The notes under the pieces: generated by a model | What the model was told of the DNA's origin: nothing | Database searches by the model: none | Seen by the model: only the letters and a program-made list of their open reading frames with translations | Shown: positions 1 through 64,000 of the stretch, one piece after another | Position numbering within the stretch: the first letter of the stretch is position 1 | Layout of the letters: every line of letters begins with the position of its first letter | Assembly (NCBI RefSeq): GCF_963853765.1 | Contig: NC_088854.1 | Span: 5,828,001-5,892,000, forward strand | Length of the DNA stretch: 64,000 nt | From: Magallana gigas | Taxonomy: Eukaryota | Direction of reading: 5' to 3' | Made by a program: the position numbers and the translations under genes

Positions 1-1213
1 TGTTTTTACCTATTATTCCCCACTTCCTAATTTTCTCACCTTTTGCACAGGTCATTACTAATTCTCACCTTATTATCAACAGTTTACACGGCTGTTAAAA
101 GTATTTGTTTTGAACAGAGAAAAATTCCCATTAAACGTTCCCTTCCTCGTTGTATATACATATCCCATTACAAACAATAAATGAACCGGACGGAAGTCAA
201 TGTGCTCTAAAAACAGCATTTTTCACATAATTTTTATCTGCTTTTGATAACACCCTCGAGTCAACATCTGCGCCAACAAGAAATATTAAAGTTGAAGAAC
301 TTCGACATCGGGCGACATAACAGGGCTTTCCTGTCACCTCGAGGCAAATACTCTGGTATGTCGCCCTCAAAGCCATGTAATATATGTATATTATAGACCT
401 TGCTATACTAAAGTTAGAGAGTTAATAGACCTTATTTTACTAAAACAGATTTGCATGACTTGTTTTGGCACGTGCGACATTGTGACGCCATAATAGTGAA
501 ATCAACACCTATACATTATAATTTATAATATGTAGGTGAACTTAAAAAAAGATAAACTTATAAGATAGACTTAATGTTTTTGATTAAAAATAAATTGAAA
601 AGTATTTCATTAAAATGTTCTGGCTTTTCCCTCCTAAAGCTTACGCATAATTGAGCTCCATAACATCTTAGGCAAATCAAATGTGACTTGCTCAATGTCA
701 ATTAGATAACTGTCCGTGTCCTATCAATTTTCAAAGATTATTGCTTATAAAAACAAACGCCTTGTGATAATTATTGATATTATTATTTTTTTGATTATGC
801 AATCAACTAATCCAATAATGATTAGAAGAAACACAGATTGTTCACAAGTACATGTCTGCCTAAGTAAATAAAAAGAGATCAATTATTAGCCGCTTCAAAA
901 ATCCACCAGGGACACCATATTAAAAGAGTGTAATTAATGGATCAAACATGTCGAAGAAAGAAAGCTGTTTTTTTTTTTACATTCGTAGCCCAAAAATTAC
1001 CGCGATGATAAAAAATAATAAAAGATTTTAATATTTTTGAAATTGTATTAACTTTATTACGAGTTATCGACTAATAAAATTTTAGTCGATGATCGGTGTG
1101 ACCGAGCGATAGTCGAGTACTAATTATAAAAAAAATATTTTAATATTATACGCTTGAAGAGAATGAAGAAAATTATATTTTGATTTATTATAATAAAACA
1201 GTTATAGCCATTT

Positions 1214-1318
1214 GATATTGGTCAATACATGGTTTTACAGACCTGATGAAAGTATATCAACCTCGGACTTGGTCGATATACTCTCATCAGAACTATAAAA
1301 TCATGTATTGATCGCATC
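1214..1318. repeat. Imperfect ~105-bp fold-back palindrome centred on CCTCGGACTTGG
   Basis: TCAATACATGGTTTTACAGACCTGATGAAAGTATATCAACC is mirrored by GGTCGATATACTCTCATCAGAACTATAAAATCATGTATTGA. Confidence 0.8.
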
Positions 1319-1412
1319 AAAAAGCTATAATTGTATATTATTATAATGAGGTGTATCAATATATTTATTCCCCGGGAGACTTGACTTTTTTAGCTCTTTT
1401 ACCTGACTGTCA

Positions 1413-2155
1413 ATAAGCATTGAATCATTATTTTTTGAAAGATATAGTTTCATAACTGCAGCGGTGTGTGAATACAAATTGAGTACGCGCGTTATGAAAA
1501 TTGTATGCACACAACTCTGCACGTATGAGATTATATCTTTCAAAAAATAATGATTCAATGCTTATGTACTTCCGGTTCATCAAATATCCGCCCCATATGA
1601 GCAGAAATATACATCATTTAAACTTGTTAGGGAACCAGTTTCAGGGGTTTACACACATAGTTGCACGGGCTATTTTGAAAATAAAGTATGCGCTATTGTG
1701 AATCTAAGGTGCGGGTTGCTTACGTACATCATTGCAGGGGCTGCCACGCAGTGATAAGGATTTTCAGCACCTAACCAGAAGTTGAAATATAGAAAAATCA
1801 AATCGATTCTTTCTAACTAAGCTTGCACAAAGAATATTTCATTTAGAATCAAGCTAGGTTAGCGCTTTTCAGTACTATCAGTACTTTGATTTAACTTCTT
1901 GTCTGCAAATGTGATTTATACGTAAAAATTCCTGTTTTATGCTAAGGGTATGTTCAAATTAATGGAAGAGCCATTGTAACAGTCTCCAGCGTGAGCTTTA
2001 ATTTTCGCTTGTGACGTAGCACTTTACAGCATCTAACGTTTGTGACGTCATAATAAAACACGTCATTTTAACTTTTCAGTTCCCTGTTTTTTGTTACAGT
2101 GTTATAACTGCAGTAGCTTTCCACACACTTAAAATAATGTAGAATGTAAATATGA
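1413..2155. mobile_element. Non-autonomous repeat, copy 1: 153-bp palindrome (1413-1565) plus a conserved flank (~1895-2155), separated by unrelated sequence
   Basis: ATAAGCATTGAATCATTATTTTTTGAAAGATATA ... TATATCTTTCAAAAAATAATGATTCAATGCTTAT arms with centre TACGCGCGTTA; the flank matches 2370-2635. Confidence 0.7.
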
Positions 2156-2183
2156 CCAAATGATTCAGATAACGTGTATTAAT

Positions 2184-2720
2184 TAAGCATTAAATCATTA
2201 TTTTTTGAAAGATATAGTCTCATAACTGCAGCGGTGTATGCATACAAATTGAGTAACGCGCGCAAGCGCGTTATGAAAATTTGTATGCACACACCGCTGC
2301 AGTTATGAGACTATATCTTTCAAAAAACAATGATTTAATACTTATATTTACATTTTTTTAACATCTTGCCTTGTCTGCAAATGTGATTTATACGTCAAAA
2401 TTTCTGTTTTATCCTAAGGGTAAGTTAAAAAAATTTGGAAGAGCCACTGTAACAGCCACAAGCGTGAACTTTGATTCTCGCTTGTGACGTTGCATTTTAC
2501 AGCGTTCAACGTTTGTGACGTCATAATAAAACTAGTCATTCTAACCTTTGAGTACCCTGTGTGTGTTACGGTCTTATAACTACAGTGTCTTTTCACACAC
2601 TTTACATGCAAAAAATATTTGGAATGTAAATATATAGCATTGAATGATTTATTTTTGACGTCGTGGTGACAATAACTGCCGTCAGGTGAGCAGACAATTT
2701 GAATAACGCGCCTTAGCGCA
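2184..2720. mobile_element. Non-autonomous repeat, copy 2: 161-bp palindrome (2184-2344) plus conserved flank
   Basis: Near-perfect arms with centre TAACGCGC-GCAA-GCGCGTTA (2254-2273). Further copies at ~9875-10002 and ~39858-40040. Confidence 0.75.
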
Positions 2721-3332
2721 ATATGGCAATATGTCTGTTCACATGGCGGTAGTTATTGTCATGATGCTGCTTTTTGCAGCAGGCACTTTTCTTAACTTTA
2801 CATATACATGTATAATAAATGGAAATAGCTTGGATTTCCCTCCCTCTCCACTTTTGTTCGAAGATGTAATAAATGAAACTGAAAAAGGAACCCTTCAGGC
2901 TTTATGGGATTTGATCACGTGACCAACCAGTATTAATATCCCGATATACATCCAAAAAAAGATACCTTATTTCTTATAGTTACATTCTTTGCAAATTATG
3001 ACAAAAACAATGCTCCGTACTTTTTCATTTCTGATGACCTAGAAAGCCGCTTCAATTAAGGGTGTTGTTTACTCAGGGTTGGAAGTCTCAAATTCGGATT
3101 GTTATAAAGTTCAATTTCATGAGTAAAATTTGTTCTAAACACAAAAAGTAATTATGAAATGAATTATTATTGACATAACATTTGATATTTCTACTAAAAT
3201 ATGGAATTAGGCTTAAACAAAAATAGACTTTTAGCCAAATAGGGGAAAGTCGGACTAAATTTTGCAGATTTTGTTTTCCGCTCAAACATTTTTATAAGTA
3301 CTCTAATATTAAAAGTTAGGATTTTATATTTT

Positions 3333-4113
3333 TGTTATATATGTGTTTTAATCAATTAATTTGTTATTAAATGTGTTTGTTTCATTACTTTTGAATTACA
3401 GTACAATATGTATATATCTTACTATAATCGTGTCAGGTAAGTAAGTTTTTGATATGACGCGGACGTCATTCATTTGGAGGGGGGAGTATGTTATATATGT
3501 GTTTTAATCAATTAATTTGTTAATAAATGGTATTTCTAACTTTTGAGACTTGCCCTGAGTTTATACATGTATTTGGGTAGTGTTTGGCTTGTCTTGAAGT
3601 TCTATTTTTGGATCTAAACCTGTTTGGGCAGTAAATTTTGGTCAGGTGATTCTGTTGGAGGGAAGTTTCTTATGTTTCTTATGTTCTAGTATTATTTGTT
3701 TAGCCTTTGAAGAAGGAAGGAGGGTTTATTCATTGATTGATAATATTTGTGGAAGTTGGCTGCTCATAAATAGGTTAGTTATTTAAGTACATCTCTCTTA
3801 AACCTTAAAGGCTAAAAAGGTGTTTAATTAACTTTTAAAACAATTATTAAACTTAGTAAATATAATCTAAAATTGTGTTAATTAATTGCTAAGGTATTGA
3901 GAGGCTTTAAATTATAATTCAACTAAGTAAAGTAATGTTTTATATTAATACATGTAAAATACATGTGTTTTACTTTAAAATTATATTGTGTGCAAGATAA
4001 GTGTATGTGTGTGTTTTGTGCATAGAAGAGGGTGTGATCATCACTTTTGATTGCCATTAGTGCGTATGTCCCTGTCCCATTCCTGTCCCTTTAGGATCTA
4101 GGAGGCAAACTCC

Positions 4114-4174
<61 letters not shown>

Positions 4175-4583
4175 ACAAGTATTATTTATGTAATAAGAGC
4201 ATTTTGACAATCTTATTGAAAAGAATTGAAAAGTTATATTTTCTATTTATTTAATTGTCTGAACTATAAATTGGGCATTTGATTTATTTGCACCTCTTAT
4301 AAAAGTAATTCCTGTATATTTACAAGAATAGAATAACGTGATATGTATTTATAAAGTGAAATATTCTTAATGTTTAATGTATTAAATTCTGAGGAAAAGA
4401 TTATATGAATTATGTCCCTTTAATATTACTTTTGGTATTTGTATGTCAGATACTTGATTAAATATTATTTGAGTGACTGTGATAATATGTGTAAATGTGT
4501 TTTATTGAAATCACAGGATTCATAAGATTAAATACATGAGAACCTTACACGCAGCGTTGTGATTCTTAACAACAAGTGCTTCA
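3333..4583 (+). repeat. 5' LTR (~1.25 kb, contains (AT)n at 4116-4171)
   Basis: Starts TGTTATATATGTG with no PPT upstream; first ~260 bp match 5387-5681; ends ...GCTTCA just before the PBS. Confidence 0.75.
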
Positions 4584-4587
4584 AAAT

Positions 4588-4600
4588 TGGCGCCCACGTT
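4588..4600 (+). promoter_or_regulatory. Primer-binding site TGGCGCCCACGTT (tRNA-Lys-like)
   Basis: 4 nt after the LTR CA end; resembles the complement of the tRNA-Lys 3' end (TGGCGCCCAACGT) with one base missing. Confidence 0.7.
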
Positions 4601-5345
4601 TGGACTATGACACTAAAGTGAAAGGAGCTACTATTGATGTAGGGGATAGAGTTTTAGTAAAGAAAGTTGCCTTTGATGGAAAACATAAGATTGCAGACAG
4701 GTGGGAGGATGAGCCCTATTTGGTTATCACAAAACCAAACAAAGACATACCTGTGTACACAGTAAGACGAGAAGATGGGATTGCCAATAGGAAGTACTTG
4801 TGTAGAATTAGACCAAGATGAGAGACCAAGAAAACCTAAACCAGCACCAAGAACAAAAACTAAGCACAGAGATATACCAGAAATGGAGACTTGTACTGGT
4901 ACTTATGATGAGACGTCAGATGGGGAGGTGAACTACTTGGTTCCAAGAACAGACTCTGTCGATGGCTTACAAGATGAAGCCTCAGAGGATGAAACTGTTA
5001 GTACAGTTGACGATGTAGAACCAGACGTTGAAGAAGCTAGTGCAGCAGATGCAGCTGATAGAGAGGAACCAACAGATTTATCAGATTCATCAGAATAATC
5101 GCCAGAGGATAAGAGTCCAAGTCCGAGGCCTCAAAGACGTCGACAACCATCTTATTGGTTGAGATCAGATGAGTACATTACTAAATCTGCAGTTAATCTT
5201 TTGAAGGAAAAGAATCTGGTACCAGATTGGCAGCAGAAAGCTCTGTGTCTAACATAATTATGCAAATCAGGCGCTTTTGAAAATAATAATCCGCAGAGTT
5301 TGCGCGTGTTGATGGATATCGTGTCAGGTAAGTACGTTTTTGATA
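4601..5345 (+). pseudogene. Gypsy pol C-terminus only (post-catalytic integrase region and tail), frameshifted with stops
   Basis: YDTKV..GDRVLVKKVAFDGKHKIADRWEDEPY...DIPVYTV, then acidic linker and RRRQPSYWLRSDEY tail; no gag, protease, RT, RNase H or DDE core. Confidence 0.8.
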
Positions 5346-5366
5346 TGACGCGGACGTCATTCATTT

Positions 5367-5678
5367 GGAGGAGGGGGGGGGGGGTATGTTATATATGTGT
5401 TTTAATCAATTAATTTGTTAATAAATGTGTTTGTTTCATTACTTTTGAATTTCAGTACAATATGTATATATTTTACTATAATCGTGTCAGGTAAGTAAGT
5501 TTTTGATATGACGCGGACGTCATTCATTTGGAGGGGAGAGTGTATGTTATATATGTGTTTTAATCAATTAATTTGTTAATAAATGTGTTTGTTTATTACT
5601 TTTGAATTCAGTATAATATGGTTTTTTAAACTTTTGAGACTTACCCTGAGTTTATACATGTATTTGGGTAGTGTTTGG

Positions 5679-5681
<3 letters not shown>
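5367..5681 (+). repeat. Polypurine tract (5367-5384) and partial 3' LTR (5387-5681)
   Basis: GGAGGAGGGGGGGGGGGG then TA-TGTTATATATGTG identical to the 5' LTR start; similarity ends at GTAGTGTTTGGCTT. Confidence 0.8.
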
Positions 5682-5738
<57 letters not shown>

Positions 5739-6573
5739 AGCCAAACACTACATTTTAGTCTATATAATTTTGCATATTTTCTGTTGGTTTTACCTCACTT
5801 ATTCATTAAAATAATGGTATGGCACGAATTGCATAAATATTGAAAAATGAAAAAAAAAAAAAAAAAAAAAAAACCATAAAAGACACCATATCTCAAAATT
5901 TTGATCATTGACCTTATAGAAATTTTTTGCCAACAGAATAAGGTCTATATGAGTAGTTTAATACTATAAAAGTTTTGAATGAAAAAAAGTATTGAATGTC
6001 CTCAAAACAAGTGAAAGTAGGACATCAGTACCAAAAGCAATGAAATAAGTTTTAAGGACGTTGGATCCTGCAATCAAAAGTCTTAAAGTTTTTTTCTAAA
6101 GTATTTTTCAAAAATCTACACACATAGCCTTACCAAAATTTAAAACAAAATTTTTGGGTCTATATGCTTCATTTGGCGCTAGGGTGTATTTAATATGACC
6201 TTTCTGCACTCAATGTGCATATTGCGCATAAATCGCTTTTCTCTCAATATTTTATTATCGAAATGAACTATGGCATCAAATACAAATTTAAACTATTTAA
6301 AATAAATGAAATTAAAATTATATTAAAGAAATATGTTACAATTTCTTCGCCTAATTGATATTTTGACCTTTTTGCACTGATAAAACGCTGTTTTTATCCA
6401 TTACCGATTCAACATGAAATAAAATTGTTTAAAAGTCTCAAACTTTTTCTTAAATTATGATAAACTTGTCAGAAAAATCTTCAAATTTCAGAAAATAAAG
6501 CCAAAAGTATGTGTCTATTATGTAATAATTGAGATATGGCATGAAATAAGCTAATTTTAGCCAAAAATTTAAA

Positions 6574-6743
6574 TTCATTTTTTCTTAACTTTTATGAAAT
6601 ATAAGTTAAATTTGCCAATATGTGTCGATAGAAATATTAAACAATTGTAAAAATATGTTCATTTTTTCTTAACTTTTATGAAATATAAGTTAAATTTGCC
6701 AATATGTGTCGATAGAAATATTAAAAAATTGTAAAAATATGTT
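6574..6743. repeat. 84-bp tandem duplication
   Basis: TTCATTTTTTCTTAACTTTTATGAAATATAAG... starts at 6574 and again at 6658. Confidence 0.85.
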
Positions 6744-7393
6744 TTTTCAAAACGAAATGAAGATATCCTAATGCACAAACTATCTGGAAATTTTGTTTGT
6801 ACTGAAAATAAGGAAGCTAAAGTGACGGTACTCTAAAACAACCGAGTTATGAAAAATGTTTATTTTCTTCTTTAAAACCTTCCGCCACAAAATATAGTCC
6901 CATAATAAACTCTATAAATATGCAATTTTTCCTTTACTATTTTATTTAAAATAGTTTATAATTGGCATTATAAAATATGAATTTATGAGTAGAATCAATA
7001 AATGATGCATTATTTCCAAAATAGAGGTGAACTAAAATGGCTACCCAAAAACAGAGGAACGAACCTCTTTAAATGAGCAAGAAATAATAGAAATCACATG
7101 CAATATCTTAAGCATATGCAAGTAAACAGGTACATGTATGTACAAGAGAGACGTATTTTGTATAAACACGTACCTCCTGAATGAAAAAGTGAAGAGTTAA
7201 GCACACATGATACACGACAAATACAATAGCACACGTGTTTGACATTGTAGGAACATCTAAGCAAAACATGATTGAATTCTGTACAATATTTATATAAAAA
7301 AAAATTATCATAATTAAATTTTTTGGTAAAATTGGATCAAAAATGGGTAGGGATTTGAAAACTGATAGAGGAAATTTGGACTGGAATATTTTA

Positions 7394-7891
7394 AGGTGGT
7401 CCATCCATAACTATAAAAATTCATATCTAATAGATTGCAAGTTTGATTGCTAAAAAGTGTATTTTTAAGGGGTTTATTTAATGATAAAGATTCATCTTTA
7501 AAATATATATAATTTTAAAAAAATTATCCCATCTTGAAGTTAACATTGAAGTCCATGGGGAAAAGTGCATTTTTAAATATATCTTTATTATACAAATAAT
7601 TTTCGCACAAATCTCTTGGTAAAGAGTTACAAAAGCTTTCCTTTTCTTTGATGGTGCTAAAAAAAACTCCTATTTACCGTAAATATTTTTAATAATTGAA
7701 TTTTTAAAATTTTTTAATGGGGAAGACAACTCTTTAAAAAAGTTCCATGTGCAAAAAGTTCATTTCATCGACTGCATACATATTCCCGAGTTTGGCTTAT
7801 GTCGGCCTCATAATGATTTTAAAATAGATATTAAATATAGTTAATATCAATCAAAATTGATAAATTCACCTCAGTTATGGATGGACTACCT
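7394..7891. mobile_element. MITE-like element with 19-bp TIRs
   Basis: AGGTGGTCCATCCATAACT ... AGTTATGGATGGACTACCT (1 mismatch); TTAA on the left flank only, TSD not clear. Confidence 0.6.
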
Positions 7892-8845
7892 ATTTGGTGC
7901 CACTACCATTCATAAACTGTTTTTTAAAGTGTTTAATTACTTGTAATATTTTCACAATCAAGAAAATCTCAATCGTAGTGTAAAATTTTATGGGTTTTTT
8001 TTTTTTATTTTTCAAAATTTATTCAATTGCCATTAACTCAAAAAGTAGATCATTGACATACTTTTTTGAAAGAGAAGAATAACACTACAATCAAAGGTCT
8101 ATAACATACAATAGATGGCTTTTCATTATCATCAGTGAATTTTTTTTTTCATTTTGAGTAAACGTCATCCTTAAAAGTATATGTGGCGTATTTGGAGTAA
8201 AAGTTTTGACATGAGTTTTAGTAAAAATATACATCATGCTTTTATAATTAGACGTTTCACAAACTCTAGGCCCGTAAAACAGATTCTTTCTTTACTTATT
8301 TGTCTCTACACTTTGTTACACGTCTGATGAATATTAATGTGATTGGCCATTTGTAACGCCACTGCGCATGAGTGCAGGAAAACCTAGTATTGAAAACACG
8401 ATGGAAGAACAGTTTGTTTACAAATTAGAATCACGTTTTTCATGTCTTAAATCAGATGATACTCGAAGCATTACTTTACCGTTATCCATTAATGTAGAAC
8501 GATATAAATTGCTAATTATGTCTAATAAACATGATAAAGACGAACCACATTTTTAGCATCAACGACACGGTAAAATGAGTGAATACCTCTCTCCTGAGGG
8601 ATGCGTGTACTGAGAGTGTTTATTTATTCAAAAATTTCTCTAAACGAAAATCCACTCGTGGTTCATAACTTATAAAGTAAAGACATGGAACACATGGAGC
8701 ACGTACGAACCTGACTAGCAAAACCCCTACAACTTCATGATAAAAACTTAAGTTTAATTCGGTTTTAATTCCTAGTCTCCGATGACAATCTTCCCTTTGT
8801 TCCTATCCTTGTCAGTCTGTCTCTTTTTTCTTTCTTGGCCAAATC

Positions 8846-9653
8846 TATGGAATGCCATAGCTGACTTAAGATCAATTTCATATTATATGAATTGGTAAAT
8901 TTTTTATCTGCAATAGTAATATCATTATATGCAGTGCTAACATCATTATATGCAGTGCTAACATCATTATATGCAGTGCTAACATCATTATATGCAGTGC
9001 TAACATCATTATATACTATTATTTCACCATTATATTCAGGGGTAAAATCTTTATATGAAGTGGTAACATTATTACGTTAAGTCGTAAGATCATTATGTGC
9101 AGTAGTTTATTCATTATATGCTATGAATAAATCTTTATATGATATGATAAACTCATTTCATACAGAGCTAAACTCATAATGAACTATTGTTCAATCGTTA
9201 TGTTATATGTACACTCTTCATGTGCAGTTGCAAAATCCTTTTATGCAGTGCAACTTCTTGATATTAGGTGATAAGTTCATTATATGCAGTACTAACATCA
9301 TGTTATGGTGTATTAAAACCATTATGTATGGTGGTAAAACCTCTATGTATTGTGGTGAAAGCTTTACATGCAATTGTAAATCCTTTATATGATGTGACAA
9401 TTTTATAATATGCCGTTGTTGAGTCATTATATTATGAGGTCAGTTCTTTACATGATGTGATCATTTCATTATATGGAGTGGTAACTTCTTTATATGCAGT
9501 CGTAACTCTTTATGATGAGGTTGTAAACTGGTTCTCGCTGAAAAGTTTTAATGCTGAAAAGTTTTAATGGGGAGGAGGTCTAGTTTTATTTTGATAAAGA
9601 TGCCGATTTAATTGTGACGATGCACATTTCCTGGTCAACTTGTTGTTTGTTTT

Positions 9654-9720
<67 letters not shown>

Positions 9721-12506
9721 CTCTGTTCTTGATACATCGATGTGTGATAAATCGAATGAATTTTTAGTAGAGTACGCGTTTAATTTTAGAAGTAAAATAA
9801 ATTTCAAAAAATGATTGTACTTTGTAGAAATTTAATACCCCCCTCTACTTCTAGATCTTTGTAGAAATTTAATTATGCATTGAATCATTATTTTTTAAAA
9901 GTTACAGTCTCATAACTGCAGTGGTGTGTGCATACCAATTGATAAACGCGCGTTAGCTATGAGACTATAATTATCTTTGAAGAAATAATGGTTTAATGCT
10001 TATATTTACATTTTTTAAACTTCTTGCCTTGTCTGCAAACTGTCCCCACTTTTTCTCGCAGGAAAGAGTATTGTTCCTAAATTTACTTTGAAAGATTGAG
10101 AAGTGGGATTCAGAGCTCCCCCCCCCCCCCACGAATTAGGAATTTCATGATTTTGGATTTCCTGATTTCCTGATTCATGATTCCCCCCCCCCCCCCCCCC
10201 ACGGATTTTGGAAATTACTTTTTTCTCAATATTTCTGAGGATTAGTCTAGCCCCCCACTTTCAATTTGCTTCCGACGCCAGTGTACTATCATCTATCTAC
10301 TGTGTTGGTAGTAGTGCCGCCGGGATTTCAGAAAGATGCAGACGTTATGCACTCTGTATGAACGACACACGTGTTCGATGTGCATGCAAAGTAGGGCAGC
10401 ACTATCTGTGCAAATTGGTACGGAAACCTGGAAAATTCTTTCAAAGAATAATATTTTGTGTTTTATTGATTGAAGTTGCCTTTATTCGTTATTATACAAT
10501 TATTTAATGCTGTCAATAGAACCGAATATTTTTCCGAAGGTGCAGGGAACAGCTAAGTATGATCTATTGCCCTCGGGCAATAGATCATACTACATACTTA
10601 GCTGTTCCCTGCATCAAGGGAAAAAATTCGGGTCTATTGACTGCATGCTCAAGCATTAAATAATTATTCCGATATGTGATTCCCATAATTAACCAATATG
10701 TATAATTCCCGTAATTAACCAATGTGTATATACTGGTATATACCGATAAGTGGTTCCTGTAATTAGCCGATTTGTATATAAAGATTATGTGATTTTTCAT
10801 AGACGTATTTTTTATGCATGAATTGCCGATGGTTTGATACATCGCGAAGAAACAACTTTGTTATACAGACACCGGATGACAAACCCATACAATATCAAGT
10901 ATATATACCGACACCAAGAACAGACTAGCTCAAGAATACTTTAAATATTCACATAAAAACTTGTGGGTCATTATAATCCACCATAACAAAATGCTTTTAA
11001 ATATTCATGCACATACCACAGGTCTTTAAGTCGCCCCCCCCCCCGCCCCCCCCCCCCCTCGTTATTTACTTATTCATAAATAGATGAGGCATATATATAA
11101 CTTTACACATTTGATGGCTTAATTATTGATAGAAATTAAGAGGCGCTTCAATAAGGCATTTTCTTATTTGTCTACTAGTTTCTATTAGTAGCAGTCAGCG
11201 GTCATTTGTTCAAAGTTAAGTTAATAATTATTATATGTTATTTTGAAACTATGTACAAACACAGATCGAAGGAAAATGATTTCGTACCTTTTACTTTGTT
11301 GAGAAATATCTTCAATGCCGCTATCCTTCTTTACACTCGTCATGAAATTTGATTGCCTTTTATATGTATATTTGTAAATCAATATGTACATCTGTGGTCA
11401 TAGTATATGTGGTTCATAGCATCGGAAATTGAACACAATTTTGTGCACAATTACATAATGCACTATCTCAATTTTGTTTTTCACTGCACAGATGGCATCA
11501 TGTGTCACAAATTCAAGACCTTGATATAATCTACTGCATGCATGCTTACATTCAACCTACGCAAAAGACTAAAAAATAAGATACCGCGCGTGTACCATTT
11601 ATATTTTCGACTGGGAGGTTTGATGTATCTTAATTCTCAACTATGCAGAGTATAGAATTAACCTATTAATCGAGTATTTAAAAATTAAAGTTTTGCCGAA
11701 ACATGTTCTTTTCTATAATCCATTCTCTCCAAAAGATTTTATAATTTTATATACCTGATATATAAGCGGTGATCATGCCAATCTTTGAAACAAAATTCGG
11801 ATATGCCATGAAACCAGTCACATTTTTCAGTGAAACCATTTTACAATTTGTTTAATGCATGAGGGTCTTGAACGGGGGTGGGGGTGGGTCGCGGGGTGGA
11901 CCCCGCCCCAGAAAAATTAAAATTTCCATGACATTTGCCTCGGACCCACCTCCCCCCACCCCTTCGGCAAACTTCAGTATTCATCGCACCCCCCCTCCCC
12001 CCTTGAAAATTTTGTATTGATCCGCGTATAAAATGGTCCTATAAAAATGATATGAAGATATCTGCAACAGCTTTATGGAAAATAGCACAGGACGTACTGC
12101 AACACCTTCTTTGTAGGATTTAAAATACAAAAATACATGCCCGGTGAGCTTTAATTTTATACAGTGGATGAAACAACCATACAAAGAGGTTAAGACCAAC
12201 CAATTTCATTATTATTTCTTAAAAATCAAATTAATTTTAAGAAAAATGAAAAATAATTTTTATTTATGTCTATGAATAAAAAACTGTCTATTCCTTTTGT
12301 GTTGGAGGCATTATTCAGCGAGGAGTAGCATCTACCTGGTACATCGAAACAAAGGTCTTTCGACTTTGATTTTAAAACGTTTGCTTCATTTTTTGTATTT
12401 TCTTTTACGCTTAAATTAAAAGCATACTCTACTAATAATACATTCGATTTTTCACACAAAATGGGTTTAATGATTGATATTATGATATCGATGTTAAAGG
12501 ACAGAT

Positions 12507-12579
<73 letters not shown>

Positions 12580-13416
12580 AAAACAAACAACAAGTTGACC
12601 AGGAAATGTGCATCGTCACAATGAACGCGACATCTTTTTCAAAATAAAACTAGACCTCCTCCCCATTAAAACTTTTCAGCGAGAACCAGTTTACAACCTC
12701 ATCATAAAGAGGTACGACTGCATATAAAGAAGTTACCACTCCATATAATGAAATGATCATATCATGTAAAGAACTGACCTCATATTATAATAACTCAACA
12801 ACGGCATATTATAAAATTGTCACATCATATAAAGGATTTACAATTGCATGTAAAGCTTTCACCACAATACATAAAGGTTTTACCACCATACATAATGGTT
12901 TTAATACACCATAACATGATGTTAATACTGCACATAATGAATTTTTCACCTAATATCAAGAAGTTGCACTGCATAAAAGGATTTTGCAACTGCACATGAA
13001 GAGTGTACCATATAACATAACGATTGAACAATAGTTCATTATGAGTTTAGCTCTGTATGAAATGAGTTTATCATATCATATAAAGATTTATTCATAGCAT
13101 ATAATGAATAAACGACTGCACATAATGATCTTACGACATAACGTAATGATGTTACCACTTCATATAAAGATTTTACCCCTGAATATATAGTGGTGAAATA
13201 ATAGTATATAATGATGTTAGCACTGCATATAATGATGTTAGCACTGCATATAATGATGTTAGCACTGCATATAATGATATTACCATTGCATGTAATGATG
13301 TTACCACTGCATGTAATGATGTTACCACTGCATATAATGATATTACTATTGCATATAAATGAAATACCAGTTCATTTAATATGAAATTAACCTTAAGGCA
13401 GCTATGGCGTTCCATA
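8846..13416. mobile_element. 4.57-kb non-autonomous DNA transposon with ~1-kb TIRs, TAT...ATA termini and 6-bp TSD CAAATC (IS3EU-like)
   Basis: Arms 8846-~9814 and ~12386-13416 are reverse complements, each with a 21-bp minisatellite and a (GA)n/(CT)n tract; CAAATC at 8840-8845 and 13417-13422. Confidence 0.8.
10541..10613. repeat. 73-bp near-perfect hairpin centred on CCCTCGGG
   Basis: TGCAGGGAACAGCTAAGTATGATCTATTGCCC-TC-GGGCAATAGATCATAC[TACATAC]TTAGCTGTTCCCTGCA, with a 7-bp duplication in the right arm. Confidence 0.85.
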
Positions 13417-14269
13417 CAAATCTGTCAAACTTAACGGTATTACGGGTATACCTATCTTTCTCTTCGTCGCCATTGTTGTTGTGATAGACTGAGCGTGATA
13501 TCACGTGGCCGATTTAAGGCGGGGTTTATTCAAATGCTGTATTTATTGTGGACGCGAAAATAATTATAAAAATTATTTATTAATTTCTATATCTTTTTTA
13601 CCCGATTGATATAAAATGAGTAATTTTTTGTGAAGATATATCTTTATATAACATAATTAAATAAATAAATCAATCAAATATTTCTTACCATGAAAAAATA
13701 GGCCACATATACCTTTAAGATGTACATAGTACAACGATGTTGCAGGCATTTGATTATCATGAAATATGACACTACTTTTTACAAGACAACACTTTTTTAT
13801 TATAATAAAGGGAAACAGAAAAGAAAATTCACTTGTACAATTGAAAAAAAAAACACCGATTAAAGCTTGGCGGAATAGTACCACTTCTGTTGAAGTCGCG
13901 GAGCGGTTTAAAATTTGAAAACAAAGCCATTGAAAGTTGCGTTAGAGTCTACTTAGGCATTTTCCGGGGAAACTCTGTCGCAGAATCCTGCGGGCTATTT
14001 GATCACGTGACCAATTCGTATCTATATCCCGATACACATCCAAAAATGATACCTTATTTTTTAAATATTAATTGAATGGAACTTAAGTTACAATTAAGAT
14101 TTGAGAATTTACCTTTTTTATTAGTTTGTCAAGATCTTTTGGATGAAGATGCCCCCACACTCTTTCAAAAACAATACGTGCTTGAATATCCTTTTCTATT
14201 TCATATGGTGGAAAATTTAAAAAAACCCCTTTAAGTTGAAGTTGGATCTTAATATAACAAATACAATTT

Positions 14270-14271
<2 letters not shown>

Positions 14272-14306
<35 letters not shown>

Positions 14307-15419
14307 GAACAATAGTTATGATAAAATCAGCTTAATGGAGTCATAATACAAACTATCTGGACAATGTACAATAATACATGTAGATCCTGTATTAAAAAAA
14401 ATCCATTTCCCCCCTAGATATTCTTATGTTTATAATCCCTTTTCTAACAGGATGATTTTATAGTCATATCACATGTTGAGTACTGAAGTTCTCAAAAAGA
14501 TCCTTAACAATTGTTTACATATAGGATATAAACCTACATCAAACTCTGCACCTTCTTGTGAGGCCGAAGAATTCTCCTGGGGCCAAAGTCTTAACAATTA
14601 TAAAGAATCATCTGGCTGATTAGTTTCTGAGATTTACTCTACATATTCCTATAAAAAACTTTCACCCCGCCCCATCCATTGTGGCCTAACCTACTCCCGG
14701 GGGTGTCATTATTTTCACAACTTTGAATCTACACTACCTGAGGATGCTTCCACACAAGTTTCAGCTTTCCTGGCTGATTAGTTTCTGAGAAGAAGATTTT
14801 TAAAGATTTACGCTATTTGTTCCTATGCTAAACTTTGACCCCCCCCCCCCCCATTTTGGCCCGACCCTACCCCTGGGGAACATGATTTTCACAACTTTGA
14901 ATCTACACCACCTGAGGATACTTCCACCCAAGTTTCAGCTTTCCTAGCTGATAAGTTTCTGAGAAGAAGATATTTAAAGATTTACTCTAAATATTCCTAT
15001 ATAAAACTTTGACCCCCCCCCCATTGTGGCCCCACCCTACCCTCGGGGATCATGATTTTCACAACTTTGAATCTACACTACATGAGAATGCTTTCACACA
15101 AGTTTCAGCTTTCCTGGATGATTAGTTTCTGAGAAGAAGATTTTTAAAGATTTACTCTGTATATTCTAATGTTAAACTTCTCCCCCCTCCCCATTGTGGC
15201 CCCACCCTACCCCTTGGGGTCATGATTTTCACAACTTTGAATCTACACTACCTGAGGATGCTTCTACACAAGTTTCAGCTTTTCTGGTCTTATGGTTCGT
15301 GAGAAGAAGATTTTTGAAAAATTCTCGAAAATTTTCATATATTCCTAATTATCTCCCTTTGCAAAAAGGCGTGATCCTAAATTTTCACAACTTAGAATCC
15401 ACTTAGGCTAAGGATGCTA

Positions 15420-15453
<34 letters not shown>

Positions 15454-15573
15454 TTTGAGAAGATGTTGAAAATGTGAAAAGTTTATAGACGGACAGACGG
15501 ACAGACAGACAGACGACAGACAAAATGTGATCAGAATAGCTCACTTGAGCTTTCAGCTCAGATGAGCTAAAAA
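14272..15573 (+). mobile_element. Pearl/Helentron-type non-autonomous element carrying ~4 Cg170-like ~170-bp satellite monomers
   Basis: 5' AACAAGAGGCCCATGGGCCACATCGCTCACCTGAG; TTTCACAACTTTGAATCTACAC recurs at ~14713, 14888, 15058 and 15228; (GACA/GACG)n at ~15487-15520; 3' hairpin AGCTCACTTGAGCTTTCAGCTCAGATGAGCT then A-run. Confidence 0.85.
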
Positions 15574-16786
15574 TTGACTGTTTTATCTTCCGTTTTCAAT
15601 CTAACATGCAATTTTTTTTATATGTGTTCAGTCCCAAAATTATTTGAATTAATGAAATAATCTAATTTCGAGTGATATACATATACATGCACCAGATCGA
15701 AGAAAAGACTGAAATTCTTAAATTTTAAATTCTTCTTAAATCTGCACCTTCCGTTTATGAATTTATGATATTCAGCAGCGAAAATTAAAATTCATTTCAT
15801 ATAAGAAAGCCAAACTGATACATGCATGCTTCCATTGAATAATTTTGTTTAGTCAGGCAAGCTTTTTTGATGCATACTCAACGTATTTAGAGGCATTTAA
15901 AGATCACCGAATATAATGAGGAAAAACACGGTAGATGCAAATATTCAGGTATCATGACGCTATCGAAATCAAATCGCCTATTTCATATTAATGTTGCATC
16001 AAAGACTATGTTCAGACATCCCAATGTATAGCTTTTGAAATGAAATATGACTATACAAATGGAATTGATACTCGACGTCTTTTATCAGAGCAACATAATA
16101 CACACTACAGATTTTTTTCTCATGATAATTACACGTTCACCATTTTCATTGGTGCCGTTTTTATTCAAATTTTGTTTAAAAAACCCCGATTGTGACAAAT
16201 ATAAATCGCGTAGACGTCTTTCAGGCAATGGTTGTGGATATAGCAAACACCACATTAGCAAATTTCTGCACTTTCTCGAACAAATGAAAATATTTTCTAT
16301 CCACGTTATACATTAGACCTGATAAATGTATTCTATTTAGTAGGATGAATAACTTGAGAAACCAAAATATCCCATTCAAAATCGATCTTAATCTCTTTTA
16401 AGACTTATTTCAGGAAAAACAAATACCGCTTCGATGAAGAAATAAACCAACCATTTCGGCAAACCGCGACCTTGTTATGCTGTTTTTTTACTTGCTTTAA
16501 GCACAAATTTTAAAATTTAAGACAGGCTTGAAACAACTGGCTCGACAACATATATTTCTGCACAATGAATCCCTGAAAACTAAAGATATTTCAGTGAAAT
16601 AATTAAATACAATACTGGATCTTTAAGGAGGAATTTATCTCAATTTAAAAGTAAAGGAAGGTAAAAGTCCGATCTAGTTTTGAACTGATAACTGCTAACA
16701 ATTCTACTTTTTGCTTAACGCTCCTAGAGTTCAAAATAGTGGAAGAAAAAATAAATCTTATGAAAAAACTTGTTATAATTAACAAT

Positions 16787-17369
16787 AAAGGACTATATAT
16801 GATAAGGGCCTAAAATGGCCCCCTAAAATGAACATCATCATTTTACTATCATTCTTTGTTTTCTTAGTACAGATATGTATGTGATGTGTTTACATAATAT
16901 TCATTTTGGTTCAAGTGCCCACAATTTAAAAATACGACATTGTAAAGACAACCTTTTCCCGCCTTTTTTGCATTTTTAGCGTAAAACAGCTTATTTTCAA
17001 GCAGTTTTTCCTTCCGAAAACATAGAGCGCATTCTTGAACAAATAAAATATTTTAATCAGAGATGTATCTAGCCAAGACTAATAAGTGACAAAAAAATTT
17101 TCCTTGTTCAAGCATGCGCTCTATATTTCCCATTCGTAAATAGATAAGAAAAATGTCAATTTTTGGCTGATTTTGATTGAATTGTAGAAATGGCGTCACT
17201 TCTGACGTCATATACTGCCAGTGAGTGCAAATAAATCAAATAAATAGATGAAAAATATATTTTATATCAACTCTTCTAAAAGATTAGTTAACATTTTATT
17301 GTACCCGAAACACTTAAAAAATGGCGAATTATGGGGGCCAAATTTAACTCTTATCATATATAGTTCTTT
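16787..17369. mobile_element. MITE-like element with ~36-bp imperfect TIRs
   Basis: AAAGGACTATATATGATAAGGGCCTAAAATGGCCCC vs GGGGGCCAAATTTAACTCTTATCATATATAGTTCTTT. Confidence 0.65.
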
Positions 17370-17460
17370 CCCCTTCATGTGTCATCTAGCTTTATAAATA
17401 TAAAGCTAGAGGACACATACATATCTTGATCTATATAATATACAAGTATGCATAAATTGA

Positions 17461-17790
17461 AGCAATATGAGCTGAAATCATGTTGAAATTTTTTTTAAAG
17501 AAAATGTTATTTTCTTCTAGAATGACAAAAAATATCATTGTTTTTTAAATTTCTGTTAGCTCTGTTTTTGTGGGAAATGCCATTAAGAAGCCTTAATTGG
17601 GGCAAAATTGAATTATTGTCGTCCTGTACAAAAATCGATTTGCTATATATATTCCTTATAAGTGAAATCTTTCTCCTGACAAAAATGAATGATTTTAACA
17701 AATCTTATTTATTATAAAAGTTTAAATTACAGGCAGACTAGCACGTTTTTGCAGCAAAATAAAATTCTGAAAAATACAGCTCATATTGCT
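17461..17790. mobile_element. Kolobok-like MITE (TTAA target); partial second copy at ~39221-39450
   Basis: AGCAATATGAGCTG...CAGCTCATATTGCT flanked by TTGA/TTAA; the copy near 39221 begins TTAA-AGCAATATGAGCTG. Confidence 0.65.
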
Positions 17791-18221
17791 TTAACTATGA
17801 TATAGACAGTAGCAATTTTAAAAGTAATTATCTTACTAGACAAATTTCCGTTTCGCACACATTTTTCCTATTCCAGATTTTCAAGATTGAGCAAAACGGT
17901 AACAAACCGTCACAATATAGCGTTCCAACATCACACAGCTGTTTTAATGGCGGTTTAGGTATCAGTTTTCGGATGCTGTCGCTCGGGTTTGTATGTTTTA
18001 AATTTTAAATTTGAAGAACATGCCCCGACCCATTTTTTTACAACCTCGAAATAAACGAGTTATATGCTAAATCACAATGCATACAGTGTAAGGTATGGAT
18101 TAGGATTTGAAATTATTCGCTCATTTGTTCCCAATTTTTCAGCAGTATTCAAGCATCTGTTGAATAAGTACTAAACTAACATGTTCCTTCCTCCTCGGGC
18201 AAAACGTTTTTTACAACAACA

Positions 18222-18474
18222 TAGAACCATTTTAACAAGAGCTTGGACTTTTAGTCGGATGAAGCGATCTATTTCTTGCATCAAAACAAGTTAAAATGAT
18301 GCTGGCTTCAAGCGAAATATACACCGATTGCGTAGTCTTCGCTCGAAAGCCAGACAAATCCTGTTGATTTCAAAGAGCCATGGCTGAGTGGTCTACAATG
18401 AAACAGACAGGCCTACGTCACATTGCCGTTTAACTCAACTACCCAAAGTCCAAGCTCTTGTTAAAATGGTTCTA
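18222..18474. mobile_element. MITE with perfect 30-bp inverted termini, probable TA TSD (Tc1/mariner-type)
   Basis: TAGAACCATTTTAACAAGAGCTTGGACTTT ... AAAGTCCAAGCTCTTGTTAAAATGGTTCTA. Confidence 0.75.
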
Positions 18475-18839
18475 GCTCTTCAGTGCTCTAAAATATCCTC
18501 CAGGAGGAATCTGCTGCAGGGCTTAGTACACAGCCGCCTTTTCTGTAAAGAAGGTCACCTTGTATAGCACACCTGCAAATCGATCGTAATCGATTATGTA
18601 TATATACGCAGAGAGGTCGATTTCCGGTTGTGCATTAGATATATACATTTTACTAGATTTAGAAGAATGTTATGCGATGAGTACTTCTTTTTTCTACGAC
18701 AGTTTGCAATATTCAACAGGTTTGCGAACAAAATTGGACTATCATTCATGTTTTGTTTAGCTAAATAACGAGATAAATAAGGTGAACTTTTACGAGAGAA
18801 AAAGTGCGTCAATGGAATACACGTATATACATGTATATA

Positions 18840-19360
18840 CATCTATCGAGTATGATTCCCTCTATTTCTTACGGAAACCTATAGTTAATTCATAGCTCTT
18901 TAGAAATCAACACTCCCCGTTTATCGATTTGTCGAAATCTATAGCAGCTGAAACTGACAAAAAACTGACAGGACTGAAATAGACACTCCCTGTTTATCGA
19001 TTGGTCGAAGCCTACAGCGAGCTAAGAAAATCACGGACTGCACGTAATAATCATGATGATGTCAGATTCAAAGTATCAAAGGAGACGATTTGCCTGTTGC
19101 TTTTATCTAATGTACTTATGTACATTAATGCCGGTAGTAATTTTGTGAATTTTACTTTCTCTTTATATTCCATTTATTAACTAGTAAAAAGAAAGATGTT
19201 AATATAAACAATAAAATGCTTTCTTTGATGATTCATTCGGGTTATGAAGGTAGAAAAAAATTTAAATAACCCGCCAACGCAGGTAATATATTTTTTCTCC
19301 AATGTCGCTACCTTCATATACCACATTAATCACCAAAGAAAGCATTTTATTGTTTAAATA
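18840..19360. mobile_element. Dispersed repeat ending in a ~155-bp palindrome; inverted second copy at ~36395-36935
   Basis: AAACAATAAAATGCTTTCTTTG...CAAAGAAAGCATTTTATTGTTT arms with a centre related to ATAACCCGC-TAAC-GCGGGTTAT; flank GTTTATCGATTGGTCGA shared with the 36.4-36.9 kb copy. Confidence 0.7.
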
Positions 19361-19696
19361 AATTATGAATTTTGAATTCATGAAAACAAAAAATATTTTT
19401 TAAAATCTCTCTTTCAAAGCATAATTCTCACGAAACTCAGAAAAACAATAATGTTTATGTAAACCACATTTACATTAGAATATAGAATGGAGTCCATCAG
19501 AAAAATAAGAACTCCGCGCCTGGATACACTCCAGCGCCCGGTACAAAGGAATGTGTTATTTTACCCTCCCACGAATAGGACTCCAAGGTTACGACTCTCC
19601 CAAGGTCACTGTATAACTATAGAATATAAGCCGAAAGCTGTCCATTCTGCAAGAAAAAACAGTGCGAGGCCCGCTAGGCTGAGATTAGTTATACTT

Positions 19697-20063
19697 ACGT
19701 CGACTCGATATATCCCCGTGAACCTTGAAATAAAATATACCAGAGAGTCTGCGTCATCTTTTTTATATTTGGATATTTTACTGGAAATGGACATTAATGG
19801 TAACCTAATAACAAAACTTTATGATAAACACGATGACTTCAATTTTTCTATTGTCAATTTTTCTTACTTATGTAGCAGTATACCTTCATCACCTGCATAT
19901 GGTGTTTTTGTCTCTCAGATATTTTGATTCACAAGGGCATGCTCTTCGTGTGAACAGTTTCTAAGGCGAGGCAAACTAATGACAAACAAGTTGATAAAAA
20001 AATATTATCAACAGTCTGGTTTGAAGTCATCTTTTCGTAAGTTCTATTGTCGATACAATGACA
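19697..20063 (+). pseudogene. Penelope-like element RT C-terminal fragment
   Basis: IYP..LEIKYT.ES.SSFLYLDILL..D..GNLITKLYDKHDDFNFSIVNF.YLCSSIPSSPAYGVFVSQ, then frameshifted RACSS..QFL.RG...KL...Y....LKSSFRKFY; typical of mollusc PLE RT. Confidence 0.8.
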
Positions 20064-20552
20064 TGATTATAGACAATGAAGGCAAATGTAAAATGTTAAT
20101 ATAAATTATATGTTTTATTTTGTTGGCGAACGTGGCCACGGCCTTAGGACTGCCGTATGTAAAATGGCTAGCCCTATCATTAAAACATTACATTATGCAT
20201 TACATTATAGATCACAGTATGCATTACATTATACATTACATTATGTGTAACATTATACATTACATTATGAATGTCAACCATTAATGACCATTATATCATC
20301 CATCACTCATTATGCAACATTAAGACAATTAGTCCACATTATACATTAATTATACATTATGACATTAAACATTACAATATTGGCTAAATGATTTTGAAAG
20401 ATAGACAAAACAATACTGGTACTGGGAACAAATACTCAGTATTATTTTGCTATCAAATCTATAAAACCAAAAGCGTCGCGAAAAATCGCCACATGGTTGT
20501 TCGAGTTATGAGAGAACAACCACCGCTTATAACATTGGAGGATTAGCGACGC

Positions 20553-21050
20553 TTAGTACACTGGCCGTGTCCTTCGTTCGCCATTAACTGGATGGCTGAT
20601 GTAAAAACAATCATTTTGTACAAACAATTTGCTCATAAAGCTGTTAATTCTTTTGGCTGCAAAATTTTGAGATTTTACATTATTTCTATAACGCCACGAA
20701 GATCTAGGAAGAATATGAGACCAACCAAGAATGGTGTTTGGAAGTCTGGTCTGAATTCTTTGAAATATTTCTTTCATTTTTGTCCGTAAGTCAAGAAGAG
20801 GAACATTACCAATATCATTTCCCCCACAGTGAATAATTAAAATATCAGGAGACGGTTCGTACCTCACAGCAACTGAATTCGAGGGAACAACTTATTTAAC
20901 GTTAAACCGCCCTTGCCCTGCCAAAGGATGCGATAATTTTGTCGTTGAAGTCCTAGATGAGCTTTTTCTTCAGAAAGGCAAGCGCGTTGGAAAGCCCACT
21001 TGATAATAGATGAATGTATTATCCAAATGTTCTTTTCTTGGCCTATATAT
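20553..21050 (-). pseudogene. SGNH/GDSL-hydrolase-like ORF of Ngaro, frameshifted, lacking the C-terminal DxxH block
   Basis: IWIIHSSIIKWA (block I-like), WQGKGG (block II), PDILIIHCGGNDIG (block III), WSHILPR; no DGVH before the stop. Confidence 0.75.
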
Positions 21051-21109
21051 GATAACAAATATGTATATAAGGAAAAAACAAAAATTCTTACTGATTCGAA
21101 TTTTTAAAA

Positions 21110-22070
21110 TTCTAATGTAGCTTTTGTACGCATTTGATGACCATCTACCTTTTTTCATAATTTCTGATTCAGAATGACCTTTCAAAAAACTATCAGAGGC
21201 AGCCCCTATTCGAAAAGAGTGGGAAGTGAAGAGTGAATTTGAAAGACCTATGATATCTATTGATTTATTCAGTACTGACGTAAACTGATAGCGCGTAAGT
21301 GGACTGCCATCCATGTGAATAAAGAGTTGCCCACCAATATTTGACCCGACCGACAGATATCTTTAGTTAGTAAAAGCAAAATAGCTTGCGTATCGGATTC
21401 AACCAACTGAATTGATGAACCTTTTCCTTATTGGTCAGTTTTCGAAACGGAACAGTAAGCTTTAAAAGTTTCCTATTAATTGATTGGTCGTTGATTATCT
21501 GTATGTCCTTAATATCAATAATATGGTGAATGTTATTGGTATTGTTCCTTGTGCATTCACCTACCCTCAAAAAGGCATGATATGCCAAAGAAAATGCAGC
21601 ACAAAATAGGAAGGTTTCAAAATTAGATGAGCAAACATATCTTGAACTTGATATTAGCTTTTTAAAATATCTTGAGTTATAGGCAAACGTTGGTCAATTG
21701 ATTTGCGAAAACGTTTAACACCTTCTAAAAGTTTTCTAACTAGGAAGTATTTTGTACAATCGTTGGTGCATAAAAGTTTGCATTTGAAACTTATTCCAGC
21801 TAAATATGATGATATTGTACTATATGCTAAACCTTTCAGGGACATATGAGCAATGAAAACACATAAGTGGGAAACTGGATGACCCCAAATGTCGGAAAAA
21901 CCACTCTTTTCAAAACTTGAAAAAATTCTTAAACTATTATTGTATGAAATTTTTGTGTTTGCGGCTACAGAGTTTAGTGTTAGCAGTTCTATTTCAGCTC
22001 TGATATCATACTCGTGAAATCTTCTGGAATGGGCAAAGGATGAACGTCCGCTTCCGGTGCAATCGATCTG
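21110..22070 (-). pseudogene. Tyrosine recombinase (N-terminal core-binding region plus catalytic domain), frameshifted
   Basis: SVAANTKISY, GLAYSTISSYLAGISF, RLPITQDIL, AYHAFLRVGE, FTSHSFRIGAAS, GRWSSNAYKSYIR (R...HxxR...W/H...Y catalytic set). Confidence 0.9.
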
Positions 22071-22079
22071 AACCTTGTC

Positions 22080-23940
22080 CACTGTTTACGAGAAATAGAA
22101 TCGGCGATTTAGTTATTATACCCACTTATATGCCTTGATTTGAAAAAAGTATTATTAATCATAGCATAAAGAACTGAAGGGCGAACCATTTGCATTACTC
22201 TTTTCGATTTTGATGTCTTCTTGTTGAGAATTGCCACTAAACAATATTGTCTGTATGAAACATAATTTTCTTATTGTGGAAATGGCTTTTGAATAGCATA
22301 ACTACCAAAACTATTGGAATAAGTTCTAAAAAAGTAATATCAGATATAATATCTGTGTTTTGCCATTCATGAGGCCATTGGAAATAAGCCCACTGACCCT
22401 GTAAATAATTAAACGCCGCAGCCAAGTTGTGGATTACCTGCACTATCCGTGTAAAGGTCAAGGTCAAAATCGGAAAGCCAATTTATTTCTAAAAAATTTA
22501 AGCTTCCGTTAAATTGTTCAAGAATGCTAAGCCAAACACGAAGGCCACTCTTCATACCTTCATTGACCCTTGTGAAATGAGATGGGTGCTTAATACCACA
22601 CATAGCGTCACAGAAACGACGGTTAAAAGCACGAGCTGCAGGAATTGCCTTGGCGCAAAAATTCAAAGTACCTATCAGGGACTGTAATATTTTTAGTGTT
22701 ATTTGGATTTGCCCAAACTCTGTAACATACTGTGCTTCAGAGCAATTGTTTTATCCTCAGGTATACTTATAACCATTTTTTCTGTGTCGATTTCTATGCC
22801 TAGAAAAACCAATGACTTTTTAGGCCCAACTGTTTTTTCCTCTGCTAGCGGAATTCCAAAATCTCTACAAGTATTCTGAAAACTTGACATTAATAATTTG
22901 CACCCTTCAATATCTTTGGCTGCAAAAATGAAATCATCAAGGTAATGGTTTAATGTATCTTTACCTGTTTTTGTTATTGTCACCCATTCTAGAAAACTAG
23001 CAAATTTTTCCCATAGAGCACAACTTATCGAACAGCCCATAGGGAGGCACATATCATAATAAAACTGATTGTTAAATTTAAAACCTAACAACTCTTGGTC
23101 AGCTGGATGTACGAGTTATGAACGAAAAGCTGACTTCACGTCCATTTTTGCAAGAAAAGAGTCTGTACCTAAGTTATACTTATAACCATTTTTTCTGTGT
23201 CGATTTCTATGCCTAGAAAAACCAATGACTTTTTAGGCCCAACTGTTTTTTCCTCTGCTAGCGGAATTCCAAAATCTCTACAAGTATTCTGAAAACTTGA
23301 CATTAATAATTTGCACCCTTCAATATCTTTGGCTGCAAAAATGAAATCATCAAGGTAATGGTTTAATGTATCTTTACCTGTTTTTGTTATTGTCACCCAT
23401 TCTAGAAAACTAGCAAATTTTTCCCATAGAGCACAACTTATCGAACAGCCCATAGGGAGGCACATATCATAATAAAACTGATTGTTAAATTTAAAACCTA
23501 ACAACTCTTGGTCAGCTGGATGTACGAGTTATGAACGAAAAGCCGACTTCACGTCCATTTTTGCAAGAAAAGAGTCTGTACCCAAGTTAGCAATCGTTTC
23601 TAGAACCTCATCAAACGGTGTGTAATGAACCGTGCAATAATCTGGGTCAATGAAACCATTCACACTACTTCCTTCAGGGATTGATAATTGATGTATTAAA
23701 CGCCAACCCCCAACTTTCTTAGCAACAATGCCTATAGGTGATAATCTAAATTTATGCATAGGTACTTGATCGAATGGACCTGCAACAGGACCTAATTCAA
23801 TTTCTTTGTAGGCCTATATTTTTTGTCTTACTTCCTCTGGGAGCTGTTTGGTTGAAATTAAGTTATCACAGGTTGATTCAAAACGGGGACCAAAATAGTT
23901 GATTTTAAAACCATATTTAAAACTCACTAGCATCAAGAGT
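22080..23940 (-). pseudogene. Ngaro RT-RNase H, frameshifted, with a 413-bp internal tandem duplication
   Basis: SPIGIVAKK..GWRLIH.LS.P, KMDVKSAFR, LPMGCSIS, HYLDDFIF (twice); RNase H LYTDSAG, FLELIPIV, FHTDN, IADSISR. Confidence 0.9.
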
Positions 23941-23941
23941 T

Positions 23942-25117
23942 TTAGGATACAAAGAAAGGTAAAGATGCATATTTCACAATTAAATAGGTGTTGTTCCTGG
24001 TTTTATGATAGTTTGTTGTATGGAAATTTTTCCATGAGCCACGAAAAAAGTGAGGAACGGGCTTGTCAGAGCTTGGTTGCGACATAACTGTTTTGTTGTT
24101 TTGATATTTTTCATGACATTTAGTTACCGGGTGTTTACCAGAACATTTCAAACAGATATGACTATAATGACAATATTGTCGCATACAAAACCCCTTATTG
24201 TTAAAGTCAAAGCATGCATTTCGCTGAGGCGATTGTTGCCCAGGCGCGCTTGATGGGGAATTAATATACAACAGCCATAATTCTTGATCGATTTGGTTCC
24301 AGGAAATACAATCATTTCTTGCTTTCTTGATGCGAAATTGTCTATCATATACCCTCCAACCAAATCCATGTGATCGACTAGCAGCAGTTTTTACATTTGC
24401 CATATATTTTAGCATCTTTTGTGCTTGGTCGGGATTGGCTACGAAGTATATGCTCATGTAAATGAAAAAAGCATCTAGCCATGTTTGGATATCAAAAATT
24501 TTGTTTTGATTCACTGGTTTGAAAGACAATTGACCGTTATTCAAAACAATTTTGTTTTCCTAGTCATTAACTTGATGTATATCTAATAAACTGTACAATT
24601 CCACGAATTCCCCCTTCATAATTTTTTGTTTTGTAACATGAGGTACGTGCATGCCTAGTTCATCATTAACGCTAATTATAGCATTGTTCACTTCTAAATC
24701 AAAGTCTGCATTGTTTGAATCAACATTAATGCAATCAAAACTGGTACCTTCACATGAATCTGGCTGATGTGGGTTGATGATTGTTTCAATTTTTTGCTCA
24801 GAGTCCGTACTCGGGCCTGCCAGGGATTCCATGTTGATTGCTGGTGGAGATTTTTCAACCGTTTGTTGGTTTCTTGAAACCACGCCATTATCTTCCCTCT
24901 GGGATATTAATGTCTGGTTTGTCTGTGTCAATTCTGGGAGGATCATTTGAGATACAGATGCAGCTACTTCCTCGATGCTGACTCCGCTATTCGTCGGGTC
25001 TGTTTGGTCCGACCTCTTAGTCTTACCCGGTAGGCGAGCTTTCCCGGCCAATTTCCTTTTTTCGGTCCGCCGAACATCCTTTGAATGGGAAGTCTGATGG
25101 GGTTGCATTTCAAACAA
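23942..25117 (-). pseudogene. Ngaro gag-like ORF1 with Cys/His zinc finger; one in-frame TAG at 24560-24562
   Basis: IFDIQTWLDAFFIYMSIY...WRVYDRQFR...W..IDQELW and CFDFNNKGFC...CHYSHICLKCSGKHPVTKC; the two listed ORFs are in the same frame. Confidence 0.85.
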
Positions 25118-25129
25118 TTTTTCTTCACT

Positions 25130-27875
25130 CAGTCTACCCAGCTGATCTGTTTACAACCGTTGTAGAATGTGACGCAATGAGAAAAAAGTATGACGACACC
25201 CACCCACTAGATTATAGACCACCAAATAAACAAGACCTAGAATATATAGATACAGCAGTGGCAGAAATAAAAAAACCTGCGAGAGAAAAATAAGAACAAC
25301 ATTTTCCTACTGGGAGGTGACTTCAATCTTCCGGACATTGATTGGACCTCATATGATACCCACAGCAATCAAATACCAGCACAGGTCAATCAAGCGTTCA
25401 TTAGGATGACCGCAGACCTGAGCGTCCAACAATTAGTGAACAAACCAACAAGAGGGGAGAACACCTTGGACCTTATGTTTACATCCCATCCAGATCACCT
25501 TGAGAGATGTAAGACACTTCCTCCAACCGGAAACAGTGACCACGACATCGTACTATTAGACCTAGCAGCTAAAGCAACAAGACCTAAACCTACTAGTAGA
25601 ACCATCAATCTCTGGAAAAAAGCCAATATGGAAGGAATTAACAAAAGCCTTACTGATAACTTCACGGAATTTCAAACCACCAACTTCAGTAATATCAACG
25701 CAATGTGGAACAAATTCAAGAGCATCATCATGAAAGAAATGACCACATACGTACCAACTAAACAGACCAAGGAGAGATACAGCCACCCTTGGATGAACAC
25801 ACAGTTACGTAAAACTAGCAACAGCAAACAGCGTGCATACTCCAAAGCTATAAGAACTAAAAACACCAAAGATTGGAAGCGCTACAAATTTCTCAAGGCA
25901 AAGCTACAGAAAGAATCTAGGATTGCTCATGGGAAATACATGGAAGACATCATAAGCACAGACCACAAGGTGCAACCGAAACGATTTTGGTCCTACATTA
26001 AGAGCAGGAAACAAGAATCCACCGGCATTGTTACACTCAAAGACAAAGATGGACTTCTTCACAGCGATACACCAACTAAAGCTTCAATCTTAAACCAGCA
26101 GTTTCAATCTGTCTACACCAAAGAAGACATACATAACATGCCACATATGGGACCAAGTCCATTCCGAACTATGGACAACATCAGAGTCAGCCAGGTGGGA
26201 GTTTACAACCTACTCCGTGGACTAAGACCATTAAAAGCCATTGGGCCTGATGAAATTCCAGCCTATATACTCAAAGAAGCAGCTGAACACATATCACCGT
26301 ATCTGACCATAATTTACCAGAAATCTTTGGACACTGGAATCGTTCCTGACGACTGGCGAGCTGCCAACATTGTCCCAGTCTTCAAAAAAGGAGAAAAACA
26401 CAAAGCTTCTAATTATCGGCCAGTCTCCTTGACTTCAATCTGCTGCAAACTATTGGAACATATTGTTCACAGCACCATCATGGATCACTTTGACCGCCAC
26501 CAGATTCTTTGTGACCATCAACATGGTTTCAGATCCAAAAGATCTTGTGAAACACAACTACTGATAACACTAGACGAAATTGGCAAGAATTTAGACCAAG
26601 GAGAACAGACAGACATCATCTTGCTCGATTTCTCCAAAGCCTTTGACAAAGTGCCCCACAAGAGACTCCTCTAAAAAATGGACTATTACGGAATACGTGG
26701 AGAAATACTCAAATGGATACAATACTTCCTTAGCAAGAGAACACAATCCGTATTGCTTGAAGGGCATAAGTCCGGCCCCCTAGACGTCATCTCAGGGGTG
26801 CCTCAGGGAACAGTCATCGGACCCCTATTATTTCTGGCTTACATTAATGACCTGCCACAATCAACATCTTCTGAGGCAAGGTTATTTGCAGACGATTGCC
26901 TAGTTAATAGGAAAATAAAGAATGTGAAGGATACCGAGACACTTCAAGACGACCTTAACAAACTCCAAGAGTGGGAATCACGATGGCAGATGAATTTCCA
27001 TCCTGAGAAGTGCATCGTGATACGGATCACCAACAAAAGAAACCCACTGATAAGGAACTATCAACTACATGGCCACACACTAGATGCAGTCGAGCATGGG
27101 AAATACCTGGGAGTCACCATAAACCTTGATCTACAGTGGAAGACACATATCAACCAGACAGTAGGCAAAGCATCAAGGACACTAGGCTTTCTGAGAAGGA
27201 ACCTAGGACGGTGTAAACCAGAAGTCAAAGCCAACGCCTACATCACCATGGTCAGACCAGCCTGGAATACGCCTCCACTGTATGGGACCCTTATCAAGAT
27301 AACCTTGAAAAAGACCTAGAACAAGTACAGAGAAGGGCAGCTAGGTTCGTGTACAACGAATACCAAGACGTATCCCCAGGCTGTGTCAGCTCCTTAATGA
27401 GTAGACTAAAATGGGAGCCTCTTAAAGATCGCCGCTGCAAAGACCGACTCACCATGGCATACAAGATCCGCAATAGACTGGTGGATATCGACCCCTCTAA
27501 TTATTACAAACCCGGAGATTCCAGGACCAGAGGAGGCCACCGCATATACCAACAGCGCACTCGAAAAGATCAATACAGGTTCTCCTTCTTCCCAAGATCA
27601 ACCAGGGAATGGAACACTCTACCGGAAAAAGCCACAACAGCAGCTACACTAGAAGAGTTCAAGGCCAGCCTTACCATCCTGCCAGAGGCCTTGACAGGAG
27701 CTTCACACACCTAGAACTCCTTCGACCCCAGATGTTCATAGTTTTATTTGTAAATAACTTTCTTGTAAATAGTTTTTTATTAAGTGAGGAGGGAAGGCCT
27801 ATTGATTGTACGAGCAAGAGTCACCTATACACTCAAGAAGAGTCCGACTCTGTACTGGAAGAAGAAGAAGAAGAA
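25130..27875 (+). mobile_element. 5'-truncated non-LTR retrotransposon (APE-RT LINE, CR1/L2/RTE-X type; RTE-X is my best guess) with (GAA)n tail
   Basis: APE motifs YRPP, GDFNLPDIDW, PTRGENTLDL, SDHD; RT motifs DFSKAFDKV, SGVPQGTVIGP, LFADD; C-terminal FSFFPR..REWN.LP; stop at 26672-26674, frameshift near 27258; (GAA)6 at 27858-27875. Confidence 0.9.
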
Positions 27876-28489
27876 GGACACAATGTATACGGGGAATGAA
27901 ATTTCCCAGATTTATTTATAGTGCAGTTAGGTTTGTTCATTGCTATAAAATATCTGATTTTTCAAAAGAAAATAAATTTTATTGTCAGTAAACACAATCT
28001 TCCACTGGGTCGCATGCTGACTTCACGTGTTTCATACTAATTGTCAGACCATATTAATTAATCACCTAATTGTGTACGGAGTTTTTCGGGGTTTTTTTCT
28101 TCGATTACGACAAGGAGCACACGGCGGATGTAACCGGTGTCGTATATTTAAAGGTCCGCCCCGTAAAAGGGCACGGCCGGACCTTTAATGTTTATATTTA
28201 AGGTCCACTTTTGCTCTAAAACAAATGTGAATACCAAATAGCACATCTACAATCTCTTGTCTACAATCACTGAAAGTTTGAACTCAATTTCTCTTACCGT
28301 TTAGGTAGAGATCCCCGGACAAGCCGATCCTTTGAAAATAGCTAAAACGTCATTATCCCAAGAACGGAAATGACGTCATCAAAATAAAAACTTGAATATT
28401 AAGTTCGGATAAATATTTATTAGATCAATAAGTTTCATGACAATCGGGCGAGCTATTTCCGAGAAATCGCCTGCACAAATTTTGTAAGA

Positions 28490-29000
28490 AAAAAAATAAC
28501 AATAGGGAAAAAGAAACCAAACGAAAACAATAAGGTCTTCCGTTAAAAAAAACAGAAGACCTTAAGGTCTTCTGCTGGAGACGGAAGACCTTAATAATGA
28601 TAGGGGAAAACGTACGAAAACAACAAGTTTTTCCGTTGGAAACGTTAAAAAACCCAGAAGACCTTAAGGTCTTCTGCTGAAGACGGAAGACCTTAATAAT
28701 GATAGGGGAAAACGTACGAAAACAACAAGGTTTTCCGTTGGAAACGGAGCACCTTAATAATAATATAGAAGAATGAGAAACATTAGAAAAACAGTAAGGT
28801 CTCCCGCTGAAGACGGAAGACCTAAATAATAAAGAAAAAGAAACTGTAGAATAACAAGATGGTTTTCCGTTTGAAACGGAAGACCCTAATAATAAAGAAA
28901 AAAGAAACCTTAGAATAACAATAAGTTCTTCCGTTGGAAAAGGAAGACACTCAAAAGAAACCAAACGAAAACAATAAGGTCTTCCGTTGAAAACGGATAG
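28490..29000 (+). repeat. Array of ~8 degenerate Helentron-type terminal hairpins (AAGGTCTTCCGTT..AACGGAAGACCTT)
   Basis: Repeated GGTCTTC...GAAGACC stems separated by A-rich spacers, including a ~102-bp direct duplication (28560-28760). Confidence 0.7.
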
Positions 29001-29056
29001 ATAGATAGATACTGTTTATATAGATAGAAAGATAAAAACTTGTCAATTGTTTTTGC

Positions 29057-29057
<1 letters not shown>

Positions 29058-29121
<64 letters not shown>
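29058..29121. repeat. (GA)n microsatellite; others at 9656-9718, 12510-12577 (CT), 30437-30469 and 46816-46888
   Basis: Direct reading. Confidence 0.95.
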
Positions 29122-29124
<3 letters not shown>

Positions 29125-30433
29125 CGCAAAGTACATGTATTAAGGCATATTGGTTACATTTGATTCAGTAAATTGTTGTTAAAAGTTAATCCTGTTTAAT
29201 GACAAAATCACAGCAAAACTTGCTAAAATGTTTTATTTGATGATATATTTGATGAAGCATATAGGATATGATCAATTGAAATTATTAACTCAACAGAACT
29301 ATTTTTTTATCGATATCTACGGTGAGTTCACCTTGCTTCGAACACCTTTGGAATTTTCCTTTTGATCATGCGTCAATTATGGCCCGAGTATAAATATTTT
29401 TCATTAAATTTTCTGGTTTTCTCTTGCTTAATCATTGAAAGAAAATATGTGAATTTGTTTAAACATAGAAAATATAGCGAATTAATGCAGAAATGAGCTA
29501 TTTAACCATAGATCGGACAATATTAAGCAAGCATTGGACAACCATACAGTAGATATGAAAAATAACGACATTTTCTTATTTCTTAATTCATGAAAAAAAA
29601 GAGTTTCGGATAAATATATTTTATTATTACTTTCATATTTAGATTTGTGTCAATGTAAAACGTGGAGCAAAAATGACCGAGGAAATCAAGACTAATTTTT
29701 TTTTACACAATATTTTTCAGAAGTTAGTTTTTTTTCTCGAATTATTTAAGTGAAAGGGTACATTTTCATTTGGTTCTTTCCAATGCCGAACATTCAAAAT
29801 ACCTTTGTGTAAAATGTGTGTTACCAAGATTGTACCGGTGACAACGGATGTTACAGATAAAATACACTGTATTGATATTTAATAGAAACAATTGCAATAA
29901 AGTGTGGATATAGCATCCCAACCATTTCTTTGTAAAGCACAGAATTATGAATTTAAACAAAACGTCAAAAATACATAAACAACGTCGCAGCCGTGCGGCT
30001 ACTGTCCTTACCTAACGCTCTATATATGTTGTCTTCGGAAACAAATATCGTTTTGCACTAAAATTTTCAGATCTGCGAATGCTATTCATGTGAAAGTCTC
30101 ATCTAACGTCAAGCTCGAATGATGTAGAGATTATTTGACTGATAATTTTTTTTTTCATTTATCACTAGCTCCGATTAAAGACTGTCATAATTTTTCTCCA
30201 CTTTTCCCTTTAAACTTAATCATTCTTTAATTTCTTATGTAAAGAAATGCATCTAATTTTGTGAGGTTTTGAAATGTGAAGTAGTAAAACAAATTAAAAT
30301 GGTGCCTTGAAGGCGCTCAGACAGCAATCTGAAGATAATTGCTAGGCAGTGTACAAATATATTTCTGCATCAAAACGCTTTGCATCATAGCAATTTATCA
30401 CAAATTATAAACCTTTTATCTTTTTTTGACACC

Positions 30434-30471
<38 letters not shown>

Positions 30472-33400
30472 ATATCATTGGTTGTGCAGAACACTACAGC
30501 CGAGCCCTTTTTCTCTCTCAGATTAGGGGTGTGCATTCTGATGAGGTAGGTGTGAATGCCTGCAGGGCTTCATTTACCCGTGTGTATGTGTCGTGAAATC
30601 CTCCGCTAATCCGTATACACCGAAAGAGATTTAAAAACAAAGCGACTAAATAGGGTGTTTAAATTATTGTAAAAATACTCATGTTTTTATTTTCTTTTTT
30701 TACTCAGATTCGTGAACAATTTGTCAAAATCTAATCCGCTATCAATATTTAATATTCCACAAAATAATTTAGTGATACGGCTATACTGTGATGTACCATA
30801 CGCCAATGGCTGACTGGTTTATATAAACAAAGACATATTTTAGATACATGTAAACGCACATGAGCAAAAAGAATAATAACTCTGAGATGAATTGCAATAA
30901 GTGATTACGGGTAGGACCTTTTCTTATAGGGGAAAGCTGGACCTTAAATGTTAACATTAAACGTCCGGACCATTTTACAGACCAGACCTAAATTATGCGA
31001 CACCAGTCATATCACCGGCGCATTTTGACGTACACCCATATGGGACAAATGAAGTTCGCCCACTGTGTATCCATCATATTTCATCTCTTCGGGAAACTCG
31101 GGGCTTTTTAGACGGAGGCTCTATGAGCCTTCTCTATTGCTATTTGACGGATTTGACGGACACCACCTAGCGGCAAAAATTGCAATATTCTTTGGGATTC
31201 ATATTTTAATATTATTGTTGAAATAAACATCTTATTTGCAATTACAATAAATAGAACTATACATATTGCGATCAATAAACATAATTTCTCTCGAAAATTT
31301 TAGCCTGTATGTCAAATCCAAGAAAGTATGAATATGCATGAGTTTAAGAATAGCAATGGTGTGTAATCGTTTAGTGGCTATTTATACTTTTTATACAGCT
31401 TAGCCTTCCTGTCCGTGACGTCAAATAATGAGGGTTCCTCAAGACCCATCTTGTGTTGACCGAAATATTGAATAATTATGAGATTCAATGGATAAACACG
31501 ACGTGGATCTTAGTCTGTATCGTATATTACTTGCGCATTATCAATTAATCTCCTTCGGAGATACCGGTATATCTTTCTATGTATAGCTACACTCCTGCCC
31601 CCGGCATCGATCCAATAAAGTGATTATTCAACAAGTTGAACCACTGCTTTGTAAACTTGAGTATTCCCCCAATTAAGTACAGACAACCGTGATCGTAGCA
31701 CATTTTAGTTTAGTTTTACTTGTCATGCATACTAAACCTACTATAAGGATAGTGAAACAAATAAATTAAACATCCAGATTACACCCTTTTACGCACCCCC
31801 CCCCCCCACACACACACACACATTCAGTGTCTGCATAGGTAGAGTACCCAGGCCACGTGCTGTGAAGCTTGATTAATCCTGCATTGTCTGGCCAGCGCTG
31901 TCGAGTTCAAAGTAGGTTGGGTAGTCAGTGTGTTTTTGCAAGCTGATAAGAGAATTTCGCGTGAAAAAAGTGTAAAAACAATTGAAAGAATGTGGATATT
32001 TTCTTTTGAAAGTGAAGTAAGGGGTATTACAAGATATTGCGGTAGGCTATATTATTTTAAATTTAGCTTTAAAGAGATATTACAGCGAATTCTCTTCATC
32101 TTGGATATTTCCCTTTTTAAACATAGAATAGAATTGAACCTTTTTACAGCAAAAAAGCTCGCAATTGCGTGTTAAATATTTTTCCGAAATTCTAAATTTA
32201 TATCTCTAAAATTTTGTTTACATCACAAGTAAAATCAGCATAAATTCGTAATATTTTCATCCCTTGCAGAAAGTCACGATGAAATGTTTACTGCTGATGC
32301 GCTAAGCTGTTGATCAAAAGGCTGAGCTAGCAATATTTACTTTTTGGACCGCCTGAGATGATTAAATCAACGGTAATTTTGAGCAAAATGAGCTGTAGAG
32401 TCTCTTATATATAAATATTTCATCTCCATAACTTTTTGAAACGCTTAGAAATATATTTGATCACTCTCTACAATCGAATCGTATATTCTGCAAAAGAAAA
32501 AGAACAACAACTATGCGAGATTGAGATCATGCATGTATTACCTACATGTAACATTAGGGATTTTTAAGCATGAACGATTTTTTTCATATGAAAAAAGTTC
32601 ACTGTTCAAAAGTTTTTATTGATTATATATCATAAATTTTAGTATATATTGTGAAGGTATAGTACTAACTAACAAAATATTCTTTTGTTTGTAATTTGTT
32701 TTTGGATATTTCATAAAAGAGCAGGAATATGTTAGCAAAGTAGTTTCTGTCCTGTGGTATTTAGTATTGCAAACTCTTAATTGATTCTCTAAACCTTCTA
32801 TACCTTAAAATTTGAAGAAGAAAAAACCATTATTAATTTTGGGAGTTGATTTCTATCAACTCTCCTATGCAGTGACTCTGGCAAACCGGAAGTGAAACTG
32901 TGTTTGGACCTAACCACAGATCATCGCCGCTGACAAGACCTTGTTCTCGAAAATAATCGATAAATTCGATGTAATGCATTCTGAAGCATTAAATATTATT
33001 GTAGTTAATTATTGCTTGGATCCATATAATTTTCCAGCAATATTTACATTACTGATACATAGTTTGATGGAATTTATTCTATCTTAAAATATTACGCAAC
33101 ATGATTCATATGATGTTTTCCCGGAATTCTTAAAATTGTCGGAAAAGCCCAAAAATTCATATTGTGAAAATATGCGTTATTCAATTACGGATAAGAAACT
33201 ACTTGGCATGCGAAATTACATATCGTTGATTTTAAGGTAAATATCAATCGATGAAATCAACTCCCGTTGGTACTTCAATACTTGGAATTATTAGATTAAT
33301 CTCCTCCGCAATGATACCTCCGTCTCTCAGTAATTTCAGTACTTTGATTATTCCAATGGTATGAAAAAGCAAAGATGAGCATACGATTTAAATGAATGTG

Positions 33401-35164
33401 ATTAAACCTAGAATATTTAATGATTTTAATTTCTATATCAGAAAATAAATACAACTATCTAAGATTCGAATTTAAGAAAAAAGAAAGAAAATAACAGAAA
33501 ATCTAGCATTCAGGACGCTTTTTCTTTTTTTAAAGTTTAAACTATTAGAACATGAATTATTTGTATCATTGTTCAGTAAAACAAAAATATTGCATTCCTG
33601 AAATATATGATTTTTCTTCATATCTCCCTCACCATGATGCCATAAATGTATAATGTGTCCGTGAGTAGTTCGCCAGATGCATCAGATGAAAATGCGTATA
33701 CACTGTAATCGAAGCCGATCACGAAAAAAAATTGAAAACCAAAAAGTCATCTGAAAATTATCCTATGGTGAATTTAATGGTCAATCACCCATTTTGGTTA
33801 AGTTAAAATTGCAAACTTTAAACCAAGGTCGTAGGACACACAATTATACTGGCTAATATGACGGAATATTTCAGATGATACGAGAATGCAAAGAGAGCTA
33901 ACTTATATAATCCGTTCTTTGAATCGCATTGGGAGATATTCCATAACATTTTGTTTTAATTTGAAGTGTTTTTGAAAATAAGTATAAAGAGAATATTCTG
34001 AATCTTATTTAAACATATTTTTGCTTTCAGTGAATTAAATAACTACTGACCGAGCACTGGGTAAACTAGTTCACCGACAAACCACAATCATGTTGGCCTT
34101 TTATTCTTGACAAATACTAGCAACATAGAACTTAAAGAACATTTGCAAAGTAAAGTCAGATAGGTCTAAGATGAAGCCCTTACTTGCTAACAAGTCTCTT
34201 TAAAATTCTTGTTCCGGCTTTAAAGCTTTAATTTCCCACTTAATTGAATATGTAAAAATAAAATGACCGAGATCATTTCAACTAAAAGAGTCTGTACACG
34301 TTATACAGCATTATTGTAAATAACAGCATTTATGCAATTAGTGATATGTTTTTTCCAAACGATATTTTAGGTATTTTGAATTTTTAGGAACTATCTATCA
34401 TACGTTTGGGTTCCTAGCCTTATATGTATCAACCAATCAGAACGTGCTAAAATGTCACGTCACTTCAAAAATTTTTTGTAAACAGAGGGTCGTTTATCTA
34501 CAATCTACGGCAGCCTCTTTTTCCCTCATTAAAACCCATATAAGGTAAATTGAAAAAACTGTGATGAAGACTGGGGAATGTTTCCATTCGAGTATCAAAG
34601 ACACGTCCAACAAAATTCTAAGACTGATAATTATACAATTTTGAATTGCTGTTCTAAAGGGTCCTCTGAATTTTAGATTGATAACCTATTAAATCTGCAT
34701 TAACTGGCCATTTAAGATGTGATCGTTTCCTATTTGCTGAAACAAGAATTTTAGAAATGACAGATTTATGTTAAAATCATCTATTATATATCATTATCTC
34801 AATTCCTTGAATTCGAAAGGAATGTAGTCGCCAAGCATAGAAGAAAGACATTTTTGAGATGGATTTAATTTTATTTCCATTTTGATATAAATCCTGTGGT
34901 TATGCAAAACCATAACGAACTATTAACGGATATGTTAATATATCGAACTTGTAACTGAAAAGAGACCGATAGTTCAAACGGAAATACAGGCAATTATACG
35001 GTTATTCAATTGACAACCCTAAATTTTATATAATATATTTTAGAATTAAGGTTCTATGTTAATTGGAATCATGTAACAGATCTAAGAAGGAGCAAGCCGT
35101 TATTTCCCATTAAGCAGACAGTTGCCATTTCCTCCATTGGTCATCGTCTGTCGTCGGCTGCCAA

Positions 35165-35629
35165 TTAAGGGAGCTTCAGATCGCCTATGTTATCAATCAC
35201 ATTGGGAACGATAACAAAATCGTACACGATAATGAAGAGGACCACGACAACTGCCACCGCCAGGCCAATGATGGAAACCCACTTAGCTAGCCGGCCTCGC
35301 CGGGCGGATTCCTTTTGGTTACCTTTAAAGAAACTTTTTGACGACAGCAAAGAGAGAATTATAGCAGCACATCCAAAAGGAAAATTGAACAAGAGAGTGA
35401 TCAGAGCAAGGGTCAGATAGTTCTGGGGTTTCCTTGAGATTGGTGACGTCTGTCTGCCCGTTGCCTCGCTTTCGGGGTTAGTTTCAGTGACGCTACATTT
35501 CGATTGGATGATGGACGAGTTGGAGACGGACAGGAAGTGAACTGTAGTCCTCTCTTCGTTGTCAGTAATTTTTCTTGGTGGCACTTCTTTTTGTTCATTC
35601 AGAGTTAGCGCATCTGTCTCCATTTTCAT
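35165..35629 (-). CDS. CD225/dispanin (IFITM/PRRT/TMEM233-like) membrane protein, 154 aa, single coding exon
   Basis: PQNYLTLALITLLFNFPFGCAAIILS...GNQKESARRGRLAKWVSIIG plus C-terminal TM; acceptor TTTTCAG at 35640-35646 with an in-frame TGA just upstream of the ATG; AATAAA candidate at 34870-34875. Confidence 0.85.
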   Translation of the reverse strand: MKMETDALTLNEQKEVPPRKITDNEERTTVHFLSVSNSSIIQSKCSVTETNPESEATGRQTSPISRKPQNYLTLALITLLFNFPFGCAAIILSLLSSKSFFKGNQKESARRGRLAKWVSIIGLAVAVVVVLFIIVYDFVIVPNVIDNIGDLKLP

Positions 35630-38600
35630 TATTCAATGTCTGAAAATAATATTTTATAATGTTAATTATAAAGCACTTTGATCAATATCACAACACGACC
35701 CTGTAAAAGTATAGTTCCAGTCTGCGATATTTTTTAATATTCATCATTTCCTGGTGCTCTACCAGCTTACGTCTAAAAAATAATGCTAAAAGGAATAATA
35801 TAAAATCCATATATGTTAAGAACATTAAAAATGGCATTGTTCTCTCTCGATTAAAGTACTAATACCACCTTGTCTTGGTCGTTAATTTCTTACAAACGAT
35901 TACCTGTCACAAACAATTACATGCGATGCAGTTTCATTTCTCAGAAAGTTGCTACACCAATTTTTACCAGAGAGTAATGGTCTTGACTTTCAATGTAAAT
36001 ATTCTCCCATATATTGGAGTAAACATGTTCTCTTTCTAAAATGTGACTCAAAGAAACAATCAGATATAATGTCAACACAGTTGTCATTACTTGTGGGTAA
36101 GGTCAGAGTCTTGTGACAATCTTGTGTTCATTGGGACGTATTTTGCCGATGCGAAACTTGGTATATGACCTGACACTTTGCGGCGATTTCCTAGAGGCTG
36201 AGGACTAATTGGAAGAACTGATTAAATCGAGACTCAAAATGTAATAAATCGTCCTGAATATAGCAAGAATTGCTGATAAAATGTCAGGCAATCGATTAAG
36301 GATGGGTTTTATGGCTTCTGCAAGACATAGCAATGTAAGCTGCCAGCCACCAACAATAAATAGCTAGTCAAACCAAGCCATTGTTATAATATCATTTAAA
36401 CAATAAAATGCTTTCTTTGGTGAATCATTCGGGATATGAAGGTAGCGACATTGCAGAAAAAATACATAACCCGCGTTAGTGGGTTATGTAATTTTTTACT
36501 GCAATGATCGCTACCTGCATTGCCCGAATGAATCATCAAAGAAAGCATTTTATTGTCTATATTAACATCTTTCTTTTAGCCAATTGATAAATTGATTATG
36601 AAAAGTAAGTAAAATTCACTAAATCCCTGTTAATGTACGTAAGTACGTTAGCTAAAAGAAACAGCCAAATCGTCTCCTGTGAGACTTTGAGTCTGACGTC
36701 TTCATGATTATTTCGTGCAGTCCGTGATTTTTCCTAGGTAGTTGTAGGTCTCGACCAATCGATAAACTGGACGTGTCAATTTTGGTCCTGTCACTTATTT
36801 GTCAGTTTCAGCCGCTGTAGATTTCGACCAATCAATAAACGGGGCGTGTAGATTTCAGTCTGGCTGTTTCTATAGAGCTATGAATTAACTATAAGTTTCC
36901 GTAAGAAATAAAGGGAATAATCCTTGGTAGATGTAAATATATCCTGATATTGTTTTCTTCCAACATGAGTTGTTTCTTAAAGCGGACTGGCAATCTGTAT
37001 TGTTGAGTGTCACATGAATGCTATGACATAGAATGTCTTGTATACTTGAAATTTGTTTTCGCTTTTATTGCTTTTTCTTTTTATATTTAACCACTAACGG
37101 TGAGATTTAAGACTGCATTAACACAGGAACAAAGAAATGACAGCAAAGCAGTGTTTTTAATTCAATGGCTTCTTACCCCCAACCCTATGTTGTTACATAG
37201 ACATTAATAGCCTACTATCCCTTCAGGACAGAAGTGGGTTCTCAAAAGGTTTTTTTGAGACATCTTTTTATAAAACATAAAATAATTAGAATAAAATAAT
37301 TCGACGATATTTAAATGTTTTATGTCAGATAAAATTATAAATCTACCTTAATTAATTTTATATTTAAAGATTACTACATGACATTGTATGCTTAAGATTA
37401 TCATTAGCGAGATTTAACACAGATAAGAATAATTATTGATGTTTTTTATAAAAATATTTTACTGAATCAATAAAGTATTCGTCAAAATCCGTGTTTAGTA
37501 TCATGTCTTTATCCACAATGTCATGAAGCGCCGAACTGAACACCCTTGACGAACAAGTTGACAATATTAAATGTCTAGCAGTATTCGCAATACGTTTGAT
37601 ACGAATGATTATAAATCTAATCTCCTGCAAAGACATTTGAGGTCTGATATTGTTTCGATGTTTAGCGTGACCATATAAGAAAAATACCCAACGGGGATAA
37701 AAAAGAGGTTGATTAGGAGCTCAATGTGAGAAATTGGTATTACAGTCAGTTATATTTAATTGCTGATATGAACTTGCTTTCACAGATTCTAAGTTACGAG
37801 TTAGTCTATACTGATGATCGCGGTACTTCAATAATACATAGGAAGTGTTTAAATAAACATCATAATAATTCTCATAGAATATATATGTACTCATAGATAT
37901 AATTTTTCGTTTGCCTAAAATGTCTGAATGTTATATGTACACGAACTTCTTATGAAAATTAAAAAGTCCAATTACAGTGAGATAATTTTGGGTTTTTTAT
38001 TTTATTTTAAAAGCTATCAAATACATGATAAAAATATTCGAAAAAGTCAAATTTCTCATACCCTTTTATCAAAATCGTCAGCATAAATTTGTTAATACAA
38101 TGTTGTTAAAATTGGTGGCTAATGCATGCAAGAAGAATATTTAGCCTGTGAGAACTGTCGTATTGTGTTTTGGTGATGTCACTTCAAGTATGATTACATA
38201 TAACGTTTGTTCACCCAGATATTTTTCTTTTCGTACAGACGCATGGTTGAAAAAAAACTTCAAACTTAATAAAGTTAAAATTTTTAATTAAACTTTGAAT
38301 AAAAAATATTTGATTTTGAACTTGCGTATACCTATTTACATGATTGTATTAAGTGATGAAAAGAAATTGAAGAAAAAAAACACACGTTAAATTGACAACA
38401 TCAAAAGTATTTTATTTGGCGATTTGAAATGAATTAAGATACCTAATCAATTGTTTTTTAGTGTAATTTTTGTTTTTTTTTGTTCCTTCATCTATGTCAA
38501 ACACGAGCAACGTTATAAATGTGTCACCGTTTCCTTGGCGACGGGTCTTCAGAACAATTTTGTTAATCATGGGAATTTCATGTCCCTTAATGAGATTTGC

Positions 38601-41362
38601 ATTCGTCGACAATTTTTCCAAATGACATTTCAAGTTACAGCGTCTGCTATAATAAAAAGACGGGTCTTTGTTTATCACATGAGAATGCAGCCTCCAGGGA
38701 AGTTATACCATCGTGAAAGCGGCGGAAACAGTGAGCGCTCGAGGTGAAGGGCGCATGAAAATGCTTCAAAATTCCCATTTGTTTGTCACAAGTAGAACAG
38801 TGAAAACAACCACAGAAAACAAACGACGTGGGTTCTTTCATCCTGTAGAGCATTATCAATATCAAAGCATCGATAAATTGAAGTCTGCTGGAAATAATAG
38901 GCAAAATACGGACACCTTATTTGAAATATGCAGCCAATATAAACAACAAAAGATTCAAACTACCACCGGAATTACACCTCACATCTCTTCGGATACCCAC
39001 AGGTGTTCCAATAGATTTCTCATCGACGAGAAAACGAGAACATTACCCTAGGGTATCTGTTAATACATTGGGGTGACAATAAAGCTCTGGCTTAAAAACC
39101 TTATTTGTAATGACATGAATGTCATAGAAGGTGCGACGATTTAGCTACTATAGAGGAAATATCGCATGAACAAAGAAATTACTATATGGAGTATACAATG
39201 TATTTATTTCAACAGATATTAAAGCAATATGAGCTGCAATTTTCTTGTTGAATTTTTTTTTATGAAAATGTTATTTTCTGCTAAAATTACAAAAAATATC
39301 ATGGCTTTTAAATTTCTGTTAGCTTTATTTTTGTGGGAAAAGCAGTTTAGAAGCCTTAATTGAAGCAAAATTGAATTATTGTCATCCTGTACAAAAATTG
39401 ATTTGCTATATATTCCTTAGAAGAGAAATCTTTCTTCTGACAAACATTAATGATTAATCGTATTTTGCAGTTCACCATTTTTCTTTATTCATCGGCGATT
39501 ATTTGTCATGGAATAAAATTATTATTGAATCTACACAATGGATTTATTTTACTAATCGTTTCTGTTATGGAAGTTCCTATTAGAACATTGATCAAACATG
39601 CACATAGAACATTAACTAACCAAGGGAAGTGTCAGACGTCAATCGACGTCCTTTGTGTCAGTTACACTCTCCTAGTCATTGACCACTCATAACAGCACAC
39701 AGTTATCTATCACGACAACGACCGGGTGGTGCCGAAGTCTTCAACTTAAGGAGGCTGGGTGGTGCCGAAGTCTTTAATGTAAGGAGGCTGTGTGGTCAAC
39801 AAATTACCCATCAGATCTACCTTTAATTTAAAGACGTGATTTGATGCAAATCTTTACGCATTGAATCATTATTTTTTGAAAGATGTAGTCTCATAACTGC
39901 AGCAGTGTGTGCATACAAATCAAGTAACGCGCGTTAGTTAAAACTTGTCATTTTATTAAATCATTTTAACCTTTGAGTACCTTGTATGTGTTACGGTCCT
40001 ATAACTGCAGTATTTTTCCACACACTTTACATCCCAAAAAATATTTGGAATTTAAATGTAAATTATTATTTGGCCAGGAAAAAAAAATTATATGCATAGT
40101 TATTGCTTGTAACTTTGATTACAAACTCCAATATACTCGTATTCTGAATAAATTAACAGATTTCTGTGGCTTTACTCCAAGAACTGCATGTGCACCAGAA
40201 ATGTTTTACAATGTACTTCACCGTAACTAAAGAAATCTAAGAAGAAACTTAATAACACTAGACCCCCCCCCCAACAACAACAACAACAACAACAACAAAA
40301 AAAAGAGAAAAAAGCTGTGTCGTATAACCAAAGTTTTTTTATTCGATATGTTTAGACTTAAAAGTTTATTAGGCTCATTTATATGATACATAATGACCAG
40401 AATTTCAACAGCCTCATGAATAGTCGGGTCATTGCGCTAAGGCCATTGCAAGTTTTTTCTTTGTTAAGCGTCCATCCAAAACTCAAAAAGCTATCTTTCT
40501 ATCAGGAAAAAAACATAAACCTTAGAAAATAAAACACAACATTAAAAGTTCAACAAAATAAAATTTGTTATATATTTTGAAGTATTTTCTTCACTTTGTA
40601 ACAAAAATAACAAATACCTACAATATGATTGCCATTTTGAATGTTGTTATATTTGATTTCTGATCTGGATTTAAAAATGTGACCCTGAGCCCGACATATG
40701 AAAAAGTAATCTAAATCTATGAACAAATATTGTGGGTTTTTTTAATTTTTACATCTCAAAACCAATCCGGACGCTAAACATAGAAAAAACTTGGCCTAAC
40801 CCTTTACTATGAACCATTTTTACTATATCTAATAATTTTTGGTGAGTTACTATGAATGAACTTATTTCGCTCAGTCATTTTTTATCTTCTTTGATATTAA
40901 CTTTAGTTTACATATCGGGATGTTCATACAAGTACTGACGCCTTCATTTAACTGATAAAAAGTCTTTAAGAATCCTGTCTCGTGTGATGTGAAAACAGAG
41001 AAAGAAAGAATATACAATGCCCTCAATGTAATTAAAATTTTCTTGAGTTCCGTACGTTTTAGTCAATCGATCGGGAAATGAAACCAATCTGAATTTTTAA
41101 AGTTGGCCTGGCTTATTCTTGCACGGGATAATAACATGTTAAATTCATGCAAATGTCGCAATAGAATGTGTTACGTTTTTCTTTTTAGAAATTGTACACA
41201 ACTTAAATTTGACAGATTTTTTTTGACAATCGAATAAAGTATTCGTCGTCCCTTAATTTTAATTTCAACTTTTTCAGTTGTAATGATGAAACATTCATTA
41301 AAAATAGTTTTAAAAACAGCTATTATAATGAATATAAAAGGTGAACAAAAGAAAATACTTAC

Positions 41363-41545
41363 CGGATCATCACATCATGTTTCAGACCAGAGGATAGCTG
41401 GATTCTGAGCGATACGTCGTTCTGGCGTCCCTGTATCTGACGGTTGTCGTCAACATTACCAGAATATCGATTTTGAACCTACTGTAGATTCAACAGGCTT
41501 TGATTTCACGCTAATGTACAAATAAATAAGCAATATACAACCATT
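41363..41545 (-). other. Candidate non-coding first exon (5' UTR) of the dispanin gene
   Basis: Strong minus-strand donor CCG|GTAAGT at 41363/41362, GC-richer than the flanks, ETS motif just upstream; the link to the 35639 acceptor is inferred. Confidence 0.45.
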
Positions 41546-41548
41546 TCT

Positions 41549-41556
41549 ACTTCCGG
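41549..41556 (-). promoter_or_regulatory. ETS-type motif CCGGAAGT in a putative promoter
   Basis: ACTTCCGG on the plus strand immediately upstream of the candidate first exon. Confidence 0.35.
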
Positions 41557-42232
41557 TTCGCTTTCCGAAAGTTCGAAGTGAAGATTGCATTGGATGTCAC
41601 GTAATACAAAGGAACATAGTACATGAGACAAAAGACAGATTTAATCGCTCGTAATTTAAAACACATCAACACGATGAATAGTTACCGCGTGTTTCTGTCG
41701 GTTATCGCGTCACGAATATAAAAAAATATAGGGTTGAGTTGTCCGAGATTAAAAGATGAGTATAAGAAAGGTATAATAACGGTTCCGAGCCAAGCTCACA
41801 CAGGTCACAATATATTTACATAAGCCCAACCATGCCAAACATGTGATAGAAAATTGTGAGGCAGAGAGTTGGCACCTTTTGAAAACAACAGAAGAAAGAA
41901 GAAAAGTGAATCAAATTCACTTTGAGCCTCTTGTTGACCCAGGTCTAGGTTTAATTTCAACATTTATATGGCGTGATTTAAGAAATGAAGATAATAATTC
42001 TTCTATAGATCGACGTATCAAAGAAAAAATTGACCGGAAAACTTCATCAATGCGCGTAACAACAATAATAACATCTTGGTGTGGCATTTTAAAAACATTC
42101 TGAGATCCCTTTAAGTGAAAATATATTTCTTTGCTAAATTTTTTACCCGTATCACGGTTTCTTCGTAAACCAAATTGGATCATAGTTTTACATCTATTTC
42201 TGTCCATCTGCGTATAAATATTCAACTCCATT

Positions 42233-42367
42233 NNNNNNNNNNNNNNNNNNNNNNNNNNNNNNNNNNNNNNNNNNNNNNNNNNNNNNNNNNNNNNNNNNNN
42301 NNNNNNNNNNNNNNNNNNNNNNNNNNNNNNNNNNNNNNNNNNNNNNNNNNNNNNNNNNNNNNNNNNN
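42233..42367. other. Assembly gap (135 N)
   Basis: Run of N. Confidence 1.
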
Positions 42368-43984
42368 ATTTTTCTTTCTCTGTTCTTAATCCTATATGGA
42401 TTCCAATTTCTTAAATGCTGCAATAACACGTATAATATTATGAACTTACTATATTCTGTAACTATTATTATTATATAATTCAAATGTAACTGAAATATCA
42501 GTTGTAACTTTGATCCTTGTTGAGAGGACTAAAAGTACTAAAATAGGCATAGCCTGATGTCCAATCCTATGTACTATGAGAAATAAAAAGGCAAGCATGC
42601 GCACAACATCAGACAGAGTGCATAAAATCAGAAACATTCAAAGCCGAAATGATAGAAATAAAAGTTGTAATACTTGCCAACAAAAATGAGTGTTGAGATA
42701 TTTTTTCTCTCATATGCATCTCATATGCATCTCACACATATAATCATCCGGTCAAAAAGTAAGAAATCAAATTGCAATTTATAAACAACAGCAGCCTTCA
42801 TTTCACTCTCTTGGAAAAGTTTAAACGCCCAACAGCTTAGAAATCAAGAAATTTAAAATATTCCGCCATTAATTTGATCTAGCACCTAGTTCTGATATCA
42901 TGCCAAGCTGTTTTTATCTCTGTACCGTACCATGCTACCATTTCTAATCAATATAAAGAAGCATTCTGATGTTTTACTTTGATTAACCAGGTTCAGCAAA
43001 CATCTGATTGTCTTATCACACCTTGTGAACTCAAACCGTCTATTACGTTCCTGCAGACACATTTGATGGCTATAGTTTAAAAAATACACCTCTATACAAG
43101 GTTCTCGTCGCCATCTTGAATTTCTTTTGATGAGAGTACCACCTCTTTTCACGTTTTGCCTGAAACTCAACGACAAAACTTTTTGCACCTGAAGTTCGGT
43201 CCTAAAAACATCTTAGCATACACACAATTCAACAAAAACACGTTAATAAAATTTCTACTCGATCTGTATGTACTCCTTCAGAAAGAAAAAATAACTTACG
43301 TTAATGGTTTAAAGATTGTTTGTCAAAATGTTGATGACAAAAGGATTGGGCACACATTCTAAATACTTTCAACTTCCTCTCCTACGTAGTATTTCAGTGT
43401 TTAAATTTTTTTAAACAGTGGTCATTTAAATATGGAAAAAATTGAAACTAACACGGAAAATCTACAATTTTAAAGAATACTTTCTAATTAAAGTTAAACT
43501 AGAGGTACTGTGAACAAGCTCACAATTAATACCCCCCGCTAAGAAAAAAATCATAACGCACGTATTTTTGCTATTATAGAAAATATTGGATGAATCTATT
43601 TTACTGTCCTTTTTCTATAAATAACAACTGCTCTATTTTTTTTAAACTGTTAATGCTAATAGGAGTAAACAAGCCAATTTCTATCCTTTAATTCCATTTT
43701 ATTTTAAGTTAACTGTTAATGCATGAGGACATTTGCATCCTTCCGTTAACAACCATGACTCGAATCAAACGAAATCCACGTCAAGCAGCCATTTAATATT
43801 TAAACATTTTGAATTATTGGTATACTGAGCCCGATGTTTTTCCATTTTTTCCCCCCACATATCCCCCCCCCCAAAAAAAATTTCATTGGGGCAGGCCATT
43901 TTCAGAGAGACGGGAATGAAAATCTAAAAATAATTTTATGTGGCCTGCTTTGTGTCAAATCTTAGCTTCTAATATTTCCATTAA

Positions 43985-44627
43985 AACAAGACATGACACA
44001 GACAGAATTTAGCATTTTTGAAACAATGACCTTGAATCTCTCAATTGACCTTGGGTCAAGGTCATGACACACCCTTTGGTCATAAGCAATATTTAGTTAG
44101 AAGATTCAATGCTTCTCAATAAGAAAGATATGGACCGGACACGAATTTTGCATTTTTTCTGCCAGTGACCTTGCCCTTGCCCTAATGACCTTATGTCAAG
44201 GTCATGACACATCCTCCAATGTTTCTCCATAAGAAAGATATGGACCGGACAAAATTTTTGCATTTTATCTGTCAGTGACCTTTACCTTGCCTGAATGACC
44301 TTGGGTCAAGGTCCTGACACACCCTTAGGTCATAAGCAATCTTTCTGTAAAATAAGAACTTCCAATGTTTCTCCATAAGAAAGATATGGACCGGACACGA
44401 ATTTTGCATTTTTTCTGACAGTGACCTTGACCTTGCCCGATTGACCTTGGGTCAAGGTCATAAGCAATCTTTCTGTGAAGTAAGAACTTCCAATGTTTCT
44501 CCATAAGAAAGATATGGACCGGACACGATTGCACAGACAGACGGACGGACAGACAGACAGACTGACAGACGGACAAGGTGATTCCTATATACCCCCCAGA
44601 CTTTGTTTGCGGGGGGTATAATAAAAA
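43985..44627 (+). mobile_element. Pearl/Helentron-type non-autonomous element with TGACCTTG-rich core repeats
   Basis: AAGAAAGATATGGACCGGACAC recurs ~4 times; (GACA/GACG)n at ~44535-44570; 3' hairpin TATACCCCCC...GGGGGGTATA then A-run; 5' boundary may extend to ~43498. Confidence 0.75.
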
Positions 44628-45023
44628 ACGACAATATTTCTTTATAAGCCATAGCACTTTGGGAAATTTATTTCCATTTTCTGGTGGACTCATGAAATCT
44701 ACCATAGTAGAATACCAGTGTTTAATATTTGTAGATTATTAATTTAAAAATTGACATGATACAATTCATTTCTAAGAGCATAATATTTTTCAGAAGAAAA
44801 AAAATAAGTATTTTCTATTTTTCCACAAGACCACAAAAATTTATTAATTAAAGTCCATCTAAAATGGTCTTTATTCAAAATACAATTACGTCTAGGTCTA
44901 GTTTCCAGTAAGGTTCGCCATAGGAGATAAGCGAAAATAAATAGATATTCTCGTTATAAAGAAAAAAATCTATATCTAATACAAGAAAATATATTCATTT
45001 CAATGTTTGATTTGATTTTTCAG

Positions 45024-45103
45024 AAACCTCTGTCAGGGCATACAAAAACTTTTTGACGTTTACACCAGTGCGGCTATTGTTTCAATCTTTAGCTGTGCAT
45101 TTG
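45024..45103 (+). CDS. Exon encoding a signal-peptide-like segment (IQKLFDVYTSAAIVSIFSCAF)
   Basis: TTTTCAG acceptor, G|GTAAAT phase-1 donor giving D-C-T-T with the next exon; no in-frame ATG. Confidence 0.5.
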
Positions 45104-46811
45104 GTAAATAAATATATCTCGAACACGATTTCGTTTTTATCTGTCACCTATTGGTGTCAGAATTGTCACATAGTTAGACTGGAACATTATTTATTGCACA
45201 ATCTTTGACTAAGAGTTACTGTGTATACAGGTACAGCTATTCGAAGGCCCAGCCCGTTTCATTTTCACCAAATACATTTTCATCAATTTCATCTTTCGTA
45301 CATCGGTGACCCAGGATTTTTCGTTATTAGAAGCCCTCTTTGAGGTTTTATTGCTTTTGTAGATCGAAATGAATCATCGCCAGAATCATCCATGACAGAA
45401 TTTTGAAATTGGAGGAAAACGCGATTAGATTGCTCCAAACAGAATTTATGATATAGGTGTTTACCCTTACCAACGTGTCGTGTACTAGATTTGTCCCAAA
45501 CTCAGTCCTGCCTACATATCAAATAAATATCACCATGATATCTGCCATCTCGGTAATCATTTGAACGCCCCGCTTTGTATTTTAAAAATTGTTAATTAAT
45601 AGGATAATAGGATAGCCAATGTTAGATAATTAAATGTCTAAACTATTGATTAAAAGATATGATTTACATTGTCTCAGAGGATAAAATCAACGCCTGTAGG
45701 TGTTATTTGTTTGTCATGACACCCCTTCTTGATGCAATTAATATTGACCACCTACTGTCAAACTTGATTCATTATGTACAATATCTAGATAAAAATGACG
45801 GTGGTAATTCACCTCGTTTCTCTAATCATCGGATTAATTTGTTTTGTACAACAATTTGGTGAGTAAATAAATAAATATTGTCATAACTGTTGGGAAAAAT
45901 AAAGTTTAACCCCCCCCCCCCTCATCCACCAAAAAAAAATAATTAATAATCATGATTTGTGTGAGGAAAGGGTGTTCGATATTTCCCTCAGGTGATACCT
46001 TCGGGAAATACAAATTTTCTTTGGGGGATAAATCTTCATATCTCATATCTTCATATCTCCCTCACCCTCATGCAATCAATGTACAATGTTGACGTTTTTA
46101 ATATACATATATAGGACTTATAATTTGATTTATAATATTAACCTCGATCATCGCTGCATGTTCTTTCTTTGTTCGTTCACCGATTGAATAAAGCAATATT
46201 AATGTCTGGACAATGTAATTCGATTTCTTAAAAGTATTTCTGAATAATTAAAGAAACATTTATTTCCTTTTCCAAAGACTGCACAACAATCTCTGAAGGA
46301 TCAACTTCCTATAGTGCTTGCTCATCCCAGAACTATCTCCAAATTACGTATGCAAGTTGGTACTGTAGCTCAACATTCTACTCTAACTCGTGGACAGTGA
46401 CATCTACTGTGAATTCTAACTGTAACTACAATACTGCGTGCACTCTACAAGCCACAAGCAGCTGGCTGGGAGGCGACCCTTGTCCTGGATATATTAAGTA
46501 TCTTGAGTGGAGTTATTCCTGTCATTGTAAGTAATTGTTTCAGGTTGTTGTTTACTGCCAAATTAAAAAAAAAACTCAAGCTTTCTGCACGATTACCTCA
46601 TTTGTGCTGTTAAAAATTTGCTTTAGAAATATTCATGCAACTTGATTCTTTCATCGAATATATTTAAGATCATTTTATTACATGGCTCTTTATTAATTAA
46701 AATGAATGAGCATGTTGATCAAATTAATAACTAAAGGTTTCTAGCTAATCTGAGGTAAAGGATAGAATGTTTCTAAATAATTATGACCTATCTCATGCAA
46801 TAAGTAGACAT

Positions 46812-46891
<80 letters not shown>

Positions 46892-49800
46892 AGCTAGCTA
46901 GGTACAATTAATCAGAAGAAAATTAATATGTGTCAGAGTATTGTTGAATACTTATAATATAATATAAATGCATTGATTAAGCTTTTTGGGGTAGCTGGGA
47001 TTCATGGGATCCTTGCCCCGGAGATTGTACCACCCACAACATTGCCAGGCGCCGAATCTGTGTCAAACCAAATGGAGAGTGTGGATCAGCCCCAGCGGAT
47101 TATAAATCTTGTAAAGAACTGGGATGTTACTGTAAGTATTGTATTCTACCTTTTTCGTATTTTTTGGATCTTGTTTTTATTCCTCATACTATGAGTTGTG
47201 CTTCATAACAGATTTATTACTAAAAAAAACAATTACAGAGTTATTTGCACATTACTATAATGAAAAATAACCAGACTTGACAAAACAAGGGTATTCGAGC
47301 TACACATTGTTTAATTCTTCAATATTCAAGTCTATATAGATAGCTAATGAACCCTTGATATTTAAAATATGTTATAATGAACTGTCCTATCAAGGTTTTC
47401 GTAAATATGATATAGAATACTGTTGTTTCTAGCATCGTCAGAAATCAGCAGAAATACCCCAAATGACAACATCTACTATAGTCTGACCCCCGACTGTTTT
47501 GTCGCCACAGGAAGGACGTCCGTCGCTTTCAGAGCACGAGCAAATAATAACCTCCATATAGCCTTGGGTAGTGAAGACAGCAGCTCAAGTGGTACCCACT
47601 ACGTGATTGTATTCGGACACTCAAGTAACACAGTGTCTTTGCTTAGATTTGCCAGAGGCTCGTCCTCTTGTGACAGCTACACTGGATCGGTCCTGAGGCA
47701 AACCTATTTTGACGAGTTTTGGTTTTCTTGGTCCGGAAGTTACCTCCGTGCAGGCAGGGGCAGTACAGTTGGAAGTGACCAAATCATGAGCTGCTATCAT
47801 GCAACACCATACACAGTCAACTTTATAATGATAGCGACGGGAAGTGGTTCATCAGGGGAATGGAGATTTCCTAATGGTGTGTGCAAAAAACAAATCTCAT
47901 AAATTTGATCGTAACACAGAATTTAAGCATACAAGGAACACGTTTATAATCAATTCACAGTTTGCATAATTTTCTTTGTTTTTTAATTTGTTTAGAAAAG
48001 TAAGTTTCTCAGAGGGCAAACTATTTTCACTAAAAGAATTAAAAAAAACCAACCACACATTTAAGATTGAAATTGGCAAAAAATGTATTTGATAACTCAA
48101 ACATTGAGTAAACTTAACGCTGTTTAAAAAACGCTGAATGGCGTCTTTTACTGGACCTCTGTGAGAGCTATTCACTAAATAACATTTTGTTAAGTACATT
48201 TGTTACCCTTTTCTGTTTGTTTTGTTGACCAGATGTTGCTTGTAAGCACGTTACAAACTCATATGTGAGCATCACCATTGACGACACATCTTGCAACGGA
48301 ATAAGTTCCTACGCGTGTAACTCTGGATACAAACAGGTCGCAGGAAACACCCAACGTACATGTGGATTTGGTGGAATTCTGTCTGGATATCCTCTTGTCT
48401 GCTCTGGTTTGACAAATTTCATTCTCTGTCAGTGTGTTGAGGGCAAATACCAAAGTTATACCAAACAGTATATAAATTGTACCTCTATGGTGGGTAACAG
48501 TTGAAATTGACACCCTGAGCAAATCATTGTCAACCGACTGTTATCTTCCCTAACGGGCACTTTTTATTTTATTTTACTATACTTTCATGTTAAATACTGT
48601 AATCTTATTGGTTTAAACGGAGTTTATAATCCGTTCTATTACCCTCAGCGTAAGTAACACAGTTGCCAATGGGTAATACAACGAATTATTACATGCGGGT
48701 AAATTATGAGCGTACGGTTCACCATTCATTTCACGTCAATTCTACATAAAAGCAGTAAAGTTTTCTTTGAACCTAATACATTCAGTATAATAAAATAAAT
48801 TGTGCCTGTTTGGGAGGGTAACAGTTAAAATTGACACCCCTCGAAAACCATTGTCGAGCGACGCAAATCGCAGGTAGACAATGGTTTTCGTGGGGTGTCA
48901 ATTTCTACTGTTACCTTCCCAAACAGGCACAATTTATATAGTACTGCATGTCTCGATTTTAAAGAACGCATAATTGACTTCTTTCGGAATGACGTGAAAT
49001 CTACGGCGAACTGTACGCGCATTTTTTACGCGCATGTAATAATTCGTGATTATAACCGTTGCCAAATGTGTTACTTACCCTAAGGGTAATAGAACGGATT
49101 ATAAACTCCGTTTAAACAATCGAATTTTAGTATTTAACATGACAGTGTAATAATATTAATTATTTGTTCCAGTTTCCACTTGTAAAATCGACATAGTGTT
49201 CATCGTCGAAGCTTCGGCACACACTTCTTCGATTCATTCAGCATTAATGGCAGCTATTGGCGATTTGGCGGGAAGTCTACAAATTTCAACAAGTGATATT
49301 TTAGCTGGAGTCATTATATATGACGATATTGTGGACCTAAACATCGAACTCAATGACTACTACTCCGCTTCGACACTGGATAGCTCCATTACATCAATAC
49401 CAATATCAAACGCTGCCTCTGCCGTAAACCTGGCTGAAGCTCTACGATTTGGATTTTACGACTTCTTCACATTATCCAAAGGAAACAGATTCACAGCTTT
49501 CAGATATGTTGTTGTGATTGCAAAAACGTATTCTTCACAGACAGGTGCAGCCGTTGCTGATCAAATCAGACTGAATCTGAAAAATCAACTCTTCACAATC
49601 GGTAAACCAATCCCTTTTTTAAGTTTTACGGGATGTCGTTATACCTAACTGTAGATAGAAGTGCTATTCAATCTTAAAAGACCATATCGAACAAATATTT
49701 TTTCCAAAAAAAAAAAAAACAAAAAAACAAAAAAACACCCAGAATATCCTTGCGTAGTTTCTACTTCTTAAATTAAACATATGATTTTTTTCGCATTTTA

Positions 49801-52800
49801 TCTCAGACTTTTTTTTATTTGCAAATACTTTGAACCAGTCAACCAACAGCAAACTTTCAACAATAAAACGTGTCTTTGTATAATAAACAGACATCTATGT
49901 ACTATTTCCTCCGAAGATAAAAAAGTTTATCATGCATCAGAATCGACAGCAGCTATATCCATGGGCTTTCGGAAATAGTTGTGTCTCTGTACAGTAGTCT
50001 TGGAACATTCTTTATAGCCAATAAAAAGTGCGTTATATTGAGTATACATTATAGAATATATGTTTTAATTATCACAGGTATTTCCCCAACTGCATCTCTA
50101 ATCGCCGATTTAAAAGCCATTGCTGGGGATGATAGTAGATACCTTCAAGTTAGTTCGGCGGAGGAATTATATCCTCAGTTTAACACCCTTTTCAACAATA
50201 TAGCTGTATGTCCAGATTTATCCTTTGAGCCGATGACTCTTGGTAAGATCTGCTTTTGTCACAGTACAGATAATTTCATTTGATAAGACTTAAAAACTTG
50301 GGATAACGATAAACATATATATATGGAAACGCAACAAAAATGTTTAGTGATTGTTTTAATGAGTATCAAATTAGCGTTTCTTGAACCATTTGATTGTTCC
50401 AAAATGTGTTCATCAATGAGACAAGTTATACTGGGTTATAAAAAATGTAAGTTTATTTACTAAAATAACTTACTGTACATGTTTTTCTGTAATGTGTATT
50501 CAAATTCAATTTTGCAAATCTATAAAAATACAATCGCCATACAAAGAACTCCATTAAAATAAGTATGGGGTATATTAGGGATATTGAGCATTTGCAGAAG
50601 TAATGAATTTCAAATTATTAAACCCTGAAATAAAAGTGGCAAATATTTCTCATTACACCGCAGTGTAATACGGTGTTTTATGTTGAACAATTTCTTAAAA
50701 TAAAACAACTTCAAAAAAGTTATAATTGGACTACATGTATCTATTTTTCCAGCATAGTTTTTATACTCTCTGTTTTAGATTGTGAGCTGGATATTGTGTT
50801 TATCGTGGAAAGATACAATTTGAGATACACAAAGAGATTTCTGGCGGAGTTGATGGACAATATCACTGTATCAAGTAATGGAATCAGAGTCGGTATGGTT
50901 TTATTTGATTCTGGTGCGTCAACTGTATTTAGACTAAACTCTTACACTTCCTCTGAATCTGTTCGAAGGACCATTGAATCGATCTCAGAGACGAATCAGA
51001 CAGACCATTTGGTTGACAAAGGATTGATAGAAGCCCGGGACAATGTGTTTACGGCCGCTAGAGGTGATCGAACGGATGCCAGTAACTACTACGTAATTAT
51101 TGTTGGACCATTCGAAAGTTATCCGGAAGCAGTAGCAAAGGACATAAGGAGTAGTGGAAGCAACTACGTCTTCTCAATTCGTAAGTGTTTCGTTTTCTGT
51201 TAAAGCCGCGGATTTTTTTAAAATAGACAGCAAATTGATGTTTATATTTTCATCATTCTCAGATATAGGTAACCAGTACCAGACCGAATACCAGAAGGCC
51301 GTTGATACCTGTGGAGACTACACCAAATATACAAACGTGGATTCTTACGAAAACCTGATTAACTTTAAAAATGATATTCTTCAAAAAATCATCTCATGTG
51401 AGAGTGTTAACATAACAATCCCTGGTAAGTGATTACATGAAGCTCATATTTTAAGCCTTCATAAGCATTACAAATTCATAAGATCTATTCTTTAAGTCAT
51501 AGATTTAATAATCTCTAAACCCTCTTTCCAAGATATTTCTTTATGGGTTTGTATGTCATAAAAGAAATTCGTTTATTGTTTGATTTTATTTCGAATATTT
51601 CTAGGTTTTTCAATTGTTGTGTTATATTTTAGACTGCCCATTAGACATTGTTTTCATCATGGAAGATACAGATGAACTGAGTGCCACAGAATTTAACGAC
51701 ATGAAAAGCTTTTTCGTAAGTTTGGTGTCCCGTATGATCATTGGAGACACTGCAATTAAGGTTGGGGTGGTGACTTACGCTGATGGGGCCACCACTGCTT
51801 TCCCGTTGAACCAGTACTCTACAGCCAATGGAGTCATTATGGGAATCACTAACATTAACCAGGGAAGTAATGCCTACAACAGGAGCAGCCGTTACGTGGA
51901 TAAAGCACTGCAATATATCCAGATGGAATTCTTTACCACAGGTAATGGGGACCGTTCTAACGCCGCAAACTACTACATTCTTCTGACTGGTGGACCGTCT
52001 GCTGGAAATAAAGCTGCTGCATTTGGATCGGCAATTAGATCTATAGCTTCCAGTAATCTATTCATTGTTGGTAAGATACACATGTATCATTCTTTTCATA
52101 ATCACATATACAAATTTTTATAATTTTTGAATTATTATATTCGTCCATCAAAATTCAAGCACGTCGCAACAGGGTAATTTTGTTAATCATTCATCATTTA
52201 GATAAAGTTATATATTTGGCTTATTTTAGGCGTTAACATTTCCTCGAGTGATGACCCTGAATTTCTTGATACCGTGGATGACGACAAATACCTGAAGGCC
52301 GTCAACTTTTCTGTTCTTCAATGTATCAACGATGTGGTCGTTCCCAATATCACTCAGTGTCCAGACTCGGTCACCCCGGCTAGTTTAGTCTCTCCAAGTA
52401 AGCTACGAAAGTCTACGAGTTAATCCTCTGCAAAAGAATTCCATGCTTTGAGCCAACAGAAATAATTTTTACAAAGATTGTATCACGTCAGGCTTATAAA
52501 ACTCTAATTTCAGGTTGCCAACTTGATATCGTTTTTATCATGGAAAGAACAGAAACATCCTCCCATGAAAACTACGTGTTCCTGAAAAGTTTCTTCTCCA
52601 ACATAGCAATACAGTTGGATGTATCCAGTAGCACTATACGTATTGGAGTCGTTACGTACGATACAGATGCGTACACAACAATCGCCCTGGACACGTACAT
52701 GACGCCTACAGAAATCAGCTACCAGATTCTGAAATTACAGGAAGGTACAGGCAAAAGAAACATGATCGACAAAGCTTTGATTCACACCAAAAATAACTAC

Positions 52801-55800
52801 TTTACAGCAGCTAATGGAGACCGTGCGAGCGCCGCTAATTATTACGTGTTCGCCATAGACGGCGTAAGAAGTGGTGCCTCTATCCAGGCGGAATATATTA
52901 TGAAAGGATGGCCCAGCACAGTGTTTGCTATTGGTACAATAATTTTATGTTAATAAGTATCATGGTGCATGAAATTAAAGATATTTTGTTTGTCATTCTG
53001 AAAGATAGAATTTATTTTCTAAAGATATATTGTTCTGTCATTGTAGATATAAACAGTGGTTATGAAAAAGAGTATAGAAGAACAGCGGGGGATAATAGTC
53101 GATATTTTCATGCATCTTCTTATGCGAATTTATCCGCCATCGAGTCTGACGTCATAGCAGCCATCACGAAATGTCCTGTTCCACAACCAGTGACCACTAC
53201 TGACGGTTCTCTCATGTTCGCCGATGTCTGTAAGTACTAACCAGGGGCGTACATTTATTTGATATGACTGACCATTTGTCTTAATTTCTTTGCATTGATT
53301 TCATTGAAATGTATCATTTGCTTTACAAATGAACTAATGTTAAGTGATTTTACTTCATACTTTTAGCTGCCCCTTGCTTGAACAGTCTGATCTATTTATA
53401 TCCCGAGGACCTAACAGAAGGAAAAGATGGAGGACAAAGTATGTCACATAACTTAAATTTTGTGTTTTTGGTTGTTTGTTTTCATTTTTAGTGAAACATC
53501 AAATAGCTTTAAAAAAAAAAAAAAAACAATATTCTATCGAGAAGTGAAGAAAAAAGATTGATAAATTCAATACATGAATTGAAATGAATGATCAGGCGAT
53601 TATATCATAACATTTTGATCAATTGTTTTCCTTTTAGACACGATGTACTTGATGACTGATTTTGTGTATACCATAACAAGTTGTTCACGCATCACTTCTT
53701 GGGAATTCTCCCATTGGAAATCTGGATACATTGACTTCATGGTTTGGAGGCCAAGTGGTAGTAATTATAAACTGGTGGCTTACAACACTATCTATGTTTC
53801 AGGTAACTGACAAAACAAACTTTTCCTAAATAAGAATCGAATCACTGTCAAATATGTGTCAAATGTCTTCTAGAAGAGATTTATAATTTCTTATCGAGCA
53901 GAATTATAAATAATACAATAAAAAAAACTGCAGGTAAAAATACCACAACATACACGGTGGTTGAGTACGAGAGGATTGCTGTTCTTCATGGTGACCTCAT
54001 TGGGTGGTAAGAAGATTTCCTCAAATTTGGACAGAACGTCAAAAATGATTTTATGTAGTTTCCTTTTTACATTTTTAATATTTTAAAAGGCGTAGTAAAG
54101 GAGATAACTTAGTTACAAGTGGGCCGTGTTTAGGACCATGTGCGGAGGGATACAAAGCGTCACCAAACAATGTTCAAATTGGAGAGGAGTTCGATTGGAC
54201 TAACTCGGGCACGTCGATAAATGGAACTGCATATGCTATTAAAGCATGCCTAGAAGACAGTGAGTCTAGCAATTATGCATATTAAGTTTGAACTGCTTTA
54301 TGTGTTGTTGTTTTTTTTGCAGTGTTAATACTATTCACAGGGAATTTTATCGAAAAAAGCAACGTTGGAAATATGGATATTCAGAGGAAAAATAACAAGG
54401 AAGGACGTCATCTTGGATACTGCCTCGCTTCATCAGCTAATTTCTAATTCAAATTGTAAAACTAAACACATGCGCCGATTCAATATTTTTTTTATTAAAT
54501 GATTCTTCTTTAAGACCTTCTTCCAGTTAATCCTATTTACGTCTATATTTACAAATTTTATCTCATATGCAATACTTTTACCTTTGCCAAAAATGTTTAC
54601 GAGAGATATCAACAAGTTTGTGAATGCATGTGTAAAAAAGAATTAATCCGGATTTGATCATGAGATCTTATAAAAAAATCATTTATATTGGAATATGAAT
54701 TGGGGCATATGTTGGTATTAACAGATTGAATAAAAAAATATACCTGAAGAAGCGTATCGTAGGACATAGTTATTTACCAGTGCAATTTAAAGACAAATTT
54801 TGGCCCTAATTTTAAACAGGTTTTTGTATAACTATCTAACACTTTTTCAACTGTTATCACATTTCGTTATATGCTATATAAGTTATAATAAATTTAATCA
54901 TGAGCATAAACAATTTCCATATTACAGATACAGCAATGGCATTTTCTACACCGACAATCGGCGCAAAGATACCTGACCATTTACCTGCCGGATCTTTTGT
55001 TACGTTACTGGAGCCAGATGGCGCAGACTACGCTGAAGTCGTTAATTATACCGTCTTGCAACACCCTTCGTATCCAAATTCGATGGAATATTTTAATGTT
55101 GGCGAAACATCGGGTATTGATCTTTGTTTAGAATTTTTAATTTATTTGTATTTTGTTCTATTACAAATTGACGGATTTCTTTTTTCTCCAGGCCAAATTA
55201 CAGTGGCTAAAAGGCTTTTGAAAGCCAAAGTGAAGAGTGACTATGCCTTCCTTGTCAGGGCTAAAGATTCTTGTAATACCACTGCAACGGCGACAGTTTC
55301 TATTCAAACACAGAATATGGTAAGTTTAGAGATACTCTAACAATGTTTTTCACACAGCGTCTGAAAGCTAAACGTATTACATTCTCTTTTGTATGAACAT
55401 TTTGCTTTAATTCTTTTAATGCTAGCCCCCTGAAGTCCTTGGTATGCCCAATATTATATCCATAACTGAGGAAACCGAGGGAGATACAGTATTGTATACA
55501 ACAATTGTGGAAGATCCCAGCGGGGATAGCGTTTGTTGTTCATTAGAGAGTACGTTACCCAAGACTAACAATTTCGTGGTTTTCGGCAATGACACAGGAA
55601 TCCGTGTCAATTATTCCATCATGGCCAGCGACGCACCTGCATTTTCTTACAGACAATATAATTCTTACATCGTGAAGTTATGTTGTGACGACGACGAAGA
55701 CAAATCTACAGGAGTACTCATTGTCAACATCAAGAAACCCAACAAAACAACAACGTATGAGCCACCAGGTGAGTCTGTCTTTATTTCCGATGTCGTATCA

Positions 55801-56161
55801 GTAATATTCAGAAATAAAAGAGAAACAAATAATATTAAAAATGTTTTCAAAAATTTGTATTTATTCTAAAAATAATTTGAAATACCGGGACACATCTTAT
55901 CATATTAAATATAATTTATGTAGGTTACCTATATGAACAGGTCATTAGCGTGTCTTTTTATTAAACTGGATGTAGCATAAATACTTAGTAAAGCAGTGTA
56001 CATAATGTACTACTCCTTCTAACAAATTTTATATATATTTTTTTTCAGGGTGGTTCATGATTTCAATAGCAATATCATGTACACCTATTTTCCTCATGGC
56101 TTTGATGGCGTGCGTTGTACTGATCCAAACCATGTTTGTCCCAGAACAAAGAGCTGATTGA
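45024..56161 (+). CDS. 21-exon gene for a ~1,560-aa mosaic type-I membrane protein: SP-SUEL lectin-TSP1-FAMeT-like-CCP-4xVWA-unnamed domain-2x cadherin-like-TM
   Basis: GT-AG exons join in frame: 45024-45103, 46278-46526, 46982-47131, 47433-47876, 48233-48406, 49173-49601, 50078-50242, 50779-51180, 51263-51424, 51633-52070, 52230-52397, 52514-52933, 53047-53229, 53367-53438, 53638-53802, 53934-54006, 54090-54259, 54928-55113, 55192-55319, 55426-55768, 56049-56161 (TGA). Start codon unresolved. Confidence 0.85.
46278..46526 (+). CDS. Exon: SUEL/rhamnose-galactose-binding lectin domain
   Basis: C..ISEG....C.....LQITYA.W.C...C...C.L.A.SSWLGGDPCPGYIKYLEWSYSC; 249 nt, phase 1-1. Confidence 0.85.
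46982..47131 (+). CDS. Exon: thrombospondin type-1 repeat
   Basis: WGSWDSWDPCPGDC....ARRRIC......C...YKSC; 150 nt, phase 1-1; AAG acceptor is weak. Confidence 0.8.
47433..47876 (+). CDS. Exon: farnesoic acid O-methyltransferase-like (Methyltransf_FA) domain
   Basis: FRARANNNLHIALG...HYVIVFG..N..S.LR...FDEFWFSW.G..LRAG.G...ATG.GSSGEWRF; 444 nt, phase 1-1. Confidence 0.8.
48233..48406 (+). CDS. Exon: CCP/sushi domain
   Basis: C......Y.CNSGYKQVAGNTQRTC...G.LSGYPLVC; 174 nt, phase 1-1. Confidence 0.8.
48578..49149. mobile_element. Intronic fold-back element with long imperfect arms and a nested 143-bp hairpin (48795-48937)
   Basis: CATGTTAAATACT...TTTAAACGGAGTTTATAATCCGTTCTATTACCCT mirrored at ~49068-49141; inner ATAAATTGTGCCTGTTTGGGA...TCCCAAACAGGCACAATTTAT. 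Confidence 0.85.
49173..50242 (+). CDS. VWA domain 1 (exons 49173-49601, 50078-50242)
   Basis: CKIDIVFIVEASAH...GVIIYDD...NLAEAL...GNRFTAFRYVVVI...LFTIGI. Confidence 0.8.
50779..51424 (+). CDS. VWA domain 2 (exons 50779-51180, 51263-51424)
   Basis: CELDIVFIVE...IRVGMVLFDS...FRLNSY...GDRTDASNYYVII. Confidence 0.85.
51633..52397 (+). CDS. VWA domain 3 (exons 51633-52070, 52230-52397)
   Basis: CPLDIVFIMED...EFNDMKSF...IKVGVVTY...FPLNQY...GDRSNAANYYILLTGG. Confidence 0.85.
52514..53229 (+). CDS. VWA domain 4 (exons 52514-52933, 53047-53229)
   Basis: CQLDIVFIME...IRIGVVTYDT...GDRASAANYYVFAIDG...VFAIG. Confidence 0.85.
53367..54259 (+). CDS. Unnamed beta-rich extracellular domain (exons 53367-53438, 53638-53802, 53934-54006, 54090-54259)
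   Basis: C..ITSWEF...SGYIDFMVWRPSGSNYKLVAYN...ERIAVLHGDLIGW; exon phases consistent; I cannot assign a named family. Confidence 0.7.
54928..55768 (+). CDS. Two degenerate cadherin-like domains (exons 54928-55113, 55192-55319, 55426-55768)
   Basis: FNVGETSGQITV, LVRAKD, QNMPP, ITEET, VEDPSGD, KLCCDD. Confidence 0.75.
56049..56161 (+). CDS. Last coding exon: TM helix and ~6-10-aa cytoplasmic tail
   Basis: GWFMISIAISCTPIFLMALMACVVLIQTMFVPEQRAD-stop. Confidence 0.8.
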
Positions 56162-56238
56162 CAACTTGTTCCAATATTGTTTTTCAAACAGCAATGTTTC
56201 TATGTTTCTGTATTTACTAGTATTCATTATATCTCTGA

Positions 56239-56248
56239 AATAAATAAA
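56239..56248 (+). terminator. Polyadenylation signal (overlapping AATAAA pair)
   Basis: AATAAATAAA about 80 nt after the TGA. Confidence 0.65.
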
Positions 56249-57326
56249 AACTGTTTCACGTGTCCAATTATTACCGCCATGAAAGAACTAAGTACCTGTG
56301 AATGGTATTTAGCCATGTACTGAAATTAATTCATTATGAATCTGTTGTGAGCAAGTGAATATTAAGACATCAAAAGGACAGAGAAATAACTACTGTTATT
56401 CTGTAATTGCTGCACTTGTGAAAAAAGTCAACCAGCGACACAAATGGAGAGTTTTTCTTAAAAAACATCAATTTTCTATTGAATCTATCATAAAACATTT
56501 AAATAAAGATGTGTATTTGCTCTAAAATCTAAGTGAAAATCTGTGTAATTTTAACAAATTATCAAATGAAAATCTTTCTTTGGATAAACGAGTTGGGTCA
56601 TATGCCATCGCAAACCATGAGAGATATCTCTTTTCTTAATTCTATCTTGTATGTGTCCATATAATATCGTAGGTGTTACCTACAAATGGCACCTCAAACG
56701 TTCGTCTTGCGTTGTATATGCAATAAAGTCAATACTATTTCCTTGCCCCACGATCAGCCACGGCCGCCAGGACTGATAAAATCTGCTTGCATGATCACTA
56801 AACATGCCTGGTCATTGTGACAGAGGCTTCAGACATTGTGTACACTGAACCAAATTTCTAATTGATCACCCACGGTAATGTATTTACTGTGTACATTCAT
56901 TATACATGTATACCCATCAATTTTCCCTATTTGATGCTGCCAATTTTGCAGAGTCTGATTTTTTGGGTCACCACACTGTGGGATTCCGATTCCGTATCAC
57001 TCAAGCTTTGTTCTTTAAATAAAGATGCATGGTCCGATTTTTTGTCTATTACAGTTTTAAATAATTTTCCATAAAAACAAATCATCTTAGAAAGACATTT
57101 TCGCCTATTTAAACCAGCAGTATGGATCTCCTTTCAAAGTTAGAAATTTTCAAAGTAAATAAAAACAGTTTCTTTATGGGTATACAAATAAAAAAAAACA
57201 AAAACAAAAATGCATCATAGGAATGTTAATGAAAGGGAAGGAACCGTTTAGTTTTCGTTCACCGAATATCTGGGTTTCTCACAGCGTCTACACTGCGATT
57301 AGCTGCGTTCCTAGGGCGCGTCGACG

Positions 57327-57556
57327 GAGCTCTCTTGGCGCTGTTGTAGACCATACGGCTCTGTTGTAGACCATACGGCTCTGTCACGGAGCTCTCGTGG
57401 CGCTATTGTAGACCATACGGCTCTGTCACGGAGCTCTCGTGGCGCTGTTGAAGACCAAACGGCTCTGTCACGAGCTCTCGTGGCGCTGTTGTAGACCATA
57501 CGGTTCTGTCACGGAGCTCTCGTGGCGCTGTTGTAGACCATACGGCTCTGTCACGG
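57327..57556. repeat. GC-rich 42-bp minisatellite, ~5.5 copies
   Basis: GAGCTCTCGTGGCGCTGTTGTAGACCATACGGCTCTGTCACG starts at 57389, 57431, ~57472 and ~57514. Confidence 0.85.
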
Positions 57557-58437
57557 CGACCTCCCTCTGTTTCTACTGTGTGATTATCAGAACACAGAGC
57601 CACAGCGAGTACTTAGTGCATAGCATTCTATTATGTTCTAGGCGATCCCACCGTGACAAATGAAGATGCCGTTGCGTCGTTACGCCGCTGTAGGAGGCTC
57701 TTTTGCGTGAACCTTGGCGTTTTACATTATTTAAGTGCGCAGCGGAATCGTCATTAGGAAGCAGCTTCGGTGTGGCAGGGGTTTAAGGTGATGATTGATG
57801 TAGAATAAGTAACATAATTCTACAGTAGAAAAATGTAACGATATAAATGTGAAACATTTAATGCGGTTTAATTTTTTTTCTATTAATTGATAGAAATATG
57901 TCATTGAATTAAATACTTTTTCCGTACGTAAGGTTATTGACGTCTTGTAGTAAATGTGTTGTGCGGCTAACAATTATAATGTTTACAGAAAAGATTGGGG
58001 TTAACGAAATACGTGGAAAACGTGATAAAAAATCTCTCAAGATTTGCGATCGTATATGATTTTTCTCCAACTCGTTGCCAAGGCTCGGGGATAGAAATCG
58101 CACACCTCGTTGGATGAAAATCAGATCCTATATTTATTTGTCTTCTCGTCGGGGTAACTGATTCCCACTTTAAAAAAGTTACAAACGAAGCATTGCCCTT
58201 GATCCCTGGTTCCGTCCCGAAACCTTGACCTCTGTAAATATCACAAACACTTCCAGTTTGGTTGAATTTCGCTCAGATTATTTTGATTGCTTTACGTTGC
58301 CGATGAAAATGACATTACACTTATAGAAGAGAAAAGTTACATCAAAATAACGTTTCCTTTGGATTGCTTAATATTTATAACTATGTCGAGGACCAAATAA
58401 AGAGCAAAAAAGTGAGTACAATCTTTGTTAGAAACAA

Positions 58438-58735
58438 CAGGCACGTAGCATCGGGGGGGGGGGGGGGGGGGGGGGAGGGGGGGCAGGGCCTCCCCCCACT
58501 TTTTTGCGCAGCAAAGATTTTTCTCAAATTTACATACAAAAAAATAGGAAATAACCGGTGAAATTTAAGTTAAAGGTATCCAACCGCCCCCCCCCCCCCT
58601 CCGGATTAGGATTTTCATAATTTTGCAAAGTAACCTTTTTTTTTTTTTTTTTTTATTTTGCTTGTCAAGATTTTTTGGATGAGTACGCCCCCCCCCCCCC
58701 ACACACACACTGTCAAAAACGATGCTACGTGCCTG
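58438..58735. mobile_element. 298-bp MITE with 16-bp TIRs and apparent 5-bp TSD AACAA
   Basis: CAGGCACGTAGCATCG...CGATGCTACGTGCCTG flanked by AACAA on both sides; G/C homopolymer-rich interior. Confidence 0.7.
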
Positions 58736-61700
58736 AACAATGCAGTCATTAATATTCCAACGGCTCTGGCTGTTTTGTTTATCTCTTTAAATTATCACCA
58801 AAGACTAATATCAATCACCAAAAATGCCAATCACATTGAGCACGTGCAGGAAAATACCAATTTCATGTTTTGACGTTTCGTCACGGGTAATTGATTTCAA
58901 TCGGTTTTGTTTATTTTATCTTTTGCTATTGATGAAAAGACATATATCAGTTACGAAATGTTGAAAATTTTTACATTATTTTATTTCGTAATTTTTAAAA
59001 TTATTCTATTTATCAAAATGAACAATTAGAAGTTTTGTTGAGTGTAGATCATATGTCTTAGGTTTTGGATGGATTAGATAGATTAGATTCCTTTTTTTCC
59101 AGCTTAGGAATACCTTTTCTAGAGAATGATTCGAGTTTAGAGAAGTAGTGTTTCGAAGTTTGAAGAACTAAAAAAAAATTAATGTAATAATCTAGTACAT
59201 GAAAATAATCTTTTATATTTCCATGTGGATTGATCAATGGCATGCAACTACTTGCCATGGGTATACATTAGGGCACTTGTTATATTTAAGCTAATTATGG
59301 ATTGAGTTGCGAATAATCAAATCAAAAAACCTGTTGTGATATTCCAGACCAAAAATGGAGTCAAGGGACGTCTTAAAGTTCTCTCTACCCCAGTCTAATT
59401 AAGATTAGATCTTTCATGCTCCTGTATTTAATATGTCGCTGTGACACATCAAAGACAGGAGTGTAAAGGATCTTATTTTAATTAGATTGTCTCTACTCCA
59501 GGATGATTTGAGTGATTATTTATCAACAGTCAGATTGCATTGAACTTGGAGTAAAACACATTCACCATTTCTCGACATACAGATCTATAACTGAAAATTC
59601 ATCTCTGAAATTCCAAAAATATTTTATATAGTCCTTAAACCCGTAAATCAGCAGTGTTCAGTGACAAAATTATGTAAACACCAACATTGAATTGAGTCTT
59701 AATTTATGGATGAACTAATAGGTTTTACTTGTGTTTTAGCTATACTCTGTACTAAGATATCCTGGATTTACATTTTGCTTAATTGCATTATATTTATAAA
59801 CACCTCAGGATTCAAACGATGTTCATTCAAAAGTATGAAAAATTTCCAAGATTTCTTCAGTCAAAACGCGCCTGTTAGCTTATCAGGTTTCAATACAATC
59901 ACAGGGGCCAAGCCCGTTTAAACGTTACATTGAAATTAATGTTAAAACGTGCTTGGTCCTTGTGCGGAGATTTGTATTGCAGCAAGCCCGGATGATAACG
60001 TTGTAAAATTGTGCGATGTATTCCGAATGGAGAAAAGATGTAAACATTCTCCATTAATAATCTCCGTAAGGAATCTGTATTCGTTCCTGTGAATTTTTCC
60101 GAGTGAGAGATGATAATGTGTCAATGAAATTATCTTGGAAATTATCCCTTTCAATCTAACTATTTCAATTGCACTTCTTTCACAGGTGTGTGTCTTTTGA
60201 TTGAAAATCGTCCAAATGAGGTGCATAAATATCTTGGGACAGACTATAAATTAAAATTTAACTGCATGTCAGACTTCCAAAAGAGTCTAGTGACTTTCTT
60301 TTCTACCTGCAAGGTACTGTTTGATAATAAACCTTTTATATGAATAATTGAAGTAGTCAAAAGAAAAATGTTAATATAGACTAGAAAATGCTTTCTTTGA
60401 TGATTCAAACGGTCTTTGAAGGCAGTTGTCTAGTGCAAGAAAAATAAAACTCGGTTAAAGCGAAGTCTGAGGGACCAATTGATTTACTTCATTATATCCG
60501 TTTAACGAATTCGTAATAATAACTATAGCGAATTCACTATATACACGTTTTCTTTTACCAGACTATAATTTTTGTTAATTGAGGCTTAAAATAAAAATAC
60601 ATTACTTTGATACCTTTAATAATCGGATTGTGAATTGAAAATGATTTATGAAAATAAATACATTCAAACCATTATGTTTAATGGTAGCGCAAACTTTTTT
60701 TTTTAACTGTAAAGAAATTCGTTTTAAAAGTTTTAAATTTCGTTATTATTTACCTCTACAGGACTCAAAATGAGTTCGCTATATCCGTAAATTCGTTAAA
60801 TTCGAATTCGTTACAACCGTAAAATTTTACAAAGATTTGTTAAAAATTTTACCGGGGAATAAAAAAACTTAGCTACTCAGTATATCCGAGAATTCGCTTT
60901 ACCCGTGTTCGTAATAAACGTGTTTTACTGTAGTATTATGACTTCGGTTGTCACGTTTTCAAAATTATTGGTGCCAATTTGCGTACGCGTGTACTGGCAA
61001 CTGTTTAGGGTCTTGTTGGGCTGTAATTTGTAACACCGCCTCTTTGTATTAATTAAGAACGTATTTCATTGTTCACATGGGGTTTTATCTTGCTTTAAAT
61101 AGCATATTAAATGTATTGCTATTGTATCGGTACTCGCTGGAGTGTTTAAATTTTTTCAGTCTCAAACGAGGTTATCTGAGAATTTATAGAGATAATCAAG
61201 ATTGTAACATATATATTACCAGAGTAATTATTACGGTCGGGTCTTTAATTATATGTCATGACAACCTTTTATCTTAATCTGAGATCGTCCCATTACCGTG
61301 ATCAAAGTACAAGAACGGATTTTTAATGTCCAGTACCTAGTCCAATGGCGAATACATACATCATTTTAGGAGGCATCACAATTTATTTAGTGATTTTAGT
61401 CCAGCTGACTGGTGAGTTTATTTATTGATTTATATAAAACTCCTTCTTTTTATTATATCGATGTTTTTGGGAAGGGGGGGGGGGGTCTCTGAGGTAACAA
61501 GCTAGAACTAGATGGTTTTTAGAGAATGGGTACCAGGGATTGTAATTAACAGAGGTTTTAGTTTTCCACAAAAAATTTTGTAAAATTATTTAAAAAATTT
61601 CTTTTTACAAATATTGATTCATAAATACAATAAAATATACTCACAAAAATTGTTTTGTTCGTTAAAATTAATTAAAACAAATGAATTTTTATTTCCAAAT

Positions 61701-63185
61701 ATTTCCCTAAATAAACGATATGACATGTTTTTGCATGCAAACAAATTTATTAATTTCCTTTTTTACATCAATTCTTCAGATCCCTTTTTCCCACTTGAGT
61801 TATTTTGGCTTAATTTATTTATATTAATTTCTCGTGTCTACAATTAAACTAAATTTGTCAACAAAATATATAACTCTTTATAAATGATTAATAAAAAAAA
61901 TAAAGACAGTGTTTATTTAAAGGAAATTTCCAAAGATATGCAATTTCAAGGTTTTTTTCTTTTTTGGAAGGCTGTGTGAAGATTACATGTAATATCTTAA
62001 ATATTTCTGCGAATAATAATGCCGGAACTGCAAAATGTTGATACTTTTGCCCTTTTGCTTCGATGAATAAAAATCACTGGAATATGTGTATTATCTGGTG
62101 TATCAAACTGAAAGTAAAAGAGAGTAAACAGGGTACCCTGGCCTCGATAAAATTCCAGTGTTGAATTAGATAATCAAAAGACATACGCTCTAATGGAAAA
62201 TGAAAAATAGGTTCTTTATAGTCATCAGCCATATTATTAGACTACATTTATGACTTTTTGAAGAGCCATCGATAAAGCACATCAAACAATCCAGTATATG
62301 CTTCTCTATCGGGCACAAATATTGCGATGATTCATTCAATAATAATAATAATAATAATTGGATAGAGCAGCATGGCCAATTCTTTGTTAAGGACTAACTT
62401 AAGAAGTTTTAGCATTACGACAAAAATATCCAGATTTACTTCGCCAGCGTGAGGTGACTCTCCTCACGTCATGCTCTATAAAACATATCATCTTCAGAGA
62501 AGACATTTTCTGTTTGTGTATTAATTGAAACTCTGATGCCGTGATATGTTAGTAGGTAAAAACGTTTTCAAAAACAAAACCCAACAAAAACCCGACAATA
62601 AATTTTCTCAAGCATTTGGCTCTAAAAAGAAATCAAGTTATTTTTTTTTTTCATTTAAAGTAAAAGAATGTGTTAAATCATACGAAAGCCCATTGAGCTT
62701 ATTATCGAGAGTAAAATGATGAAATTGTTGCAAATAAACGGGAAAGTTTTCCGAATTGACGCGAAGCGTGGTAGTCGTGTTCAATAGAAATGCGCGTACA
62801 ATGTCTGTGTATTACTTTATTTTGCCTACATACGAAACATTCCCGCTATTTGAATTAATATAGTCTTTTACGTAACGGGTGTGACTTTTTAAAGCGATAC
62901 GGATATATTTAATAATCAAAAGTGTCTGGTAAATGTATAGGTCTTGTTCATGAACAGAAGAAAGTGACAGAAAAATATTCAGATTTAGCCATCAAATACA
63001 AATATTCATATTTTTTTTAGAATATTATTTAATTTATGTTGAAAAAATAATTAAAATATAAAAGTTTTTCCCTTTATTCAAATGTTTTGAAAATTTTTGT
63101 TACCGTTTATATAAAAAAATCACTGTACCGTATATCCTATTGATCCCTATAATATATCACTTTAGTTTCTTGGACAGCTTGTCTA

Positions 63186-63216
<31 letters not shown>

Positions 63217-64000
63217 ATCTCAGAATGATTTATACAGGGTCATTAATTTATTCCCATTATATTAAACTAGATACAAACAGGCCTTCTGCAACCTTACATT
63301 GTTTAAATGGTATGAAGTTTTTGAAACTAGTCTAGTGATTAATTTTTAATTACCTTACATATGAAAAACGACATGTGTATTCTTTTTTTCAATTTACATA
63401 ATACAGTTTATTAATTGTATGTAGTTGTGTAGATTTATACATGTACCTACATGTACAAGCAATATATATATAATGTTCACAAGGGGCTCGTAACATAAAG
63501 CATGCTAAGATTTTGATTTAAGTAGGGTCATAAGTAGGACTTAGGCGGAATCTTAGGACCTGCATAAGTCCTGCTTAAGTATGTCTTAATATACCGTAAC
63601 ATAAAGCAAACTTAGCAATGTCTTAGCTAAGTCATGTTTATTTTAAAAAGTATAAACGTATTTTTCATTTCTTTTGTCGAATTTGGATGTATTGGTAATA
63701 AAATCATATTTTTATAGATACACGTGCATGACATCTTTGATATTAGATGGGGGTAGATGTAATTAAATTTTACATACACAACATTAAAGGTGGCATGAGT
63801 ATATATACGTTTGTACCAAACATAACTCAAAGCGATGGATCTCGGGCAATATATTCAGGTTATTGTTGTTGCTTCTGTTTTGACGAATATTCACTATTTT
63901 AGTCGTTCTCGAAGACTGCCTGTGGGGTAATATCATGAGGCCGTAAGAACTTGATATAATTATATAGTGAATTTCTTTTTATCTTTTGTTTTACATCTTA

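Follow-up and report, generated by a model that had tools for sequence, protein, structure and literature searches.

The window, that is, the whole 64,000-nucleotide stretch of Magallana gigas DNA that we analysed, contains an intact, transcribed gene on the + strand, the 21 coding exons of which run from 45795 to 56161 and join into one frame with no internal stops. The coding length is 4698 nt, comprising 1565 codons and a TGA stop codon (56159-56161). All 20 introns have GT-AG boundaries, 17 of them in phase 1, and they are compact (78-766 nt); intron 18 (78 nt) is itself in frame and stop-free. A preliminary description of this DNA, made from its letters, had proposed the 21 spliced exons and suggested RNA mapping as a check on their junctions. 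Consistent with this, RNA contigs from three separate studies join exons 1-8 exactly at the first seven predicted junctions, whereas junctions 8-20 are based on homology, intron phase, and an independent gene call rather than on reads. This gene call was made on OY970746.1 from M. gigas, a 12656-nt stretch of which is 100% identical to window positions 51345-64000, and it yields a 1565-residue product that ends at window position 56161. RNA depth lies on the exons and is close to zero in the introns, with the exception of one repeat; ARAGORN detected no tRNA in the repeat of intron 5. The first mates of run X21 map to the - strand, which indicates transcription from the + strand.

The gene start at 45024 given in the preliminary description did not hold, because positions 45000-45599 are devoid of RNA depth, the transcript becomes visible only from ∼45784, and a signal peptide begins at the ATG at 45795. 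Two alternative splice acceptors were also rejected: a candidate at 47442 for exon 4, by homolog alignment and by RNA (which sets the acceptor at 47433), and a candidate at 53874 for exon 16, by homolog alignment. A run of N is present within the window at 42233-42367.

To assign the domains, searches were run with single exons or with database paralogs as proxies. The predicted product is a type I membrane protein of 1565 residues with a single transmembrane (TM) pass, and its N-terminal head is encoded by exons 1-5. Exon 1 (45784-45858) contributes a short 5' UTR and, from the ATG, a hydrophobic N-terminus that reads as a signal peptide (21 codons and 1 nt); an RNA contig from run X2, of which 74 nt lie in exon 1, joins 45858 to 46278. 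Exon 2 (46278-46526; junctions in RNA) encodes a SUEL-type (rhamnose/galactose) lectin domain, as had been described, which scores 40.5 bits against a Pfam cut-off of 31.4 (PF02140, E 3.6e-10, profile positions 3-80 of 80) and matches the rhamnose-binding lectins 5h4s and CSL3, as well as the latrophilin RBL, in the PDB. The C-terminal motif of this domain (...C...GDPC.G.YKYLE..Y.C) is present when aligned with three 5h4s repeats and two CSL3 repeats. The PDB alignments span only residues 38-81 of 82, such that the C-terminal DPC...KYL half is kept, whereas the N-terminal half has diverged. The YGR sugar-site motif belongs to the N-terminal half of SUEL domains. Because this half is diverged here, glycan binding by the SUEL head is not assured.

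The thrombospondin type 1 repeat (TSP1) of exon 3 (46982-47131; junctions in three RNA runs) scores below the Pfam gathering cut-off (PF00090, 17.1 versus 21.6 bits, E 0.0065), although the match is full-length (2-49 of 49). The exon carries six cysteines and a WxxWxxW motif with invariant W2, W5, and W8, and a family profile built on it matched 25 PDB entries, all of them TSR proteins such as properdin (best, E 3.5e-6) and thrombospondin-1, which upholds the original TSP1 assignment. Likewise, the FAMeT-like domain in exon 4 (47433-47876) is borne out by a Methyltransf_FA match of 55.4 bits against a gathering cut-off of 24.2 (PF12248, E 7.2e-15; 787 library matches); no solved structure for this exon was found by sequence. 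The CCP identity of exon 5 (48233-48406; RNA junctions) is weak but consistent as judged from the sequence. Its Pfam Sushi score falls under the gathering cut-off (PF00084, 16.3 versus 20.7 bits, E 0.013), and the 19 matches of the family profile are all sushi proteins, yet with E values of only 1e-3 to 0.4. The four-cysteine frame is present, and the conserved tryptophan is a leucine here, whereas the Ostrea and Saccostrea members contain Trp.

The head is followed by four von Willebrand factor A (VWA) domains, each split over two exons. These are VWA 1 in exons 6 (49173-49601; Pfam E 9.6e-9) and 7 (50078-50242; homolog collinearity), both with RNA junctions; VWA 2 in exons 8 (50779-51180; E 2.4e-17, acceptor in RNA) and 9 (51263-51424; 83-96% identity to homologs, phase-1 GT-AG); VWA 3 in exons 10 (51633-52070; E 4.6e-21) and 11 (52230-52397); and VWA 4 in exons 12 (52514-52933; E 2.7e-15) and 13 (53047-53229). 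With 36.1, 64.2, 76.2, and 57.5 bits, respectively, all four exceed the PF00092 cut-off of 23.8, in agreement with the number first proposed. However, none of them retains the MIDAS motif DxSxS, in place of which EASAH, ERYNL, EDTDE, and ERTET, respectively, follow the DIVFI strand. DxSxS is likewise missing from all four VWA domains across Crassostrea and Magallana, and a DDSTS is kept only in VWA3 of O. edulis.

The next four exons, namely exon 14 (53367-53438; 24 codons, recognised through homologs only), exon 15 (53638-53802; 98-100% identity to M. gigas paralogs, dS 0.03-0.07), exon 16 (53934-54006; acceptor from homolog alignment, phase 1 in and phase 2 out), and exon 17 (54090-54259), encode a region that we term domain X. 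Neither Pfam at E ≤ 10 nor Foldseek at E ≤ 1e-3 returned a meaningful match for domain X, and a VIA-wide comparison yielded nothing beyond generic jelly-roll matches, with Z values (≤ 8.6) at the background level. Its AF2 model is all-beta at a poor pLDDT of 56.5. Domain X may thus be a beta-sandwich at low confidence, and we limit the claim to "beta-rich"; the domain remains as unnamed in Pfam as it was in the preliminary description.

Exons 18 (54928-55113) and 19 (55192-55319) together encode one cadherin EC-like domain. A family profile of these exons matched 45 cadherin chains (best E 1.4e-6; protocadherin-9 at 4.9e-5 for exon 18), and the EC domain PF00028 in one paralog (P0156) was matched over positions 2-91 of 93, albeit at 22.7 bits, below the 28.8 cut-off. 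The calcium-binding linker motifs are absent, with LKAK/KSDY and QTQNM standing where LDRE and DxNDN are expected. Of the two cadherin-like stalk domains originally proposed, this first one is retained. The second, in exon 20 (55426-55768), is a membrane-proximal domain with a CC...CC pattern and no detectable cadherin similarity: it had no PDB match at E ≤ 10 and no meaningful Pfam match at E ≤ 10, and hhalign gave a probability of 0.1% against the first cadherin-like domain. The AF2 model of the pair reached a pLDDT of only 33 and left the fold of exon 20 unmodelled, so that exon 20 could still adopt a cadherin-like fold. Exon 21 (56049-56161) encodes the TM helix and an 11-residue tail before the stop codon, in line with the gene-call end at 56161 and with the proposed absence of a signalling tail, and the helix and its tiny tail are present in all full-length homologs, from four genera. 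Two overlapping AATAAA hexamers at 56239-56248 on the + strand read as a putative poly(A) signal.

On the basis of its collinearity with homologs, exon by exon from the SUEL domain to the TM helix, and of its location in a tandem cluster, the gene is placed in a family with at least six tandem paralogs in M. gigas, the next of which begins at 61345 within the window. No paralog exons were found in the 45 kb upstream of the gene. RefSeq and UniProt predictions with the same architecture exist for M. gigas, M. angulata, C. virginica, O. edulis, and Saccostrea, where they are named "collagen alpha-3(VI) chain(-like)". They include XP_034303091.2, XP_034303094.2, XP_034303089.2, and A0A8W8KLL6 in M. 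gigas, as well as XP_052720338.1 (M. angulata), XP_078326552.1 (C. virginica), and XP_048773613.2 (O. edulis). These oyster "collagen alpha-3(VI)-like" proteins (1511-1567 aa) share the architecture exon for exon and the same chromosomal cluster, but all are automatic predictions and none is the gene described here, to which they are 44-100% identical per exon. The family models also include truncated, TM-less isoforms X2 (Magallana and Ostrea) and fused or double-length forms (2848 aa in M. gigas, 2847 aa in C. virginica, and 1462 aa in Saccostrea).

Word searches, run with the complete protein, its C-terminal portion, or the double-length version, retrieved only oyster proteins and, via VWA, vertebrate collagens VI and XII; such searches are bounded by length and shared words and may miss distant relatives. 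Fish collagen VI alpha-3 (21% identity) was the only non-oyster match in one of these searches, and the combination of Methyltransf_FA with VWA occurred in oysters only among the 150 best library matches. The family appears oyster-restricted in all searches. No paper was found that names the LOC/XP identifiers tried or the domain combination. The preliminary statement that no named protein has this architecture is accordingly correct in that none has been characterised, but the proteins are already predicted and named in the oysters listed above, under a misleading collagen name, and a 1565-residue call exists for this gene.

The name derives from vertebrate collagen VI alpha-3, in which VWA domains are likewise arrayed and many lack a functional MIDAS. 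The oyster protein lacks the triple helix, Kunitz, and FN3 domains and instead combines a TM anchor with a lectin/TSP1/FAMeT/CCP head; no Pfam Collagen match indicative of a Gly-X-Y region was obtained in any exon or in the full-length paralogs. The latrophilins (ADGRL), SUEL, and CSL3 (PDB 5h4s, 2zx0, and 2jx9) share an N-terminal SUEL/RBL-type domain, here on a membrane protein, but the oyster protein has no olfactomedin, GAIN, or 7TM domain, and only the C-terminal half of its lectin domain is well conserved. With cadherins and protocadherins, it shares an EC sequence signature over one whole domain, whereas it has a single EC-like domain with LDRE and DxNDN replaced, a neighbouring domain that is not detectably cadherin, and no catenin-binding tail. 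Methyltransf_FA is found in many other extracellular mosaics, in combination with fibrinogen, C-type lectin, MAM, or kringle domains, as well as in an abalone shell-matrix protein (PMC6003135) and in CPAMD8-type thioester proteins (PMC9363628); the latter share it as an extracellular module, but their macroglobulin and thioester domains are absent here.

Comparison with three paralogs showed purifying selection on all exons (dN/dS < 1 in each). Omega in the head, where dS ranges from 0.8 to saturation, is 0.2-0.28 or, more broadly taken, 0.15-0.34; it is 0.11-0.14 in the VWA exons, and only 0.02-0.08 in domain X and exon 20, where dS is 0.03-0.4. Moreover, the introns co-align with those of the paralogs at 90-94% across 51.6-53.2 kb. 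This contrast in dS and omega, together with the intron co-alignment, indicates that the stalk has been homogenised, whereas the head is old and divergent. No diversifying selection was detected in the head, as exon-level omega never exceeded 1, and its divergence could simply mean that gene conversion is absent there.

The locus is thus a real, transcribed member of the paralog cluster. From the N-terminus, the encoded protein consists of a signal peptide, SUEL, TSP1, a Methyltransf_FA beta-domain, a CCP-like domain, four MIDAS-less VWA domains, the beta-rich domain X, a cadherin-like domain without calcium motifs, a further conserved Cys-rich domain, the TM helix, and the tail. As to function, which we infer, we consider it somewhat probable that the protein serves in adhesion or recognition at the cell surface and does not itself signal. 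We propose that (i) the paralog-variable head (SUEL, TSP1, and FAMeT-like) would bind a ligand, either glycan or protein; (ii) the MIDAS-less VWA block may provide metal-independent protein-protein contacts or oligomerisation, by analogy with collagen VI and matrilins; and (iii) the conserved, concertedly evolving membrane-proximal part would keep the head off the membrane and probably dock a shared partner, which would do any signalling. The paralog annotations suggest that a truncated form without the TM helix may be secreted as well. The preliminary description, whose reading of the architecture is largely right, had suggested a glycan-sensing head and a receptor for pattern recognition, adhesion, or the biomineral matrix, which are candidate roles. 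The divergent head and homogenised stalk in tandem paralogs fit a recognition role without proving it.

The main competing reading, which we regard as unlikely, is that of an extracellular or shell-matrix scaffold, in which the protein, shed or made as a TM-less isoform, would reside in the mantle matrix or the organic matrix of the shell, the VWA domains would form networks with other matrix proteins, and the lectin head would attach to matrix components that carry glycans. The four tandem VWA domains do resemble those of collagen VI, matrilins, and VWA shell proteins, the Methyltransf_FA domain of an abalone shell-matrix protein (PMC6003135) offers a precedent, and the helix is missing from the truncated isoform models. 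However, purifying selection has preserved the TM helix and the tail in all full-length homologs from the four genera, the protein has none of the acidic, low-complexity, or chitin-binding stretches that usually mark shell-matrix proteins, and we found no paper listing the loci. Somewhat more doubtful is a germline-encoded set of variable immune receptors, displayed on haemocytes or epithelia, whose differing lectin-type heads would recognise microbes and be coupled by the common stalk to a shared co-receptor. The divergent heads, homogenised stalk, and cluster of at least six genes speak for such a set, and SUEL, TSP1, and CCP are modules of complement and lectin type, with Methyltransf_FA also known from relatives of thioester proteins; against this, omega in the head is 0.15-0.34 rather than >1. 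The family is also small in comparison with the known expanded immune families of oysters.

A gamete or larval molecule for cell-cell recognition in fertilisation or settlement is a further reading, which we hold to be very unlikely. SUEL-type lectins were originally discovered on eggs, and in broadcast spawners such heads evolve fast. The fast divergence of the lectin head and the restriction of the family to oysters in all searches speak for this reading, whereas selection is purifying overall. Hardly credible, and largely refuted already, is an artefact or a decaying paralog, that is, adjacent genes or a pseudogene taken as one frame. Fused and double-length family models do exist, but seven junctions occur in the RNA of three studies, the 1565 codons are free of stops, every exon has omega <1, the introns are compact, and the 45 kb upstream is without paralog exons.

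A bolder reading, which we hold to be speculative and rather improbable, concerns the cluster as a whole. The oyster cluster might constitute a small germline repertoire of recognition molecules in which old, divergent lectin/TSP1/FAMeT heads, kept distinct and directed at different glycan, microbial, or gamete ligands, are carried on a VWA-X-cadherin-TM stalk kept identical by gene conversion for one shared downstream partner. If true, oysters would have achieved variable recognition in a way particular to their lineage, with modules not combined before.

Bivalves possess very many shuffled extracellular genes, and this gene on its own is therefore not surprising, although its annotation is useful. 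In summary, our analyses correct a database name, since these proteins are not collagens, and define an apparently oyster-restricted family of membrane-anchored mosaic proteins with an exact gene model that is supported in part by RNA. The divergent head on a homogenised stalk across the paralogs is a pattern that is directly testable, either for a part in matrix assembly or for one in recognition, which could concern immunity, larval settlement, or fertilisation.

Stop-free segments on the plus strand at 45.8-56.2 kb encode recognisable extracellular modules, and splice-site and phase reading, with lengths and split codons verified one by one, gives a gene of 21 plus-strand coding exons. Exon 1 (45795-45858) holds the ATG at 45795, followed by a hydrophobic signal peptide; exons 2-5 encode a SUEL lectin (46278-46526), a TSP1 (46982-47131), a Methyltransf_FA (FAMeT; 47433-47876), and a putative CCP domain (48233-48406); and exons 6-13 (49173-49601, 50078-50242, 50779-51180, 51263-51424, 51633-52070, 52230-52397, 52514-52933, and 53047-53229) comprise the VWA block. 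Exons 14-17 form an unnamed domain X (53367-53438, recognised through homolog alignment; 53638-53802; 53934-54006, its boundary set by homolog alignment; and 54090-54259), followed by exons 18 (54928-55113) and 19 (55192-55319), a cadherin-type domain; exon 20 (55426-55768); and exon 21 (56049-56161), with TM helix, tail, and stop. All 20 introns are GT-AG (78-766 nt), 17 of them in phase 1; neither exon bodies nor split codons contain a stop, and the coding total of 4698 nt gives 1565 codons plus a TGA at 56159-56161.

The gene is expressed. RNA was placed on 45000-50999 from contigs of three runs in three studies and from one raw poly(A) run (X21), and all seven junctions predicted there (45858>46278, 46526>46982, 47131>47433, 47876>48233, 48406>49173, 49601>50078, and 50242>50779; plus strand) were recovered to the base. 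As this placement covered the 5' half, junctions 8-20 are based on homology and an independent gene call. Depth was confined to exons, with introns at ∼0 apart from a repeat in intron 5, and X21 first mates map to the minus strand over the exons, as expected for plus-strand RNA in a stranded library. The share for 46250-56200 was ∼0.3 in 14 runs from seven studies (2 recorded as RNA, 12 guessed to be RNA) and ∼0.75 in runs that are probably DNA. A gene start at 45024, as originally proposed, is rejected in favor of the ATG at 45795 with its signal peptide, since the three contig runs and the poly(A) run gave no depth at 45000-45599 and the most 5' contig begins near 45784. The intron 5 repeat (48400-49000) is abundantly transcribed (word depth of 500-2100 versus 7-70 on exons in the RNA contigs), its reads map to either strand, and many of its loose ends lead into other contexts, in some cases terminating in tRNA-like GGTTCGAATCC; ARAGORN found no tRNA gene in it, and it is probably a SINE-like element.

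The SUEL, Methyltransf_FA, and four VWA domains score above Pfam cut-offs on single exons, in agreement with their first reading. The SUEL exon aligns with solved rhamnose-binding lectins and latrophilin RBL domains, a likeness limited to the C-terminal half. Although under the Pfam cut-off, the TSP1 exon has the WxxWxxW and six-Cys pattern, and its family profile matched TSR proteins only (properdin best, 3.5e-6), so this assignment holds. The CCP exon is likewise sub-threshold, its profile matches are all sushi proteins (E 1e-3 to 0.4), and we consider its assignment weak. In VWA domains 1-4, the DxSxS site is replaced by EASAH, ERYNL, EDTDE, and ERTET, respectively, and none thus has a canonical MIDAS; in VWA3 of an O. 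edulis paralog protein (P0197, residues 743-756), a DDSTS MIDAS is retained that is lost in all Crassostrea/Magallana copies. Methyltransf_FA has been reported from CPAMD8-type thioester proteins (PMC9363628) and from an abalone shell-matrix protein (PMC6003135), and it co-occurs with many other extracellular modules; this varied extracellular occurrence points to a binding role in this gene and not an enzymatic one.

Domain X (160 residues) has no Pfam family; its AF2 model is all-beta but poor (pLDDT 56.5), and structure searches gave background-level jelly-roll matches only. Of the two cadherin-like domains first described, one stands: the family profile of exons 18-19 matched 45 cadherin chains (best 1.4e-6), and protocadherin-9 was matched at 4.9e-5, indicating a true cadherin-type domain by sequence, with the LDRE and DxNDN calcium motifs missing. 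The other, exon 20, is strongly conserved with two CC pairs, and shows no similarity to cadherins or anything else (PDB, Pfam, and hhalign against domain 1). Exon 21 carries the expected TM helix and very short tail (11 residues), both the same in all full-length homologs. RefSeq isoform X2 models of Magallana/Ostrea paralogs end at the exon 18/19 junction, without the TM helix, and a secreted form of this gene is therefore possible. The 78-nt intron 18 (55114-55191) is in frame and stop-free, and its retention would add 26 residues to the cadherin-like domain.

The gene belongs to a tandem family specific to oysters. With the FAMeT exon as query, a library search returned a Saccostrea protein as its sole collinear representative, and word searches seeded by it led to predicted 'collagen alpha-3(VI) chain(-like)' proteins of M. 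gigas, M. angulata, C. virginica, O. edulis, and Saccostrea (1511-1567 aa) that align to the window exon by exon; this gene's own protein was absent among those returned, and Pfam found no collagen helix in any exon or paralog. In a library of 1.8 billion proteins, the oyster protein is the only one of the 150 best Methyltransf_FA representatives to add VWA and the remaining architecture, and the C-terminal part and the double-length form as queries found relatives in oysters only, within the sensitivity and length limits of these searches. The claim that no named protein has this architecture is thus wrong for database predictions and right for characterised proteins; literature searches found no paper on the identifiers tried or on the domain combination.

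The cluster lies at 5.87-6.19 Mb of M. gigas OY970746.1. Locus L004 (1-12656) there matches window 51345-64000 at 100% identity, which places the window at OY970746.1:5828001-5892000. The gene call at this locus stops at window 56161, and its 1565-residue product is as long as that of our model. The adjoining paralog, annotated 'collagen alpha-3(VI) chain isoform X1', is a double-length gene (2848 aa), whose first exon (signal peptide) lies at 61345-61413 (plus strand) and whose single ORF holds two head-VWA-X units; a 2847-aa C. virginica counterpart (69% identity, full coverage) suggests that it is conserved rather than a fusion artefact. A repeat family at 14300-15600 recurs in introns of two paralog loci (L002 and L003; 76-85% identity), and its numerous overlapping matches suggest that it is tandemly organised internally. 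Elsewhere in the window are (i) a minus-strand retroelement (20500-25200), DIRS/Ngaro-like by its reverse transcriptase (YLDDFIFAA, with a segment duplicated at 22702-23115 and 23172-23528) and tyrosine-recombinase-like ORF; (ii) a plus-strand non-LTR element (25270-27900) with an open endonuclease/RT stretch of 467 residues; (iii) the closest non-repeat coding candidate upstream of the gene, a 155-residue minus-strand open stretch (35168-35632) ending in two hydrophobic helices and resembling a CD225/dispanin-type exon; and (iv) a minisatellite (57300-57700) with units that, in several frames, give recurring peptide-like strings (ALSRSSRGAVVDHT...).

Exon-by-exon Nei-Gojobori comparison with three M. 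gigas paralog loci indicates purifying selection on every exon, none having omega >1. The head (SUEL, TSP1, FAMeT) has dN 0.21-0.33, dS 0.8 to saturated, and omega 0.2-0.28; the CCP, 0.035-0.10, 0.59-1.4, and about 0.07; the VWA block, 0.037-0.066, 0.30-0.47, and 0.11-0.14; domain X, 0.005-0.015, 0.29-0.36, and 0.02-0.05; the first cadherin-like domain, 0.035-0.11, 0.22-0.40, and 0.11-0.26; and exon 20, 0.004-0.023, 0.23-0.27, and 0.02-0.08. In single exons dS falls to 0.03, and introns in the 51.6-53.2 kb stretch co-align with the paralogs at 90-94%. This uneven dS along the gene shows that the paralogs have old, distinct heads, whereas their 3' two-thirds have been homogenised.

The preliminary description was largely right, except for where the gene starts and for its second cadherin domain. 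Rival readings would make the protein a matrix or shell scaffold, part of an immune repertoire, or a factor in gamete or larval recognition. We infer a surface protein of adhesion or recognition that does not itself signal, in which a head differing from paralog to paralog would bind the ligand, the VWA block would make protein contacts, and the conserved, membrane-proximal stalk would probably engage a partner common to the paralogs.
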